A stretch of DNA of 63,824 nt, filler included, from Parasitella parasitica NRRL 2501 (lineage: Eukaryota > Fungi > Mucoromycota), in the NCBI GenBank assembly GCA_025201805.1. It is 15 parts of 15 records of this genome, joined end to end, with 100 filler letters (N's around TTAATTAATTAA, not from the genome) between each part and the next. Parts side by side here need not be neighbours in the genome. Positions count along the whole stretch, not along the records: positions 12,861 to 39,957 come from MU619254.1; 14 more parts are not named here. One strand, 5' to 3'. Position numbers and translations under genes: made by a program. The notes under the pieces are model-generated. The model ran no database searches, was not told where the DNA came from, and saw only the letters and a list, made by a program, of their open reading frames with translations. Positions 1 to 63,824 of the stretch are shown here, in pieces; the first letter of the stretch is position 1, and every line of letters starts with the position of its first letter.

Positions 1-359
1 TCTGAAGTGAACAAGACTAGATTCCCATCATAAAATATTGTCATCTTCCCAACAATAGAAGCTATGACTACAAAGATAAACAAATATAGCAGGGATAGAA
101 ATTGACATATGTCAAAATAGCATGTTGTGCCTCAAACTAAAGCCTGAAAAGGAACAATTCATCAAACAATGAAAGCTTCCTAATCGCATGAATAAGAATT
201 ATGTCTCAAATGCCGTTCTTGATCCATCGTTAGTGTGCTGAAGTGCTAGAACTTCCCACAAAAATTAATTGAATGTCATCTCTTACGGAGCTACCTTAGA
301 GATTCCAAATCAAGCTAATAAACAGATTACTTAAATATCTAACCGTAAAACCGGGAAGC

Positions 360-836
360 TGTTGTATCCATAGAATACCATGGTTACCACTATTTCAACT
401 CAGTTGTCATGGCAACCGTTCCTAATCGGATCTAAGGTTAAATGGCATCGATTATTCTATCTAGTAAATAGAAGTATTCAATAGAATGTCTTGTATAAGA
501 AACCATCTATTTGGGTTCTACTTATTCTAAATTGCGAAGCTCAACTTATCGATGAATGATTCACATTCATAACGATTAGCTGATTAAATATAGAAATAGG
601 TCTTGCTCTGACTACTACTGTGTTATAATCTTGTTTGACAATTAAATGTCAAACATGACCTGATTGTATTTTATAGATTGATTTAGATAGATTTATTCCA
701 ATATAAATAGACAGCTTCTTGTCAATCAATATATCAATAGTTTTGTATCTGGTAAACTAAGTCTTTAATTACATTCTTATATTTTTATATCACATACAAT
801 CACCTTCTGTGCTCAATTTCAAAACCTGGCACAACA
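360..836 (+). mobile_element. Solo-LTR-like element, family A (copy A1, ~477 bp)
   Basis: Runs TGTTGTATCCATAG...CCTGGCACAACA and is nearly identical to 9741-10217. Flanks GAAGC/ATGCG do not match each other (see inversion finding). Confidence 0.9.
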
Positions 837-1921
837 ATGCGAAAACTTAAAGATATTTTATTAAAGATCGAAATTGCATCTGCTATTTATACTTTTTACA
901 AGTACATAAATTTAAGGTGACTTATTTAGATTACTAATTGACAATGCAGCAAAACGAAGTAAAAAAAAAGTGTAAAAAAAGCAAGATACGATTAAAATCC
1001 TTCTTTATTTTGAAAGTAGATTGAATGCGCAATAAGCTGTTATTTTACATCTCTATTTATATTATTTGGGTGTCGTCTTACTAGCAGACAATTGTTTCGT
1101 TATTTCTTAACGGTTCCATTATTCTTTATATGTTGTGTTGTGAATTCTAATTAGCCGTTCTGGCTTAGTAGTATACTATCATACTACTTGGGTTAATTAG
1201 AGATGGTCATTCATTAGGTCAATAGAATAATTCTATCGTAGCTATTCCAATCTTATGTGAGTGTGAATATTATTGAGTTGTTTATTGACGTTGTTGATCT
1301 AACTGTAATAAAAAGTGTAAAACAACAATAGATACAATTTAACTCCTTCTTTATTTTTTAGAATAGGATAACGTGCAAAGATTAGACATTTCTACTCTAT
1401 TTATATTCGTTGTTGTCAACGGTCTGTCTGTCAGTTACGCCGTAACTGTCAGTCAGGTTTTTCTGTATTTGATTTTACATTGATTTATCAGAATGAGAAA
1501 TTATTCAAATAAAACGGTTGTGAATTAATCAGGTAAAGATCTCGTTTATTACATGAAAAAAATAATGGTTTATATACTAGTGAATCTAAGTGGACTGATG
1601 GGAGGATAAGATACAAGTGTGAGACATGGTGTGATTTAGAGAATGGAACGATAGATCGTATCTATTGTCCATGAACATGTCATGTTGAGTTATAAATAAG
1701 GAACATGATCCATTGGGATATGTTCCTGAATTGTGTTCAGGATTGAGTTTACTTGAGTTTGACTTCCGGTTGGGAAATTGACACATCATACATAATCAAG
1801 TACGGTATTCTAATATCGAGTTTTCTGACATATTTGTAAATGACATGCATGGACCAGTCCTTACATTGGTCTATGCGTTCCAAATGTGGTTTGTGGTTCG
1901 ATTTCTTTTTAAAAATGCTTC

Positions 1922-2150
1922 TGTTGTGCCAGGTCTTGAAATTGAGCACAGCAGGTGATTGTATGTGATATAAAAATATAAGAATGTAATTAAAGACTTA
2001 GTCAGATACAAAACTATTGATATATTGATTGACAAGAAGCTGTCTATTTATATTAGAATAAATCTATCTAAATCAATCTATAAAATACAATCAGGTCATG
2101 TTTGACATTTAATTGTCAAACAAGATTATAACACAGTAGTAGTCAGAGCA
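1922..2150 (-). mobile_element. Family A copy A2 (inverted, cut by contig end)
   Basis: Starts TGTTGTGCCAGG, the reverse complement of the family A 3' end. Matches A1 in reverse up to the contig break. Confidence 0.9.
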
Positions 2151-2250
2151 NNNNNNNNNNNNNNNNNNNNNNNNNNNNNNNNNNNNNNNNNNNNTTAATT
2201 AATTAANNNNNNNNNNNNNNNNNNNNNNNNNNNNNNNNNNNNNNNNNNNN
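2151..2250. other. Artificial contig-joining linker (N-run/TTAATTAATTAA/N-run), first of 14
   Basis: The same 100-nt spacer with six-frame stops occurs at 2151, 7553, 10865, 12761, 39958, 41154, 46545, 51659, 53453, 55673, 57191, 58716, 60150 and 62179. Adjacency across these is not biological. Confidence 0.98.
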
Positions 2251-4041
2251 AAAAAAGACCAGCATGTATAAGCCCTTCAAAACTGCATCTTTGCAATTTT
2301 CAAAGGGTTAATTTTTTGATGCATTGGAGTAGTTTGAAGAGGGTCCTGGTTAATTCTTATCTTAAATTTCGATATGAATTTCTGAACAAGATGTTTACAT
2401 TGAATTGGAGGCTGCGTCCAACAGTTTTTTCTTTGCTGGATGGGCTTTCCGGTGTAGACAGAGCTTTTAATAGAATCGACTTACTTTGAATCCAACTGGT
2501 GACAACTAACAGAGGTAGTGACATGTTGACTATACAGCTATCAACTAGATATTCAACACTAATGTCAATTAAAAAAAGTAAAACGAAGAAATATGCTTGG
2601 GATTTTTGTGCGTTTGGGATATTTCAGTTAATCTCTTACAAATACTGTAATGGCAACTGAATACTACATACTCCTAAAGCGTTTCTAATATGTATTATGG
2701 TTAAATCCATACTTACAAAAGCAAGCGACACTTGTTGTCAAATCTCCAAACTGTGATTATATAGAGTTATACTTATTAGAAGATGTCGTCTCAAGTGAAA
2801 TTAAGGGGTTTCTGAAAATCTCTGAAACTATTCTGAATAATTTGGACAGATTGTCTTTTAATTATCAACATCTTGGTAAAAAAACTAGACAGGCTTCCAC
2901 ACATTTTTTCTCGTCGTTTTTTATATTTCATCAAATCATTTTTCTTTATTTCCTCGACAGTCCTGAATAATTTGGGAAAAACTGTATTGTAGCAATGTTT
3001 TCTTTATTTTGCAACTTAGAAAGTTAAAACGCAATGGCCATATAATTATACACGTTGAAAGGAATTCCACATGTTTTCGGAGCAAGATAGGCTTATGCTA
3101 ACTTTAAATTGTACTACATTTGAAAAGAATTTAATAAACATAAAACACCTAATTTTTATTATATAGCATGATGCATACATACTTAATAAAAATACACATA
3201 GATTCATAAGGAGCAGATGAGATTATTTAACAGAAGATTATTAAACGAAATATGAACTTTGGATCGATGTAAATCGATAAAAACAAAAAACAAAAAAATT
3301 ATTGTGATTTAAAGGATTGATTTACTTGGTATTTTTTGAGGATGACGAAGAGGGTTTAGGATGAGAAACTGATGAATTTGGGTAAAAAGAGGGTATTAAA
3401 AAAGAGGGCACTTTCTGGATAATACTTATTTCGGGAATATTGGGGGGTACTACCGGTTAACAGTTGGAGTGACAAATATTAGTAGTAGGGCTTAGAATAT
3501 CGCAAATAAGACAGTATGTAGTACTACCTCGTCCCTCCTAGAAACCTTTTTTCTCTACAATTTTCACTATTAAAAAGTAAAAATATGCGAAGCAAAACCA
3601 TCTTTGAAACACTCCAACTGAATCTGTTATCGAAATTTCTGAAGTCGACTTCAATGAAAAGCTTCGAACATTTGATCGGTCGAACATTGATATAGGGAGG
3701 ACGTTATTGAAAAATAAATACTATTACCCAAACGAAAGAAAAATGGAGAAAAATAAATGTCCTGTTGTACTTGGTAAATACGAACATGTCAGAGACAAAA
3801 GAATTACCAAACGTTACGCAGGTGCTTACTACTGTAATAATACTTCTAAATGCCCTGGTTATGGTCGCTCTCTTAGACCTTACATGAACGAGCATAAGGC
3901 AGTCAACTATCAGAAATGCAATAAATGCAAAATTGTAATGGAAAAAAGACCATGTCTTGTCTTAGTAGAGTTCTACGATCGAGTCTTGGGAACAAAATGG
4001 TAGTACTTGCACTATGACCCATATAATTGATAAGAAACAAG

Positions 4042-4452
4042 TGTTTTAATATACGAAATAGATATACAATTAAAACTGGATATATTTATTCGTATATAAA
4101 AAATAAGATGATTCTTCTCTACACAACATTTGCCTAGACTATTTATACTTTTCGAGTGCTGACATCGGTTGCATATGCTTGTGGAATCGAGGCTTAATAA
4201 ACTTGCACCAGATAGAACCAATTACTAGCCATGTGCTGCTAGTACAAGTAATCGTAAACCAGTTATTACCAGAAGGAGACAGGAAGGATAATGGTCTTGA
4301 GAAAGAGTATAATCGCCTTGTGGTATAAAGGATTTCTAATGAGTGTAACCATGATATAATACTTTTGCATAATTGTGAGAATACCCAAGTTGGATCTCAG
4401 GCATAACATCAACTCAACAACCCACCTCGCTTAGCCTTTTACATCCTAAACA
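4042..4452 (+). mobile_element. Solo-LTR-like element, family C (copy C1, 411 bp)
   Basis: TGTTTTAATA...ATCCTAAACA with perfect 5-bp TSD ACAAG (4037-4041, 4453-4457). Other copies at 10749 and 45730. Confidence 0.92.
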
Positions 4453-5411
4453 ACAAGGCACAAAAGCTCACTCTCATGGAGAATATCTTTCTATTTATCT
4501 TACCCCTGAAGAACAGAAACGGATTGATCTGTTGACAAAAGAAGACCCGTTTATTACTCCTATAGGCGCTACTACTGGGATTTCTTCCACTGGGAAAAGA
4601 ATCAAAGCTACTCCTTCTATCAACAAAATATTGAGCAACAAAAATCGCACAAGATACCATTCGAGAGAGTCCAAGCAATCCAGAAACTGAATGGAGATAA
4701 CATTGACGTCTTAAGGCTTTTAATTATCTTGACAATGCCTTCCCAGGATCCATATTAAGCGCTGAAATATTGACATCCAAGTTTTTCTACATCTCATTCT
4801 CTTCACCCGAAATGACAAATTACCAGTTGCCTTTCGATACTCAACCAATCGTAACTGATATTACATATAAAGCAGTTCCCCATGGTTATTATCTTTCTTC
4901 TTCTGTTATATTTGTTCCTAAAGTTACAAGTGTCATTTTTTTTCAAGTAATTTTGAAGCAAACAACTGCTGAACAATTCGAATTATACTTCAAGGCTCTT
5001 CTCAAAAATTTCCAAATCAAGGATAATAGAAAATTCCTTGGTACTCTCATAGATTTTTCAGTTGCACGGCATACAGGATTTATAGAAGCATGCAAGTCTG
5101 TATTTCAGTGCACTGCTAATGAAGCCCTCGCTCTAACGAAAAGCTGCTACATGCATTGGATGAATATGAAATAATGCGTCGTTCGTGTGTCAAGAAATCA
5201 CAAGTTGGTGTCTCCTTAAAAGCTAAATGTCTTTAAGAAACTTGTTTATGACTTAAGAACGATGACATATGAAGAGACATATAAACAAGCAATTAAAGCA
5301 ATATTGTCAAAGTTCCCTTATCTCAAGACTTGGCTTATGTAGTGGGTACGACCAACAACTGTCAGCACAATCTTTACCAGTCCCTCTGTGATGAATCTTC
5401 GTTTGCAAATG

Positions 5412-5887
5412 TGTTGTATCCATATAAAGGCTACATATGTCATATCTAACTTAGTCATAACGCACGGATCATGATATTTATTATTCGTAATTTTTTTACA
5501 AATGAGGAATAAGCTACAAGTTGTAATTGGACCTCTTGCAAGATTCCAGGCTTATTCAAAGAATACATCTAGATCAGATCGCGGGATGTCGGGAAGACAT
5601 CCTACCCAATCTTCTCTTTAATGTAAAATAGAAAGATAGGTCTGTCCTGGAAATGCTGTGATTTAATAAGGTTTGACACTTCTTGTNNNNNNNNNNNNNN
5701 NNNNNNNNNNNNNNNNNNNNNNNNNNNNNNNNNNNNNNNNNNNNNNNNNNNNNNNNNNNNNNNNNNNNNNNNNNNNTCAATAAAAGTCTTCAGTTTTGTA
5801 TCTGGTTTTATTCAGAAAAGTCTTATTACTTTATACAAATCATATTTTGCATAACATTACGCTGCGCCCTTTGACACTGGCACAACA
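5412..5887 (+). mobile_element. Solo-LTR-like element, family B (copy B1, internal gap)
   Basis: TGTTGTATCCATATAAAGG...CACTGGCACAACA with flanks AAATG/AAATA (4/5 TSD). Other copies at 8802, 49652 and 62550. Confidence 0.9.
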
Positions 5888-6517
5888 AAATACATGAATC
5901 TGGAACAACCAACAGTGTGGAGGCGTATCATAAAAAGTTGAACACTATGGTCCCCACACGACTGCCGGTTCCTACTGCTCTAAAATTAATTTTAGAGGTA
6001 CAGTATCTAGACGTAATGGCGAAGTACTACAAAATGTATTGGATTACAATATTGCCATATCGTATGGCTCACAAGCCAAAAGTATTAAGAAGAGAAAGAA
6101 GTCAAAGCCTCTTGACAGATCTTCCAGCAATAGTTTTCATCAAAACGATGGCAGAGCCCTTGGTTGCGACTATGCCATATTTAAGGATAAAACAAGCAAA
6201 AAAAGAAGAAAGCAAGAAGTTAGCGAAGAAGATGCTAGTCAGAAAGAAGAATTAGATGTTTATCTAAAAGCCTATGAAGATGAAGATGTTGATGAGCCTA
6301 ATGGAGTTTACTTTGATGAACTATGCCAGTACAAAGAATTGGAAGTGGATGATGACAATATTCTTGAAGGTATATAGAAGCTGTAAATTCAAGAAAAAGA
6401 CTTAGACAGTGATATAAAAAGGTTGTTTCAAGGAAAATATATATTATTTTTTCTTCACACTGTAGACCCCCAATATACTAAACGTCGCGAACCAAGTCAA
6501 AATCAAAACTACTTACG

Positions 6518-7051
6518 GTGCATCTATCCGTGATGACACGGAAGCCCGCTCAGAGTATCAGTCTTCCGTCACCAGTCAAGCTGTATTCTCAAATTTCCAG
6601 AAAATCAACGTTCAAGCATGGAAGAATAGGACATTATGTTATGACAGGTTCTGTGAGCGCTATGCACAATTATGAATTTGCCCAAATGGCTTACGGTGGA
6701 ACATTAAGGAGCTTATTTTTTTGACGTGGACAACCCGAAGCTGTAAATGCAGACAAGATCAAAGCAATGTATGGAGCAATGCAAAATGTCGATTCTCTTC
6801 TTGCAAGGTACAATCTGCGAAAGCTCACGTACGCATTAGTCAGTTATCATGTTACCGAGAACAAAAAGCATGTTGGATCTGCTACCAATTGGACAAACAA
6901 TGCTCTCTTTGCTATGGAAGACATTGATCCTGAAGCTACGCCTGACCGTTTCAGAGATTTAATTATTGAGGGAAAAAGCATCAAATATTCTCACCCAAGT
7001 CTTTTAGCTCTTACCTTCCCTCATTTATTTACGACAAGCTCTGGCCATTAA
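6518..7051 (+). pseudogene. Helitron-like Rep N-terminal region fragment
   Basis: SPVKLYSQISR...TGSV...AYGGTL and SHPSLLALTFPHLFTTSSGH resemble the 'L.FP.LFP.G.G' segment upstream of Helitron Rep domains. Frameshifted and truncated by the element at 7160. Confidence 0.5.
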
Positions 7052-7159
7052 TCCCTCATGTCGAGCAAGATACCGGCACCAGAATATTCTACTCCGTTAG
7101 AGCAGCTTGCTTATATGATTATGGAGACCAAAGGAGGGGTAGCGCTCGCGGCAGTATGA

Positions 7160-7320
7160 CACTATGGCCTCCTGGATGTTCTTGGTGAACATCAATGTGC
7201 TCAAATGGAAACATTATTAGGGTCATAGGAGCATTTATATGCTTGTGAGAACATAAATGATTTTGCCCCAAAATGTACCTATATAAAAAAAGTCGAGACA
7301 GCTCATTTTTAATTAAATAA
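7160..7320 (+). mobile_element. Terminus of a CACTA-type DNA transposon family (CACTATGGCCTCC...)
   Basis: About 160 bp shared with 55408+ and, inverted, with 10223-10386. Homology starts at CACTA. Confidence 0.65.
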
Positions 7321-8801
7321 GAGTTTCTAAAAAAAGTTTGCTGGGAAACTTGCCTGGGAAACCAGCTTGGAGGTCTCCCATTTAAAATAATTGAAATTCA
7401 GATTTTGACAAAATAAAGTGATATCATTGGATAAACTCTTATGTTATTTGACATGAAAGTGTACCTAATGCATTGAATACTGGTGTCTTTATACTGTTAA
7501 TTGATTATTCTTGTATATATTTACTATAGTAGATTTTCTACTGGATATTTTTNNNNNNNNNNNNNNNNNNNNNNNNNNNNNNNNNNNNNNNNNNNNTTAA
7601 TTAATTAANNNNNNNNNNNNNNNNNNNNNNNNNNNNNNNNNNNNNNNNNNNNTTAGCAGGTGATCAGAAAACATCCACAGATAGAAGCTCTGCATACTCC
7701 AAGTATGCTTCAGATACAGTAGCTATGAATATGAAGTTGGACATGCCTGCAGAACTGTCGACTGACGCAGCTTTGCGCCAGGTAGCCAAGAAAAAGCAAG
7801 CTGAATTCCAAAGCAAGCTTTATGGAAGTACCTCTGCTACAAGCAATAAAGGTAGCAAAAGCAATAGCAAGGGCACTACGGGCAAAGCTATTTCCACTCG
7901 TAAAGCGACCCTAAATAAGTAGTGTTAGCACATTTTTTCCATAGCTATTAGTTGCATTTAGTTAATAAAGCTACACTTTAATACACAAAAAAAAATCACT
8001 CCAGATCTCTTTTTGTCACCTCTTCCCATTAAAGACTATTAGAAAAAAATCGAACGCAATGAAGCTTTTGATAGAGAGCACGCAAACAAAAATTAGCAGA
8101 GCAAAGTAACACTTCGAATCATAAACAAATTCCCATTACCACAAACCCTGCCCGTACTACACGCAAACGCCAACGTAGTATTCATGCTTTATCTAACTCC
8201 AAATCCCCAAAGCGTCAAATACGCAGGATTTAATGCTCACAAGAGCAATTAACAAAAAAAAAACTAGAGATGTTTATACTGCATAAATAAACCAAACTTC
8301 ACCTTTTTTGGTGATCTCTCTCTCATTCTCATATATTTCTCTTGACTTGACTTTTTACTATCTCTTCCATTAACTCTTGTCAACACATCTGCCAATGTGT
8401 TTGGCCGGGGAGCATGATGTGAACTACTGGCAGTCTTTCACACATCTTATTTGAATTAGTAAGACATTTCTTTATCAAGAACCGTGTCTTGAGAACAACA
8501 TTGAACATGACAAATATCATCATTAACATTCAACATATAAAGACAATTGTACACCTTTGTACTCTATATAAATCACAATTTTACTGCTTTCCCGTGAAGC
8601 CTAAATTGGAAACAATTCAGTTACTGCATTAGTAACATGAAATATACAGATTATATTTTATATAAATACATCCAAGATCTTTCAACTTGATGGATCTTGG
8701 CTTATATTTTTAACCCTGAATAAATATCGAAGAGTTATAATTGTATATCCTTTCCGCTTTTTTATTCTATTTTTTATCGCAAAAAGAGCAAAGAAAATTA
8801 T

Positions 8802-9206
8802 TGTTGTATCCATATAAAGGCTACATATGTCATATCTAACTTAGTCATAATGCACGGATCATGATATTAATTGTTGGTAATTCTTTTACAAATAAGGAAT
8901 AAGCTACAAGTTGTANNNNNNNNNNNNNNNNNNNNNNNNNNNNNNNNNNNNNNNNNNNNNNNNNNNNNNNNNNNNNNNNNNNNNNNNNNNNNNNNNNNNN
9001 NNNNNNNNNNNNNNNNNNNNNNNNNNNNNNNNNNNNNNNNNNNNNNNNNNNNNNNNNNNNNNNNNNNNNNNNNNNNNNNNNNNNNNNNNNNNNNNNNNNN
9101 NNNNNNNNNNNNNNNNNNNNNNNNNNNNNNNNNNNNNNNNNNTTATTACTTTATACAAATCATATTTACATAACATTACGCTGCGCCCTTTGACACTGGC
9201 ACAAGA
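8802..9206 (+). mobile_element. Family B copy B2 (gapped, no TSD)
   Basis: Family B 5' end at 8802 and 3' end ...CACTGGCACAAGA. Flanks do not match, so this may be a scaffold join or a recombinant. Confidence 0.85.
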
Positions 9207-9639
9207 TGTTATTACTCTGTATAATGTACTTATATTCGGCACAAATGCGCTAATATTATACGTTTTTTAAGTTGAAATACAAGTTCACAAAGTTGTAAAG
9301 TTAGTGAAAACAAAAGAAAAAGACCAAGGAGAAGCTAACAAAGAAGCTAAATTATGCATTCGGTCATCACAATATGCAATGTTTTGGGCTAAGCATGCAG
9401 GAAGAAGCCAATGGAAAAACACCGCTACAAGAGGTCATCTTGAAAGCAACCATGTACAAACAAAATATATACTTTATTCAAGTATATTTCTACTGGTGCT
9501 AGCATTATTACCACCGGCGTCTTCTTCAACATCTTGAACAACACCTTGGTTAGCAATAGGTACTTCTTCGTCACTTTTGCTTTCCAATGAACATTTGTAC
9601 TGTATGATCAAACTACGAACATAAATAACTTTCACGCAC

Positions 9640-10386
9640 AGCAGATGTTATCTTTGGAATGCAATATCTCAAAGAATATTTGGTAGCAAATGTTATTACA
9701 AGTACACAAAAAACCAAAATGTCTCAGAAATAATATTATTTGTTGTATCCATAGAATACCATGGTTACCACTATTTCAACTCAGCTGTCATGGCAACCGT
9801 TCCTAATCGGATCTAAGGTTAAATGGCATCGATTATTCTATCTAGTAAATAGAAGTATTCAATAGAATATCTTGTATAAGAAACCATCTATTTGGGTTCT
9901 ACTTATTCTAAATTGCGAAGCTCAACTTATCGATGAATGATTCACATTCATAACGGATTAGCTGATTAAATATAGAAATAGGTCTTGCTCTGACTACTAC
10001 TGTGTTATAATCTTGTTTGACAATTAAATGTCAAACATGACCTGATTGTATTTTATTGATTGATTTAGATAGATTTATTCCAATATAAATAGACAGCTTC
10101 TTGTCAATCAATAAATCAATAGTTTTGTATCTGGTAAACGAAGTCTTTATTACATTCTTATATTTTTATATCATATACAATCACCTGCTGTGCTCAATTT
10201 CAAGACCTGGCACAACATTATTGAATTTAATTAAAAATGAGCTATCTCGACTTTTTTTTATAAACCCATATTCTGGGGCAAAATCATTTATGTTCTCACA
10301 AGCACATAAATGCTCCCATGACCCTAATAATGTTCCCATTTGAGCACATTTATGTTCACCGAGAACATCCAGGAGGCCGTGTAGTG
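9640..10386 (-). mobile_element. CACTA-type terminal region, interrupted by LTR A3
   Basis: Reverse complement of 55408-55670 on both sides of 9741-10217. Ends ...GGCCGTGTAGTG (CACTAAC-like start CACTAC on the minus strand). Confidence 0.65.
9741..10217 (+). mobile_element. Family A copy A3 (complete, 477 bp)
   Basis: TGTTGT...ACAACA with perfect TSD TTATT (9736-9740, 10218-10222). Confidence 0.93.
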
Positions 10387-10562
10387 AATGTTAAAATTTT
10401 CGATGATTGCGATTTTTCTTTTTTTGTTATGTTGGCCTACCACTGCTGTGCTCACAACTACTATTGTAAAAATCTACTACTATGGTTTCTCTCTCTCATA
10501 TAATGCCATAGAGCTTGTAGCAAGATCAAGGGGCTAAAGCCAATGTGCGTGGTAAATTAGGG

Positions 10563-10748
10563 TGTTATATCAATAACATGGCAAGGTCTCACATCAGGAT
10601 CTCAGATCAGTCCCAGGGTCTTACAGTAAATCATGGGTAGTCATGATTTACATTATGCAGCTAGACAGTAGAATCCTAGTGTAATGAATGTGTATATAAT
10701 ACATCGAGAGATGTATTATGAATAAAAGTGTAATTCTTTGGCAGATTT
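10563..10748 (+). mobile_element. Short solo-LTR-like element, family D (copy D1), interrupted by family C
   Basis: TGTTATATCAATAACATGG... is the reverse complement of 41903-42114 and 45369-45579. Confidence 0.88.
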
Positions 10749-10864
10749 TGTTTTAATATACGAAATAGATATACAATTAAAACTGGATATATTTATTCGT
10801 ATATAAAAAATAAGATGATTCTTCTCTACACAACATTTGCCTAGACTATTTATACTTTTCGAGT
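10749..10864 (+). mobile_element. Family C copy C3 (5' part), nested in D1
   Basis: Matches 4042-4157 up to the contig end. Confidence 0.9.
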
Positions 10865-10964
10865 NNNNNNNNNNNNNNNNNNNNNNNNNNNNNNNNNNNN
10901 NNNNNNNNTTAATTAATTAANNNNNNNNNNNNNNNNNNNNNNNNNNNNNNNNNNNNNNNNNNNN

Positions 10965-11529
10965 ATGGTAATGTTAAGGTCCCTGGTTTTCTTGTTGTAG
11001 ACAATTGCTGCTTCCCCTTTCTTGGATCTGGCAAATTTCCTGATTTGAGAAGTGGTAAAACCTGACTCATCTACGAAAATACAATTACTATCGTAATTGA
11101 TGTTACTGGAAGTGAGCTTGGTGACAAATTCTACGCGTTTCTGGAGCGTGCTTTTATCATTTCTTTTGGTAACCAAAGGCTTTGCAAATAAATGCCACTG
11201 ATGCTTAGCTTAACATCAAACCCTTCAAGGACCTTTAGATCTTGAAGTGTTGAACATCATCGTCATCAAATAAATCTCTCATAAAGTCAGATACTTCTTT
11301 TGTTATCTTAACCTTTTGATTATACCCTCCTCTTTTTTTGGTATCATAGCGCCCTTCTTTGATAAAGACATCTACCATTGTATTTACCGTCGAAACTTTA
11401 ACACGATTCTCCTTTGCAGCCTCTGCTGGTGAATAACCGTCTTGCAGTACTCGATCAATGATTTTTGTACGCTTTTCAAGAGTTGTTTTCCCGTAGGGCC
11501 CTCGCTTTGAGTGGGGATGTCTTTGATCT
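10965..11529 (-). pseudogene. Tc1/mariner (IS630-like) transposase remnant
   Basis: Motifs RNDKSTLQKRVEFV...CIFVDESGF...ARSKKG. The upstream HTH region is frameshifted and cut by LTR A4. Confidence 0.8.
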
Positions 11530-11993
11530 TGTTGTGCCAGGTCTTGAAAATGAGCACAGCAGGTGATTGTATGTGATATAAAAATATAAGAATGTAATAA
11601 AGACTTAGTTTACCAGATACAAAACTATCGATTTATTGATTGACAAGAAGCTGTCTATTTATATTAGAATAAATCTATCTAAATCAATCTATAAAATACA
11701 ATCAGGTCATGTTTGACATTTAATTGTCAAACAAGATTATAACACAGTAGTAGTCAGAGCAAGACCTATTTCTATATTTAATCAGCTAATCGTTATGAAT
11801 GTGAATCATTCATCGATAAGTTGAGCTTCGCAATTTAGAATAAGTAGAACCCAAATAGATGGTTTCTTATACAAGACATTCTATTGAATACTTCTATTTA
11901 CTAGATAGAATAATCGATGCCATTTAACCTTAGATCCGATTAGGAACGGTTGCCATGACAACTGAGTTGAAATAGTGGTGACCATGGTATTCT
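11530..11993 (-). mobile_element. Family A copy A4 (lacking ~12 terminal nt)
   Basis: Reverse complement of A1/A3 from TGTTGTGCCAGG to ...CCATGGTATTCT. Confidence 0.9.
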
Positions 11994-12091
11994 TTAATTC
12001 CTTATTTCCTCCTAAAATAAGACGAGCTTGAATTCGTCAGTGGATGACGTTTATCTTTTACAACAAATGCATTTTATTTTTATTTAATAGC

Positions 12092-12760
12092 TTATCTTCG
12101 TTGAGTGGTAAGATTACTGTTTGTAGCTGTATCAGTAATGGTAGGAAGTACGCCTCTTAACATATTTGTAGCTGTTTCTAATTGCCGGATTTGATCTTCA
12201 TTTAAGTTTATGTTGGTGTCAAATTTCAAAGTATTTATAACAGATGAGATGTTGGTTATACAGCCATCTATTCTGCTATCAGCAGTCTGGGGAGGCAAAG
12301 GATTGATAACAGCGGTATCCCGTGGTGTTCTTCGCACAGTAGGTATAAGGATTGGTACTACTAGAACACATTAGCTCGCTAATCTTTGGGTTTTGACTAT
12401 AGAATATTACATTCATATACCATGAGGTCTCTACGCCAACGTTTCAACAAATACATATGCTTGCAAGCTGAGTTTGGTTCCATTGAAAGTCTTGACAAGC
12501 GCATGATTGCATTTCTTCATTTTGTACAATGATTTCATAGTGAACATCTTCTGTTGTGAAAGACTGGATAGCAAATTTGAGAGTTTCGCTGTCGTTGAGC
12601 AACTCTACAACCATAAACTGAAGAATCGCGACATTGATTGCTTCAGCCGCCATTTCTCTTTGTCGACGCCTTCTTTCTTGGGGTCCCATCCTTCCTATAT
12701 TTAAGCGAATTCTATCAGTATTCTGGATAAAATCCGGTTCAATATCATTGACAAGGATGT
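12092..12760 (-). pseudogene. C-terminal part of a SWIM zinc-finger (MULE-type) transposase
   Basis: IQSFT...YEI...SCACQDFQWN followed, after a frameshift, by ACKHMY (CxC-x-CxH SWIM). Confidence 0.7.
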
Positions 12761-12886
12761 NNNNNNNNNNNNNNNNNNNNNNNNNNNNNNNNNNNNNNNN
12801 NNNNTTAATTAATTAANNNNNNNNNNNNNNNNNNNNNNNNNNNNNNNNNNNNNNNNNNNNCATACAAAAAGTAAAAGCTGGTGATT

Positions 12887-14478
12887 ATGGCACCTTCTAT
12901 TGCTGTTGCTGCTTCTGCGGTTGCACCTCCTGCAGAGTTGGTTGCCTCAGACACCACTAGTCAACAAACAAGGTGGCATCCCATCTTGTTTACAAATCAA
13001 AATATACCAGCCTTTTTACGAACACCGTATCAAACAGCATCACCATCACAGACCTTTCAACAAAAGAAAAAAAAGGCAAAAGAAGTTACATCAGTAGGGG
13101 GAACTACAGCTATTGCTCGAACATTAATGATGCAGGGCTTGTATTTATTCTATAGAACGCCAGTGAAGGTATATCTCTATTTCTCCATTTTTCATACATA
13201 TGCAATGTTTAACAATCACTTAGCTATTCCGACCTTTAAGAGTAGATTATCTGATAATGGCAAGGGCATTAATGCCTCTGGACGAAGTTTCATCCAAGCG
13301 ATTTTCATTTAGATACACTTCAATCGGTATGATTACACATGCTGTAAAAACGAAAGGGGTAAAATCAAACAAATACGACAGTAAAGGAATCATCCAACTA
13401 ATGCCGCTATGCAGTGGTCCTTCTTGCCTCGCCACGTTTTTCCGCCATTAATAGCCAACACTCTCATCGGAACCGTATTGTATACCACCTATATTGCAAC
13501 TTTGCCTATATTCCATCCACCTAGTCATTTCCAGTTACATCGACCCTTTCCACCTCCACCTTATTCCTCAGTATTCATGGCCGGTAATGTGACACTTGTC
13601 TCTGCTGATTCTCATCCACTCATATATGTTTAGGCTGTCTTGCTGGTGCAGCACAATCCATCATAGCAACACCTTTAGACTCTCTAAAAGTTCGATTCGA
13701 AGTAAGCGACTTGCTGGAGGGAAAGCATAGATCAATGCTTCACTTTGCTAAATCAACGTTAAAAGAATTGGGTATTGCTAGCGCGTATCGTGGATTTACA
13801 CTTACTTTGATCAGGGTAAGATGGAATAGCTGGAGCGGATGTGCTGAATCTAATTAATCCAACTAGGATTCATTGGCTTGTGGGTTGTTCTTTGCTACAT
13901 TTGAGTGGGTCAAACAGCAAGGATATTATTATTTCTTGGATGAAATGTATGGCCTACAAGTGGATTCAAGAAACACATTGAATGAAATCGAGAAAGGATG
14001 GAGCAAAGTACATAAAATGAATAAAGAGGATCAGCATCAAATCGTATCAGCTTCTGGTAAAGAGGCAGAAAGACCACCCTTGATGTTGGAACCATTGTTT
14101 GTCATTTTAGCGGGCGCCACAGCGGCAGTGGTAAGTTTTTACACTATACATATAAATTCCAACATGGGACTGATTGAATCATAACAGGCTTATCAAACAA
14201 TTGAACATCCTCTATCAAAAATTCATAGCATATTTTACATTGAAGAAGGACAATCCGAATTCACTAATAAATCAACTCGAGAACCAGTAAAGTATCTATA
14301 CCGCCGTACCTGGGAGCAATGCAAAACTCAGGTAAAGTTAAATGGAGGTAGTTGGAGAAGATTTTTATACCAAGAATTTGCAAGCACCGTCATTAGAGTT
14401 GTGCCAGCAACCAGCGTAGGATTTTTGGTTTTTGAACTAGTAAAGCGTGAAGTTGATTTCAGAAGTATCGACTTTTAG
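12887..14478 (+). CDS. Mitochondrial carrier (SLC25) family protein, multi-exon
   Basis: Spliced GT-AG exons give AGAAQSIIATPLDSLKVRF (PxDxxKxR), YRGFTLTLIRD..ACGLFFATFEWVK and VIRVVPATSVGFLVFELVK. Stop at 14476-14478. Confidence 0.85.
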
Positions 14479-14974
14479 CTCCATGTAATTAGATTTTGCT
14501 GAGACTCTACAACAGTCCATTGTTTCTGGTATTAAACGAACGGCGCCATACGCAAAATGGTATAATAAAGACTCTAAATTAGACATTAATAGCAACTGTA
14601 ATTTAAATTCACAAATACTCTGTATCTATTGATAACCATCAACATTTTGCTTACTTTCTCGACTAGCCGTCTTGTCGGTTACAAAGGGTAAATAACCTTA
14701 TCGATCATGAACCCCTCATTCCAATCATTGGAAACCCGATAAAAAGAAGGATCGTCTAAAATGGCCCTTTTTNNNNNNNNNNNNNNNNNNNNNNNNNNNN
14801 NNNNNNNNNNNNNNNNNNNNNNNNNNNNNNNNNNNNNNNNNNNNNNNNNNNNNNNNNNNNNNNNNNNNNNNNNNNNNNNNNNNNNNNNNNNNNNNNNNNN
14901 NNNNNNNNNNNNNNNNNNNNNNNNNNNNNNNNAAAAAAAAAAAAGCCAAAAAAAACTGACAGTTAGCAAACTAG

Positions 14975-17900
14975 ATTGGGTCAAAGATGCAATTCTTGAA
15001 AGATATCGTCAATCATCTGTACAAAATTCAAATATCAATGATAAATCATGGCGTGCTTGGTGGCATTTAACGTTCGAGTCAGCAGAATCTTGGATAGTTG
15101 TGCTGCTTGTTGGTAGAGTATAAAAGAAAAAACTTATGAGTACCTTTAATATTAAATGGATATATTTATATATATATATATATATATATAGGCGCAGCTA
15201 TTGGACTCATGTCAGCGCTAATCGCCATTGTAACAGACTGGCTGTCAGATATAAAATTAGGCTATTGCTCAAGTGCTTGGTGGTTGAACCAAAAGTTTTG
15301 TTGCTGGGAAATTGAGGATGGTATATAAAAAAAAAAAGAGCAATGTACGAATGCAACACAAATATTTAAACAGTTTTGTTAGGAACTGGAGGCTGTGATG
15401 ACTGGACTACATGGAGCGAATTTGTGCTGCTTGGGCCTAATGTCTACTTTATAAAATGGCTCTTTTATGTCATGTGGGCAGTAAGTGTCTGATTATATCC
15501 TTAGCATTGTGTGTTCATGGTTGGTTAGACTCTATTCGCCACAACTTGTGCGTACCTAGTTAAAAAATATGCGCCTTATGCTGCTGGATCCGGTATTTCA
15601 GAAATCAAATGTATAATTGGTAAGATCTGCAATCACTATTGGTTTGGCTGTATTCAACTTGTGTTATATAGCTGGATTTGTGATGAAAGGGTTTCTGGGT
15701 GGCTGGACACTAGTGATGAAGAGCATCGGCTTGGTAAAATACTAGAAAACAAAACAAAAAAAAAGATCTTGTGTAGCAATCAAGTTAAACCATCAAGTAG
15801 ACAATGGCTGTGGCCTCAAACCTATCTATTGGGAAAGAGGGACCTTCAGTGCACATGGCATGCTGTGTAGGTAATGTTATATCTCGGTGCTTCAACAGGT
15901 TCAAGACAAGTAAGGCTGAAATGAGAGAAATCTTAACCGCATCGAGTGCTGCTGGCGTTGCAGTTGCCTTTGGTTCGCCTATTGGCGGCGTATTGTTTGC
16001 ATTAGAAGAGATGAGCAATCATTTCCCAAATAGAACCATGTGGAAAAGCTTTTTCTGTGCCATGATTGCCACCATTGTGCTTCAGGTAAGTCTACAAACA
16101 AGAGAGACGCAGATATGATTGAAATGAATTACAGTGATTTTGATACTAGGCCATGAATCCGTTTAGAACTGGCAAATTGGTCATGTTTCAAGTAAGTTAC
16201 GACAGAGAATGGCATTTCTTTGAATATCTATTCGTGTTGGTTATTGGGCTGTTTGGCGTAAGTATCGAAGTCTATCCAAGGTTATACAAAATTGACACTT
16301 TGTAGGGTTTGTATGGCGCCTTGGTGATCAAATACAATTTGATTGTTGCTCAATTCAGAAAGAACGCCCTAAAGAACTACCCTATTGCGGAAGCTTCTAT
16401 TCTTGCATTTGTCACAGCTATCCTTGCTTATCCCAATGTGTTTTTAAGAATTGATATGACTGAGATTATGGGTATTCTGTTCAGGGAATGCGAGGGCGCA
16501 GGAACCGAGAATTACTATGGTCTTTGCGAGTAAGCAAATAGGAATGTTTTCCTTTATAGATGAATGCACTAACTTGATGAATCCACAGTAAAAGCGAAAC
16601 TACCCGTATGGTCTTGCTGCTATTTTTGGCCACAGCGCTTCGATGCTTTGGTACTATTATGTCCTATGGCGCTAGAGTTCCTTGTGGTATTTTTGTTCCT
16701 TCTATGGCTATTGGCGCTACTTTTGGGAGAATGATTGGTTTGCTAGTGAAATCTTGGCATGAGTAGGCTATTTTTTTTTTTTTTTTTTTTGGATAGGCAA
16801 AACTCGGTTATTAATAGCGTGGCTACATAGATCTGATCCCGAGTTCTTTCTATTTGCATCCTGTCGACCAGACATGCCAGTAAGATCTGCTTCAACAAAT
16901 GTTTACAATAGTATTGGTAACTGATGATTTACAGTGTATTACGCCTGGCACCTATGCGTTTCTTGGCGCAGCCGCAGCATTATGGTAGGATATGGCACAA
17001 AGCTAAATAGACATCATTAACAATTGTTTTCTATTCTGCAACTAGTGGCGTAATGAGAATTACAGGTAGCTTTGAATGCTGGATGTGGTGTATTATGCTA
17101 ATATCTTGCTGCTAGTATCTGTCGTGGTAATCATGTTTGAACTGACAGGCCAAATCACTTATATCTTGCCCACTATGGTAAGTGAAATATATATATATAT
17201 TTATATGTATATATATATACTCCAGTGTATTGCTTATATCCAGAAAACTATTAGATTGCTTTAATGATTACACGTGCTGTTGGTGGATGGTTTGGATCTG
17301 GTGGCATTGCTGACCGTTATATTCGATTGAACGGATATCCCATTTTGGATAACGACGAGAAGGTATTCAATGTGCCAGGTAAGATATCCACCAAACATAT
17401 GCATACTTCAATGAGATTTGACCCTCAAAAACAGTTTCGCATGTCATGCAGAAAAACATGACATTAATGACGGCAGCTGAGATGACATTCAAAGATATCG
17501 GTAATGACCTATTTCGATAAGAAGTCAAAGAGTAAAAAGCTTACAATACATATGCAATAGAGGATATCTTGGAAAACACAAATTTCCAAGGCTTCCCGGT
17601 TGTGGAGGATTCCAAGTCAATGGTCCTGATCGGATACATTGGTCGCTCTGAACTAATATATCTCATTGGTAAGCAGCTTCTAAAAAAAAAAGATAATATA
17701 ATCACTCAACGTTCGGCCACAACATAGAAAAAGCAAAAGTTAACAAAAAGGCTCACGACGACACCGTATGTCGATTTACACCTGATGGCGAGGAACCTGA
17801 AATTCTCACAAACCTTGGCCTGGATGAAGGCGATGATATAAACGATACAAACAGAGACTTGAGAGGCTCTTCTGATGTACTGGATTTTGGCGCATATATG

Positions 17901-18242
17901 GATCAAACACCAATCACGGTACATCCAAAGCTTTACCTAGAAACAGTGATGGATATGTTTAAACAGCTAGGGCCCCGTGTTGTATTACTAGAAGAGCGAG
18001 GCCGATTGAGAGGATTGGTGACAGTAAAAGACGTGCTTAAATATGAAGCACGCATGGACAGTGCAGACTCACCTTCCAGTATACATTATTCTAGAGAATG
18101 CGGTGGTGTATTTGACAGGCTTTCTTCTTGGCTTACACCAAGAGACCGTTCACGCAGATCAGCACAGCAAGAATACACACAATTGCAAAATAGAAGCTCT
18201 TTAGAAGTAAATGAGTCTCATGAACTTGATGGTAGACTCTAA
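14975..18242 (+). CDS. CLC chloride channel / Cl-/H+ exchanger (Gef1/ClC-3-like); 5' end lost in or before the gap at 14773-14932
   Basis: Motifs [42 protein letters not shown] and two CBS domains. Many short introns and micro-exons. Confidence 0.93.
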
Positions 18243-18440
18243 TTATGAATTATCAACAAACTGTATGCTTTATACCATTTAGCGTTCTGTAATAGGCTGG
18301 TGCCTGAAAATTACCATGTTCTAAATATAGCAATAATAGGAGACCCAGCGTTATTTTGCTATAAATCTCGAGTAACATTTCATTATTTTTTCCCTTTTAC
18401 TTTGATTATTTATTGTATAAATAATAATAATAAAAAAAAA

Positions 18441-18919
18441 ATGTTTTGGAAAAAGAAGGAAAAGAAAGAAGAGTCAACTAATCCGTTCGACTCTGGCAGT
18501 CAGCCATCTTCCCCTGCTCCATCTTACTCTCCTGCTCCTTCCTATACTTCTGCTGCTCCCCAACAGCACGATACCCCTTCTGGTGCGAGATATGGCCGTT
18601 ATAACAATCCCACCAATGATGCAGATCAGAGAAATGAACTCTTTGGTGGACAAAACGAGACCCAGAATTCCTATAATGGCCGAGGTAATTATGGAGGTAA
18701 TAGCAGGCCTGGTCGAGGAAATCTGTATGGGAATGGTGATGTTGATGACGATGAGGTTGATGAAGAAGTGGTTGTTGCTGGTATGAAGCAGCAAATCAAA
18801 AATGTCAAGCAAGATTCATTAGCAAGTACTCGTGCCGCACTTCAAAAATTGAACGAAACACAAGGAACTGCTGCCAATACAATGAACATGCTTGGCCAGC
18901 AATCATGTAAGTAAACTAA

Positions 18920-18951
<32 letters not shown>

Positions 18952-19526
18952 GGGTGCCTGCAGTGTAACTGAACGAAACGCTATTTTTAGCTCAAATTGC
19001 CAACGTCAACAGGCATTTAGATATGTCTAAAGCTTACTCTGACAAGGCATCTGACCAAGCAGAAGAGTTGAGACAACTGAATAGATCCATCTTTATCCCT
19101 GTTGTCAGTAATCCATTTGGCAGAAAAGAAAAAAAAAGACGTGAGCTAGAAAGCAGGGAAAAGGACCATGCAGAGCATATGGCAGAGCGTGATAATATTC
19201 GCAAATTTGAATATGAATCAAATGCTCGTGTCCAAGAGGCTACTCGTGCAAACACTCGTCAGTCTTCAGGGCGAAGCGGCCGCTCTGAATCAGATCGCCG
19301 CAGATACCAGTTTGAGGCAGACTCCGAGGACGATGCAGTTGAGGATGAGATAGACGAGAATTTGGATCTTATGTCTGGTGCTATGAGCGGTCTCAAGAAC
19401 ATGGCCTTGGCAATGAATTCTGAGCTGGACAGTCAGAATGAAGCATTAAAGAAAACTATCAACAAGGTGGACCCTTTAAGCAAAAAGTTAATGGCAACCA
19501 CAGATAAGCTAAACAGAACAAAGTAA
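18441..19526 (+). CDS. SEC9: Sec9/SNAP-25-type Qbc-SNARE
   Basis: Motifs KQDSLASTRAAL, LGQQS|QIANV, LRQLNRSIFIP, RRRYQFEADSEDDAVEDEIDENLD and ELDSQN. One intron at 18908-18990. Confidence 0.92.
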
Positions 19527-19637
19527 TTTACTTGATAAAAGAATGCTCGTGTTGATAAATTCATTTTTTTTTTGTTCTCCTTATTGAATGTATCCACTTT
19601 TTGCAGTTTATTTCATCTCGATATAAAAAGCCTTTTA

Positions 19638-22600
19638 CTACTGGCTAAATAATTCAACTTGAAATACAGGCTTAGCAACCTTCAGGTCGACAACGATGCT
19701 GATATAAACACTAGACAGGAACTTTAACGTCTGTTTTGCCTCATCATTATATCCGGCATCGTCGGGCCAAACAATGTCCATCTCATTCAGAATGGGATCA
19801 TAAGCATGATGCCCGCCAGGCAAAGACTGATCGTTCACAATGACCGACAGCTCTATATCATACTCAGGGACATATAATAACAGGGCGTCTGCACTCATCT
19901 TGATTACAAACGATTTTACTGTTATCTTTTTGACCTCTAGATTCAAGCATTGACGATAGATATACGCAGCAGTATAGAGTCTCTTGCTTTCTTGCTCGGC
20001 TGCAGATTTGAGCATTTGGGAAGAGTTGCAATGACGAGCAGTTTTGTCGATCAAGTCAAAGTTCTCGCTATTTTGACCTTCACCCTTTAACGCAGCACTC
20101 AATTGCCTTTGAACATGAATTGATGCGTAATTTCGGATGGGCTCAGTGAATACAGTATAGATAGACGCGCCGGAGCCAGCATGGCGAAACTTTGAAATAT
20201 CAACAGAACCGGCACTGTAGTATCTTTCGGGCGGAATCGCTTTGTGAATGATATGGACAAGTGTTTCCTGCTTTTCAGTTGATGTCTCCTTCTCATGAAC
20301 CAAGTCCAACAAGCCTTTGATTGAATTCGAGTTGGCTGCGTTGTCGAAATAATCCTGGACATTGCTCTATGTATGTATTAATAGAAAAGGTGAGTACAGC
20401 GTTATGCCTATTTTTCAGTTTTAAAACGTGCATTGTTGCTTACCAAAGTTGATAGTTTGGGTGGCTCCTGTCTGCACAGCAAAGCTTGATCTGGGAACCG
20501 ACTCGATATCTTCTGTGCTACTTCTACATTAGCCAATATCAAGAGTTCTTGAAGTAGAACATCGTCATTGGTTTGATTGACTCGGTCAATCTCTTGAGGG
20601 TAGCCGCTCTCTGCCAATTTGAACGATACAGACGATCGTGCAGGACCCACTTCATCTAATCCATCCAAGCGATTTTTTTGCAGTTTTTTACACAGTTTCA
20701 AAATAATCTTTGCCTCGTTTGTCAAGGCATTGAGCTCAACATGCTGTTTTGATTCGACGATTGTTTTGCCTATCCAAGCATTTAATAGTACGCCATTCTC
20801 CGTAAAACGACACAGGACTGAATACGATAGCCTTTGTTTGCCAACACCAAAAGTGCAATGCGACTGAATGAATGACTCGGGGAGGATTGGTAACTTTTTG
20901 TCTACTAACTTCACTGCGCAGCATCGCTCTCGGGCTTCACGATCCAGCGGCGTATCGGCACGAACACAGGCGGCAACGTCAGGTATATGGATCCCAATTT
21001 CGTAAATGCCCTTTCCGGCAGTAGAGGTAACTGAAAAGGCGTACTCCAGGTCTACATTTTTCAAGAAAGAGAAAGAGTGTGTGTGTGTGTGTGTGCGTGT
21101 ATTTTTTTTTTTTTCTACGCGGCATACATACCTTGGCTTGCATCTCCTAATGTAAAAATTTCGACATGTTCTCGAGACAAATCAAAGCGACTTTTCCTCT
21201 CTTCATTTGAAATCTTGGTAGGAACAGAAGCAGCTGCTTTGCAAACTTGCTCTGAAAACTCGACGTCTTTGATGTGATGGTCCGCCATCAGCACGCCCGA
21301 ATGAACGCCTAATTCCCCTACCCATCCAATCTCTTTTTCTATAAATCCAAACGGATGCAGTGACGTTACCGGCCAACGCTGGATTTGACCCTACAAAATA
21401 TAAAGCATGAGTGCGCTTTGTAGGCGTGATAAATTGCTAGTTGATGTACACATTTACCAGGAAGATTCTGTTTTTATATTCCTCGTGATACTTGGTAAAG
21501 TCTGCTGGTGCGTTTTTGATAGGCACGGCAACCAGAGGGAGCCGTTTTTCAACAGGAATGAACCAAATGATTTTTGGGCTTTGCGTCTCCTTTTTATCAC
21601 GGCTGCCGTTATCCAGCGTCATGGCATGAGGCCGATACAATGCAAGCGTTCTATAATTTGTGTGTGTGTGTGTGAGGTGGTGGTGGGGGGGGGGAAAGAA
21701 GTGCTGGTTACTACAATGAATCAAACAATATATGTATATATATATATATATATAGCATTGGACGTTACCCTGAAAACAACATGTTCTTTGGTCTCTCAAG
21801 AACACACACTACCCTGCCGCAGTACTTGGGTCTTGCGCCCATTTCGGATGCAGCATCCAAAAACACATTATTGTCTTCCGGGATGGACGATAATCCGCCA
21901 TTCGAGGTGAGCGACGGAGGGCCATTCAGAGACATGGCCGACAGTCTCCTCGTATAGCGAACCTGTCTCTTGGTCAGCTTTTCATTCATCATTTCGTCGA
22001 CGCTAACCAATTCAACTGCGACTTGATCGCCATTCAAAGCTCTGTTTCTGTTCTTTGACCCAAATATGTAGATGGAGGCATCCAATTCTTCACATTCGAC
22101 ATTTGCTTCTGAGCTATCTTGCAAGTCTACTTTGAGAATGCCTGAATACAATGAATGCGACCGGACTGCAGCCGCTGCTTCAGAGACATTCCAATGCGCA
22201 GGATACAGCAGTTTTCTACTACTGTTCAAAGCACCCTCATGCTGCACATGTTTCTGGTTGGCCACCGCATTCGGCACTATAACGAATCAAATATTTGTTA
22301 TTTGTACGCCTATTTATGCTCAAATTACTAGCGGTGGGTACCTGATTGACTTCGTGTTCTTTTAGGAGGTGTATTCCACAGTGACACGCGTAACTCATTC
22401 TTACTCTCACTATCCTCCTCTTCTTCTAATGGCAGGAAAGAGTTAAAAAAGATTGACTCACCGAGCCTTTGCTGCTGCTGCTGCTGCTGCTGTCCGTTTC
22501 TTTTGCTCCCATGATGATCCAGCTGCTGTTGCTGCCGTCCCATCTTTTGCGGTGGTTCGGAATGTCTACGCACTCGACTCCAAGGACTCTGGTCTGCATG

Positions 22601-23117
22601 TGCAACCAGCGCAGTGGGCGATCCATCATCAGCAGTGTCTTCAGTGTTCGAGGTGATGGTTATCGAAGGCAATCTTTTCATTTCGCCAATGATGTCCACA
22701 AGCGATTGAAAAGCAGGCGACCCATCAGAAATACTAGGCTTGTGCTTTTGCTTGAATCTGTCAGCAGCACTTGAGCTTCTGCGTCTATGTCTGTTGTCGT
22801 CGCTGCTACTGCGATCAGCTGCAGTGAAGAACGGATCGCTTTCCGCAGATGGTTGCGCCTGCTCCTCCTGTCCTTCTTGGGCAGCTGCTGATGACCTTCT
22901 TCGGCTACCTCTTCGCCTCCTTCTGCTGTTGGGGCTTTTTCTTTGCTCTGGTTCAAGACGCATGTCGTCTGCTCCTGATAATTGATTGGCATTCTCAACG
23001 GCCAACGGATGCTACATGTGCAAAATTTAAAGAGTGAGTGCCCCTTTTGCATTGGCCGACATTCAGACTTACGTGCAAGTGGTTTATCTCGTGAATTTGA
23101 ACTTGTCCCCTTTGCAT
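19638..23117 (-). CDS. Dis3L2/Ssd1-like RNB-domain protein, probably catalytically inactive
   Basis: Cold-shock domains (IYIFGSKNRNRALNGDQVAVEL; IWFIPVEKRLP; WPVTSLHPFG), RNB domain (IGIHIPDV, LDREARER, LLILANVEVA, FTEPIRNY), S1-like C-terminus and low-complexity N-terminus. Confidence 0.88.
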
Positions 23118-23163
23118 TTCAATTGTATGTATTATGCAAGCAAAAGAGAAGGAAATGATACTC

Positions 23164-23218
<55 letters not shown>

Positions 23219-23681
23219 CCGAAGAGTCACGACGTAACAATGCACTTGGTAATAATGGTAATGTTTAATCTCCCTCGCATGAAATTATGCGCCATATTGT
23301 GCGAGCTTATTTACGGTTATTTGAGACTCTGAAATAAAAGGGGGGCGGAGGCGGGCGGGAGGGGCACTGCTGCCAAACAAGTGATAAATTACGAACTGTA
23401 CATCTCTAAATGAGTTGCTTTGAACCACGACAAATTTGAGTGATTATTATGTAGGAAGAAATCTCCCTTTCAATGCCCAAAGCCCAGCCCATCCTGTAAG
23501 CCGACTGCAAATGCCTATTGAAACAAAGAGCATGCGTATAAAAAGAGAAACGACAAAGGCGCTTTTAGCAATAATGATAAAGATATGGCAAAAGATGGAA
23601 GGTGAATTTTATATACGATATGTGTGTGATAAGGGCTAAAGACAGTAAAGAGGGCGAGAGGGACAACTATTTTATAATGGA

Positions 23682-23734
23682 TTAGAATGTGGTGAATTTA
23701 CCATCTGGCTGAGCTAGATGTTGCTGCTGTTGTC

Positions 23735-23775
<41 letters not shown>

Positions 23776-26104
23776 GTGTGGTGGGCTGGCAATGCAGGTA
23801 TAGCAAAGACGTGTTCATACTTGATTTTGGGAGACAATGACGATGTTGGTGTCTTTGGTGATGTGGGAGCAGAGGTTGGTGATTTAAGTCCATCTTCAGC
23901 TACTCCTGTTGCTGCCGCCGCCGCTGCTGCCTTGGCTTCTTTGGCAGCTTCTTTGGCTTCCTTTGCTTCCTTTGCTGCTGTTTGCTTCGCCGCTAGAGCT
24001 GCTGCTTTTTGGGCTTTCTTTTTCTCTTCCCTTTCACGCTTTTCTTCGGCGGCGCGCTTTTTCTTATCAAGTGCTTCTTGTTTCTTGGCTTCAGCTTGTG
24101 CCTTCATGTCTAGACGAACAGAAAGAAATCAGAATAACAAGATAAAAATATGAGCATTTTACAAATACCATCCTGTGCTTTTTTTAACGCCGTAGCAGTA
24201 TTTTGTTCAATGGCAGTTGCAGCGTTAAAGTCAAGCATTTGCGTCTTTTGAACTCTTTGCAGGCCTCTGGGCAGATTGCTTCCTGACACTTATGAAAAGA
24301 GTTGGGCAGATTAATAAATCTGAATCTATCTTCTACAGAAAAAAAAAACAAACTTACTTGAATTGGTTGTGCTGGATCTTTGCATAGGTCTTTGACCTGA
24401 CGCTGGTTTGTTGGATTTAATGAAAAGTCCACCTCCACCTCCACTAGCACCAGCACCACCAGAAGCAGGCCTTGTAGGTCTAGCAGGACGTTTGGTGAAC
24501 AACGATGACGAGTTACTAGCAGCATTGGCGCCAACTGATCCCATAGATAAGCTCCTAGGGGGAGCGACACCCGGTCTTCCAGAGCCAGGAAGAGCAATTG
24601 AGTTGTTTACAAGACTATTACGATGCGGCGGAAATGGAAAGGGATTTGGCGTGGAGGATGTGGGAGAGGCGACACGCTTTGCCTTGCTACTTAATTCTGC
24701 ACCTGCTCTCTTTTGTGCCACGGCTTGAGCTTGTTGTGCTTCTGCCAGTTCGGAACGCTCTTCTGATTCAATCAACTCGCTGAAACGAGCATGTCTTGAT
24801 TCTTTGGAGATAATATCATTAGCGTTTGTTGTTAATGTAAAGTGCTGAGCATTTGTTGATTTGTAATCAGCAAAAGTCGATGAAGCATGTCGAGGCGTAA
24901 TTCTTGCGTTATGTTGTAATAACATGTCTTCAGGCGAATGAAAGTTGATGCCAGTTTTTTCCACTACGAAATATTCATGTTAATTGACTATTTTCGCATG
25001 TCTACTTTTGAACTTACCAGTAGAGCCTATGCTTTGCAAGAGAGTTCTAAAGTCGTGAGACCATTCATCGACGTTTAAATCAAAGAATTGAGATTTTGGA
25101 TAATCCTTGAGAATATGAGCAGTCGTTTGTACAAAGTCATCCGAGTCATGCAAAGAGATTTCGATAATCTAATAAAAAGATATAATTTGTTAGTTTGATG
25201 TTTGTCGGGTGAATCTCCTTGTGAAATGTATCTGTGGTTTGATGTGTCATGAAAATGCAGAAACTCGAGCGCTTCATTCTCAAACACGCAACTCCTACAT
25301 GGAGTTCTGTGCTTGATCGGAAGTTGTCTATCCTTTCCTCCCTCACTATTTTCAAACGAAGCCACATAGAATATAATAATTGATAGCAAATAGATATATT
25401 TTTTTTTTAAAGTTTTTACTGTGAAGACAAAAATGATAAAAACTCTAAACTACAATACAAATATTTTGTTTACCCATTAAACCAACACCATCCCTCTGGA
25501 TTTTGCAGGCAAAATCACCACTCAAGACGACCACGCACGGAAATTAAATATCCGTTGATGTTTGTATTTTTTTTTTTTCTTTGCTGCATCGAAAAGAAAT
25601 TTGACAATGCAACAAGTAAAACAACAAAATCTCATCGTTTGATGCACGAAATTATCAACATATTGGAGCTTTGTATAAGAGAAAAAGGAATTCATGCTTA
25701 TATTCATGCTCCAATACCAATGAATACATGATTATAAACAGAAACCCAATTTTCACCTCCATATATTGTTAATTCGCAGTAAAACCTGATAGACTCACAA
25801 CACACAATGGGACAGCAAACATCATTTCACAACGTTCAGGAGCAAAAAAGGAGAATTAAAAAAGAGACGTTACCTTATTCAGATTATCACCAAGCAACAT
25901 CAAGTCGCCTTTCCTCATACACATTGTCGCCAATAACACTCCTTGCTTTACCCTACTGTCAAATTGGCTAAAGAAAGGTGTGATCATTGTGACAACATCC
26001 TCAGTTAAGCCTTTCGCAATTGAAGCGCTATTCCAGCCAGGCGAGCTGACCTCGGCTGTCAGCCATGAGCGAATCCCTTCAGCAGTGTTTCTTTCGTAAG
26101 CCAT
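23682..26104 (-). CDS. NELFA: Negative elongation factor A (NELF-A) homologue, multi-exon
   Basis: Spliced N-terminus WLTAEVSSPGWNSASIAKGLTEDVV..F..FDSRVKQGVLLA...IIEISLHDSDDFVQTTAHILKDYP..FFDLN...QHFTL aligns by eye with the animal NELF-A N-terminal domain (WL...W...SIASLLT...F..LSSAVKLKLLLG...IIQLASLDSDPWV..VADILKSFP...HFQL). 3' end is uncertain. Confidence 0.8.
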
Positions 26105-26850
26105 TCTTGAGTGATTTTTGATTGTAGATTAAAATGAAAATAAAATTTTTTGCAGATGAAAAAAGATGATGAGGAAAATAAATTTTTTTCCAACCCTATT
26201 TATACCTTTTTTTTTCAATTTTAAACGACGAATAATTTTCCAAAGAGTCACAAATGTAACAACTAAAAACGGACTAGCGTGCTTTCGAAGCATAATGTAA
26301 CAAAAGGTCCTTCCCAAGCTAATGACAGCAAACCATATCAGATCACGTAATAAATCCAACATTTTCACAGCTTATACATGGCATTTATGACAATGTTAAA
26401 AGCTAAATCCACTGCAGCAGCCCTGTAGATACGCTAGCAATATTAAATAATCATATTAGCCACAACATTTCTGCTGATAGCAAATATTCCGTGAATTTCT
26501 TTGGTTGTCTATACTCGCAAGATTGAACAGAATTTTTAGAGGAAGAAACATTCGATTCCTCTGTTTATTTGCTACACATTAATAGACTACTTATTATACA
26601 AGTTATTGTGATATTGTCAAAATTGTATATTTAAAGTTCAAAAGAAGATCTCGTGCCATCATGAAATAGAAACCTGGAAACTTGCAAAAAAAAACCACAA
26701 GGCTATTGTGAAAAGAAAATATAATTACTGCAGATAAGAACCTAGGCTATCACATGGTACTGGTATCAATAAAATTAAAATCAATGTTTATTTGTCATAC
26801 TGAGCCTATTAAAGTGACGAAACTTGACAAGCGTGATGCTGCGTGTAATT

Positions 26851-28269
26851 TTACTCAACCGAGTCAAACCCTTTAATGTAACATACTTGATCCGTATCGC
26901 TGAACCAGTCAAACCCCTTCTTCTTGGCCTGTTCGAAAGTATACAAATCATGCGCATGGCTTGTCCAATGCGCGATATCGTAGGTGATGGAGGCACATTC
27001 CTTCATGTACACATCGCGAATGGTTTCCTCGTCTTCTTCTAACGCAGCATGTGGATACTGCGTCAAAGCCAAGTTGTGGATAATGACATTTTTCAAGGAG
27101 CTTCCACAGGTGTCGATAAGGGTGGGGATGAAATCAGACGAAACTACAAGCCGCGAGGCCGAGATATACAGCAACTGTAGCAGTGGCAATTGCTTTGCCA
27201 AGGCCACCCAAGCAGCTGAGGGCGCATGGCATGGCAGCTTATCGCACTCTTTGGTGACCGGATAGAACCTTTTGAATCCTAATGACAAGGTGCATAATCG
27301 CGACAATCGAGAGAGACTGGTGAGAGCTTGCTGTACATGGCAAGGATTTAATTCATGCAGCAGTATGGACAGCTTTTCTAGATGAGGCGAAGAGAGTGTC
27401 ATTTGTGTCAGTAGCGAAGATGTGATGGAATCTGTAGTTAATGCGAGCTGAGAAAGGTTATTGACAGCAAGCGATTGCAGCAATTTTGGTGGTATAGCAG
27501 AAACTTGGGTATCTTGGTAATGAAATGGATGCAGAAATGGCTGGTTTGTGGTGTCTATTAAATGGCTGTTTGTTTTCAGCTTTTTTGGTGGTTCTATCAA
27601 AACTTGCTGCAATAGGATGAATGTTGGTTTGAGCGTGGTTATTAGCTTTTCTAGCGTCGATTCTTTGATGGTACAGTTGGTCAGTGTGAGGGATGCTAAA
27701 GGCGGGCGGTGCTCTACTAGCGATAAAAAATCATTGAACGTATCGCGGCATTGATTCAGGTAAAGCTGGTTGAGCTGTGGACAATACTCTGCAAAATAAC
27801 GTAGTCCGTAGTGTTCTGATCTAGCCAACGGATGGAAATCTATTCTCAAAGCACGCAAATTGCACACTAGCTGAGCCATCAGTTTTGAGTTGAGCAGGTC
27901 GAAATGAGGGCCGCTGGTTAGATCTCGACTGAGAGAACGTACATAGTCGCCCAGATAGTAGTCTTCCTGAAACAATGCTTTTTTCGACAGAATATCAGTG
28001 GCCATTTGCACTGCTGCGCTTGGGCTCTTTTTATCGTCCTGACGAGGCAGGATAAACTCTTTGTCTTTCCACAAAAACGGCGCACACAAGATGTACAGCC
28101 TTCTGCAGCACAGCGCAATCGACTTTAAATGAACGTAGCTGTGCTCTGGATAGGACCATCCCAGAAACTGGTGCTTCTCATCGTTCCTCTCTTCTATTAA
28201 CGACGACAAATCGACAATTCGTTCCAACACTTCGCTTGGCAGTTTTAATAGATACGATTCGTTCGTCAT
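26851..28269 (-). CDS. F-box / leucine-rich-repeat (RNI-like) protein, intronless, 472 aa
   Basis: F-box LLKLPSEVLERI...SIALCCRRLY...PFLWK followed by LxxLxL repeats (CPQLNQLYL, LASLTL, PHLEKLSI). Confidence 0.8.
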   Translation of the reverse strand: MTNESYLLKLPSEVLERIVDLSSLIEERNDEKHQFLGWSYPEHSYVHLKSIALCCRRLYILCAPFLWKDKEFILPRQDDKKSPSAAVQMATDILSKKALFQEDYYLGDYVRSLSRDLTSGPHFDLLNSKLMAQLVCNLRALRIDFHPLARSEHYGLRYFAEYCPQLNQLYLNQCRDTFNDFLSLVEHRPPLASLTLTNCTIKESTLEKLITTLKPTFILLQQVLIEPPKKLKTNSHLIDTTNQPFLHPFHYQDTQVSAIPPKLLQSLAVNNLSQLALTTDSITSSLLTQMTLSSPHLEKLSILLHELNPCHVQQALTSLSRLSRLCTLSLGFKRFYPVTKECDKLPCHAPSAAWVALAKQLPLLQLLYISASRLVVSSDFIPTLIDTCGSSLKNVIIHNLALTQYPHAALEEDEETIRDVYMKECASITYDIAHWTSHAHDLYTFEQAKKKGFDWFSDTDQVCYIKGFDSVE

Positions 28270-28435
28270 GTCTTATTAGAGAGAATGGGAGGGAGAGAGA
28301 GAAAGAGTAAAAGAGTAAAAAAAAAGCAAAGAAAAAAGGTGTCTATTTATGTGTGTTGCAATCTATCGGTGGTCGTGAGAATATCAAAAAGGAGGGGTAA
28401 AAAAAACAATAAACACATGCTGCTGACTGAATAAA

Positions 28436-28682
28436 TTATGCGATAAATGGCATTAACGTAGGTGTTTTTGCTCTGTATGCGGTCCATTCCTGCCCAAAGA
28501 AACGATGCAATGTGTGTTCTTCATACTGGATGCGCTCAGAAAAGAACTTTTGAAGCCAGTAGACGAACAGACCGAGACAGACTGGGTTGATCAGTAGTAC
28601 CTGAACGCCGATGGCCCACCAATAAAAGCCAAAGTATGAGGGATGTCTCATCAGACTGTTATAAAGCTGTTAAAGGAGACAC

Positions 28683-28719
<37 letters not shown>

Positions 28720-29385
28720 CAAGTATACACATTAACATACCTGTACACGCCATGCTGAACCAGAACATGATCATGTTCCTTGTAATCTGCAATGTGATGA
28801 GAAAAGTTGTGTCTACAGGAAAACATGGCAATGGTACGACATGATTGACCGGTGATCACCAGAATCAGGCCAATGCAATTGATCCAACTGAACGTTTTGT
28901 ACGAAGGAAAGAAATAATACTCGATCAAAAACTCTAGCAAGGCGGCAGCGTGGGCCGCATGGTAATGTGCACTGTGGTTAATGAGATAGGCTACGCAAAA
29001 TAGTGAGTGAAACCCTCGTACGAGATAAAAACGAGACCATCTGGCGCTTACAGTCGAGGGACAGTTTGTCAGCATTGAATAAAGCGGTTGCAATGTATTC
29101 CAAAAAGTGGAACAGCGAAAGAGCAGCAAGAAAGATGCCAAACTGAGGTATTTTGGAGTCGCTTAGGACGGCAAACATGATTCCTGCACTGCACACCATG
29201 CCTAAAATAAACCCGTACACTGAAATGTTCTGTGGGCTGTTCTTTCCGTCAAAGATGTGGATTTCGTCCTTTGTCGAATGCTCTTTGGAAGCATACGGCT
29301 TTCCTGGTGGTAGCAGTCGGATATTGGGGTCTGCGTCTGCTTTGTCTCCAAGAACACGATGAATATTCAAGCTGGGTGTGCTCAT
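28436..29385 (-). CDS. STE14: Protein-S-isoprenylcysteine O-methyltransferase
   Basis: Motifs FHFLEY..TA, GQ..R.IAM...NFSH, HVLVQHGVY|..MRHPSYFGFYWW and RIQYEE. Two introns. Confidence 0.95.
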
Positions 29386-29570
29386 CTTGTACAAGAAAAA
29401 AGAGAGAAAGGAAGAGGGAGAACAGACACAATGAAAATCCCTCTCCAGACATGTAATTTAGCCCAATCACGTGTAGAGTGCAACTGGGACACATGCAGAC
29501 GGCATTTCGGGAAGGCAAGGTGGTGTACGCTTCCCTTTTTCCTCTCTTTTATCGCCCCCAAAAGCCAGAC

Positions 29571-30608
29571 ATGTACAATTCAACTCGACTCAAGGTGCAG
29601 CTTAAATTATGCATTAACCGTCTCAAGATGCTGCAAGCCAAGAAAACCTCGCTTAACCAGCAAAATCGAAGAGAAATTGGGACGCTATTAGAAAAGAAAA
29701 GAGAAGAGAGTGCTCGTGTAAGGGTCGAGCATATCATTCGCGATGATCTTTTGATCGAGACATTGGAGACTTTGGAATTGTATTGCGATCTACTGTTGGC
29801 TCGCTTTGGATTACTAGAAACATACAAGTAAAGTAGCTTTGACACTATCCACGGCATGAACGTGAATATTCATTTTAACAACATACACAAAAAAAAAAAG
29901 GACCTGTGATCCAAGCATTCTTGAAGCTGTACAAACCATCATCTGGGCTACACCCCGTGTTAGCGAAGTGAAAGAGCTTGGCTTGGTATGCGTATCTCTA
30001 ATACAAAATCCCTGCGTGTTTCCTTACTAACAAGCTGCTGCTACTAGGTGAGAGATCAATTAGCATCCAAATACGGAAAAGAGTTTATGATGCAGGCATT
30101 GGAAAATGAAGACGAAAACGTGAATCCTAAAGTAAGAGGGGGGCAGTACAGCGTGTGACCTGGGGTTTGTATTGATGTGATATTTGCTCTAGATAATCAT
30201 GAAACTTCAAGTGAATGCTCCTGATGCATTTCTCGTCGAGCGCTATTTGGAAGAAATCGCTCGAACCTATGACATTAAATGGAAATCAAACCTTATCGAG
30301 CATGAAGAAGAGGAGGAAGAGGACATTGACAGCAACGGAGAGGGAGGAGGAGGACAAGCCGAGGTATGTGCTCTCTCTCATTCAAAATCATGCAAATCTA
30401 ATTCTACTGCCCATAGCTACTGCCTCCTTTACAGGCCAATGCCGTGGACGAACCCCAGTTGGATTTGCCACAAATTCCCTCTGTTTCGCCGTTAGGAAAG
30501 AGCAATATGGCACCGCAACAGCCACTATCCAGACCCGGGGCCGATGCAGACGATCCCAATGATTTTGATGCTTTAGCAAGACGCCTTGATGCTTTGAAGC
30601 GAAAGTAA
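29571..30608 (+). CDS. IST1: Ist1, ESCRT-III-associated regulator of Vps4
   Basis: Motifs LKVQLKLCINRLKMLQ, ARVRVEHIIRDD, ELYCDLLLARFG and YLEEIA, with C-terminal MIM1 DFDALARRLDALKRK. Four introns. Confidence 0.93.
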
Positions 30609-30758
30609 TAAAGAGACTGCTTTTAGGTCCATTTGCAAACCAATCTGTTAGAGTGATAACCATATCATGATCGCTGCTCTTTTTTTGCAATTCTTCTTTT
30701 TTACCTATTTTTTTTTTTTCTTTCCAACACAAATCAATTCCATAGTATATATATCTAT

Positions 30759-31366
30759 ATGAGTGGCCATGATATGAATGACGACAAAACCAGCACCATA
30801 GCAAAGGAAGGTGTTCTAAATGACGAGTCTACAAGTGAAATCCTGGAGGTATTGCCAGAGGCAGCAAAAGCCAAAGAAGAACCAGCTACTGCTTCTGCTG
30901 CCGTGACAGAAGCTACTTTTAAATCTACTTCGGTGGCCTTGATAGAAAAACTGCTGCAGTTTAGTACACCTCGTCTTGACTCCAAAATTGTCAATGTCTT
31001 GTTTCTCGAAGGTATGTATTGCTGGGGCTTTTTTTTTTTTTNNNNNNNNNNNNNNNNNNNNNNNNNNNNNNNNNNNNNNNNNNNNNNNNNNNNNNNNNNN
31101 NNNNNNNNNNNNNNNNNNNNNNNNNNNNNNNNNNNNNNNNNNNNNNNNNNNNNNNNNNNNNNNNNNNNNNNNNNNNNNNNNNNNNNNNNNNNNNNNNNNN
31201 NNNNNNNNNNNNNNNNNNNNNNNNNNNNNNNNNNNNNNNNNNNNNNNNNNNNNNNNNNNNNNNNNNNNNNNNNNNNNNNNNNNNNNNNNNNNNNNNNNNN
31301 NNNNNNNNNNNNNNNNNNNNNNNNNNNNNNNATGGCTGCCTCCTTCTGGGAAAATTACAATAGATT

Positions 31367-31402
<36 letters not shown>

Positions 31403-33175
31403 GATTTGATTTGGGTTGCATAGTGAATCACTTGTTTGAAATGTTTCTACCAAATTCGCATGGTAATTTCAATCATTTCTTCAAGATATTCCAGCATCTG
31501 GTTAGGCGCCATCCAGGCGACATGTTGGAATTTGTCATTATGCGAGACAATGCCTCCATCCTCTTCAATTACATGCTGCCTTACCTGACAGAAAGTTCTG
31601 TCATGGATTCGATACTCAGTTTGATTTTTGTGCGTGATATCAACCCTGAAACTAAACTAGAGCGCGAAAAGAGCCACGAAAAAATGTATCAGTTGAGTTT
31701 TTTGGAATGGATTGTGAGCAAAATGCAAATGAAAGGTACATTATTACGTCTATTTTTTTTTTTTTTGCAAGACAATCTCTCACCAGGATTGCGCATAGAT
31801 CATCCGGAATATGTGGAGGCAGCACAGGAATTTTTCCTGCGAGTGATAGAAGAGGCATCGCAAGTAGACAACGGAGATATATTATTCAAAGCCTTGAAGG
31901 ATGAAAAAGGAGTGGAGATTATGCAAGTATTGGTAAAGCAGGTGATAAATAACCCACCTTCCGAAGAAAGAGAACGTACGATAAATATTGTAAAGTTGCT
32001 AGTAAAGAGGTACTATTATTTCTCATTGTTGGAAAATGGCTCTCATGCTGGAAATTTAGTGGCATGTTGACAACAAGAGCATCTTCGTTATCTCAGCCCG
32101 TACAAGGACCACTTTACTATGTATCTTTACGCTCACAAGATTTGTTGGTAAAGCATATTCCGGAATTTTGTTTGTTATTTGTCAATGATCGACAATCGAT
32201 CAACACCAAAATGTAAGTTCCGTTACTGCCATGACCTTTTTATACTAAACTGATTCAATAGTGCTCCTCTGACAACATCAGATTTAGATCTTTTGGACAT
32301 TATCTACCAAACACTGTATAACGCAAATGAAAAAACACAGATGCTGGCGTCTACTCCAACTGCTTTTTGGAAAATTCTCGTGAATTCTTTTTTCGAAAAG
32401 TCTTGCAGTAATATTTATCATACCTTATTTTATAGAATTGTCTGTTTGACATTAGCCATCAACTACGAACCGACCTTGATTGTCCTTGTAAGAAAGCAAA
32501 GCTTGATTACCAGAATGATTGATGCGTATGAAGACAGAAAGAAAATTACTGGTATATATTTATACGTGTGTCGTTTAGAATCAACATGCGACAAAAATAC
32601 CAACTTTAAGCCTGATTTTAATCCTAATCCTTCCAGAGACTCGCGGATTCATTCTCTTGATCTTGAACCAATTAAGGTTAATGGCAGATGCTCATCACTC
32701 TGATTTGATTTCTCGCATCATTTCAGTACATCCGCGCTATCAAGAATTCCTACCGACATTGAGAAAAGACACACTTGCGCAAACTGAACCTAATTACTCG
32801 TGGAAGTTGGAAGCATGTCCTAGACCACCAGCACATTTAGGGCCCACCCCTCCCATCCAAGCTATTCACTTTTCGCCTTACGGCGGCACATTACCGCTGA
32901 TGAGCAATGTAAACGACAATGACGATGCATCGGGTATCGAACTGGGCAGTGATTTTGCCTACTGCCTCGGATTTAAAGAGACAGAGAGAGGAACAGAAAC
33001 TCCACACGATTACCTGTCCCGCAGAAACTCGGATCACTCTTCGTCTCAATCTACCAATGAAGGATTTCCGATGGATATCATATGGGGCGAAAGCCTCACA
33101 GCCAACGACAACCAGAGAGAAGATGAGTCTGATTCATCATCTAAAAGCAAAAGCAAAAAGAAAAAAAGGAGATGA
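30759..33175 (+). CDS. SAPS / PP6 regulatory subunit-like helical protein (assembly gap inside)
   Basis: Spliced ORFs with FWKILVNSFFEKSCSNIYHTLFY and ETRGFILLILNQL resemble the SAPS C-terminal region. Confidence 0.55.
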
Positions 33176-33314
33176 AAACGCAAATGTAATAAACGGCTCT
33201 TCAATCATCCGACATGTACCGTATAATAATGTTTGATAATTTTTTTTTTTTTTTTTTTGTTTTTCCTTCCCTTTCTTCACTTTTATTATTTTGTGATATT
33301 TGTATATATATACC

Positions 33315-34486
33315 ATGTATTCCAGTTCAGAAGAAGAATATGATTGCCCACTCTGCATGGAAGAGTTGGATATTGCAGAACGGAATTTTAGACCCTGTCC
33401 GTGTGGATATAAGGTTGGAATCATGATGTCGTCGTTGAAGAAAGGATTTTACTAACAACAACAACAATCAGATCTGTCGCTTCTGTTGGCATCATATTCG
33501 TGAAAATTTGAACGGTCGCTGTCCTGCATGGTATGTTGCGCCTGGATACTAGGGGTTATTTTTTTTTATTTTTTATTTTTTTTATACTGATGCCTTGTCG
33601 CATTAGTCGTAGAGAATACTCTGACCAGAATGCAGAATTCGAGCCTATTAGCAAAGACGAGTAAGTCGATGATTATATAATTTTTTAGCGACGAGTGTTC
33701 ACGCATCTATCCAAGACTCTCTCGCATCAAGCGGGAAAAAAAGGAAAAAGAGCGACAACAAAAGGACATGGACCTGGCTAATAGACGACATCTGGCAAGC
33801 ATGAGAGTCGTCCAAAAGAATCTTGTCTACATAATCGGCCTCCACCCAAAGCTAGCCACAGAGGAAATCATTAGATCGTCAGAATATTTCGGACACTTTG
33901 GCAAGATTGCAAAGATTGTCATCAACAAGAGACAAATTGCACCTACTTCGCATGCAAATGGAGCCACTTCCATGCAGCCTAGCGCTGCTGTTTATGTGAC
34001 ATATGTCAGAAAAGAGGACGCAGCAAAAGCAATACACGCAGTCAACGGAAGCGTCATGGCTGGCAGAATATTAAGAGCCTCGTTTGGCACGACGAAATAC
34101 TGCACCTATTACCTTCGCAATATGGCTTGTCCAAATCCAAACTGCCTCTATTTACATGAGCCAGGGGAAGATGCAGACACGATCTCAAAGGAGGAACTGG
34201 CAACCGGTAAACATCGCATAAGAAACCAGATGGCAAATGATGACTCGGACGACCAACACAATGACTCTGACGACGCAGACGATGATGCTGACGATGAGGA
34301 TTACCAATGTCTAGCCAGCTATCCAGAGCTATCTTCTTCTAAAGATGATAGGTCTGCATTACCAGCAACTGCCTCTTGGGGCAAAACAAGTACGCCAGCT
34401 ACACCCATCGCCAAGAACAGTCAACTACCTGACCGTGCGTTGACGCCTGATGCATTTGGACCACCGTTAGCGGTTGCAGTTGCTCA

Positions 34487-34520
<34 letters not shown>

Positions 34521-35162
34521 AGGCAACAGCAGCTATCTCCTAGCACATTGAAACGTAAATTAGAAAAGAAAAAACGAAAGGAGCTATTTCGCCAAAGGAA
34601 AGAAGAGGGATTGCAGCTCAAGCAGAAAGAACAGGGACCAGCAGTAGAGCCCTCGTCATCGCCAGCAACAACAACAACAACAGCAGCAGCAACAGCAGCA
34701 ACAGCAGCAACAGCAGCAGCAAACACTCCATTGCCCAAACAGACTCAGCATCAGCCTGCCAAAGCTCAACCTTCAACAGAAGGATTTGAATTTGATAATC
34801 TCGTCAACTTTGTATTAGGCGATGCATTCAATCAGGTATGTGTGCCAGACGCAAACTTTACAACCGATGATAAGCCTGTTGGCGTCACTGGTCTTTACGA
34901 GTCGGATGAAGACAACCTCATTCAAACGCCTAATCACAATAACGTGGTCGACAGCAGCTTGGCAAAAGACTTTGATAAGCTCAATTTTGACACTATTTCA
35001 CCGTTGGAATTTTTGACACAAGCCATGCCCACACCAACCTATACAGGCACATTTAACCCATTTGCACACCAGTTGTCAAGAACTTCACCACCAATAGAAA
35101 ACACTAGCTTATTTGACTCTCCTGTGCGAAAAACGTCTCGATTTGGCTTTGCACAATTTTAA
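33315..35162 (+). CDS. NOT4: CCR4-NOT E3 ligase Not4/Mot2 (C4C4 RING, RRM, C3H1 zinc finger)
   Basis: Motifs CPLCMEELD..RPCPCGY|ICRFCW..CPAC, RVVQKNLVY, FGTTKYC..C.NPNCLYLH and C-terminal SRFGFA. Confidence 0.96.
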
Positions 35163-35224
35163 AATTTTCCCCCTCTTCCTATTCTCCACCTCCTATATAA
35201 ACACATATACTAGATAAAATAAAC

Positions 35225-35694
35225 ATGAATTACAATAGCAATGGCAATAGTGTATTTAGATGCGACCGGATATTTTGCTGTTTTGGTAACAAAGGAAGGC
35301 AGATGGGCGTCTATTTTGCGGGTATTCTGGTATATTATCGTGTATTTCCGTTGGCTGGTAAAAACTAACAACGCTGCAGTTTGCTTTGGGCTGGTGGGCA
35401 TTTATTGACGGATTAGCAGCTCTTTGGCGTCTGAAGGACCGTAAGATCGCTCCGGGAATAGAAGATTGGGCGCCTGGTATTATCACAACTTTTGGAATGA
35501 TAATGTAAATTGTAGCGCGTATTCTGCTGCTTGTGCAACATTGCTAATGCTGCATGTTATCCCCATAGTGTGAGTTTGATCGATAAAGAGGCATTAAAAG
35601 GACATGGATATGACGGTGAGCAGTATATCTGGAGGGCAAGATTGTTCTTATTTTTCGGATTCGCTTTCATGGCAGGAGGATTCGCAGGATCTGT

Positions 35695-35731
<37 letters not shown>

Positions 35732-35941
35732 TTGCGTAAAACGACATGGCAAAAAACACTGACTAGTAGGTTATAGGCTGTTTTAGTCACAAAATACATA
35801 TATGATGAAACTTTAGATCTCGATAATATTTATTTGGGTATCACGGATGTAGTCCAAAGCTCTTTGATTATGCTCAGTACAGGTATATTGTGGTTGGTTC
35901 AGAGCTCGGAATCAGACCCTCAATATCACGCAATCTATTAA
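35225..35941 (+). CDS. VPS68: Vacuolar protein sorting protein Vps68 (TMEM50 family)
   Basis: Motifs GVYFAGIL|FALGWWAFID, EDWAPGI..TFGMI|.SLIDK and WRARLFLFFGFAFMAGGFAGS. Three introns. Confidence 0.9.
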
Positions 35942-36231
35942 AGGCTACGTCCCTTCATTTTTTTGATCTTGTGGTGTTAATGATGCCGAAATAAAGACAA
36001 TGGATATATTTTTAAATTGACTACACACTGTGGACAAATGGATCATGCTCTTTGTTTTTCAAACGGACAATTCATAATGCGTGGTTGCCAATCGAGCTCT
36101 CTTTGTCTTGCACTAATAATTTCTGTAATCTTGAGATAAACTTGATTATTTCCCAATGCACGTATATAAAGGAAGGCTGATTAAATGAACATCTTTTTTT
36201 TTTTTTTTACTCTTTCATATTAATCCTAAAA

Positions 36232-37039
36232 ATGCAGACTCGACGAGGACAAATACCATCAAATCCTGGTAAAAAAAAAACGATTTTTTTGTTGTCCATG
36301 AAAGCATTGCCTGATTTTACACTATCCAGTAGTGATTCAAAACGTTCGATGTCCGTATTGTGGCAGAACAGATCTCAAAAATAAACGAGGATTAGCAATT
36401 CATGTCAGACGTTCAAAAGAGTGTGGATCACCACCAGTTCAAGAATCTGCATTTCTGTCTTTACTTGTTTCATCGTCTCCCATTAATCGACCTTTCTTGA
36501 TTACAGTGCAAAATATGTTTATAGTTATCATCAATGTTCCATATATCGTGAAATGCTTCGATGCCGTCCTGATGCTATTGTACAATATTGTGAACCACTT
36601 TATAGATATACCTCTTCTTATAAATCGCTCGCTAAATGGATTCATGCTTATTTGGACATTCTGTACTGATCCAGATAGGGTAACAACGCCTATCTTTCCA
36701 AGTTCTGTTCAGCCATATTGGAATAAAATATACGAAGGCCTGAACAAACTCATAGACATGGCTCTTTTTTCACGCCGATTGTTTGCTGTTTGGAAATTCT
36801 TGGTCACTCCCATCCAAATTGACACAGAAGAATACTATGCAAAGCTCAGTGCGAGCTCAGCACTGCCACGATGGTTGAAGGATACTCTAATTAAACTTTG
36901 TAGATTCATAGAGCTTATATTAGGATCGTACTTGATTAGCAGGGCCCTTATCTGGATGTTCGGTTTTCTACTTTCTTACATTCCAGTTGCCGTGGCAGAG
37001 ACCAATAGTTTACTTCTCACTCAAACATCAAAGAGTTGA
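36232..37039 (+). CDS. Hypothetical protein: N-terminal zinc finger plus hydrophobic helices
   Basis: TATATAAA at ~36163, ATG at 36232 and a GT-AG intron at 36269-36329 that splices in frame. Zinc finger CPYCG..LKNKRGLAIHVRRSKEC. Confidence 0.6.
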
Positions 37040-37334
37040 ATGCAATAATAATAATAATAAAAAACACGATGTTTTGTTTATTTTTCTGTGTTTACAATAG
37101 CAGTAAAGATAGTAACAATGCACAGGCGATGTTTTATCCGAAAGCATTGAGTCTAGGGCTTCATCATACGTTTCTCGCTAATATTTTTATATTATTGGCA
37201 ACACATTGTGGTGAAATTTGTATGTGCTGCATCAATTAACGAGATGAAGCGTATGCTCAGCCTTTGTTCTTCCCTCCCCCCTCCCCCCTCCCCCAAAAAA
37301 TACCAGCTAAAATCTGTGGACATGCCTAAATCTT

Positions 37335-39289
37335 CACTACATGGTAATCGAGCTTAACGTAATATATATTTTCACAAGGACAAAGGTATGCGAATTCTAA
37401 TGGAACCAACTTTTAAGAGCTTGAGATAATAGTGTGTAATTATTCACTTGTCGGATGAGTTTTCTTTGATGTGTAATATGTGTTTGCTTTGATTTCATTC
37501 CTTTTGAATCTAATAAGATGAGACAATAACCATTATCACCAAATGGCATGGCTTGTAACTGCTGTTCTTACACTCTAAAGCTCAAAAAAAAAAAAATACC
37601 CCTCCCCCTTTTTTCCCTAAAAACACTAGATCCTTTATTTTCAGTTTTCAAGTTGACTTTTTGGCTTTTGTTGGTAGCCAATGCTAAGGGCGCTTTTCAC
37701 AAGTGAAACCCCAGTAAAAGTCCTTGTATGGACATGTGAAAACATTTCACGTCAACGTATTGGGGTCCGGTATGTAATCTTCTGTTGGTATATTTTAACT
37801 AGATGTTTGCTTTTAGGAATATTCAGAAAAACACAAGAGCTACTATTAATGGCTCTGTTAATTATGATGAGAACAACAAGGACATATAAACTGATCAGGT
37901 GTTTTCTTCCCAACCAACTTTATGAAAATGTCGGTTTAATAGAGCGTTTCAGACAGCGTACAGAAACCAACAATCCGACCAACAACCCAGCCATCTTTGA
38001 TATATCTGTTGAGCTTGCGGCTCCTCAGGCTTCGAAAAGCATTACTAAAGACATCTTGGCTACTTAATTAATCAGGCAATCAGGCGTTTGAAATCTAAAT
38101 GACATGTAAAGATCCAAGTTTATCAGCGACAACAACAGAGTCCACTATCAACGCCACCAAATTAACAGATGACAGCATGGTACTGATGGTTGCTATGTTT
38201 ACGCATTTTTAATTCGCCTTCTTTTGGAAGTCCTATATGCACACTTGTGGTTTGTGTGGCAGTACTAAACGGTTTCTTTATGGTTTTTCATCTATTTGAC
38301 ATGGTTTAATCCACAAAACCGGTAAAAATTAGGTAGCCAACGTCCGTGGGAATCTGTTTTCTCAAGAACGAGCCATCGGTCAGATACAAGAGGCTGATAA
38401 AAAGCAAGAGCAATGTTGAGGAAAATGCAACAAGGGTGCTGGAACGACTTGCTGTTCGTTCGTATATTGCCAACTTGCCAGATGAATCATTCTTTGGCAC
38501 GCTTGATATGCTTGGTCCTCGCTCCTACAGTGCCAAATTATTTTGGGACGTATTCTGTCCAGATACTGAACAAATGCTGCAGCTGTGGGACCCAATCTTT
38601 TGTTCAAATCTCCATGATCTTCCATTCAAAATAGGGAAATCGAAGTTTTTATCTGCTCTTCGTAATTTCTATCTTCGTTCCATCAATGTATCCTTTAACG
38701 ATCAGATGCTGGTGGATGGCTGTGTTGATCCGGATGTGGAAAGCCATGGGATGATGGTGCTGGGATGTAGAGTCTGGGAGAACGATAAAACAATTTGGAA
38801 ATCCCAATTGTATGCCAATGAAATCAAGGAACACCGTCGCAACAACACGTTCATCATGTTCAAAGCTACACATAGAACCAAGTAAGTAATATACAATGTA
38901 AAAAAAAGATATACGTGTATTCGCCTTTCTTTTATGCATAGTAGGCGTGGTGAACCTTTGGTAAATAGGTATGTGGGATCCATCTTGGTTTTTTTTTTTT
39001 CACACTCTCTCTCCATGATATCCCTCGTCTTTTGGTCGCCATTGAAATGGCTGAGGAAAACAAAGTCGCTAACTATGACCCAACAATCCCTTTTGTCAAG
39101 TTTTCCAATATGCCAAAGAAATGTGCGATCATTCGAATTGGTGATAGCACTTCCAGCGTCAGTCTCTTGAAATCAACACAAGTAAATCGATACAAAGTAA
39201 TATTATCAAAGCCGTTTAAAGAGAGCCTAGCTTCAATAAAATTGAGATTTTTGAACCACTTTACACGTAAATGTCACGGTGATTTGTGA
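37335..39289 (+). mobile_element. Decayed CACTA/EnSpm (CMC)-like transposon
   Basis: Starts CACTACATGG. Frameshifted ERAIG/RYKRLIKSKSN..NA..LER.A..SY and later segments resemble Mucorales Tnp2-like transposase C-termini. Confidence 0.55.
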
Positions 39290-40057
39290 TAATATATATT
39301 AGGGTTTCTGATAACAAACCTTTTATTTTTGATTTAACAGCCATTGTGCAGGAGCAATATAAACGACTTTATTAACACTGTCGACATGTACTGCAGATAC
39401 CTGAAACTTAACAATCACCTAAGGGGCCACAACACAGGATTGTTTGAATTTCATAATTGATAAATTATTTCAGGTATATCTTTCAGATATTAGACATCTA
39501 GTAAGCTCAAATATTTAGAACTGCAGAGGTATTTAAATTAAACCACAAAAACATCAAAATATCAAACTGCATACACTAACAAGGCATTAATTTGTACGTA
39601 TCCGTTAAATGCTTCCAACTCGAAGAGCTACACCTGTTTTATGATTTCACCAGGAAGAAAGTTATACTTGTGGCATCAAAAATACTTACTTTATAGAGCT
39701 GTATCAAGCACCAAAATTGATAGTGGCGTGATATCATCTCCAGGTAGATATTTTCTGCAGCTTAAAAGCAAGAACTTTAGTTTCGTGAGACATTTTTTTA
39801 TTGATTTTCACAAACAAAGTGCCCTGAAAACACGAAAAATAGTATCCATTATGCAAAAACTGTATTATATATGATTTTGGTGCAATTTGAGCATGATTTT
39901 TTTTTCGATGCAAAATCATGGATTTTTTCGATTTTTTCCTTGTATCCACACATCCAANNNNNNNNNNNNNNNNNNNNNNNNNNNNNNNNNNNNNNNNNNN
40001 NTTAATTAATTAANNNNNNNNNNNNNNNNNNNNNNNNNNNNNNNNNNNNNNNNNNNN

Positions 40058-40638
40058 AACGTAACACCTCTGTCTGAAACAATGTCGGCAGGGAATCCGT
40101 AATGGCAAAATACATGTCGTAACAATAGATCACAAGTTCCTTCCGCATCGATGGTATTGTAAGTTGGTAGGAATATGGCCATCTTTGTAAATCTGTCCAC
40201 AATAACACAAATAGCTGAATAACCATCTAATGGCGGCAATTCTGTAATAAAGTCCATTGAGATACATATCCAAGGGTTTTCAGGTATCTGTAATGGTTGT
40301 AACAAACCGTATGGTTTATGATGGGCATTTTTGTTTCGTAGACAAGTATCGCAGCCTGTTACGTATCGCTTTACGTATGATCTCAAGTCAGGCCAGTAAT
40401 ACTCTCTTGCTACTCGTTCGTATGTTTTCGTAATACCGAAATGACCAGCTGTTGGGCTGTCATGGCATTGTTCTAAAATGGTTTTCTTTAGGTCTTCATT
40501 GTCGGGAATACAAATGGATTTATTTTTGTAGAATAAAAGACCATCTTGCAGATGATAATCGATGTTTTCCTTTTTGTTTTTGTTGTTTCCGAAATCTTTT
40601 ATCATGGGTCCAAATGTCTTGTCTGTAAGTAGATGCAT
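40058..40638 (-). mobile_element. Ty3/gypsy integrase fragment
   Basis: HHCC zinc finger (HDSPTAGHFG...CDTC), PW..ISMDFIT.LP, IVDRFTK and IVSDRG. Confidence 0.93.
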
Positions 40639-40655
40639 TTTAATTGTTTGTACTA

Positions 40656-41153
40656 CACCATGGCCAACTTGTGTGATAAAATCCTAACTACTGGTGATGC
40701 TTTAGCAACTAGGTGTCCAAAATAAGCACCAGTGATTAGATTTTACACACAAAATGTAGAACTCAATCACTCAAACATCGTAAGCTTCAATTAGAACTCC
40801 CTTTTAGTTTTTCGCGAACCATTTTCCACTGACGTTATGCTCAAAAAATTGCGATCAGACGTTTATTCATCAGTAAACTTTAAAAACAATCACTAAAAAT
40901 AGAATAAGTGATTGATTCATCACCAAGCATTTAAGAGTATCACTGTGAATAAGAAGAGTGATTAATTCGTCACCAAGAACTCAAAAAAATCACTGAAAAG
41001 GTAACACCACAAGGCAATAATAAAAGATGTTCTTCAGTTAATAGGAGATTTTCTTCATATACATACTACATCACATAAAAATAACTAGTAGAATACTTGA
41101 TATTTTGCACAGAATGCAATTGATCCATGTTGATACAGTTATTATTAATGTAT
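40656..41153 (+). mobile_element. Non-coding repeat family M starting CACCATGGCC (probable DNA-transposon end)
   Basis: About 500 bp of high similarity to 49381-50335. It truncates the integrase ORF, and its start resembles CACTATGGCC. Confidence 0.65.
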
Positions 41154-41381
41154 NNNNNNNNNNNNNNNNNNNNNNNNNNNNNNNNNNNNNNNNNNNNTTA
41201 ATTAATTAANNNNNNNNNNNNNNNNNNNNNNNNNNNNNNNNNNNNNNNNNNNNTTATATGTTGGTTATTCTATTCTTCCGACTATGTACACATTTGATAA
41301 TATCTATTGAGTAGTACACTCATGATTCAAATATAGCATGAACTGATGATCGATGTATGAAATATGGATATTATATCCACA

Positions 41382-41501
41382 AATACTTCTATTTACTAGA
41401 TAGAATAATCGATGCCATTTAACCTTAGATCCGATTAGGAACGGTTGCCATGACAACTGAGTTGAAATAGTGGTAACCATGGTTATTCTATGGATACAAC
41501 A
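41382..41501 (-). mobile_element. Family A copy A5 (terminal 120 bp)
   Basis: Ends ...TGGATACAACA. The left side is replaced by another sequence ending ...TCCACA. Confidence 0.85.
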
Positions 41502-41902
41502 CTGATGCCAATAACATGGCAACGACCCACAACAGGGTCTCATATATCAACCCCGGGGTTTTAAAGTGAATCATAAGTAGTCATTTATTTATCAGAAAAG
41601 TTTAATAGAAATTAATAAGGTCAAGATATCCGTTTATTAGATTCAAAAATAGAGGAATTATATACTTTCTATGAACTGACGGAAACGATGTGAAGATAAA
41701 GGTTTTAGTGATGAGAAGATCTGGGGGACAGGGTAGATTGTATCTATCCCAAATGTCATGTCTTATTATTTTATGATCTGATGATTTACTCTTCAGTATG
41801 ATTTTATATTATACAGTATTGATATCCGGTTTTAGAATTGATAAATCACTCTAGTTCATCTACTGGCCAGGTAGATGAACCTATATATATACTTAAGCTA
41901 TG

Positions 41903-42114
41903 TGTTATGTCAAAAGTCTGATAAAATAAATCTGCCAAAGAGTTACTCACTTTTATTCATAATAAATCTCTCGATGTATTATATACACATTCATTACACT
42001 AGGGTCTACTGTCTAACTGCATAATGTAAATCACGACTACCCATGATTTACTGTAAGACCCTGGGACTGATCTGAGATCCTGATGTGAGACCTTGCCATG
42101 TTATTGATATAACA
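41903..42114 (-). mobile_element. Family D copy D2 (212 bp)
   Basis: TGTTAT...ATAACA with perfect TSD CTATG. Confidence 0.92.
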
Positions 42115-42484
42115 CTATGGATAAATGTTCTACTCTCGCAATTTAACACGTACGACAATACTGCGTAACTAGCATCTTAACTTTGTGCTAACCAACATAT
42201 CAGCAGACTTAAGATAACTTAAATCTATTTGAGTGAGGAGATAGACTTTACCCGAGGTAGTACCCTGATCAATCTTCTATGCGAAGATTATTAATATCGA
42301 TCCATAAGCGTATATTATTCCTTGTATAGTCTTATCCAGTCTATATTAATAGTACATGTCTGAGTGTATATCACTGGGTATTCATCTTAGCATATATCGG
42401 TATATGTAGCATGTCTATAGCATCTCATAAGCATATCTATAGCATTGCACATATTGTACGAGTCTGTAGTACTACATGATGCAT

Positions 42485-43120
42485 CTGTAGCTAGCATCAT
42501 GGATATAAGTATATGTCTTGTAGTGCGTGTTATGCGCAGAGGATATATAAATATGATCTGCTCAAAAAAATGTATAACTTTATAAAAATAAAATCAGACA
42601 AAAAAACTAATGACTTTATTAAAAAGAGAATGATGCCATCTTTTTATACTAGTAGATTATATCTATTGTAACACTATTTGTCATCATGGTTAAACATTGA
42701 ACTTGGTATGTAATACCAAGTTTATTACATGTTCTACTGTACATTAATAGCTTATTCCTTGTCATTGTATACAAAGAATTACCAATCTAATAATTGCTTA
42801 ATCTCATGCCTTTCTGGCACAACATATACAGTGCGTATCTAGAAACTGGGAATACGCATCTGAAGAAGCATATATCTTATATAGCATAAGCTCGTAGCAT
42901 ATACTAAATCTAGTAAATGTCTGAGGCTCGTGTCGAGATATAAGTATCAGTCTATAGCGTCATCCATCCTAATGGTGCCGTCTCTAGCTTATATCTTATA
43001 TAGTATAAATCTGTATTGCACATCTTATTATCTGTGCGCATATGTAGTTTTAAAGCAATTTAAGGTAACTGGATGAATCTAGAAGTGGAATGCAGATCAT
43101 CATAGTGAATGTATTTCACA
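42485..43120 (-). mobile_element. LTR-like element family F (left boundary unresolved), host of family G
   Basis: Reverse complement of 51335-51658 once 42528-42830 is removed. Ends ...GTATTTCACA. Confidence 0.8.
42528..42830. mobile_element. Solo-LTR-like element family G (303 bp)
   Basis: TGT...ACA with TSD GTGCG. The empty site is present in the F copy at ~51615-51622. Confidence 0.85.
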
Positions 43121-44048
43121 CATAGGTCATGTTATCCTTGAATTGAGAATGATCAATTGTTCTTCCCTCATAAGAGAACACGCGGAAAGAGCTGAAAGCA
43201 TTTGCCTCACAAATACCCAAGAAGATACCAAAAAAGCGCATTTCCCATCTTTCCGTCTTGATGATATCGTGGTATGAGATCTTGTTGTCTCTCAAGTTGT
43301 TAGCAGCATCAACGGAATCTAATGTTGGGGTAATCAGTTACTATATTCATGCAAGAGTGTTTCAACTTTTCACTTAATTTTATGAGTCTCATACTCATGT
43401 GCAACCTCTGGTCTTTGAATAGTTATTTTTTGGCCCCCAGACGCAACATAGCTTCTTTGATCAATCAGCCTGGTGGTACTGCCTGCAAGAGGAAATGAAG
43501 GCCTTGACCTTCTTGTCGCGATAGGCGCAAGTGAACATCTTGCCACTATCAGCACCTTTTTTCATTTTGTGTAGTGGCTTCCAGGCTCTTCCTCCTCTAC
43601 TTGATCAACGATGTCAGTATTGGACATTCCACGAGGCCAGTATCTACGCTTGCTAACTTGCATGATCGCGTACAGCAGGCCAAGATCCGACAACATTGAT
43701 ATCATATCGGGAGACCCGAACCAAAAGTCAGCGATCACTGTTCTACCACTTCCAAAGCAAGGCTTGGTAAGGCGTTTGACAGTTGCAGTCAACTTCTTCA
43801 TGCCAGGATCTTCATCATACTCCTTACTTCTTGGATCACTGACAGTATCCATACGCAAGATACAATAAGTATGATGATCTGCTAATGTCTCCAACTCCTG
43901 TCTGATGGGATGTGGCTTTCGGGAAACCTTCTTCAAGTTGGGCGTCCCAACACCCAACCACTGGTTCATTGACTCATCAATGACCAAGTACTTTCCAGGA
44001 GTAACACAGTCAGCCATCTTGTCATTGAAGGCCTTGATGGGAGCACGG

Positions 44049-44561
44049 TGTTTAGAATAACAAAATATAGCCAGAAAAATACAATTAGAACTGAATATAT
44101 TTATTTTGCTATTCCAAGATTGAATGAAGATTTAAACTAGTGTATGTTTTGAAGGTATTTATAGTTATTTGACAGTGCCGCAGCAATAGGACCATGATCT
44201 AGGATGAGGGATAATTGGGTACACCTTGAACCAATCCCTAGGAGCTTGGTGGATAAGAGTTTCCGAGTTACCAGTAAGACAAGAGCATAGATACGTATAA
44301 AGGATAGAATGTTGTTCCTAGTAGCTTTGATGGAAGAACATTCATCAGGATTAAACACCGACCTCAGGAACCAAATGTCATAGGATATCACCACTTTGTA
44401 CTGGGATAAAGATTCGCCATTCAATGTTACCACTTATGTCTCTTTGCCATGTCTAAATAAAGTCATTCCATTCTACTACGCATTTCTACTCATGCTCGCT
44501 TTATGATGTATTATACAGAGTATAATACATTACCGCTAAGATTTGATCTGTATCCTAAACA
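44049..44561. mobile_element. Solo-LTR-like element family E (513 bp)
   Basis: TGTTTAG...CTAAACA with TSD CACGG. Removing it fuses the two piggyBac ORFs in frame. Confidence 0.9.
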
Positions 44562-45368
44562 CACGGATCTGATACAAGGGATCATTGATTTGTTTTTCCC
44601 CAGTAGGAATTTCAAAAACATGCATATGCATGATGTCCCTGAATCTTTTAAAAGACATGTATTGGCAAAAGTCCACGTTCATGGTGAAATGGCTATGCCC
44701 CAACTTCCAGTATGCCTTGAGGTTTGAGTGAGCAAGCACTGTCATTATGGTCAAGAGTGCCAGCCACATCATATACTCGTTGAAGGTAATGTCTCTCCAT
44801 GCGGGGTTGACATCTTTTGCATGATGGTTAGTGTTCCTGATGATTTCATGGAAGTACTCTTGAGGTAAGAAAAACAGGAAATAGTCCAAAGGAGAAGCAT
44901 CTCTAAAGCCTTCCATGTTAAGCTTGGCTCTTGTTTGCTGGTAGCTTTCATAGCAGAGTCTCCTATCGACAAAGACTTCACCATTGCTCCATCCATCACC
45001 GGGAGTCAAATCAATCTCCTCCTCGTCCTCTGATCCAGAAGGTACAGCATCATCCAAAAGATCCTCTGCCTCTTCGAATGCAGGAACAGGTACGTCAATT
45101 GGTGTAGTATTAGTATCAATCATTTTTACAGGACCGACATACTTAACACAATCTGCTTTGAGTGTCACCGTGATGGCAGGTGCTTCATCGAGAATCACAT
45201 CATACGCGATGGAGTTTCCGATTATTGAGCGGGCAACAGTCTTTCCCTTGAAGTTCAAACAAGGTGTGTTCCAATCATACTTATTCATAAGAATAGAATT
45301 TGCGTCTGAATTCGTGATAAAACGCTTGTTCACGGATACAAATACGTTTACATCTAATCGATTGTTAG

Positions 45369-45579
45369 TGTTATGTCAAAAGTCTGATAAAATAAATCTG
45401 CCAAAGAATTACACCCTTATTCATAATACATCTCTCGATGTATTATATACACATTCATTACACTAGGGTTCTACTGTCTAGCTGCATAATGTAAATCATG
45501 ACTACCCATGATTTACTGTAAGACCCTGGGACTGATCTGAGATCCTGATGTGAGACTTTGCCATGTTATTGATATAACA
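45369..45579 (-). mobile_element. Family D copy D3 (211 bp)
   Basis: TSD GTTAG. Absent from the paralogous piggyBac copy at ~53745. Confidence 0.93.
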
Positions 45580-45729
45580 GTTAGCTTGAGGCATTTTAAT
45601 TACTATTTTTAAAAAAGAGTGAAGTTTCTTTGAAGGTAAATGCAGTGAAAAAGTTTATAAACAAAACAAATTCGAATCATTTAAAAAATGTCTGTGTATG
45701 CAACAAACTTTGTACGCGTAAAGCGTAAT

Positions 45730-46137
45730 TGTTTAGGATGTAAAGGCTAAGCGAGGTGGGTTGTTGAGTTGATGTTGTGCCTGAGATCCAACTTGGGTAT
45801 TCTCACAATTATGCAAAAGTATTATATCATGGTTACACTCATTAGAAATCCTTTATACCACAAGGCGATTATACTCTTTCTCAAGACCATTATCCTTCCT
45901 GTCTCCTTCTGGTAATAACTGGTTTACGATTACTTGTACTAGCAGCACATGGCTAGTAATTGGTTCTATCTGGTGCAAGTTTATTAAGCCTCGATTCCAC
46001 AAGCATGCAACCGATGTCAGCACTCGAAAAGTATAAATAGTCTAGGCAAATGTTGTGTAGAGAAGAATCATCTTATTTTTTATATACGAATAAATATATC
46101 CAGTTTTAATTGTATATCTATTTCGTATATTAAAACA
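45730..46137 (-). mobile_element. Family C copy C2
   Basis: TSD GTAAT. The empty site GCGTAATTGTAAAAAATC is at ~53891. Confidence 0.93.
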
Positions 46138-46644
46138 GTAATTGTAAAAAATCAAACCCTCATCCATTCAAAAATCTTCATTTAGCATCGGCCCAACTGG
46201 GCTGAATCGGCCCAAATGGGCTGACCTAATCTATACTTGTTAATAATATGTTAATAAACTTAATAATAATTATGTTGCATTGAACAGTTGTTTCACTTTC
46301 TTGAACATACACGAAATGAAAAGCTCAAATTTTGACTGGTGGTAGATCAAAGAAGATCAAATCAGATCAAAGTTTTTGAAATCCAGGTATTTTTGTCGCA
46401 AATCTATTAAACTGGAATAAATTTACACAAGCTGAGGAAAAAATTGCTCATATTTTATTTTACTTTCTGCACGCTTTTTATTTTATTTTTTGCACACTTT
46501 TAAAAATAATATTTGCACACTTGTAAGAGTAGTTTTTGCACACTNNNNNNNNNNNNNNNNNNNNNNNNNNNNNNNNNNNNNNNNNNNNTTAATTAATTAA
46601 NNNNNNNNNNNNNNNNNNNNNNNNNNNNNNNNNNNNNNNNNNNN

Positions 46645-49382
46645 GTTTGTGATTATCGTGCTTTGAATGCTAAAACCATTGCTCAGCGTGTTCCTTTGCC
46701 TCGTATTGATGAATGCTTAGAACAACTACATGGTGTTACCTTTATGAGTTCCATCGATCTTATTAATAGTTTTTGGCAACAAAGATTGACACCTTCTGAT
46801 TCTCTTAAAAGTGCTATAAATACTAGATATGGGCAATTTTCTTGGTCTGTCATGGCAATGGGATTGAAAAACTCCGGGGCCAGGTGGATGTACTTAATGA
46901 ACGATGTTTTGAAGGAATACATTGATGTTTTTGTGATTTGCTATATCGATGACTGTCTAATCTATACAAAAGGGAATGATATTGAATTACACAAGAAGAA
47001 TTTACATATGGTTTTCAAGAAGTTGAAAGAAGCTGGTTTGGTGGTCTCTCGCTCAAAATGTAAATTTAATCGTAAAGAAATTACATTTTTGGGTCATGAT
47101 ATTATTGCTGGTCAAGGTATCAAACCTTCTCAACAAAAAGTCAAGGCTATTGTCTCTTGGCCTGTACCTCAAACTGTTCAAGATGTTCGTAAATTTATGG
47201 GTCTCTGTCAATACTATTCTAGTTATATGGCCAACTTTGCTAACGTTGCTGCTTGTATAACTGATTTGACAAAGGGCGTGGGTCCTAAGAATCGCAAGAT
47301 TGAATGGTCAGAGGCTTGTCAAAAGGCATTTGATACTATTAAATCATTGATTGTTTCTTCTCCTGTGTTATTGATGCCTGATATGTCTCGCTCCTTTCGT
47401 ATTGAATGTAATGCTAGTGACTATGCTGTTGGTGCTGTTTTATTACAACAAGATCCTAATTCTGGTGATGATTGGAAGCCTGTAGCCTTTATTTCAAAGA
47501 AGCTGTCAGCTGCTGAAAGAAATTACCCTACTCAAGAACGTGAATTGTTGGCTATCTTATTTGCTTGTAAAACCTGGCGTTGTTTTGTTGAAGGTTCTAT
47601 ATATGAAGTCTACACTGATCATCGTCCTTTGCAATATTACAAATCGTCTAACAAAGTTTCTCCTCGTTTGGTTCGTTGGATGCAAGACCTTGAAATGTAT
47701 CAACCTACTTTGGTTTACAAAAAGGGTGTTGATAATATTGCGCCTGATTTGTTGAGTCGTCGTGAAGGTCCTGATTGCTTGCCTGATCCTTTGTCGATGG
47801 AACCTGAATTTTTCGTATGAACTGTCAACTGCTATATTGAACAAGGTTTTACAGCCTTCTGATACTTCGTTATTAACTGATCCGTGTCAAGATTGGCCTA
47901 TTTTTTTCAAGAAGAAGAAAGCAGACTGGCCTGAGAAATGGCGTGTTCAATTAGAGAAGGAGGAGTCCAATTTTGAAGTAATTGATAATGTTGTTTGGCG
48001 TTTAAACCCTACCCCTGATAGTAGTAAAGAGGCTTCCAGGTTAAAATTTATTACTTTTGCTCGTCGTGCGGATCTTATTGAAGATTTCCATCGTGGATTT
48101 GGTCATTCTGGTCAACTTACTGTATACCATTTAATGAAGCAACGTGTGTGGTGGCCTTCAATGCGTAAAGACATAAATTATTGGTTGAAAACTTGTCCTG
48201 AATGTCAATTGCATTCTCGTAATGAAAAGAAGGTTCATCATGCTCCAATGAAGCCTTTAGAGGTTCCTGCTCCCTTTGCTCGTTGGCACATAGACTTTAT
48301 TGGTGAATTGCCTACTACTAGTAATGGAAATCGTTGGATTATCATGGCTGTTGATTATGCGACAAATTGGCCTATTGCTCGTGCTCTCAAATCTGCCACT
48401 GCTGATGAAATAGTGAAATTTCTGTATGAAGAAATTGTGATGAAATTTGGTTGTCCTGTGGAGCTTGTCTCTGATCGTGGTGCAAATTTTTTATCAAAAA
48501 TTCTCAAACAATACATGCGTAAGATTCGGTCAAAACATATGTTTACATCGGCTTTTCATCCAAGAACTAATTCGAAGTGTGAACGGTTAAATCAAACATT
48601 TAAACATATGTTGACTAAATATGTAAAAGGCTTGGTGCATTCGTGGGATGACTATGTGGATTCATCATTGTTCTCGTGTAGAATTCGAAAGCATGCCACG
48701 ACTGGATATAGTCCATTCTATTTGGTTTATGGTCAAGAACCGGTGTTGCCTGGTGATTCTCGTCGTCCCTTTATGGATCCTTTAACTGAGGAAGATCCTG
48801 AATTGATTGCTGAAGATATACTTGCTCGAATTCGTGATCTGAAAGAAAAGAGATTCGAAGCCAAAGAAAACATGATGTTACAAGCTCAAAAGGATAAAGA
48901 ACGTTGGGATGCTGCTATTAAGAACAACAAGACTCAAACTTTTGCTGTGGGCGATTATGTTATGTTGAGGCATGAATCCAAGAAAGGCCTAGAGTTTAAT
49001 TGGATGGGTCCGTATCTGGTTGTGAAAACAAACTTGGACTACAACATCTACCAGATTAGAGAAATAGAAGGAAACGTTTACAATTCTTGCGTTCATACGG
49101 ATCGCCTTCATTCTGTTCAATATGATGGCGCTAAACCTCAAAAATCTTGGTATATTCCTCGTATTGCTAGAGCAAAATAGCAATTTTTTTTTTTTTTTTC
49201 TCTACCTGAACTTTTTTTTTTGGGAGGAAGGTAGTGTCAGTTGCTCACAGACTTTGTGCGTAACCATTTTAATTAGTATATAAATATCAATTGAATTCAA
49301 AAGAATAAACAGTATCTATCTTTGATCTGCCATAATGTAGGATAGGAGATCATGAAAGTGTACTTCAATTAATGACTGGACA
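46645..49382 (+). mobile_element. Ty3/gypsy retrotransposon 3' part: RT, RNase H, integrase, PPT, short 3' LTR
   Basis: Motifs YIDD, ECNASDYAVGAVL, HHCC, WHIDFIG, LVSDRG, KCER and WMGPY. Frameshift at ~47810. PPT GGGAGGAAGGTAG at 49222-49234, then TGTCAG...GGACA (49235-49382) containing TATA and AATAAA. Confidence 0.93.
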
Positions 49383-50335
49383 CCATGGCCAACTTGTGTG
49401 ATAAAATCCTAACTACTGGTGATGCTTTAGCAAATAGGCGTCCAAAATAAGCACCAGTGATTAGATTTTACATAAAAAATGTAGAACTCAATTACTCAAA
49501 CATTATAAGCTTCAATTAGAACTCCCTTTTAGTTTATTGCGAACCATTTTGCATTGAATTTGTGCTCAAAAAATTGCGATCAGACGTTTATTCATCACTA
49601 AACTTTAAAAAAAATCACTAAAAATAGAATAAGTGATTGATTCATCACCAATGTTGTGCCAGTGTCAAAGGGCGCAGCGTAATGTTATGTAAAATATGAT
49701 TTGTATAAAGTAATAAAGACTTTTCTGAATAAAACCAGATACAAAACTGAAGACTTTTATTGACATAAGATATGATCTCTATTTATACTAAAATATATCC
49801 CAATCAATGTTTATCCACATAACATCTGATGTTTGACAAGAAGTGTCAAACCTTATTAAATCACAGCATTTCCAGGACAGACCTATTTTTCTATTTTACA
49901 TTAAAGAGAAGATTGGGTAGGATGTCTTCCCGACATCCCGCGATCTGATCTAGATGTATTCTTTGAATAAGCCTGGAACCTTGCAAGAGGTCCAATTACA
50001 ACTAGTAGCTTATTCCTTATTTGTAAAAGAATTACCAACAATTAATATCATGATCCGTGCATTATGACTAAGTTAGATATGACATATGTAGCCTTTATAT
50101 GGATACAACAACCAAGCTTTTAAGAATAGCACTGTGAATAAGAAGAGTGCTTAATTCGTTACCAAGAGCTCAAAAAAATTACTGAAAAGGTAACACCAAG
50201 GCAATAAAAAAAGATGTTCTTCAGTTAATAGGAAATTTTCATCATATACATACTACATCACATAAAAAAAACTAGTAGATCACTTGATATTTTGCACAGA
50301 ATGCAATTGATCCATATTGATACTGTTATTAATAA
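49381..50335 (+). mobile_element. Family M copy interrupted by LTR B3
   Basis: Matches 40656-41153 on both sides of 49652-50110. Confidence 0.7.
49652..50110 (-). mobile_element. Family B copy B3 (complete, 459 bp)
   Basis: TSD ACCAA. The empty site ...CATCACCAAGC is at ~40918-40928. Confidence 0.93.
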
Positions 50336-51334
50336 TATATTTTCTCTAGAAAATCTAAAAAAAACACAATGCAATTGATAATGCAACATGTATACATTCA
50401 ATTGAAATTTATTTAAAACATTGATCATAACAGGTGATATCAAGTTATCATTTTTCATTTTTTATTGTTATAAAGGTTTATCACAACATAAGACAGTTAA
50501 AATACATGTACATTTTTTGTTTCAAATGTCCAGCATTGAATTTTAATATTATTCATTTTACCACACCCCAAAATATAGACAATTAGCATATCTGTACTTA
50601 CATTAAAGCATTAACCAGTCCACGACCAACATGTAATGTACTCTTGATGCATTATTTACATATTATTTCGCTATATCCCTTCATCCAATATTGCTATCTT
50701 CGTTTTCCTACTCTTGAAATCAGCATTTTCTAACAAAAAATAAAGTCTGACATGTTTTTAGCCTGCACATACCTTGTCCATCTTTTTTTTTTTACCGTTT
50801 ACAATAAATCCACAATCTACTCACAGATGTTGAATTTTAGCGACTAAAGCTTTCAATTGATTAGACGTTGCATTAATTTGCTATAATTGATATGCTTTCA
50901 TAGCCTTTTGTTGAATTGTAGTTGCAGACAGGTTACGAATATCGTTAAAATGCCACGCGTGAGAAATAATTTTGTTGTTTATCGCGATAATAGCCTACCA
51001 ATATATCGACACTAAGATTGAATTTGCGTTTATAATGTCATGAATAAACTAACGTCAGTAACAACCATGGGAAAAACATCATGCATGCGCAGTTCTGAAA
51101 CATATAAACAAACATCATCTGAATCAACATCATGCATGCACAGTCTTGAAACATACAAACGAATGCCTGAAACACTCACATGATACAACCATGCATAACA
51201 AAGGCCAATTCATGCACCCACGCCCACTTGCATGCATAATCAGCAACATCAGCTTCACTCTATCAGATAAATCAGATGTTAATACGTTTCATGTATTAAT
51301 AGTCTCGCTCTTTTTTTTTCTTATAAATACCTCC

Positions 51335-51658
51335 TGTGAAATACATTCACTATGATAATCTGCATTCCACTTCTAGATTCATCCAGTTACCTTATATTGA
51401 TATAAACTACATATGCGCACAGATAATAAGATGTGCAATACAGATTTATACTATATAAGATATAAGCTAGAGACGGCACCATTAGGATGGATGACGCTAT
51501 AGACTGATACTTATATCTCGACACGAGCCTTAGACATTTATTAGATTTAGTATATGCTACGAGCTTATGCTATATAAGAGCTATGCTTCAGATGCGTATT
51601 CCCAGTTTCTAGATACGCACTACAAGACATATACTTATATCCATGATACTAGCTACAG
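51335..51658 (+). mobile_element. Family F copy (cut by contig end)
   Basis: Starts TGTGAAATAC and is an inverted match to 42485-43120. Confidence 0.82.
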
Positions 51659-52646
51659 NNNNNNNNNNNNNNNNNNNNNNNNNNNNNNNNNNNNNNNNNN
51701 NNTTAATTAATTAANNNNNNNNNNNNNNNNNNNNNNNNNNNNNNNNNNNNNNNNNNNNTCGTCTGCTGCTGTAGATACGCCAATGCCAGAGTTTTCTGGT
51801 GTTTGATATCTATAATCTATCTTTTTTTCTTTGCTGCTGCTCCTCGTCTCTCTCTGCTGTCTCTTGTACTATTGCCCTTTTGTGGTTTGTATTTGTCTCC
51901 TTTTTCATCTCTCTTCTTTTTTGTTTCCTTTTCTTTTGGTCTTTGTTGCCGTTTTCCTTTTTTTGCTTTATGCAAATTTTCTGTTTCTCTTTTTTTTCCC
52001 CGCTTTTTTTGTGTTCATCACTGGTTTTGTGATTTCATTTTGTTTGTGCTGCTGTATGTCTGTCGAGGTCTCCTCAATTGCACAGTTCATACACCACATC
52101 TTCTTGAACTCCCTTCCTTCTCATCTGTTTTTTCCTCTTTTCATGTCTATACATTATATTTTTTTGACAGCTGCTTTTCAAGTATAGACCCTTTTTCTGT
52201 TTTAGGACATGTTTCATGGTCCTACATCGAAATCAAAACTTGATCTGCAACTGTTTTTTTTACCTCTTTTTTGTATGTCGCAACTCTTGGCTAGCAACAA
52301 TGATCAAAAGATCGCATGCATTATAGCCTTTTATTTTTACTTTGTATATCATTGTATTTAATAAACATAAATTTTCGCCTGAGCTACATCCCCGCTACAT
52401 CCCCACCTTTCTTTCCCCTTTCCAATTTTTTGCCTAATTTGGACCTTTTATTTTTTGTAAAAAATTGATTCAATACTACCCATCATCTATACAATACCTA
52501 GTAAGAACACTATTTCAACCAATAGCAAAGTAAACCAGACACCAAGCTCTGTATCATCTCTTTCTTCTGGTCAAAAACGACCCAGCTCCTCCAGATCCCC
52601 GCCTTTTTTCGCTGTTGATATCTCCCAACAGTTGAAAACAAAGAAA

Positions 52647-53452
52647 ATGTCCATCTCAAGTCATTCCCAGCACCACCAACCCCAAACATCAGTTGATCTG
52701 ACCAACATTTCAACTGATTTTGGTCTCACAACTACTTTTTCTGCCTCCTCTGAGAGCCAGCAAATTTCGGCCTTTATGATTGAGGTTCGAAATCGCTTAG
52801 CTCTCTTAGAAACTGCACATGCTGAAATTGTGCGGTTAAAAACGGCCTTGGCAGAGTCGGAGGCAGCTCGCCACGTTCTCGAAGCGCAGCTTGCAGCTTC
52901 TAATGTCACCCCTGCTAACCTGGCTCCCCAGCCATCAACATCTCGCTCTTCTCCTGCTTTGGATTTGACTACACCAACAGCACCACCAACACCTCCCAAA
53001 GCTACCGCTGCCAACTCTTTGCCTCCAGGTAATAAACCATCTTTTGCTTCCGTTGTTGCATCCACCAAAGGTGAAAAACGAAAGAAAAGACCTGCTGCTT
53101 CTCCTCCCTCTCTCCACAAAGCTACTGCCACTGTCAGTCGCCTGTTTGGCCCCCAAACTGATACTCCCTCGGGATATCAGTTTGTGTATATGAGTATCGC
53201 CCGTCGTCGCCCTCTTCAAGAGATCCGGCGCATTTTACAGGGTATCAAGGTTAACAATTCTCGTGTCCTTGATATCCAGTACCCTGTTCCCCATGTTGTC
53301 TCTTTTCTTGTACACCATGATTATGTATTTACTTTCACCAGTACAATGCATTTGAAAGGTCGTGGCTGCTCTCCTCTTGCTGACTTTGATCCTTGCGATC
53401 CCAAGAATCTCTTGGATCCAAAGTATGACTCTCTCTCTCCCTCTCTTCGTGC
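52647..53452 (+). CDS. Putative ORF1 of a Mucorales non-LTR retrotransposon (3'-truncated)
   Basis: Intronless. Coiled coil, P/S/T linker, SFASVVA, then YQFVY...RVLDIQYP..VVSFLVH.DY...DFDP.DP..L.DPKY, a pattern recalled from repetitive Mucorales LINE-associated proteins. Confidence 0.55.
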
Positions 53453-53552
53453 NNNNNNNNNNNNNNNNNNNNNNNNNNNNNNNNNNNNNNNNNNNNTTAA
53501 TTAATTAANNNNNNNNNNNNNNNNNNNNNNNNNNNNNNNNNNNNNNNNNNNN

Positions 53553-53994
53553 GATGGCAGGTGCTTCATCGAGAATCACATCATACGCGATGGAGTTTCC
53601 GATTATTGAGCGGGCAACAGTCTTTCCCTTGAAGTTCAAACCAGGTGTGTTCCAATCATACTTATGCATAAGAATAGACTTTGCGTCTGAATTCGTGATA
53701 AAACGCTTGTTGACGGATACAAGTACGTTTACATCTAATCGATTGTTAACGGGAGGCATTTTAATTACTATTTTTGGAAAAAAGTGAAGTTTCTTTGAAG
53801 GTAAATGCAGTGAAAGTTTATAAACAAAACAAATTCGAATCATTTAAAAAATATCTGTGTACTGTATGCAATAAACTTTGTAAGCGTAGAGCGTAATTGT
53901 AAAAAATCAAACCCTCATCCATTCAAAAATCTTCATTTAGCATCGGCCCAACTGGGCTGAATCGGCCCAAATGGGCCGACCTAATCTATACTTG
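53553..53994 (-). mobile_element. Second copy of the piggyBac 5' end (uninterrupted)
   Basis: MPPVNNRLDVNV... matches 45171-46239 without the LTR insertions. Homology ends within a few nt of TTAA at 53995-53998. Confidence 0.9.
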
Positions 53995-55407
53995 TTAATA
54001 AAAGATAGATCAGAATCTCTATATTTGAATACAATACCAATAAAAAACACAACATACCTTAAAACCGTAATATTTTGAAAATGATAATGCTGTATGTCGC
54101 AGATTCTCAATTTCGCTTGTTTTTATTGAGCAGTGTAGAGACAAGAGAAGCAACCCACATGTCAATTATAATACACCATTCGAATGCTACAATGCATTCA
54201 AACTTAGCTGTCATAACTAATAATCTATAAAAGAATTACGAGACTTGACATAGCTGTTTTTCCCATATTGTCCTCTTTTTATCAAGACTTTAAATTGAAA
54301 TAACTTTTCATACAACCAATCAATTTTCTAAACATAAAAAGTATCATATTCCACAACACCAATGTTACCTTGTCATTTAGCTTTGGTGCACCAGATTATA
54401 GTTTTTACCTTAGTTTTGTCAGTTTATATTGTTTACTGGTTTGGATGCATTTACTGTTTACGCAAAAATAAGGTCACAGGCGTACTAGAATTATGGCTAC
54501 GCCTCCTTTTTTTTTTTTTTTTTTTTGCTTCCTTACTTCTATTCCGCTATTATTTTACTATTATATACTCTTATGCTTAATTATCTACAATGCAAACGCG
54601 TGGAATTTGTGTTCATTACTGCTGGTATTATTATACGTTGTACCTCTTTGGTTGTGGGTAAAGTCGCTTTATTTCTTTAAAAACAGTAAATATTACCCAC
54701 GTTCTCTAAAAAAAACCATAACTAACACTTTTATACACGTTTTTTATAGAACCTATCACAAGAAAACAATATGCAAGATGGTGTGTTTCTGGTGCAGTAG
54801 TTCCTTCAGGTAATATCACTTATTATGTTTTGTAAGAGCTTTTTTACTAACTGAAAAATCTTTTTTGTTTTGCATTTGTAGTTTTGGTTCTCTCTTCATG
54901 TCAAGTGGATAGCCTATCATTGAAACTTGACATTAGATCTCTATCCAGGTCATACAGGAGCATGTAGGCTGTTTCTACTCATCGACTGTGCTTACCCTAG
55001 CAGTTCTTGAGATGGGCCATTTTATCCGAAGCTAGGAAGTGCGGTAAGGCATTTTTTGGCTGTTTAGGGGTGGTATTCCTTGAAATTCTACCAATTTCTA
55101 TTTTTGGTCGAATTTCAAGCTCCGCCTAACATCAAAACAGGGGGAAACCCTGTTTTTTTGTTTTTTGGATTTTAGGGTTGACTTAGCCAAATTAATCCTG
55201 ATTTTATGAGAAAAACAGAAATGAAAAAAAAAAAAATAAACAGAATTAAAAATACATAATCACCTTCCCACTTTATTTTAGCATAAACAATCAGCATGCC
55301 AGTATTTACATTGAGACTTGGAGCTGGTTTACAACAAACATATAATGCTTCTTTGCTCCATTATTTACGTAATAATACGTTAAATTAGCATTGATGTAGC
55401 AATTCTC

Positions 55408-55672
55408 CACTATGGCCTCCTGGATGTTCTCGGTGAACACAAATGTGCTCAAAAGGGAACATTATTAGGGTCATGGGAGCATTTATGTGCTTGTGAGAAC
55501 ATAAATGATTTTGCCCCAGAATGTTGTGCGTTTATAAAAAAAGTCGAGATAGCTCATTTTTAATTATATAATATTATTTCTGAGACATTTCGGTTTTTTT
55601 GTGCTTGTAGTAACATTTGCTACCAAATATTCGTTATAACATTGCATTCCAAAGATCGCATCTCTGTTTTGA
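55408..55672 (+). mobile_element. CACTA-type terminal region, third copy
   Basis: Starts CACTATGGCCTCCTGGATG and lacks the A3 insertion. Confidence 0.65.
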
Positions 55673-55772
55673 NNNNNNNNNNNNNNNNNNNNNNNNNNNN
55701 NNNNNNNNNNNNNNNNTTAATTAATTAANNNNNNNNNNNNNNNNNNNNNNNNNNNNNNNNNNNNNNNNNNNN

Positions 55773-57190
55773 AGAGCAGAGGGCGCAAGCAGGAGACAGA
55801 AAGAAGGCAGAAATAAAACAGTGTAATAGCAATTGGCAAGGAATTTTGTGACGGAGGATCAGTTGCCCTGGGCCAGCACAAAGTGCGATATGATTTTGTA
55901 GAGAATTCAGTTCAACGATGCCCAGTGCCGTTGGAAAAACATATATATTGATAAACGAAATAAAGAACGTGGTATGGACCACAGTATGATCATCTACTGG
56001 CAGAAAGATAATAGCTTGAGACAATTCAGTTTACCCAGTGCCAAGTACCATTTTGCTTTATTGGACAAAGGCAGAGATCTTGATTAGTGTTCGTAATGTA
56101 AGACTGAGCAAGTAAGCCGTATTGGGATTAGATGAAGAAATCGTATCGATATTAGTGATATGGACCCATTTGTTCTTTATGGTGGATTTCTTTTGGAGAG
56201 CACAGTCTACGAGAGCATAATCCATGGAATGACAGTATCTGCAATACGAGAGCATTGCAGCCCATGTTGCCAAAACTAGAACATTATTCTGTATATCAAA
56301 CAATTTGCGAGAAAAATTTATCGGGTAGTAAGACCAATCCATGGCATCATAGTTGAAGCTAATTATGGCTATCCTCAACGGCTAATCTTCAATCACATCA
56401 GAGTTAAAGACATTCTTGCTGTCCAAAGTCTGAGATATTTCAATGCCAATAGAGTGAACAACTGTGCCCATCAAAAAGGGACGAGTTAATTTGTTCGCAA
56501 AATAATTGATTGCGTAGGTGAGTTGATCTAGTTCAACAATATGATGCTGATTGGAGGGAAGCTTGGACGTTACGCTCGAGTTCTTGTGAAAATCTCTTAT
56601 AATGGACTTTAGACCATAATTTTTTGGATTTCTAAAGGACAGCAAACCCTTTTTTAAGCTATAACTGGAAGGGATTTTATAAAATCATCTCTATGAAAAC
56701 TGAAAAACTGCCAATCGGTTTGGATTTATCGCCTCAAAGATCCTGCAACCAAGGGTCTACATCTCATTCTAGATGATCAAGTCTCAGTCCTTGCCAATGT
56801 TGCCTTGTTTTGAAAATAACACATTGAGTCTGAGCGCAGCTTTAAAGAAATTTTGAGCAAAAAGTGGAAGGTACTGCCATCGCAAGTGTTGGACTTACTA
56901 CTGCTGTCATTTTCATTTCTGCTTGCTTTAGCCAAGTATTTGAACCAAAGGTCAATAGCCTATTGTTTGTAGACAAATTCTGTGCATAAAAATTATCTGG
57001 AAAGCTCGTATAGTTGTTTTTTACGTTGAATTGTAATACCGAATTCCTGAAAAGCTTCAGTCTGCGCTAAACAGTAAGTGTATGCAAAAGCAAAGCTCTG
57101 AAATCATAACTGATCTTGAGAATTGAGCTCAAGTATAATTTCCTGCGTAACATAAATTGTATTGTCCTCGTTCTGATTGCGTATTTTTCT
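55773..57190 (-). pseudogene. Degenerate non-LTR retrotransposon ORF2, post-RT region to zf-RVT
   Basis: Collinear stop-broken ORFs ending in LRHKIPCQLLLH...SPACALC, typical of the zinc-binding region after RT. Confidence 0.6.
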
Positions 57191-57340
57191 NNNNNNNNNN
57201 NNNNNNNNNNNNNNNNNNNNNNNNNNNNNNNNNNTTAATTAATTAANNNNNNNNNNNNNNNNNNNNNNNNNNNNNNNNNNNNNNNNNNNNAAAAAAAAAA
57301 AAAAAAAAAAGCCTGGATGCTGCGTTAAATAATATATACA

Positions 57341-58354
57341 GTAACAAGACCAGAAGCTAATACAGTGCTCGCATTAGGCCGTTTTGATCGCATCAGTACC
57401 AGGATATCATAGACAGACCGAATCGTCGTTTGCAAATTGGGGTCTTGAAAAACTTGCACAGGTGCTCCGCCAACACGTCAGCTTACCAGCAAACAATTGC
57501 CATAAATCACAAATCATTATTCAGGTATAGTAACTGAGCTACGCTTTGATTTATTCGGCATGTAGGAGCGTCTGCTTGCTAAGCAAGTCTTTGTTTTCAG
57601 TGCTCTAGTATGCCACACTCCCCAGAGAAATGGTTCAAGGAACAAGTTTGTCGAGCCATGGCTGAATTCAAGAATAGAAAGTCAACGCTGCTAATCCAGC
57701 CTCCTCGAGTATGTGTAATTTATCCGACAATGACCACAGCAGAAAACAGGTAAAAGAAAGGGGCAATTTTCGCTTTGTTGATATAGCATACTCAGTATTA
57801 CGGTGCTGCTAAGCTTTACAGGCAGGGATTTGAGTGGAGGTTTTCTTAGATTTGAAAAAGGCAAGCATATACATGCGCATTTGATTATCATGACAGAAGA
57901 GTAACCAAGTGGGAAAATAGCTTCATATGACAAAAACCACACTTGGCTCGATCCATACCTTTACGATTGGAAGAGTGAGTGTGCAGGCAGACAAGCTTTA
58001 ATGCCTCACATCAAGACCTACACCCGCACATATCAAGACAAAAACGGCAAAACGCACATTGCATGGCATCTGTTGACATCAGCAAATCTCAGTCGAGCCG
58101 CATGGGGAGACTATCAGAAGAACAAGACGCAGATCTACATAAAAAGCTTTGAATTAGGCGTCTTCTTTTGTCCTTCTCTGTGGGATGACGACGGAGAGAA
58201 TGTTGATTTGGTTCCTTGCAATGATTTAGCCAGTATGCAAGAGGCAGAGGAATCAAGTGGAAGCGAGGTAACTCGCATCAGAGTTCGTCTTCCTTATGAT
58301 TTGCCTCTTGTGCACCATGCTGGGCCTTTGCAATGCTTTACCCGGTTATCCTAA
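57341..58354 (+). CDS. TDP1: Tyrosyl-DNA phosphodiesterase 1, 3' exons
   Basis: Motifs VIYPT, GRQALMPHIKTYTR (second HKN motif), WHLLTSANLSRAAWG, SFELGV and LPYDLP. Confidence 0.92.
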
Positions 58355-59149
58355 ATCCAAGCTACACTTGTATATATACACTTCACAACTCCACTACATT
58401 GAGGATTGTTATCCTTAAAAAATACATGAAAGAAATTAGCCAGAAACCAACATTTCTCATGTTTGAGCAATGAAAAATACAAAGGAGGGATATACAAAAT
58501 GTTCAAAACTAAACCTCAAAAAGGTGCATGATTTTTAAATACAAGACACAGCGGGAATCACAAATTTCCCTGTTCAAACAAATACGTATCATGCAAAATA
58601 TGAGAATCTGATACGAGCCACCGCACTATATAAATATTGCGAGCCGAAACCCCAAAAACCATGCATTTTCTCATACAGTTTTCCAGCCTAGTAATTTCCT
58701 CACTTTTTTTTTTTTNNNNNNNNNNNNNNNNNNNNNNNNNNNNNNNNNNNNNNNNNNNNTTAATTAATTAANNNNNNNNNNNNNNNNNNNNNNNNNNNNN
58801 NNNNNNNNNNNNNNNGACAATCTTCAATCTTCAATTGAAGTACATTGTCATGATCTTCTGTCTATAATTATGGCAGATCATTCAACCCAACTTACTAAAC
58901 ATTTTATAATTGTTAAACATTTATATAATTTGTTATTTCTGTTTTTGTCATTAAGATTCACAATATTCCGGTGATTTAACAATGCTTTATATGGGTTGTG
59001 GGGTTTCTTGTTTGACATATGAATACTTTTGGTCACATTAATATTTATTTCAAGCACCAAGACTTGCGATGTTCTGACTTATTGTAATCCTAAATTCCAA
59101 AAATAAAAAATAAAAAATGTTCTTTCTTGTCGGCTTAATCACTGGTGAT

Positions 59150-59410
59150 ACCCATTATGTTTATGAGGACATATTTGACAATAGCTCAGCATCGAAAGGT
59201 ACGACTACAGCGCACTGTCAAATTAAAAACAAATTAAAATCGATCTTTTTGATATCATGAAGGTATTGAAAGAAATTTTATTGTCATGGATAACGCTTCT
59301 ATCCATAAATACAGGCCACTTATACAAAAAGCTGAAAGTAAAGGCTACAAAGTCGTACACCTCCCCGCTTATCCACCAGAATTCAACCCCATCAAACAGT
59401 TTTGGGAGAC
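59150..59410 (+). pseudogene. Tc1/mariner DDE remnant
   Basis: IVMDNASIH and, after a frameshift, KGYKVVHLPAYPPEFNPIKQFW. Confidence 0.8.
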
Positions 59411-60249
59411 GAAGCAGGAAGTTATTTTTTCACAACAAATATTCCATTAAGCCATAAGTTATATATATTGTCATCATGAAGACAAAAGAGACAAAAAAAA
59501 AGTCCCCAAAGAGTGTAATATCCCAGCTAATTTTAATTGGGAAGTTCCAACAATTCCAATTCGAAAGCTGTGAAATTTTTTAGACGAATTGCCAAAGATA
59601 ATCTAAAGGTTAATGGCAATGTTGTAAATGAAAAAAAGGGTTATTATATATCGACAATAAATTCAAGGTTTTTAGATTAATTTGTTAAGACAAGTCGATC
59701 TAGTAGCGGTGTTACCTGGCCTTAAAGTAGCCCGATTTTAAGAAATAAATAAAGGCAAAAAAAACACATTCTAACGACGAGGAGAGATATCGACTCTCAT
59801 AGGCACATGTTCTCTGTAATATGAATAAACAGATACCATACATTGAACTAGACTACTAATTGACAGATAACAATTACACATATCATATATTAGGTGTCAG
59901 CCCTGATAGCAACTTAGCAATGCTATAATACATTCCAACCAGATCAAAACATATAGTATAATCATTCTAGAAACTAATTGCTACGTGTTAATTGCACCGA
60001 ATTACAATCAAAAAATTTAGACTTCCTACTAGCCGCAATCATTTAGATTATCTGAGCATAACTTGATTTTTACTGGGTGATGTCTCTATCAAAAGTTATC
60101 TGCAAAAACAGTTTTATTTTTCATAATTTATCATGAATATCACACATTTNNNNNNNNNNNNNNNNNNNNNNNNNNNNNNNNNNNNNNNNNNNNTTAATTA
60201 ATTAANNNNNNNNNNNNNNNNNNNNNNNNNNNNNNNNNNNNNNNNNNNN

Positions 60250-62178
60250 CTTTTAGACAACGCAGGGATCAACACATCATGAACAAATTTATAACGTTCA
60301 TTGATCAGTTTGGTATCAGCTTTCTCTAGACTCATTGTTGGCTCCAGATCTGAATAATCTTCCAACATATTAGGTTGTCTATTAAATACCACAGCAAACG
60401 GACGAGATTTGTGCAATCTAGCATACTTGATATTTATACAAAAGTTGACCCAAGGAATATAACTTTCCCATTGATCACGTTTTCCTTTTAGCAACTTGAT
60501 AGTTGTTCCCTTCACAAGTTTCACATATGATTCAGCTACACTGTTACCAAGAGGATTATAAGCAAGGCTCAAAAAGCGGCTTATTCCACTAATCTCCAGC
60601 ATTTCAGTAACAACACTTCCAAGAAACTCGGTACCACGGTCCATGGACAATGCTTTAGGAAAACCAAACAAAGCAAACACTTGCAATAGTTCCTTAGCGA
60701 CACTAGAAGCACGCTTATCAGACAAACATCTGATGACTGTAAATCGAGAGAAATAATCAGTCATAATCAGGATGTACTTACTTCCACCACTGGAAGCAAC
60801 GCCAAAATCTCCCAAATCCAACGCCCAGTGATCCAAAGGTTGATCAATAGCAGCGGATTTAAAAGGATGATATCCTTCCTTGGCAATATTATATTTGTTG
60901 CATTCCAAGCATTCAGACAGAATTCGCTCAATGTCTTTTCGAATGTTGGTCCAATGAACACCATCTTTGTGCAACTGATTTTCCACATGCTTGACACCGT
61001 AATGTCCCAGCAAATGCGCACGAATAATTAGATTGTCTCTCTGATCAGCAGGAGGAGTCATATATTCAGCAAACTTAAGTGCACGAACAACTAGTTCATC
61101 CCTAAGAGTTTCCACGCTCTTTCTGGAATTCGAAAACACTCTGTTGTTTGGCACTCTTTGACCATTTGCATGTGATATTCCCATGACTTTCACAGACTTT
61201 TTCTTAATGCCACCCTCTTTTACAGACAGGATATCTTTTGCTTTTCTTTTGTTCACATACATATTCTTTGTATTTTTTGCCTTTTTTCCACCATTAGCAT
61301 AACTGCCCCCAACAAGATGACGAGCTTCAGCATCATCATCTTCATACAGTCGAGAAAAAGCATCAGGAATACAGTTTAAAATACCAGGAATATGCACAAC
61401 ATCAAAATCATACGCGAAAATCAATTCGTACCAGTTCAACATCATACTGTTAGGCGTGTCCTGAACATTAAGATAAATCAACGACTTATGGTCAACATGC
61501 AAGGTAAAGCGACGCATATACAACCAGCGATGAAACTTCTTAAAACTGTACACAATAGCTAACAATTCTCGTTTAGTGGTAGAATAGTTACGTTCAGCTA
61601 CAGATAACTTGCGCGACACCATACCAAGATAACGAATTTCGTCATCAATCACTTGATATAGCAGACCGCCAATACCAGACAAACTAGCATCAGTAGCAAC
61701 CTGTAAACGAACGTCAAAGCGAACACTGCTAATGACGGGCGCCAAACATAACGCATCCTTCAAATTTTGAACAGCAGTGTCATGGCTCTCAGTCCACACT
61801 TCCGACAAATCTTTGTAACATTTCAAAGAATCCAAATCACGAGTCAGACGCGAATAACATGGAATGGAAGAACGGAAAAAGGACATAAGACCAAGAAACG
61901 AGGCAAGTTGCTTTCCAGTTTTGATAGGACCCCAAACTGCCACATTTGCAACTTTACGAGGATCTGGAAGCAGCTTTCCCTTGATGACAGACCAACCCAA
62001 CAGATGGATACTTTGCTGAGCAAACACAACTTTATCAGGATTAAGAACCAAATTAGCTTTAGTCAACCTCTTAATCACCTCAGATACAAGTTCAAAATGA
62101 TCAGCTAGAGAGCCTCTGCTGCTCAGGATCAAATCGTCCACGTAACACACAGCTGTGTGGTTGCCATCGTCCGAATTT
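60250..62178 (-). mobile_element. Ty3/gypsy pol fragment (RT end, RNase H, integrase) with open frame
   Basis: Motifs CYVDD, ATDASLSGIGG, ERNYSTTKRELLA, HLLGH...CLEC, WALDL, DYFSRF, SMDRGTEF and VAES. Confidence 0.94.
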
Positions 62179-62278
62179 NNNNNNNNNNNNNNNNNNNNNN
62201 NNNNNNNNNNNNNNNNNNNNNNTTAATTAATTAANNNNNNNNNNNNNNNNNNNNNNNNNNNNNNNNNNNNNNNNNNNN

Positions 62279-62371
<93 letters not shown>
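62279..62371 (+). repeat. 93-nt poly(A) at contig start
   Basis: Homopolymer at a contig edge; its length is unreliable. Confidence 0.9.
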
Positions 62372-62373
<2 letters not shown>

Positions 62374-62419
62374 TGCATAAAAGAATAATAAAAAAGAAAC
62401 GATGCATAAAAGATATTAT

Positions 62420-63487
62420 GTAGCCTTCTTCAACTTTTGAAATTGCTTCTTTTCTTCAAAAAACTTCTTCTTCTCCTCAAAAAGCAGTTTTTCTTCCTTT
62501 CTCCAGCTTTTTCTTCTCTTCAACATGGTCTTCTCTTTTCTCACCAAGCTGTTGTATCCATATAAAGGCTACATATGTCATATCTAACTTAGTCATAATG
62601 CACAGATCATGATATTAATTGTTGGTAATTCTTTTACAAGTAAGGAATAAGCTACAAGTTGTAATTGGACCTCGTGCAAGGTTCCAGGCTTATTCAAAGA
62701 ATACATCTAGATCAGATCGCGGGATGTCGGGAAGACATCCTACCCAATCTTCTCTTTAATGTAAAATAGAAAGATGTAAAATAGAAAGATAGGTCTGTCC
62801 TGGAAATCCTGAGTGATTTAATAAGGTTTGACACTTCTTGTCAAACATCAGATGTTATGTGGATAAACATTGATTGGGATATATTTTAGTATAAATAGAG
62901 ATCATATCTTATGTCAATAAAAGTCTTCAGTTTTGTATCTGGTTTTATTCAGAAAAGTCTTTATTATTTTATAAAAATAATATTTACATAACATTACGCT
63001 GCGCCCTTTGATACTGGCACAACACAAGCGACTTCTCAGAAAGTCCTTGATCTTCTTCCACTTTTTTGGCTCCTTCTTTGGCCGCATCTGTCTTCCTGGT
63101 CTCCATGTTCATGCTATTTATTGCCTCAACCAGCCTTGGAATCAGCATATCTTCTTTGCTTAGCTTATCCCTTCTCAAAAAGTCCTCGATTCCCAGAAGG
63201 AATTCGCCGCAAAGACTTTACTCTTCAGAGCTGAGAGGCTTTAGCTCTAAGTCACTAAACTCCAGGACGTCTTCATTTCCATCTGACAAAAGCCCAAAAA
63301 ATTCCCCAAAGTCAGACTCCGTGACCTCTTTCTTCTTGTCATACGAAGACGGTGTAAGAACAGCCGCTTGTAAAACGGTGCCTGCACTCGATAGAGCAAT
63401 AAGAAAAGGGATATAGATTCCACTCTTCAAGGCGGAATATGGTAAATAGCCTTTGGGCCAGCCAAATTGAAGTCGCTCAAACCTCAA
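62420..63487 (-). pseudogene. Unknown acidic/Lys-Glu-rich ORF, broken by a stop and by LTR B4
   Basis: ORFs 63218-63487 and 62984-63178 are collinear. The K/E-rich frame resumes below 62549 after removing B4. Confidence 0.4.
62550..63024 (+). mobile_element. Family B copy B4 (complete)
   Basis: TSD CAAGC. Contains a 15-bp internal tandem duplication GTAAAATAGAAAGAT at ~62761-62790. Confidence 0.93.
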
Positions 63488-63491
63488 TAGT

Positions 63492-63824
63492 GTAACGGAC
63501 CCGACAAAACAGTATCACCCTACTCAGGCGGACACCTGTTACCTCTCCACGTCCAACATTTCTCACAACCAAAGCGCACTTGACCTGCCATAATGTAGGT
63601 TAGGAGATCATGATAGTGTACTTCAATTAAAGATTGGAGATTGTCCAATGATGTGTTGTTATACTGGTCGAAACAGGAGAACAAAGTCTTGGTTTCAAAT
63701 CAGAAAGGTTATCTGTAACACAAATCTGTATGATTGACAAACAATAAGGTACTGTCAGATCAAAGATCAATAACCTTGTAGTATAATAATATATCGTACC
63801 CTGTTAAGGATATGATGTTGCTTG
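63492..63824 (+). mobile_element. LTR-like sequence
   Basis: Starts TGTAAC. 63581-63640 matches the 3' 60 bp of the gypsy LTR at 49323-49382. Confidence 0.5.

What the first reader, a model, noticed from the sequence alone, without database searches (positions are those of the whole stretch)
23682..26104. NELF-A homologue in a fungus: possible promoter-proximal pausing machinery
Seen: the ORF track shows only fragments, but splicing 26104-25874 to 25168-25018 to ~24965 onward yields a domain matching animal NELF-A (W..SIA..LT, VK...LL, II....DSD..V...A.ILK..P, HF.L). It is followed by a disordered tentacle-like region with an 'MLDF' motif, a charged coiled coil and polyQ. Established: NELF (A, B, C/D, E) stabilises paused Pol II in animals and is absent from S. 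cerevisiae and S. pombe. Inference: this early-diverging fungus may keep a NELF complex and regulated pausing. I could not see an animal-type C-terminal domain. Homologues may already be in databases, but I know of no functional study in such fungi.
Basis: partly seen in the sequence, partly recalled or inferred. Interest (0 to 1): 0.78.

Follow-up and report, generated by a model that had tools for sequence, protein, structure and literature searches.

The report
Tail-less fungal NELF-A with retained intron
This mould gene encodes a true relative of NELF-A, part of the factor that stalls RNA polymerase II near gene starts in animals; it likely works in a slimmed-down three-part complex, lacks the animal tail domain, and its unusually long first intron was unspliced in the one RNA sample available.

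Summary
Confirmed: a five-exon minus-strand gene (26104-23682, 511 aa) of a Mucoraceae mould near Parasitella. It is a NELF-A orthologue: Pfam NELF-A_N above cut-off in an 85%-identical orthologue, profile E about 1e-20 against human NELF-A, and NELF-A the top five fold matches. NELF-C-contact residues are kept (W24; W89 as F). Partners could not be searched in this genome, but a published table has the NELF-C/D and NELF-B domains in 51 and 53 of 56 zygomycetes. Databases already label such genes, and this scan found full-length NELF-A in three other fungi.

Most likely an A-B-C/D complex acting on early-elongating Pol II; pausing itself is untested.

The parts
25874..26104 (-). [quoted passage not shown]
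   Evidence: 74/77 identical to Parasitella; RNA contig starts at 26142
25169..25873 (-). Intron 1, 705 nt, phase 0, GT-AG, branch point CTAAC at 25193; unspliced in the only RNA assembly; retention gives a stop after 82 aa
   Evidence: other spliced introns are 49-89 nt (26 of 26)
25220..25831 (-). Predicted long-range helices in intron 1 (25831-25795 pairing with 25252-25220) that would leave about 93 nt outside the folded block
   Evidence: z -4.1 and -3.8, below all 24 control stretches (lowest -2.71)
25018..25168 (-). Exon 2 (aa 78-127): rest of the N-terminal domain, D85-S-D-D-F89-V
24358..24963 (-). Exon 3 (aa 128-329): NELF-C-wrapping extended region (F135-H136-x-P-E139; H168-F169-x-L171; R184), then the disordered S/A/G/P-rich basic tentacle
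24169..24288 (-). Exon 4 (aa 330-369): conserved tentacle island P-R-G...Q346-M-L-D-F350 (24271-24227), candidate RPB2-binding segment
   Evidence: 39/40 identical to Parasitella; motif in 20 of 20 homologues examined; match to human 253-266 not significant
23682..24109 (-). Exon 5 (aa 370-511): K/E/A-rich helix with a KKKR basic patch, SP/TP-rich stretch, polyQ (23774-23721), stop; no NELF-A C-terminal domain
   Evidence: RNA contig covers it only to about 23919

Best explanation
This gene encodes the NELF-A subunit of a Mucorales fungus, which likely assembles with NELF-C/D and NELF-B into a three-subunit complex and would restrain RNA polymerase II early in elongation through a short tentacle motif. 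Shown: orthology, the N-terminal fold, conserved NELF-C-contact positions, a conserved island in exon 4, and no C-terminal domain. Inferred: residues 1-190 wrap around NELF-C/D as in the human AC lobe; the disordered basic linker tethers the QMLDF segment, which would dock on the RPB2 protrusion like human residues 253-266; SP/TP sites could be CDK9-type release sites. Without the C-terminal domain the complex would lack the human NELF-A/INTS12 contact, so any pause is expected to be weaker or differently coupled to Integrator. Full-length protein needs removal of the long first intron, which seems slow or limiting.
For: Pfam NELF-A_N 44.7 bits, cut-off 27, for P0001; 11 of 12 aligned homologues hit the family, the twelfth lacks its N-terminus. 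Fungal profile against human NELF-A E 1e-19 to 3e-21 over human residues 11-191. The model's top five matches are NELF-A chains by Foldseek (E 7e-7 to 9e-6, next 0.09) and by VIA-align (Z 13.5-15.4, rmsd 3.4-4.0 over 123-129 residues, next Z 7.5). Human W24 and W89 insert into NELF-C (PMC4940160, passages): W24 is in register in 13 of 15 rows, W89 is W in 9 and F in 6 including the window; K65, E139, H168, F169 and R184 are invariant in 15 of 15. TH1 in 51 and COBRA1 in 53 of 56 zygomycete proteomes, 26 of them Mucorales (PMC10079182 supplement). Human 253-266 binds the RPB2 protrusion (PMC12359043, passage) and lines up by eye with the fungal island at V254, L257, D258, I259, S260 (human letters). 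Human NELF lacking the C-terminal domain still assembles and binds Pol II (bioRxiv 10.64898/2026.06.30.735463, section 9).
Against: NELF-B and NELF-C/D were not seen in this genome, which is not held. The motif match is not significant: 3.2 bits, about 5e-4 to 7e-4 per position, roughly 0.15-0.2 over a tentacle; a motif profile found nothing in the PDB at E 10, and HMMER left the human segment as an insertion. Chivu et al. found the Pol II-binding HDAg-like region only in animals and Capsaspora and NELF-E only in animals (section 6). Hydra has all four subunits without apparent pausing (PMC10591015, passage). In human cells one point mutation in the C-terminal domain mimics NELF loss in nascent-RNA profiles, so a version without it may not hold a pause. 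The only RNA assembly shows intron 1 unspliced.
Confidence: 0.6

Rival explanations
1. The A-B-C/D complex exists but does not make a focal promoter-proximal pause; it serves an older job on nascent RNA (cap-complex-linked processing or early termination), and the exon 4 island binds another partner.
For: No C-terminal domain; NELF-E reported only in animals; Hydra has NELF without apparent pausing and NELF-B has pausing-independent roles; motif match to the RPB2-binding segment not significant.
Against: Species with only NELF-B and C/D already show higher pausing indices than species without NELF; the island is the most conserved stretch outside the N-terminal domain and sits in a disordered tentacle ahead of a basic helix, as in human.
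Confidence: 0.3
2. Orphan or decaying subunit: the partners are lost in this species and intron 1 retention means little full-length protein is made.
For: Partners not shown in this genome; intron 1 unspliced in the single assembly; W89 replaced by F; C-terminal domain lost.
Against: Frame intact over five exons; exons 1 and 4 are 74/77 and 39/40 identical to Parasitella against 85% overall; orthologues in 15 named genera; partner domains in most Mucorales.
Confidence: 0.05
3. On intron 1 only: retention is a regulated switch that sets NELF-A dose (stop after 82 aa, decay or nuclear detention), with the folded intron as the control element.
For: Only intron seen unspliced, against 26 spliced ones; 8 to 14 times their length; folding z below 24 of 24 controls and stronger on the sense strand (-3.8 against -1.9); position conserved across Mucoromycota exon 1 fragments; the Pilaira model is split at this intron and the Mucor fragilis model starts in exon 2.
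Against: One run, contigs only, which drop minor forms; no other long intron was available as a control; no intron sequence conservation detected from read-through peptides (0 of 7 tests above the shuffle maximum); no Rfam match above chance; at least 12 homologue models join the two exons; a long intron may simply be slow to splice or hard to annotate, and the helix may help splicing instead.
Confidence: 0.25

Closest known systems
Human NELF-A (WHSC2); PDB 5L3X_A, 6GML_U, 8UHA_U, 8UHD_U, 9J0N_U; Pfam PF23553
   Same: N-terminal helical domain and extended region (24-27% identity, same fold), W24, basic pair at 64-65, H-F-x-L strand, long disordered tentacle, an L-D-hydrophobic segment followed by a basic helix.
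   Different: F for W89; longer linker before the island (346 against 255); long K/E/A helix and polyQ; no C-terminal domain (human 431-528).
NELF-A of Glomeromycotina and Mortierellomycotina (Funneliformis P0023, Gryganskiella P0061, the latter named 'Negative elongation factor A' in GenBank)
   Same: Same N-terminal domain, same tentacle island (Q-I-L-D-I), same intron 1 position in their exon 1 fragments.
   Different: They keep a C-terminal domain that aligns with human 431-522 (weak second domains), although human R453 is not in register in either; the window and 12 of 12 Mucorales and Umbelopsis models lack it.
Mucoraceae orthologues: Parasitella parasitica CEP06905, Mucor lusitanicus OAD07247, Mucor ambiguus GAN04664 (UniRef 'NELF-A N-terminal domain-containing protein')
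   Same: Identical architecture end to end, 72-85% identity, same last residues.
   Different: Only linker and repeat lengths; no functional study found.
Dictyostelium and Chlorella NELF-A-like proteins (PMC4940160)
   Same: Non-animal NELF-A with a conserved AC-lobe region at 25-28% identity to human.
   Different: Reported to diverge outside the core; the tentacle island was not compared here.

Membership tests
NELF-A (PF23553) | NELF-A_N profile above the curated cut-off | tested here: met
   44.7 bits against 27 for the 85%-identical spliced orthologue; window exons 1 and 2 hit consecutive parts, 18.2 and 17.5 bits each
NELF-A (PF23553) | N-terminal helical fold | tested here: met
   Top five matches NELF-A by Foldseek and VIA-align, Z 13.5-15.4 against 7.5 next; model of P0001, pLDDT 77-91 over residues 1-110
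NELF-A (PF23553) | NELF-C-contact residues W24, W89 and the extended region 111-182 | tested here: met
   W24 kept, W89 conservatively F, extended region aligns to human 191 with H-F-x-L kept
NELF-A (PF23553) | Tentacle segment that binds the RPB2 protrusion (human 253-266) | tested here: inconclusive
   Conserved island in 20 of 20 homologues; human segment scores 3.2 bits, about 0.15-0.2 by chance over a tentacle; no PDB hit
Animal-type full-length NELF-A | C-terminal domain (human 431-528, binds INTS12 PHD) | tested here: not met
   Profile from three fungal CTDs (two distinct): no hit under E 1 among 3199 six-frame peptides of the window, none in Mucorales or Umbelopsis proteins; only about 550 nt separate the stop from the next transcript
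NELF complex | NELF-B and NELF-C/D genes in the same genome | not testable with these tools
   No genome held; indirect: COBRA1 53 of 56 and TH1 51 of 56 zygomycetes
NELF complex | NELF-E and HEXIM | not testable with these tools
   No genome held; HEXIM has no row in that supplement, whose lowest counts seen are 20 of 56; Chivu et al. restrict NELF-E to animals
NELF complex | NELF-dependent promoter-proximal pause | not testable with these tools
   Needs PRO-seq; none found for Mucorales

The most novel reading that the evidence does not exclude
Mucorales run a minimal NELF in which the A subunit keeps an ancient RPB2-binding tentacle motif, older than the animal-only origin now proposed, but has shed the Integrator-contacting C-terminal domain while Integrator genes persist, and its dose is set by feedback through a long, folded, retained first intron. 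Mucor lusitanicus would then be a genetically tractable non-animal model in which pausing is naturally uncoupled from the NELF-A/INTS12 checkpoint.
Probability: 0.15. Interest if true: 0.75.

Novelty: new variant of a known kind. Interest (0 to 1): 0.45.

Why it matters
Papers describe NELF as metazoan-specific (PMC12462365, passage), count NELF-A in one fungus (PMC10591015 supplement) or limit its Pol II-binding region to animals and Capsaspora (Chivu et al.). Orthologues in 15 genera of Mucoromycota show that NELF-A was in the fungal ancestor and was trimmed in steps: full length in Glomeromycotina and Mortierellomycotina, tail-less in Mucorales and Umbelopsis, absent in the model yeasts. 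[quoted passage not shown] The gene itself is already labelled in databases, so the value lies in the variant and the test.

Tried and rejected
Own-genome search for NELF-B, C/D, E, HEXIM: no genome held. Related genomic loci to compare intron 1: two metagenome scans gave nothing (35 pattern matches, none confirmed; 0 matches). Exon 1 alone against the PDB: no hit at E 10. Motif profile against the PDB: none; a truncated Gryganskiella query did not bring out the motif either. Three of the 24 hits (P0005, P0008, P0013) are unrelated repeats and were dropped. Rfam on 23000-27000: four matches, all far below gathering scores, so no evidence for a hosted snoRNA. Intron conservation from back-translated read-through tails: 0 of 7 above shuffle maxima. 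U12-type intron 1: rejected, ends are GTAACG and TTAG. A sixth exon with the C-terminal domain: rejected; a possible donor at 23701 leads to no such sequence. Transposon-type terminal repeats in intron 1: only a 10-nt perfect pair. Atlas search with the Funneliformis C-terminal domain for a stand-alone Mucorales version: no usable hit, which shows nothing. No run on record as RNA was listed; X1 is treated as RNA because it shows 26 canonical spliced joints. No complex prediction was run, as no partner sequence was in hand. Supplements of Chivu et al. could not be read and may list Mucoromycota NELF-A; the primary structure paper on the tentacle is not held.

Full report
Observation. The minus-strand sequence gives a five-exon model: 26104-25874, 25168-25018, 24963-24358, 24288-24169, 24109-23682, with four GT-AG introns of 705, 54, 69 and 59 nt and an open frame of 511 aa. 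Exon 1 retrieved a Parasitella parasitica protein, P0001, of 508 aa that is 85% identical over the whole model. A tree of the first 200 residues of 15 proteins puts the window in a well-supported group with Parasitella and two Mucor species (100/99); Parasitella is in Mucoraceae, Mucorales. No whole genome is held.

Identity. Exons 1 and 2 hit consecutive parts of Pfam NELF-A_N weakly; the spliced orthologue scores 44.7 bits against a cut-off of 27 and matches human NELF-A at E 1e-5. Profiles of 12 and 10 fungal homologues match human NELF-A at E 1e-19 to 3e-21. An AlphaFold2 model of P0001 (mean pLDDT 60; 77-91 over residues 1-110; disordered over most of 215-335; one helix 350-436) has five NELF-A chains as its best matches by Foldseek and VIA-align (Z 13.5-15.4, next 7.5). 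In the human AC lobe W24 and W89 insert into NELF-C and residues 111-182 wrap around it (PMC4940160, passages). The window has W24 and F89; W24 is in register in 13 of 15 rows, position 89 is W in 9 and F in 6, and K65, E139, H168, F169 and R184 are invariant in 15 of 15. Orthology is therefore firm.

Distribution. The all-protein search with exon 1 gave 24 hits, of which 3 are unrelated repeats. With, named homologues come from 15 genera of Mucorales, Umbelopsis, Glomeromycotina and Mortierellomycotina. GenBank already calls two of them 'Negative elongation factor A' (Apophysomyces, Gryganskiella) and UniRef labels several as NELF-A N-terminal domain proteins. Earlier notes of this scan report full-length NELF-A in Spizellomyces, Basidiobolus and Dimargaris (unchecked).

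Partners. They could not be searched in this genome. Supplementary Table 4 of PMC10079182 (rows and header seen) lists TH1 (NELF-C/D) in 51, COBRA1 (NELF-B) in 53 and INTS2 in 48 of 56 zygomycete proteomes, at a loose threshold (E 1e-3, over 50% overlap). I count 26 Mucorales in that set, so at least 21, 23 and 18 of them carry these domains. HEXIM has no row. PMC10591015 (passages and supplement) counts NELF-B in 26 fungi, NELF-C/D in 31 and NELF-A in 1, and states that NELF-A is not found in such organisms; the homologues above contradict that.

C-terminal domain. Funneliformis and Gryganskiella proteins align with human residues 431-522 as weak second domains with the FEMN-type signature. 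A profile from them finds nothing under E 1 in 3199 six-frame peptides of the window and nothing in the other proteins held; 12 of 12 Mucorales and Umbelopsis models lack it, one of which (Thamnidium) is visibly cut at intron 4. The profile is thin (two distinct sequences), and a separate gene elsewhere is not excluded. In humans this domain binds the INTS12 PHD finger; its deletion leaves NELF assembled on Pol II, while the R453A change leaves the pause site in place but mimics NELF loss in nascent RNA (bioRxiv 10.64898/2026.06.30.735463: abstract, passages, section 9). R453 is not in register in either fungal domain, so the INTS12 link is unproven even there.

Tentacle island. Exon 4 is 39/40 identical to Parasitella and holds the best-conserved block outside the N-terminal domain; the Q/R-M/I-L/I/V-D-F/I core is in 20 of 20 homologues examined. 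Human residues 253-266 were modelled on the RPB2 protrusion (PMC12359043, passage citing the structure paper). Their letters, printed, match the island by eye at V254, L257, D258, I259 and S260. The test was not passed: 3.2 bits, 5e-4 to 7e-4 per position, about 0.15-0.2 over a tentacle, no PDB hit for the motif profile. It stays a hypothesis, but it bears on the claim of Chivu et al. (bioRxiv 10.1101/2023.02.19.529146: passages and section 6) that the Pol II-binding region is confined to animals and Capsaspora. Their supplements could not be read.

RNA. One run, X1, holds the region (its kind is a guess). Laid on 19.6 kb of the window it shows 26 canonical joints of 49-89 nt (one further 2-nt skip ignored, two joints dropped by the tool at repeats), including introns 2-4 at the predicted bases, with zero depth in 23170-23903. 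Intron 1 is not skipped: one contig runs from 26142 to 25018 without gaps, then splices normally, and ends near 23919. Contigs drop minor forms, so a spliced form is not excluded; from my recollection of how such assemblers prune graphs, an unbroken path suggests that intron-containing reads dominate. There was no other long intron as a control. Retention would stop the frame after 82 aa, the next in-frame ATG being M141. The intron is real in evolutionary terms: the domain is continuous across it, exon 1 is 74/77 identical to Parasitella, and at least 12 homologue models join the exons. It folds more stably than shuffles (z -4.1, 0 of 20; z -3.8 sense and -1.9 antisense), below all 24 equal-length control stretches (lowest -2.71), with predicted helices joining intron bases 43-79 to 622-654, which would shorten the effective intron to about 93 nt. 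No Rfam family and no cross-species conservation were found. The Pilaira model is split at this intron and the Mucor fragilis model starts in exon 2, which fits retention or plain annotation trouble.

Mechanism. Most likely (0.6): an A-B-C/D complex that binds early-elongating Pol II, with the island as the polymerase-binding tentacle and no C-terminal Integrator contact. Rivals: a complex with no focal pause (0.3); an orphan or decaying subunit (0.05). For intron 1, slow splicing or assembly choice is likelier than a regulated switch (0.25).

Literature. I found no study of NELF or pausing in Mucoromycota: one search gave 0 papers; one search listed 25 of 46, none on these fungi by title or abstract start; one search was swamped by an unrelated drug name; two searches listed 30 of 2,283 and 25 of 7,358 with no occurrence of the key term, so they are weak. 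Most subscription journals are not in the library. Also read in passages: PMC3371697 (NELF absent from the two yeasts), PMC9068813, PMC10482750, PMC13232147, PMC12462365; PMC11258239 supplements gave nothing.

Verdict. A real and already labelled NELF-A orthologue; a new variant through loss of the C-terminal domain, with an unexplained long, folded, retained first intron. Interest 0.45.

Noticed in passing
window 19500-23135 (-): Downstream neighbour is an RNB-domain gene with cold-shock domains (Dis3L2/Ssd1-like), spliced in X1, with an intron at 23012-23072 upstream of its first ATG.
   Followed up: partly
window 26770-29400 (-): An ICMT gene and a one-exon F-box/LRR-like ORF (26851-28272) lie on a single RNA contig, so their untranslated regions overlap or abut.
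   Followed up: no
window 23167-23218: Run of 52 A (minus strand) just upstream of the RNB gene's transcript start.
   Followed up: no
window 23701 (-): A donor-like GTAAAT lies 20 nt before the stop; the last six residues could be intron read-through, but the same ending is in Parasitella, Mucor and Choanephora. Not covered by RNA.
   Followed up: partly
window 15801-17900, 29460-30500, 35516-35773, 57905-58351: Other genes by Pfam: CLC chloride channel with CBS, Ist1, UPF0220, tyrosyl-DNA phosphodiesterase.
   Followed up: no
window 40060-40683, 43565-45375, 46645-49177, 60252-62177: Retrotransposon pol fragments (RT, RNase H, integrase) and a DDE_Tnp_1_7 transposase in two frames.
   Followed up: no
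PMC10079182 supplementary Table 4: Integrator-related domains are common in zygomycetes: INTS2 in 48 of 56, DUF2151 in 21 of 56 and only in Mucoromycota; I saw no discussion of this in the passages read.
   Followed up: no
Atlas look-alikes of P0001: An unnamed oomycete cluster (0.89) and a diatom cluster (0.85, 17% with NELF-A_N) resemble the fungal protein; leads only.
   Followed up: no
P0004 and P0034 (Pilaira anomala); P0028 (Mucor fragilis): Public gene models are split at intron 1 or start in exon 2, which may explain low counts of fungal NELF-A in ortholog databases.
   Followed up: partly
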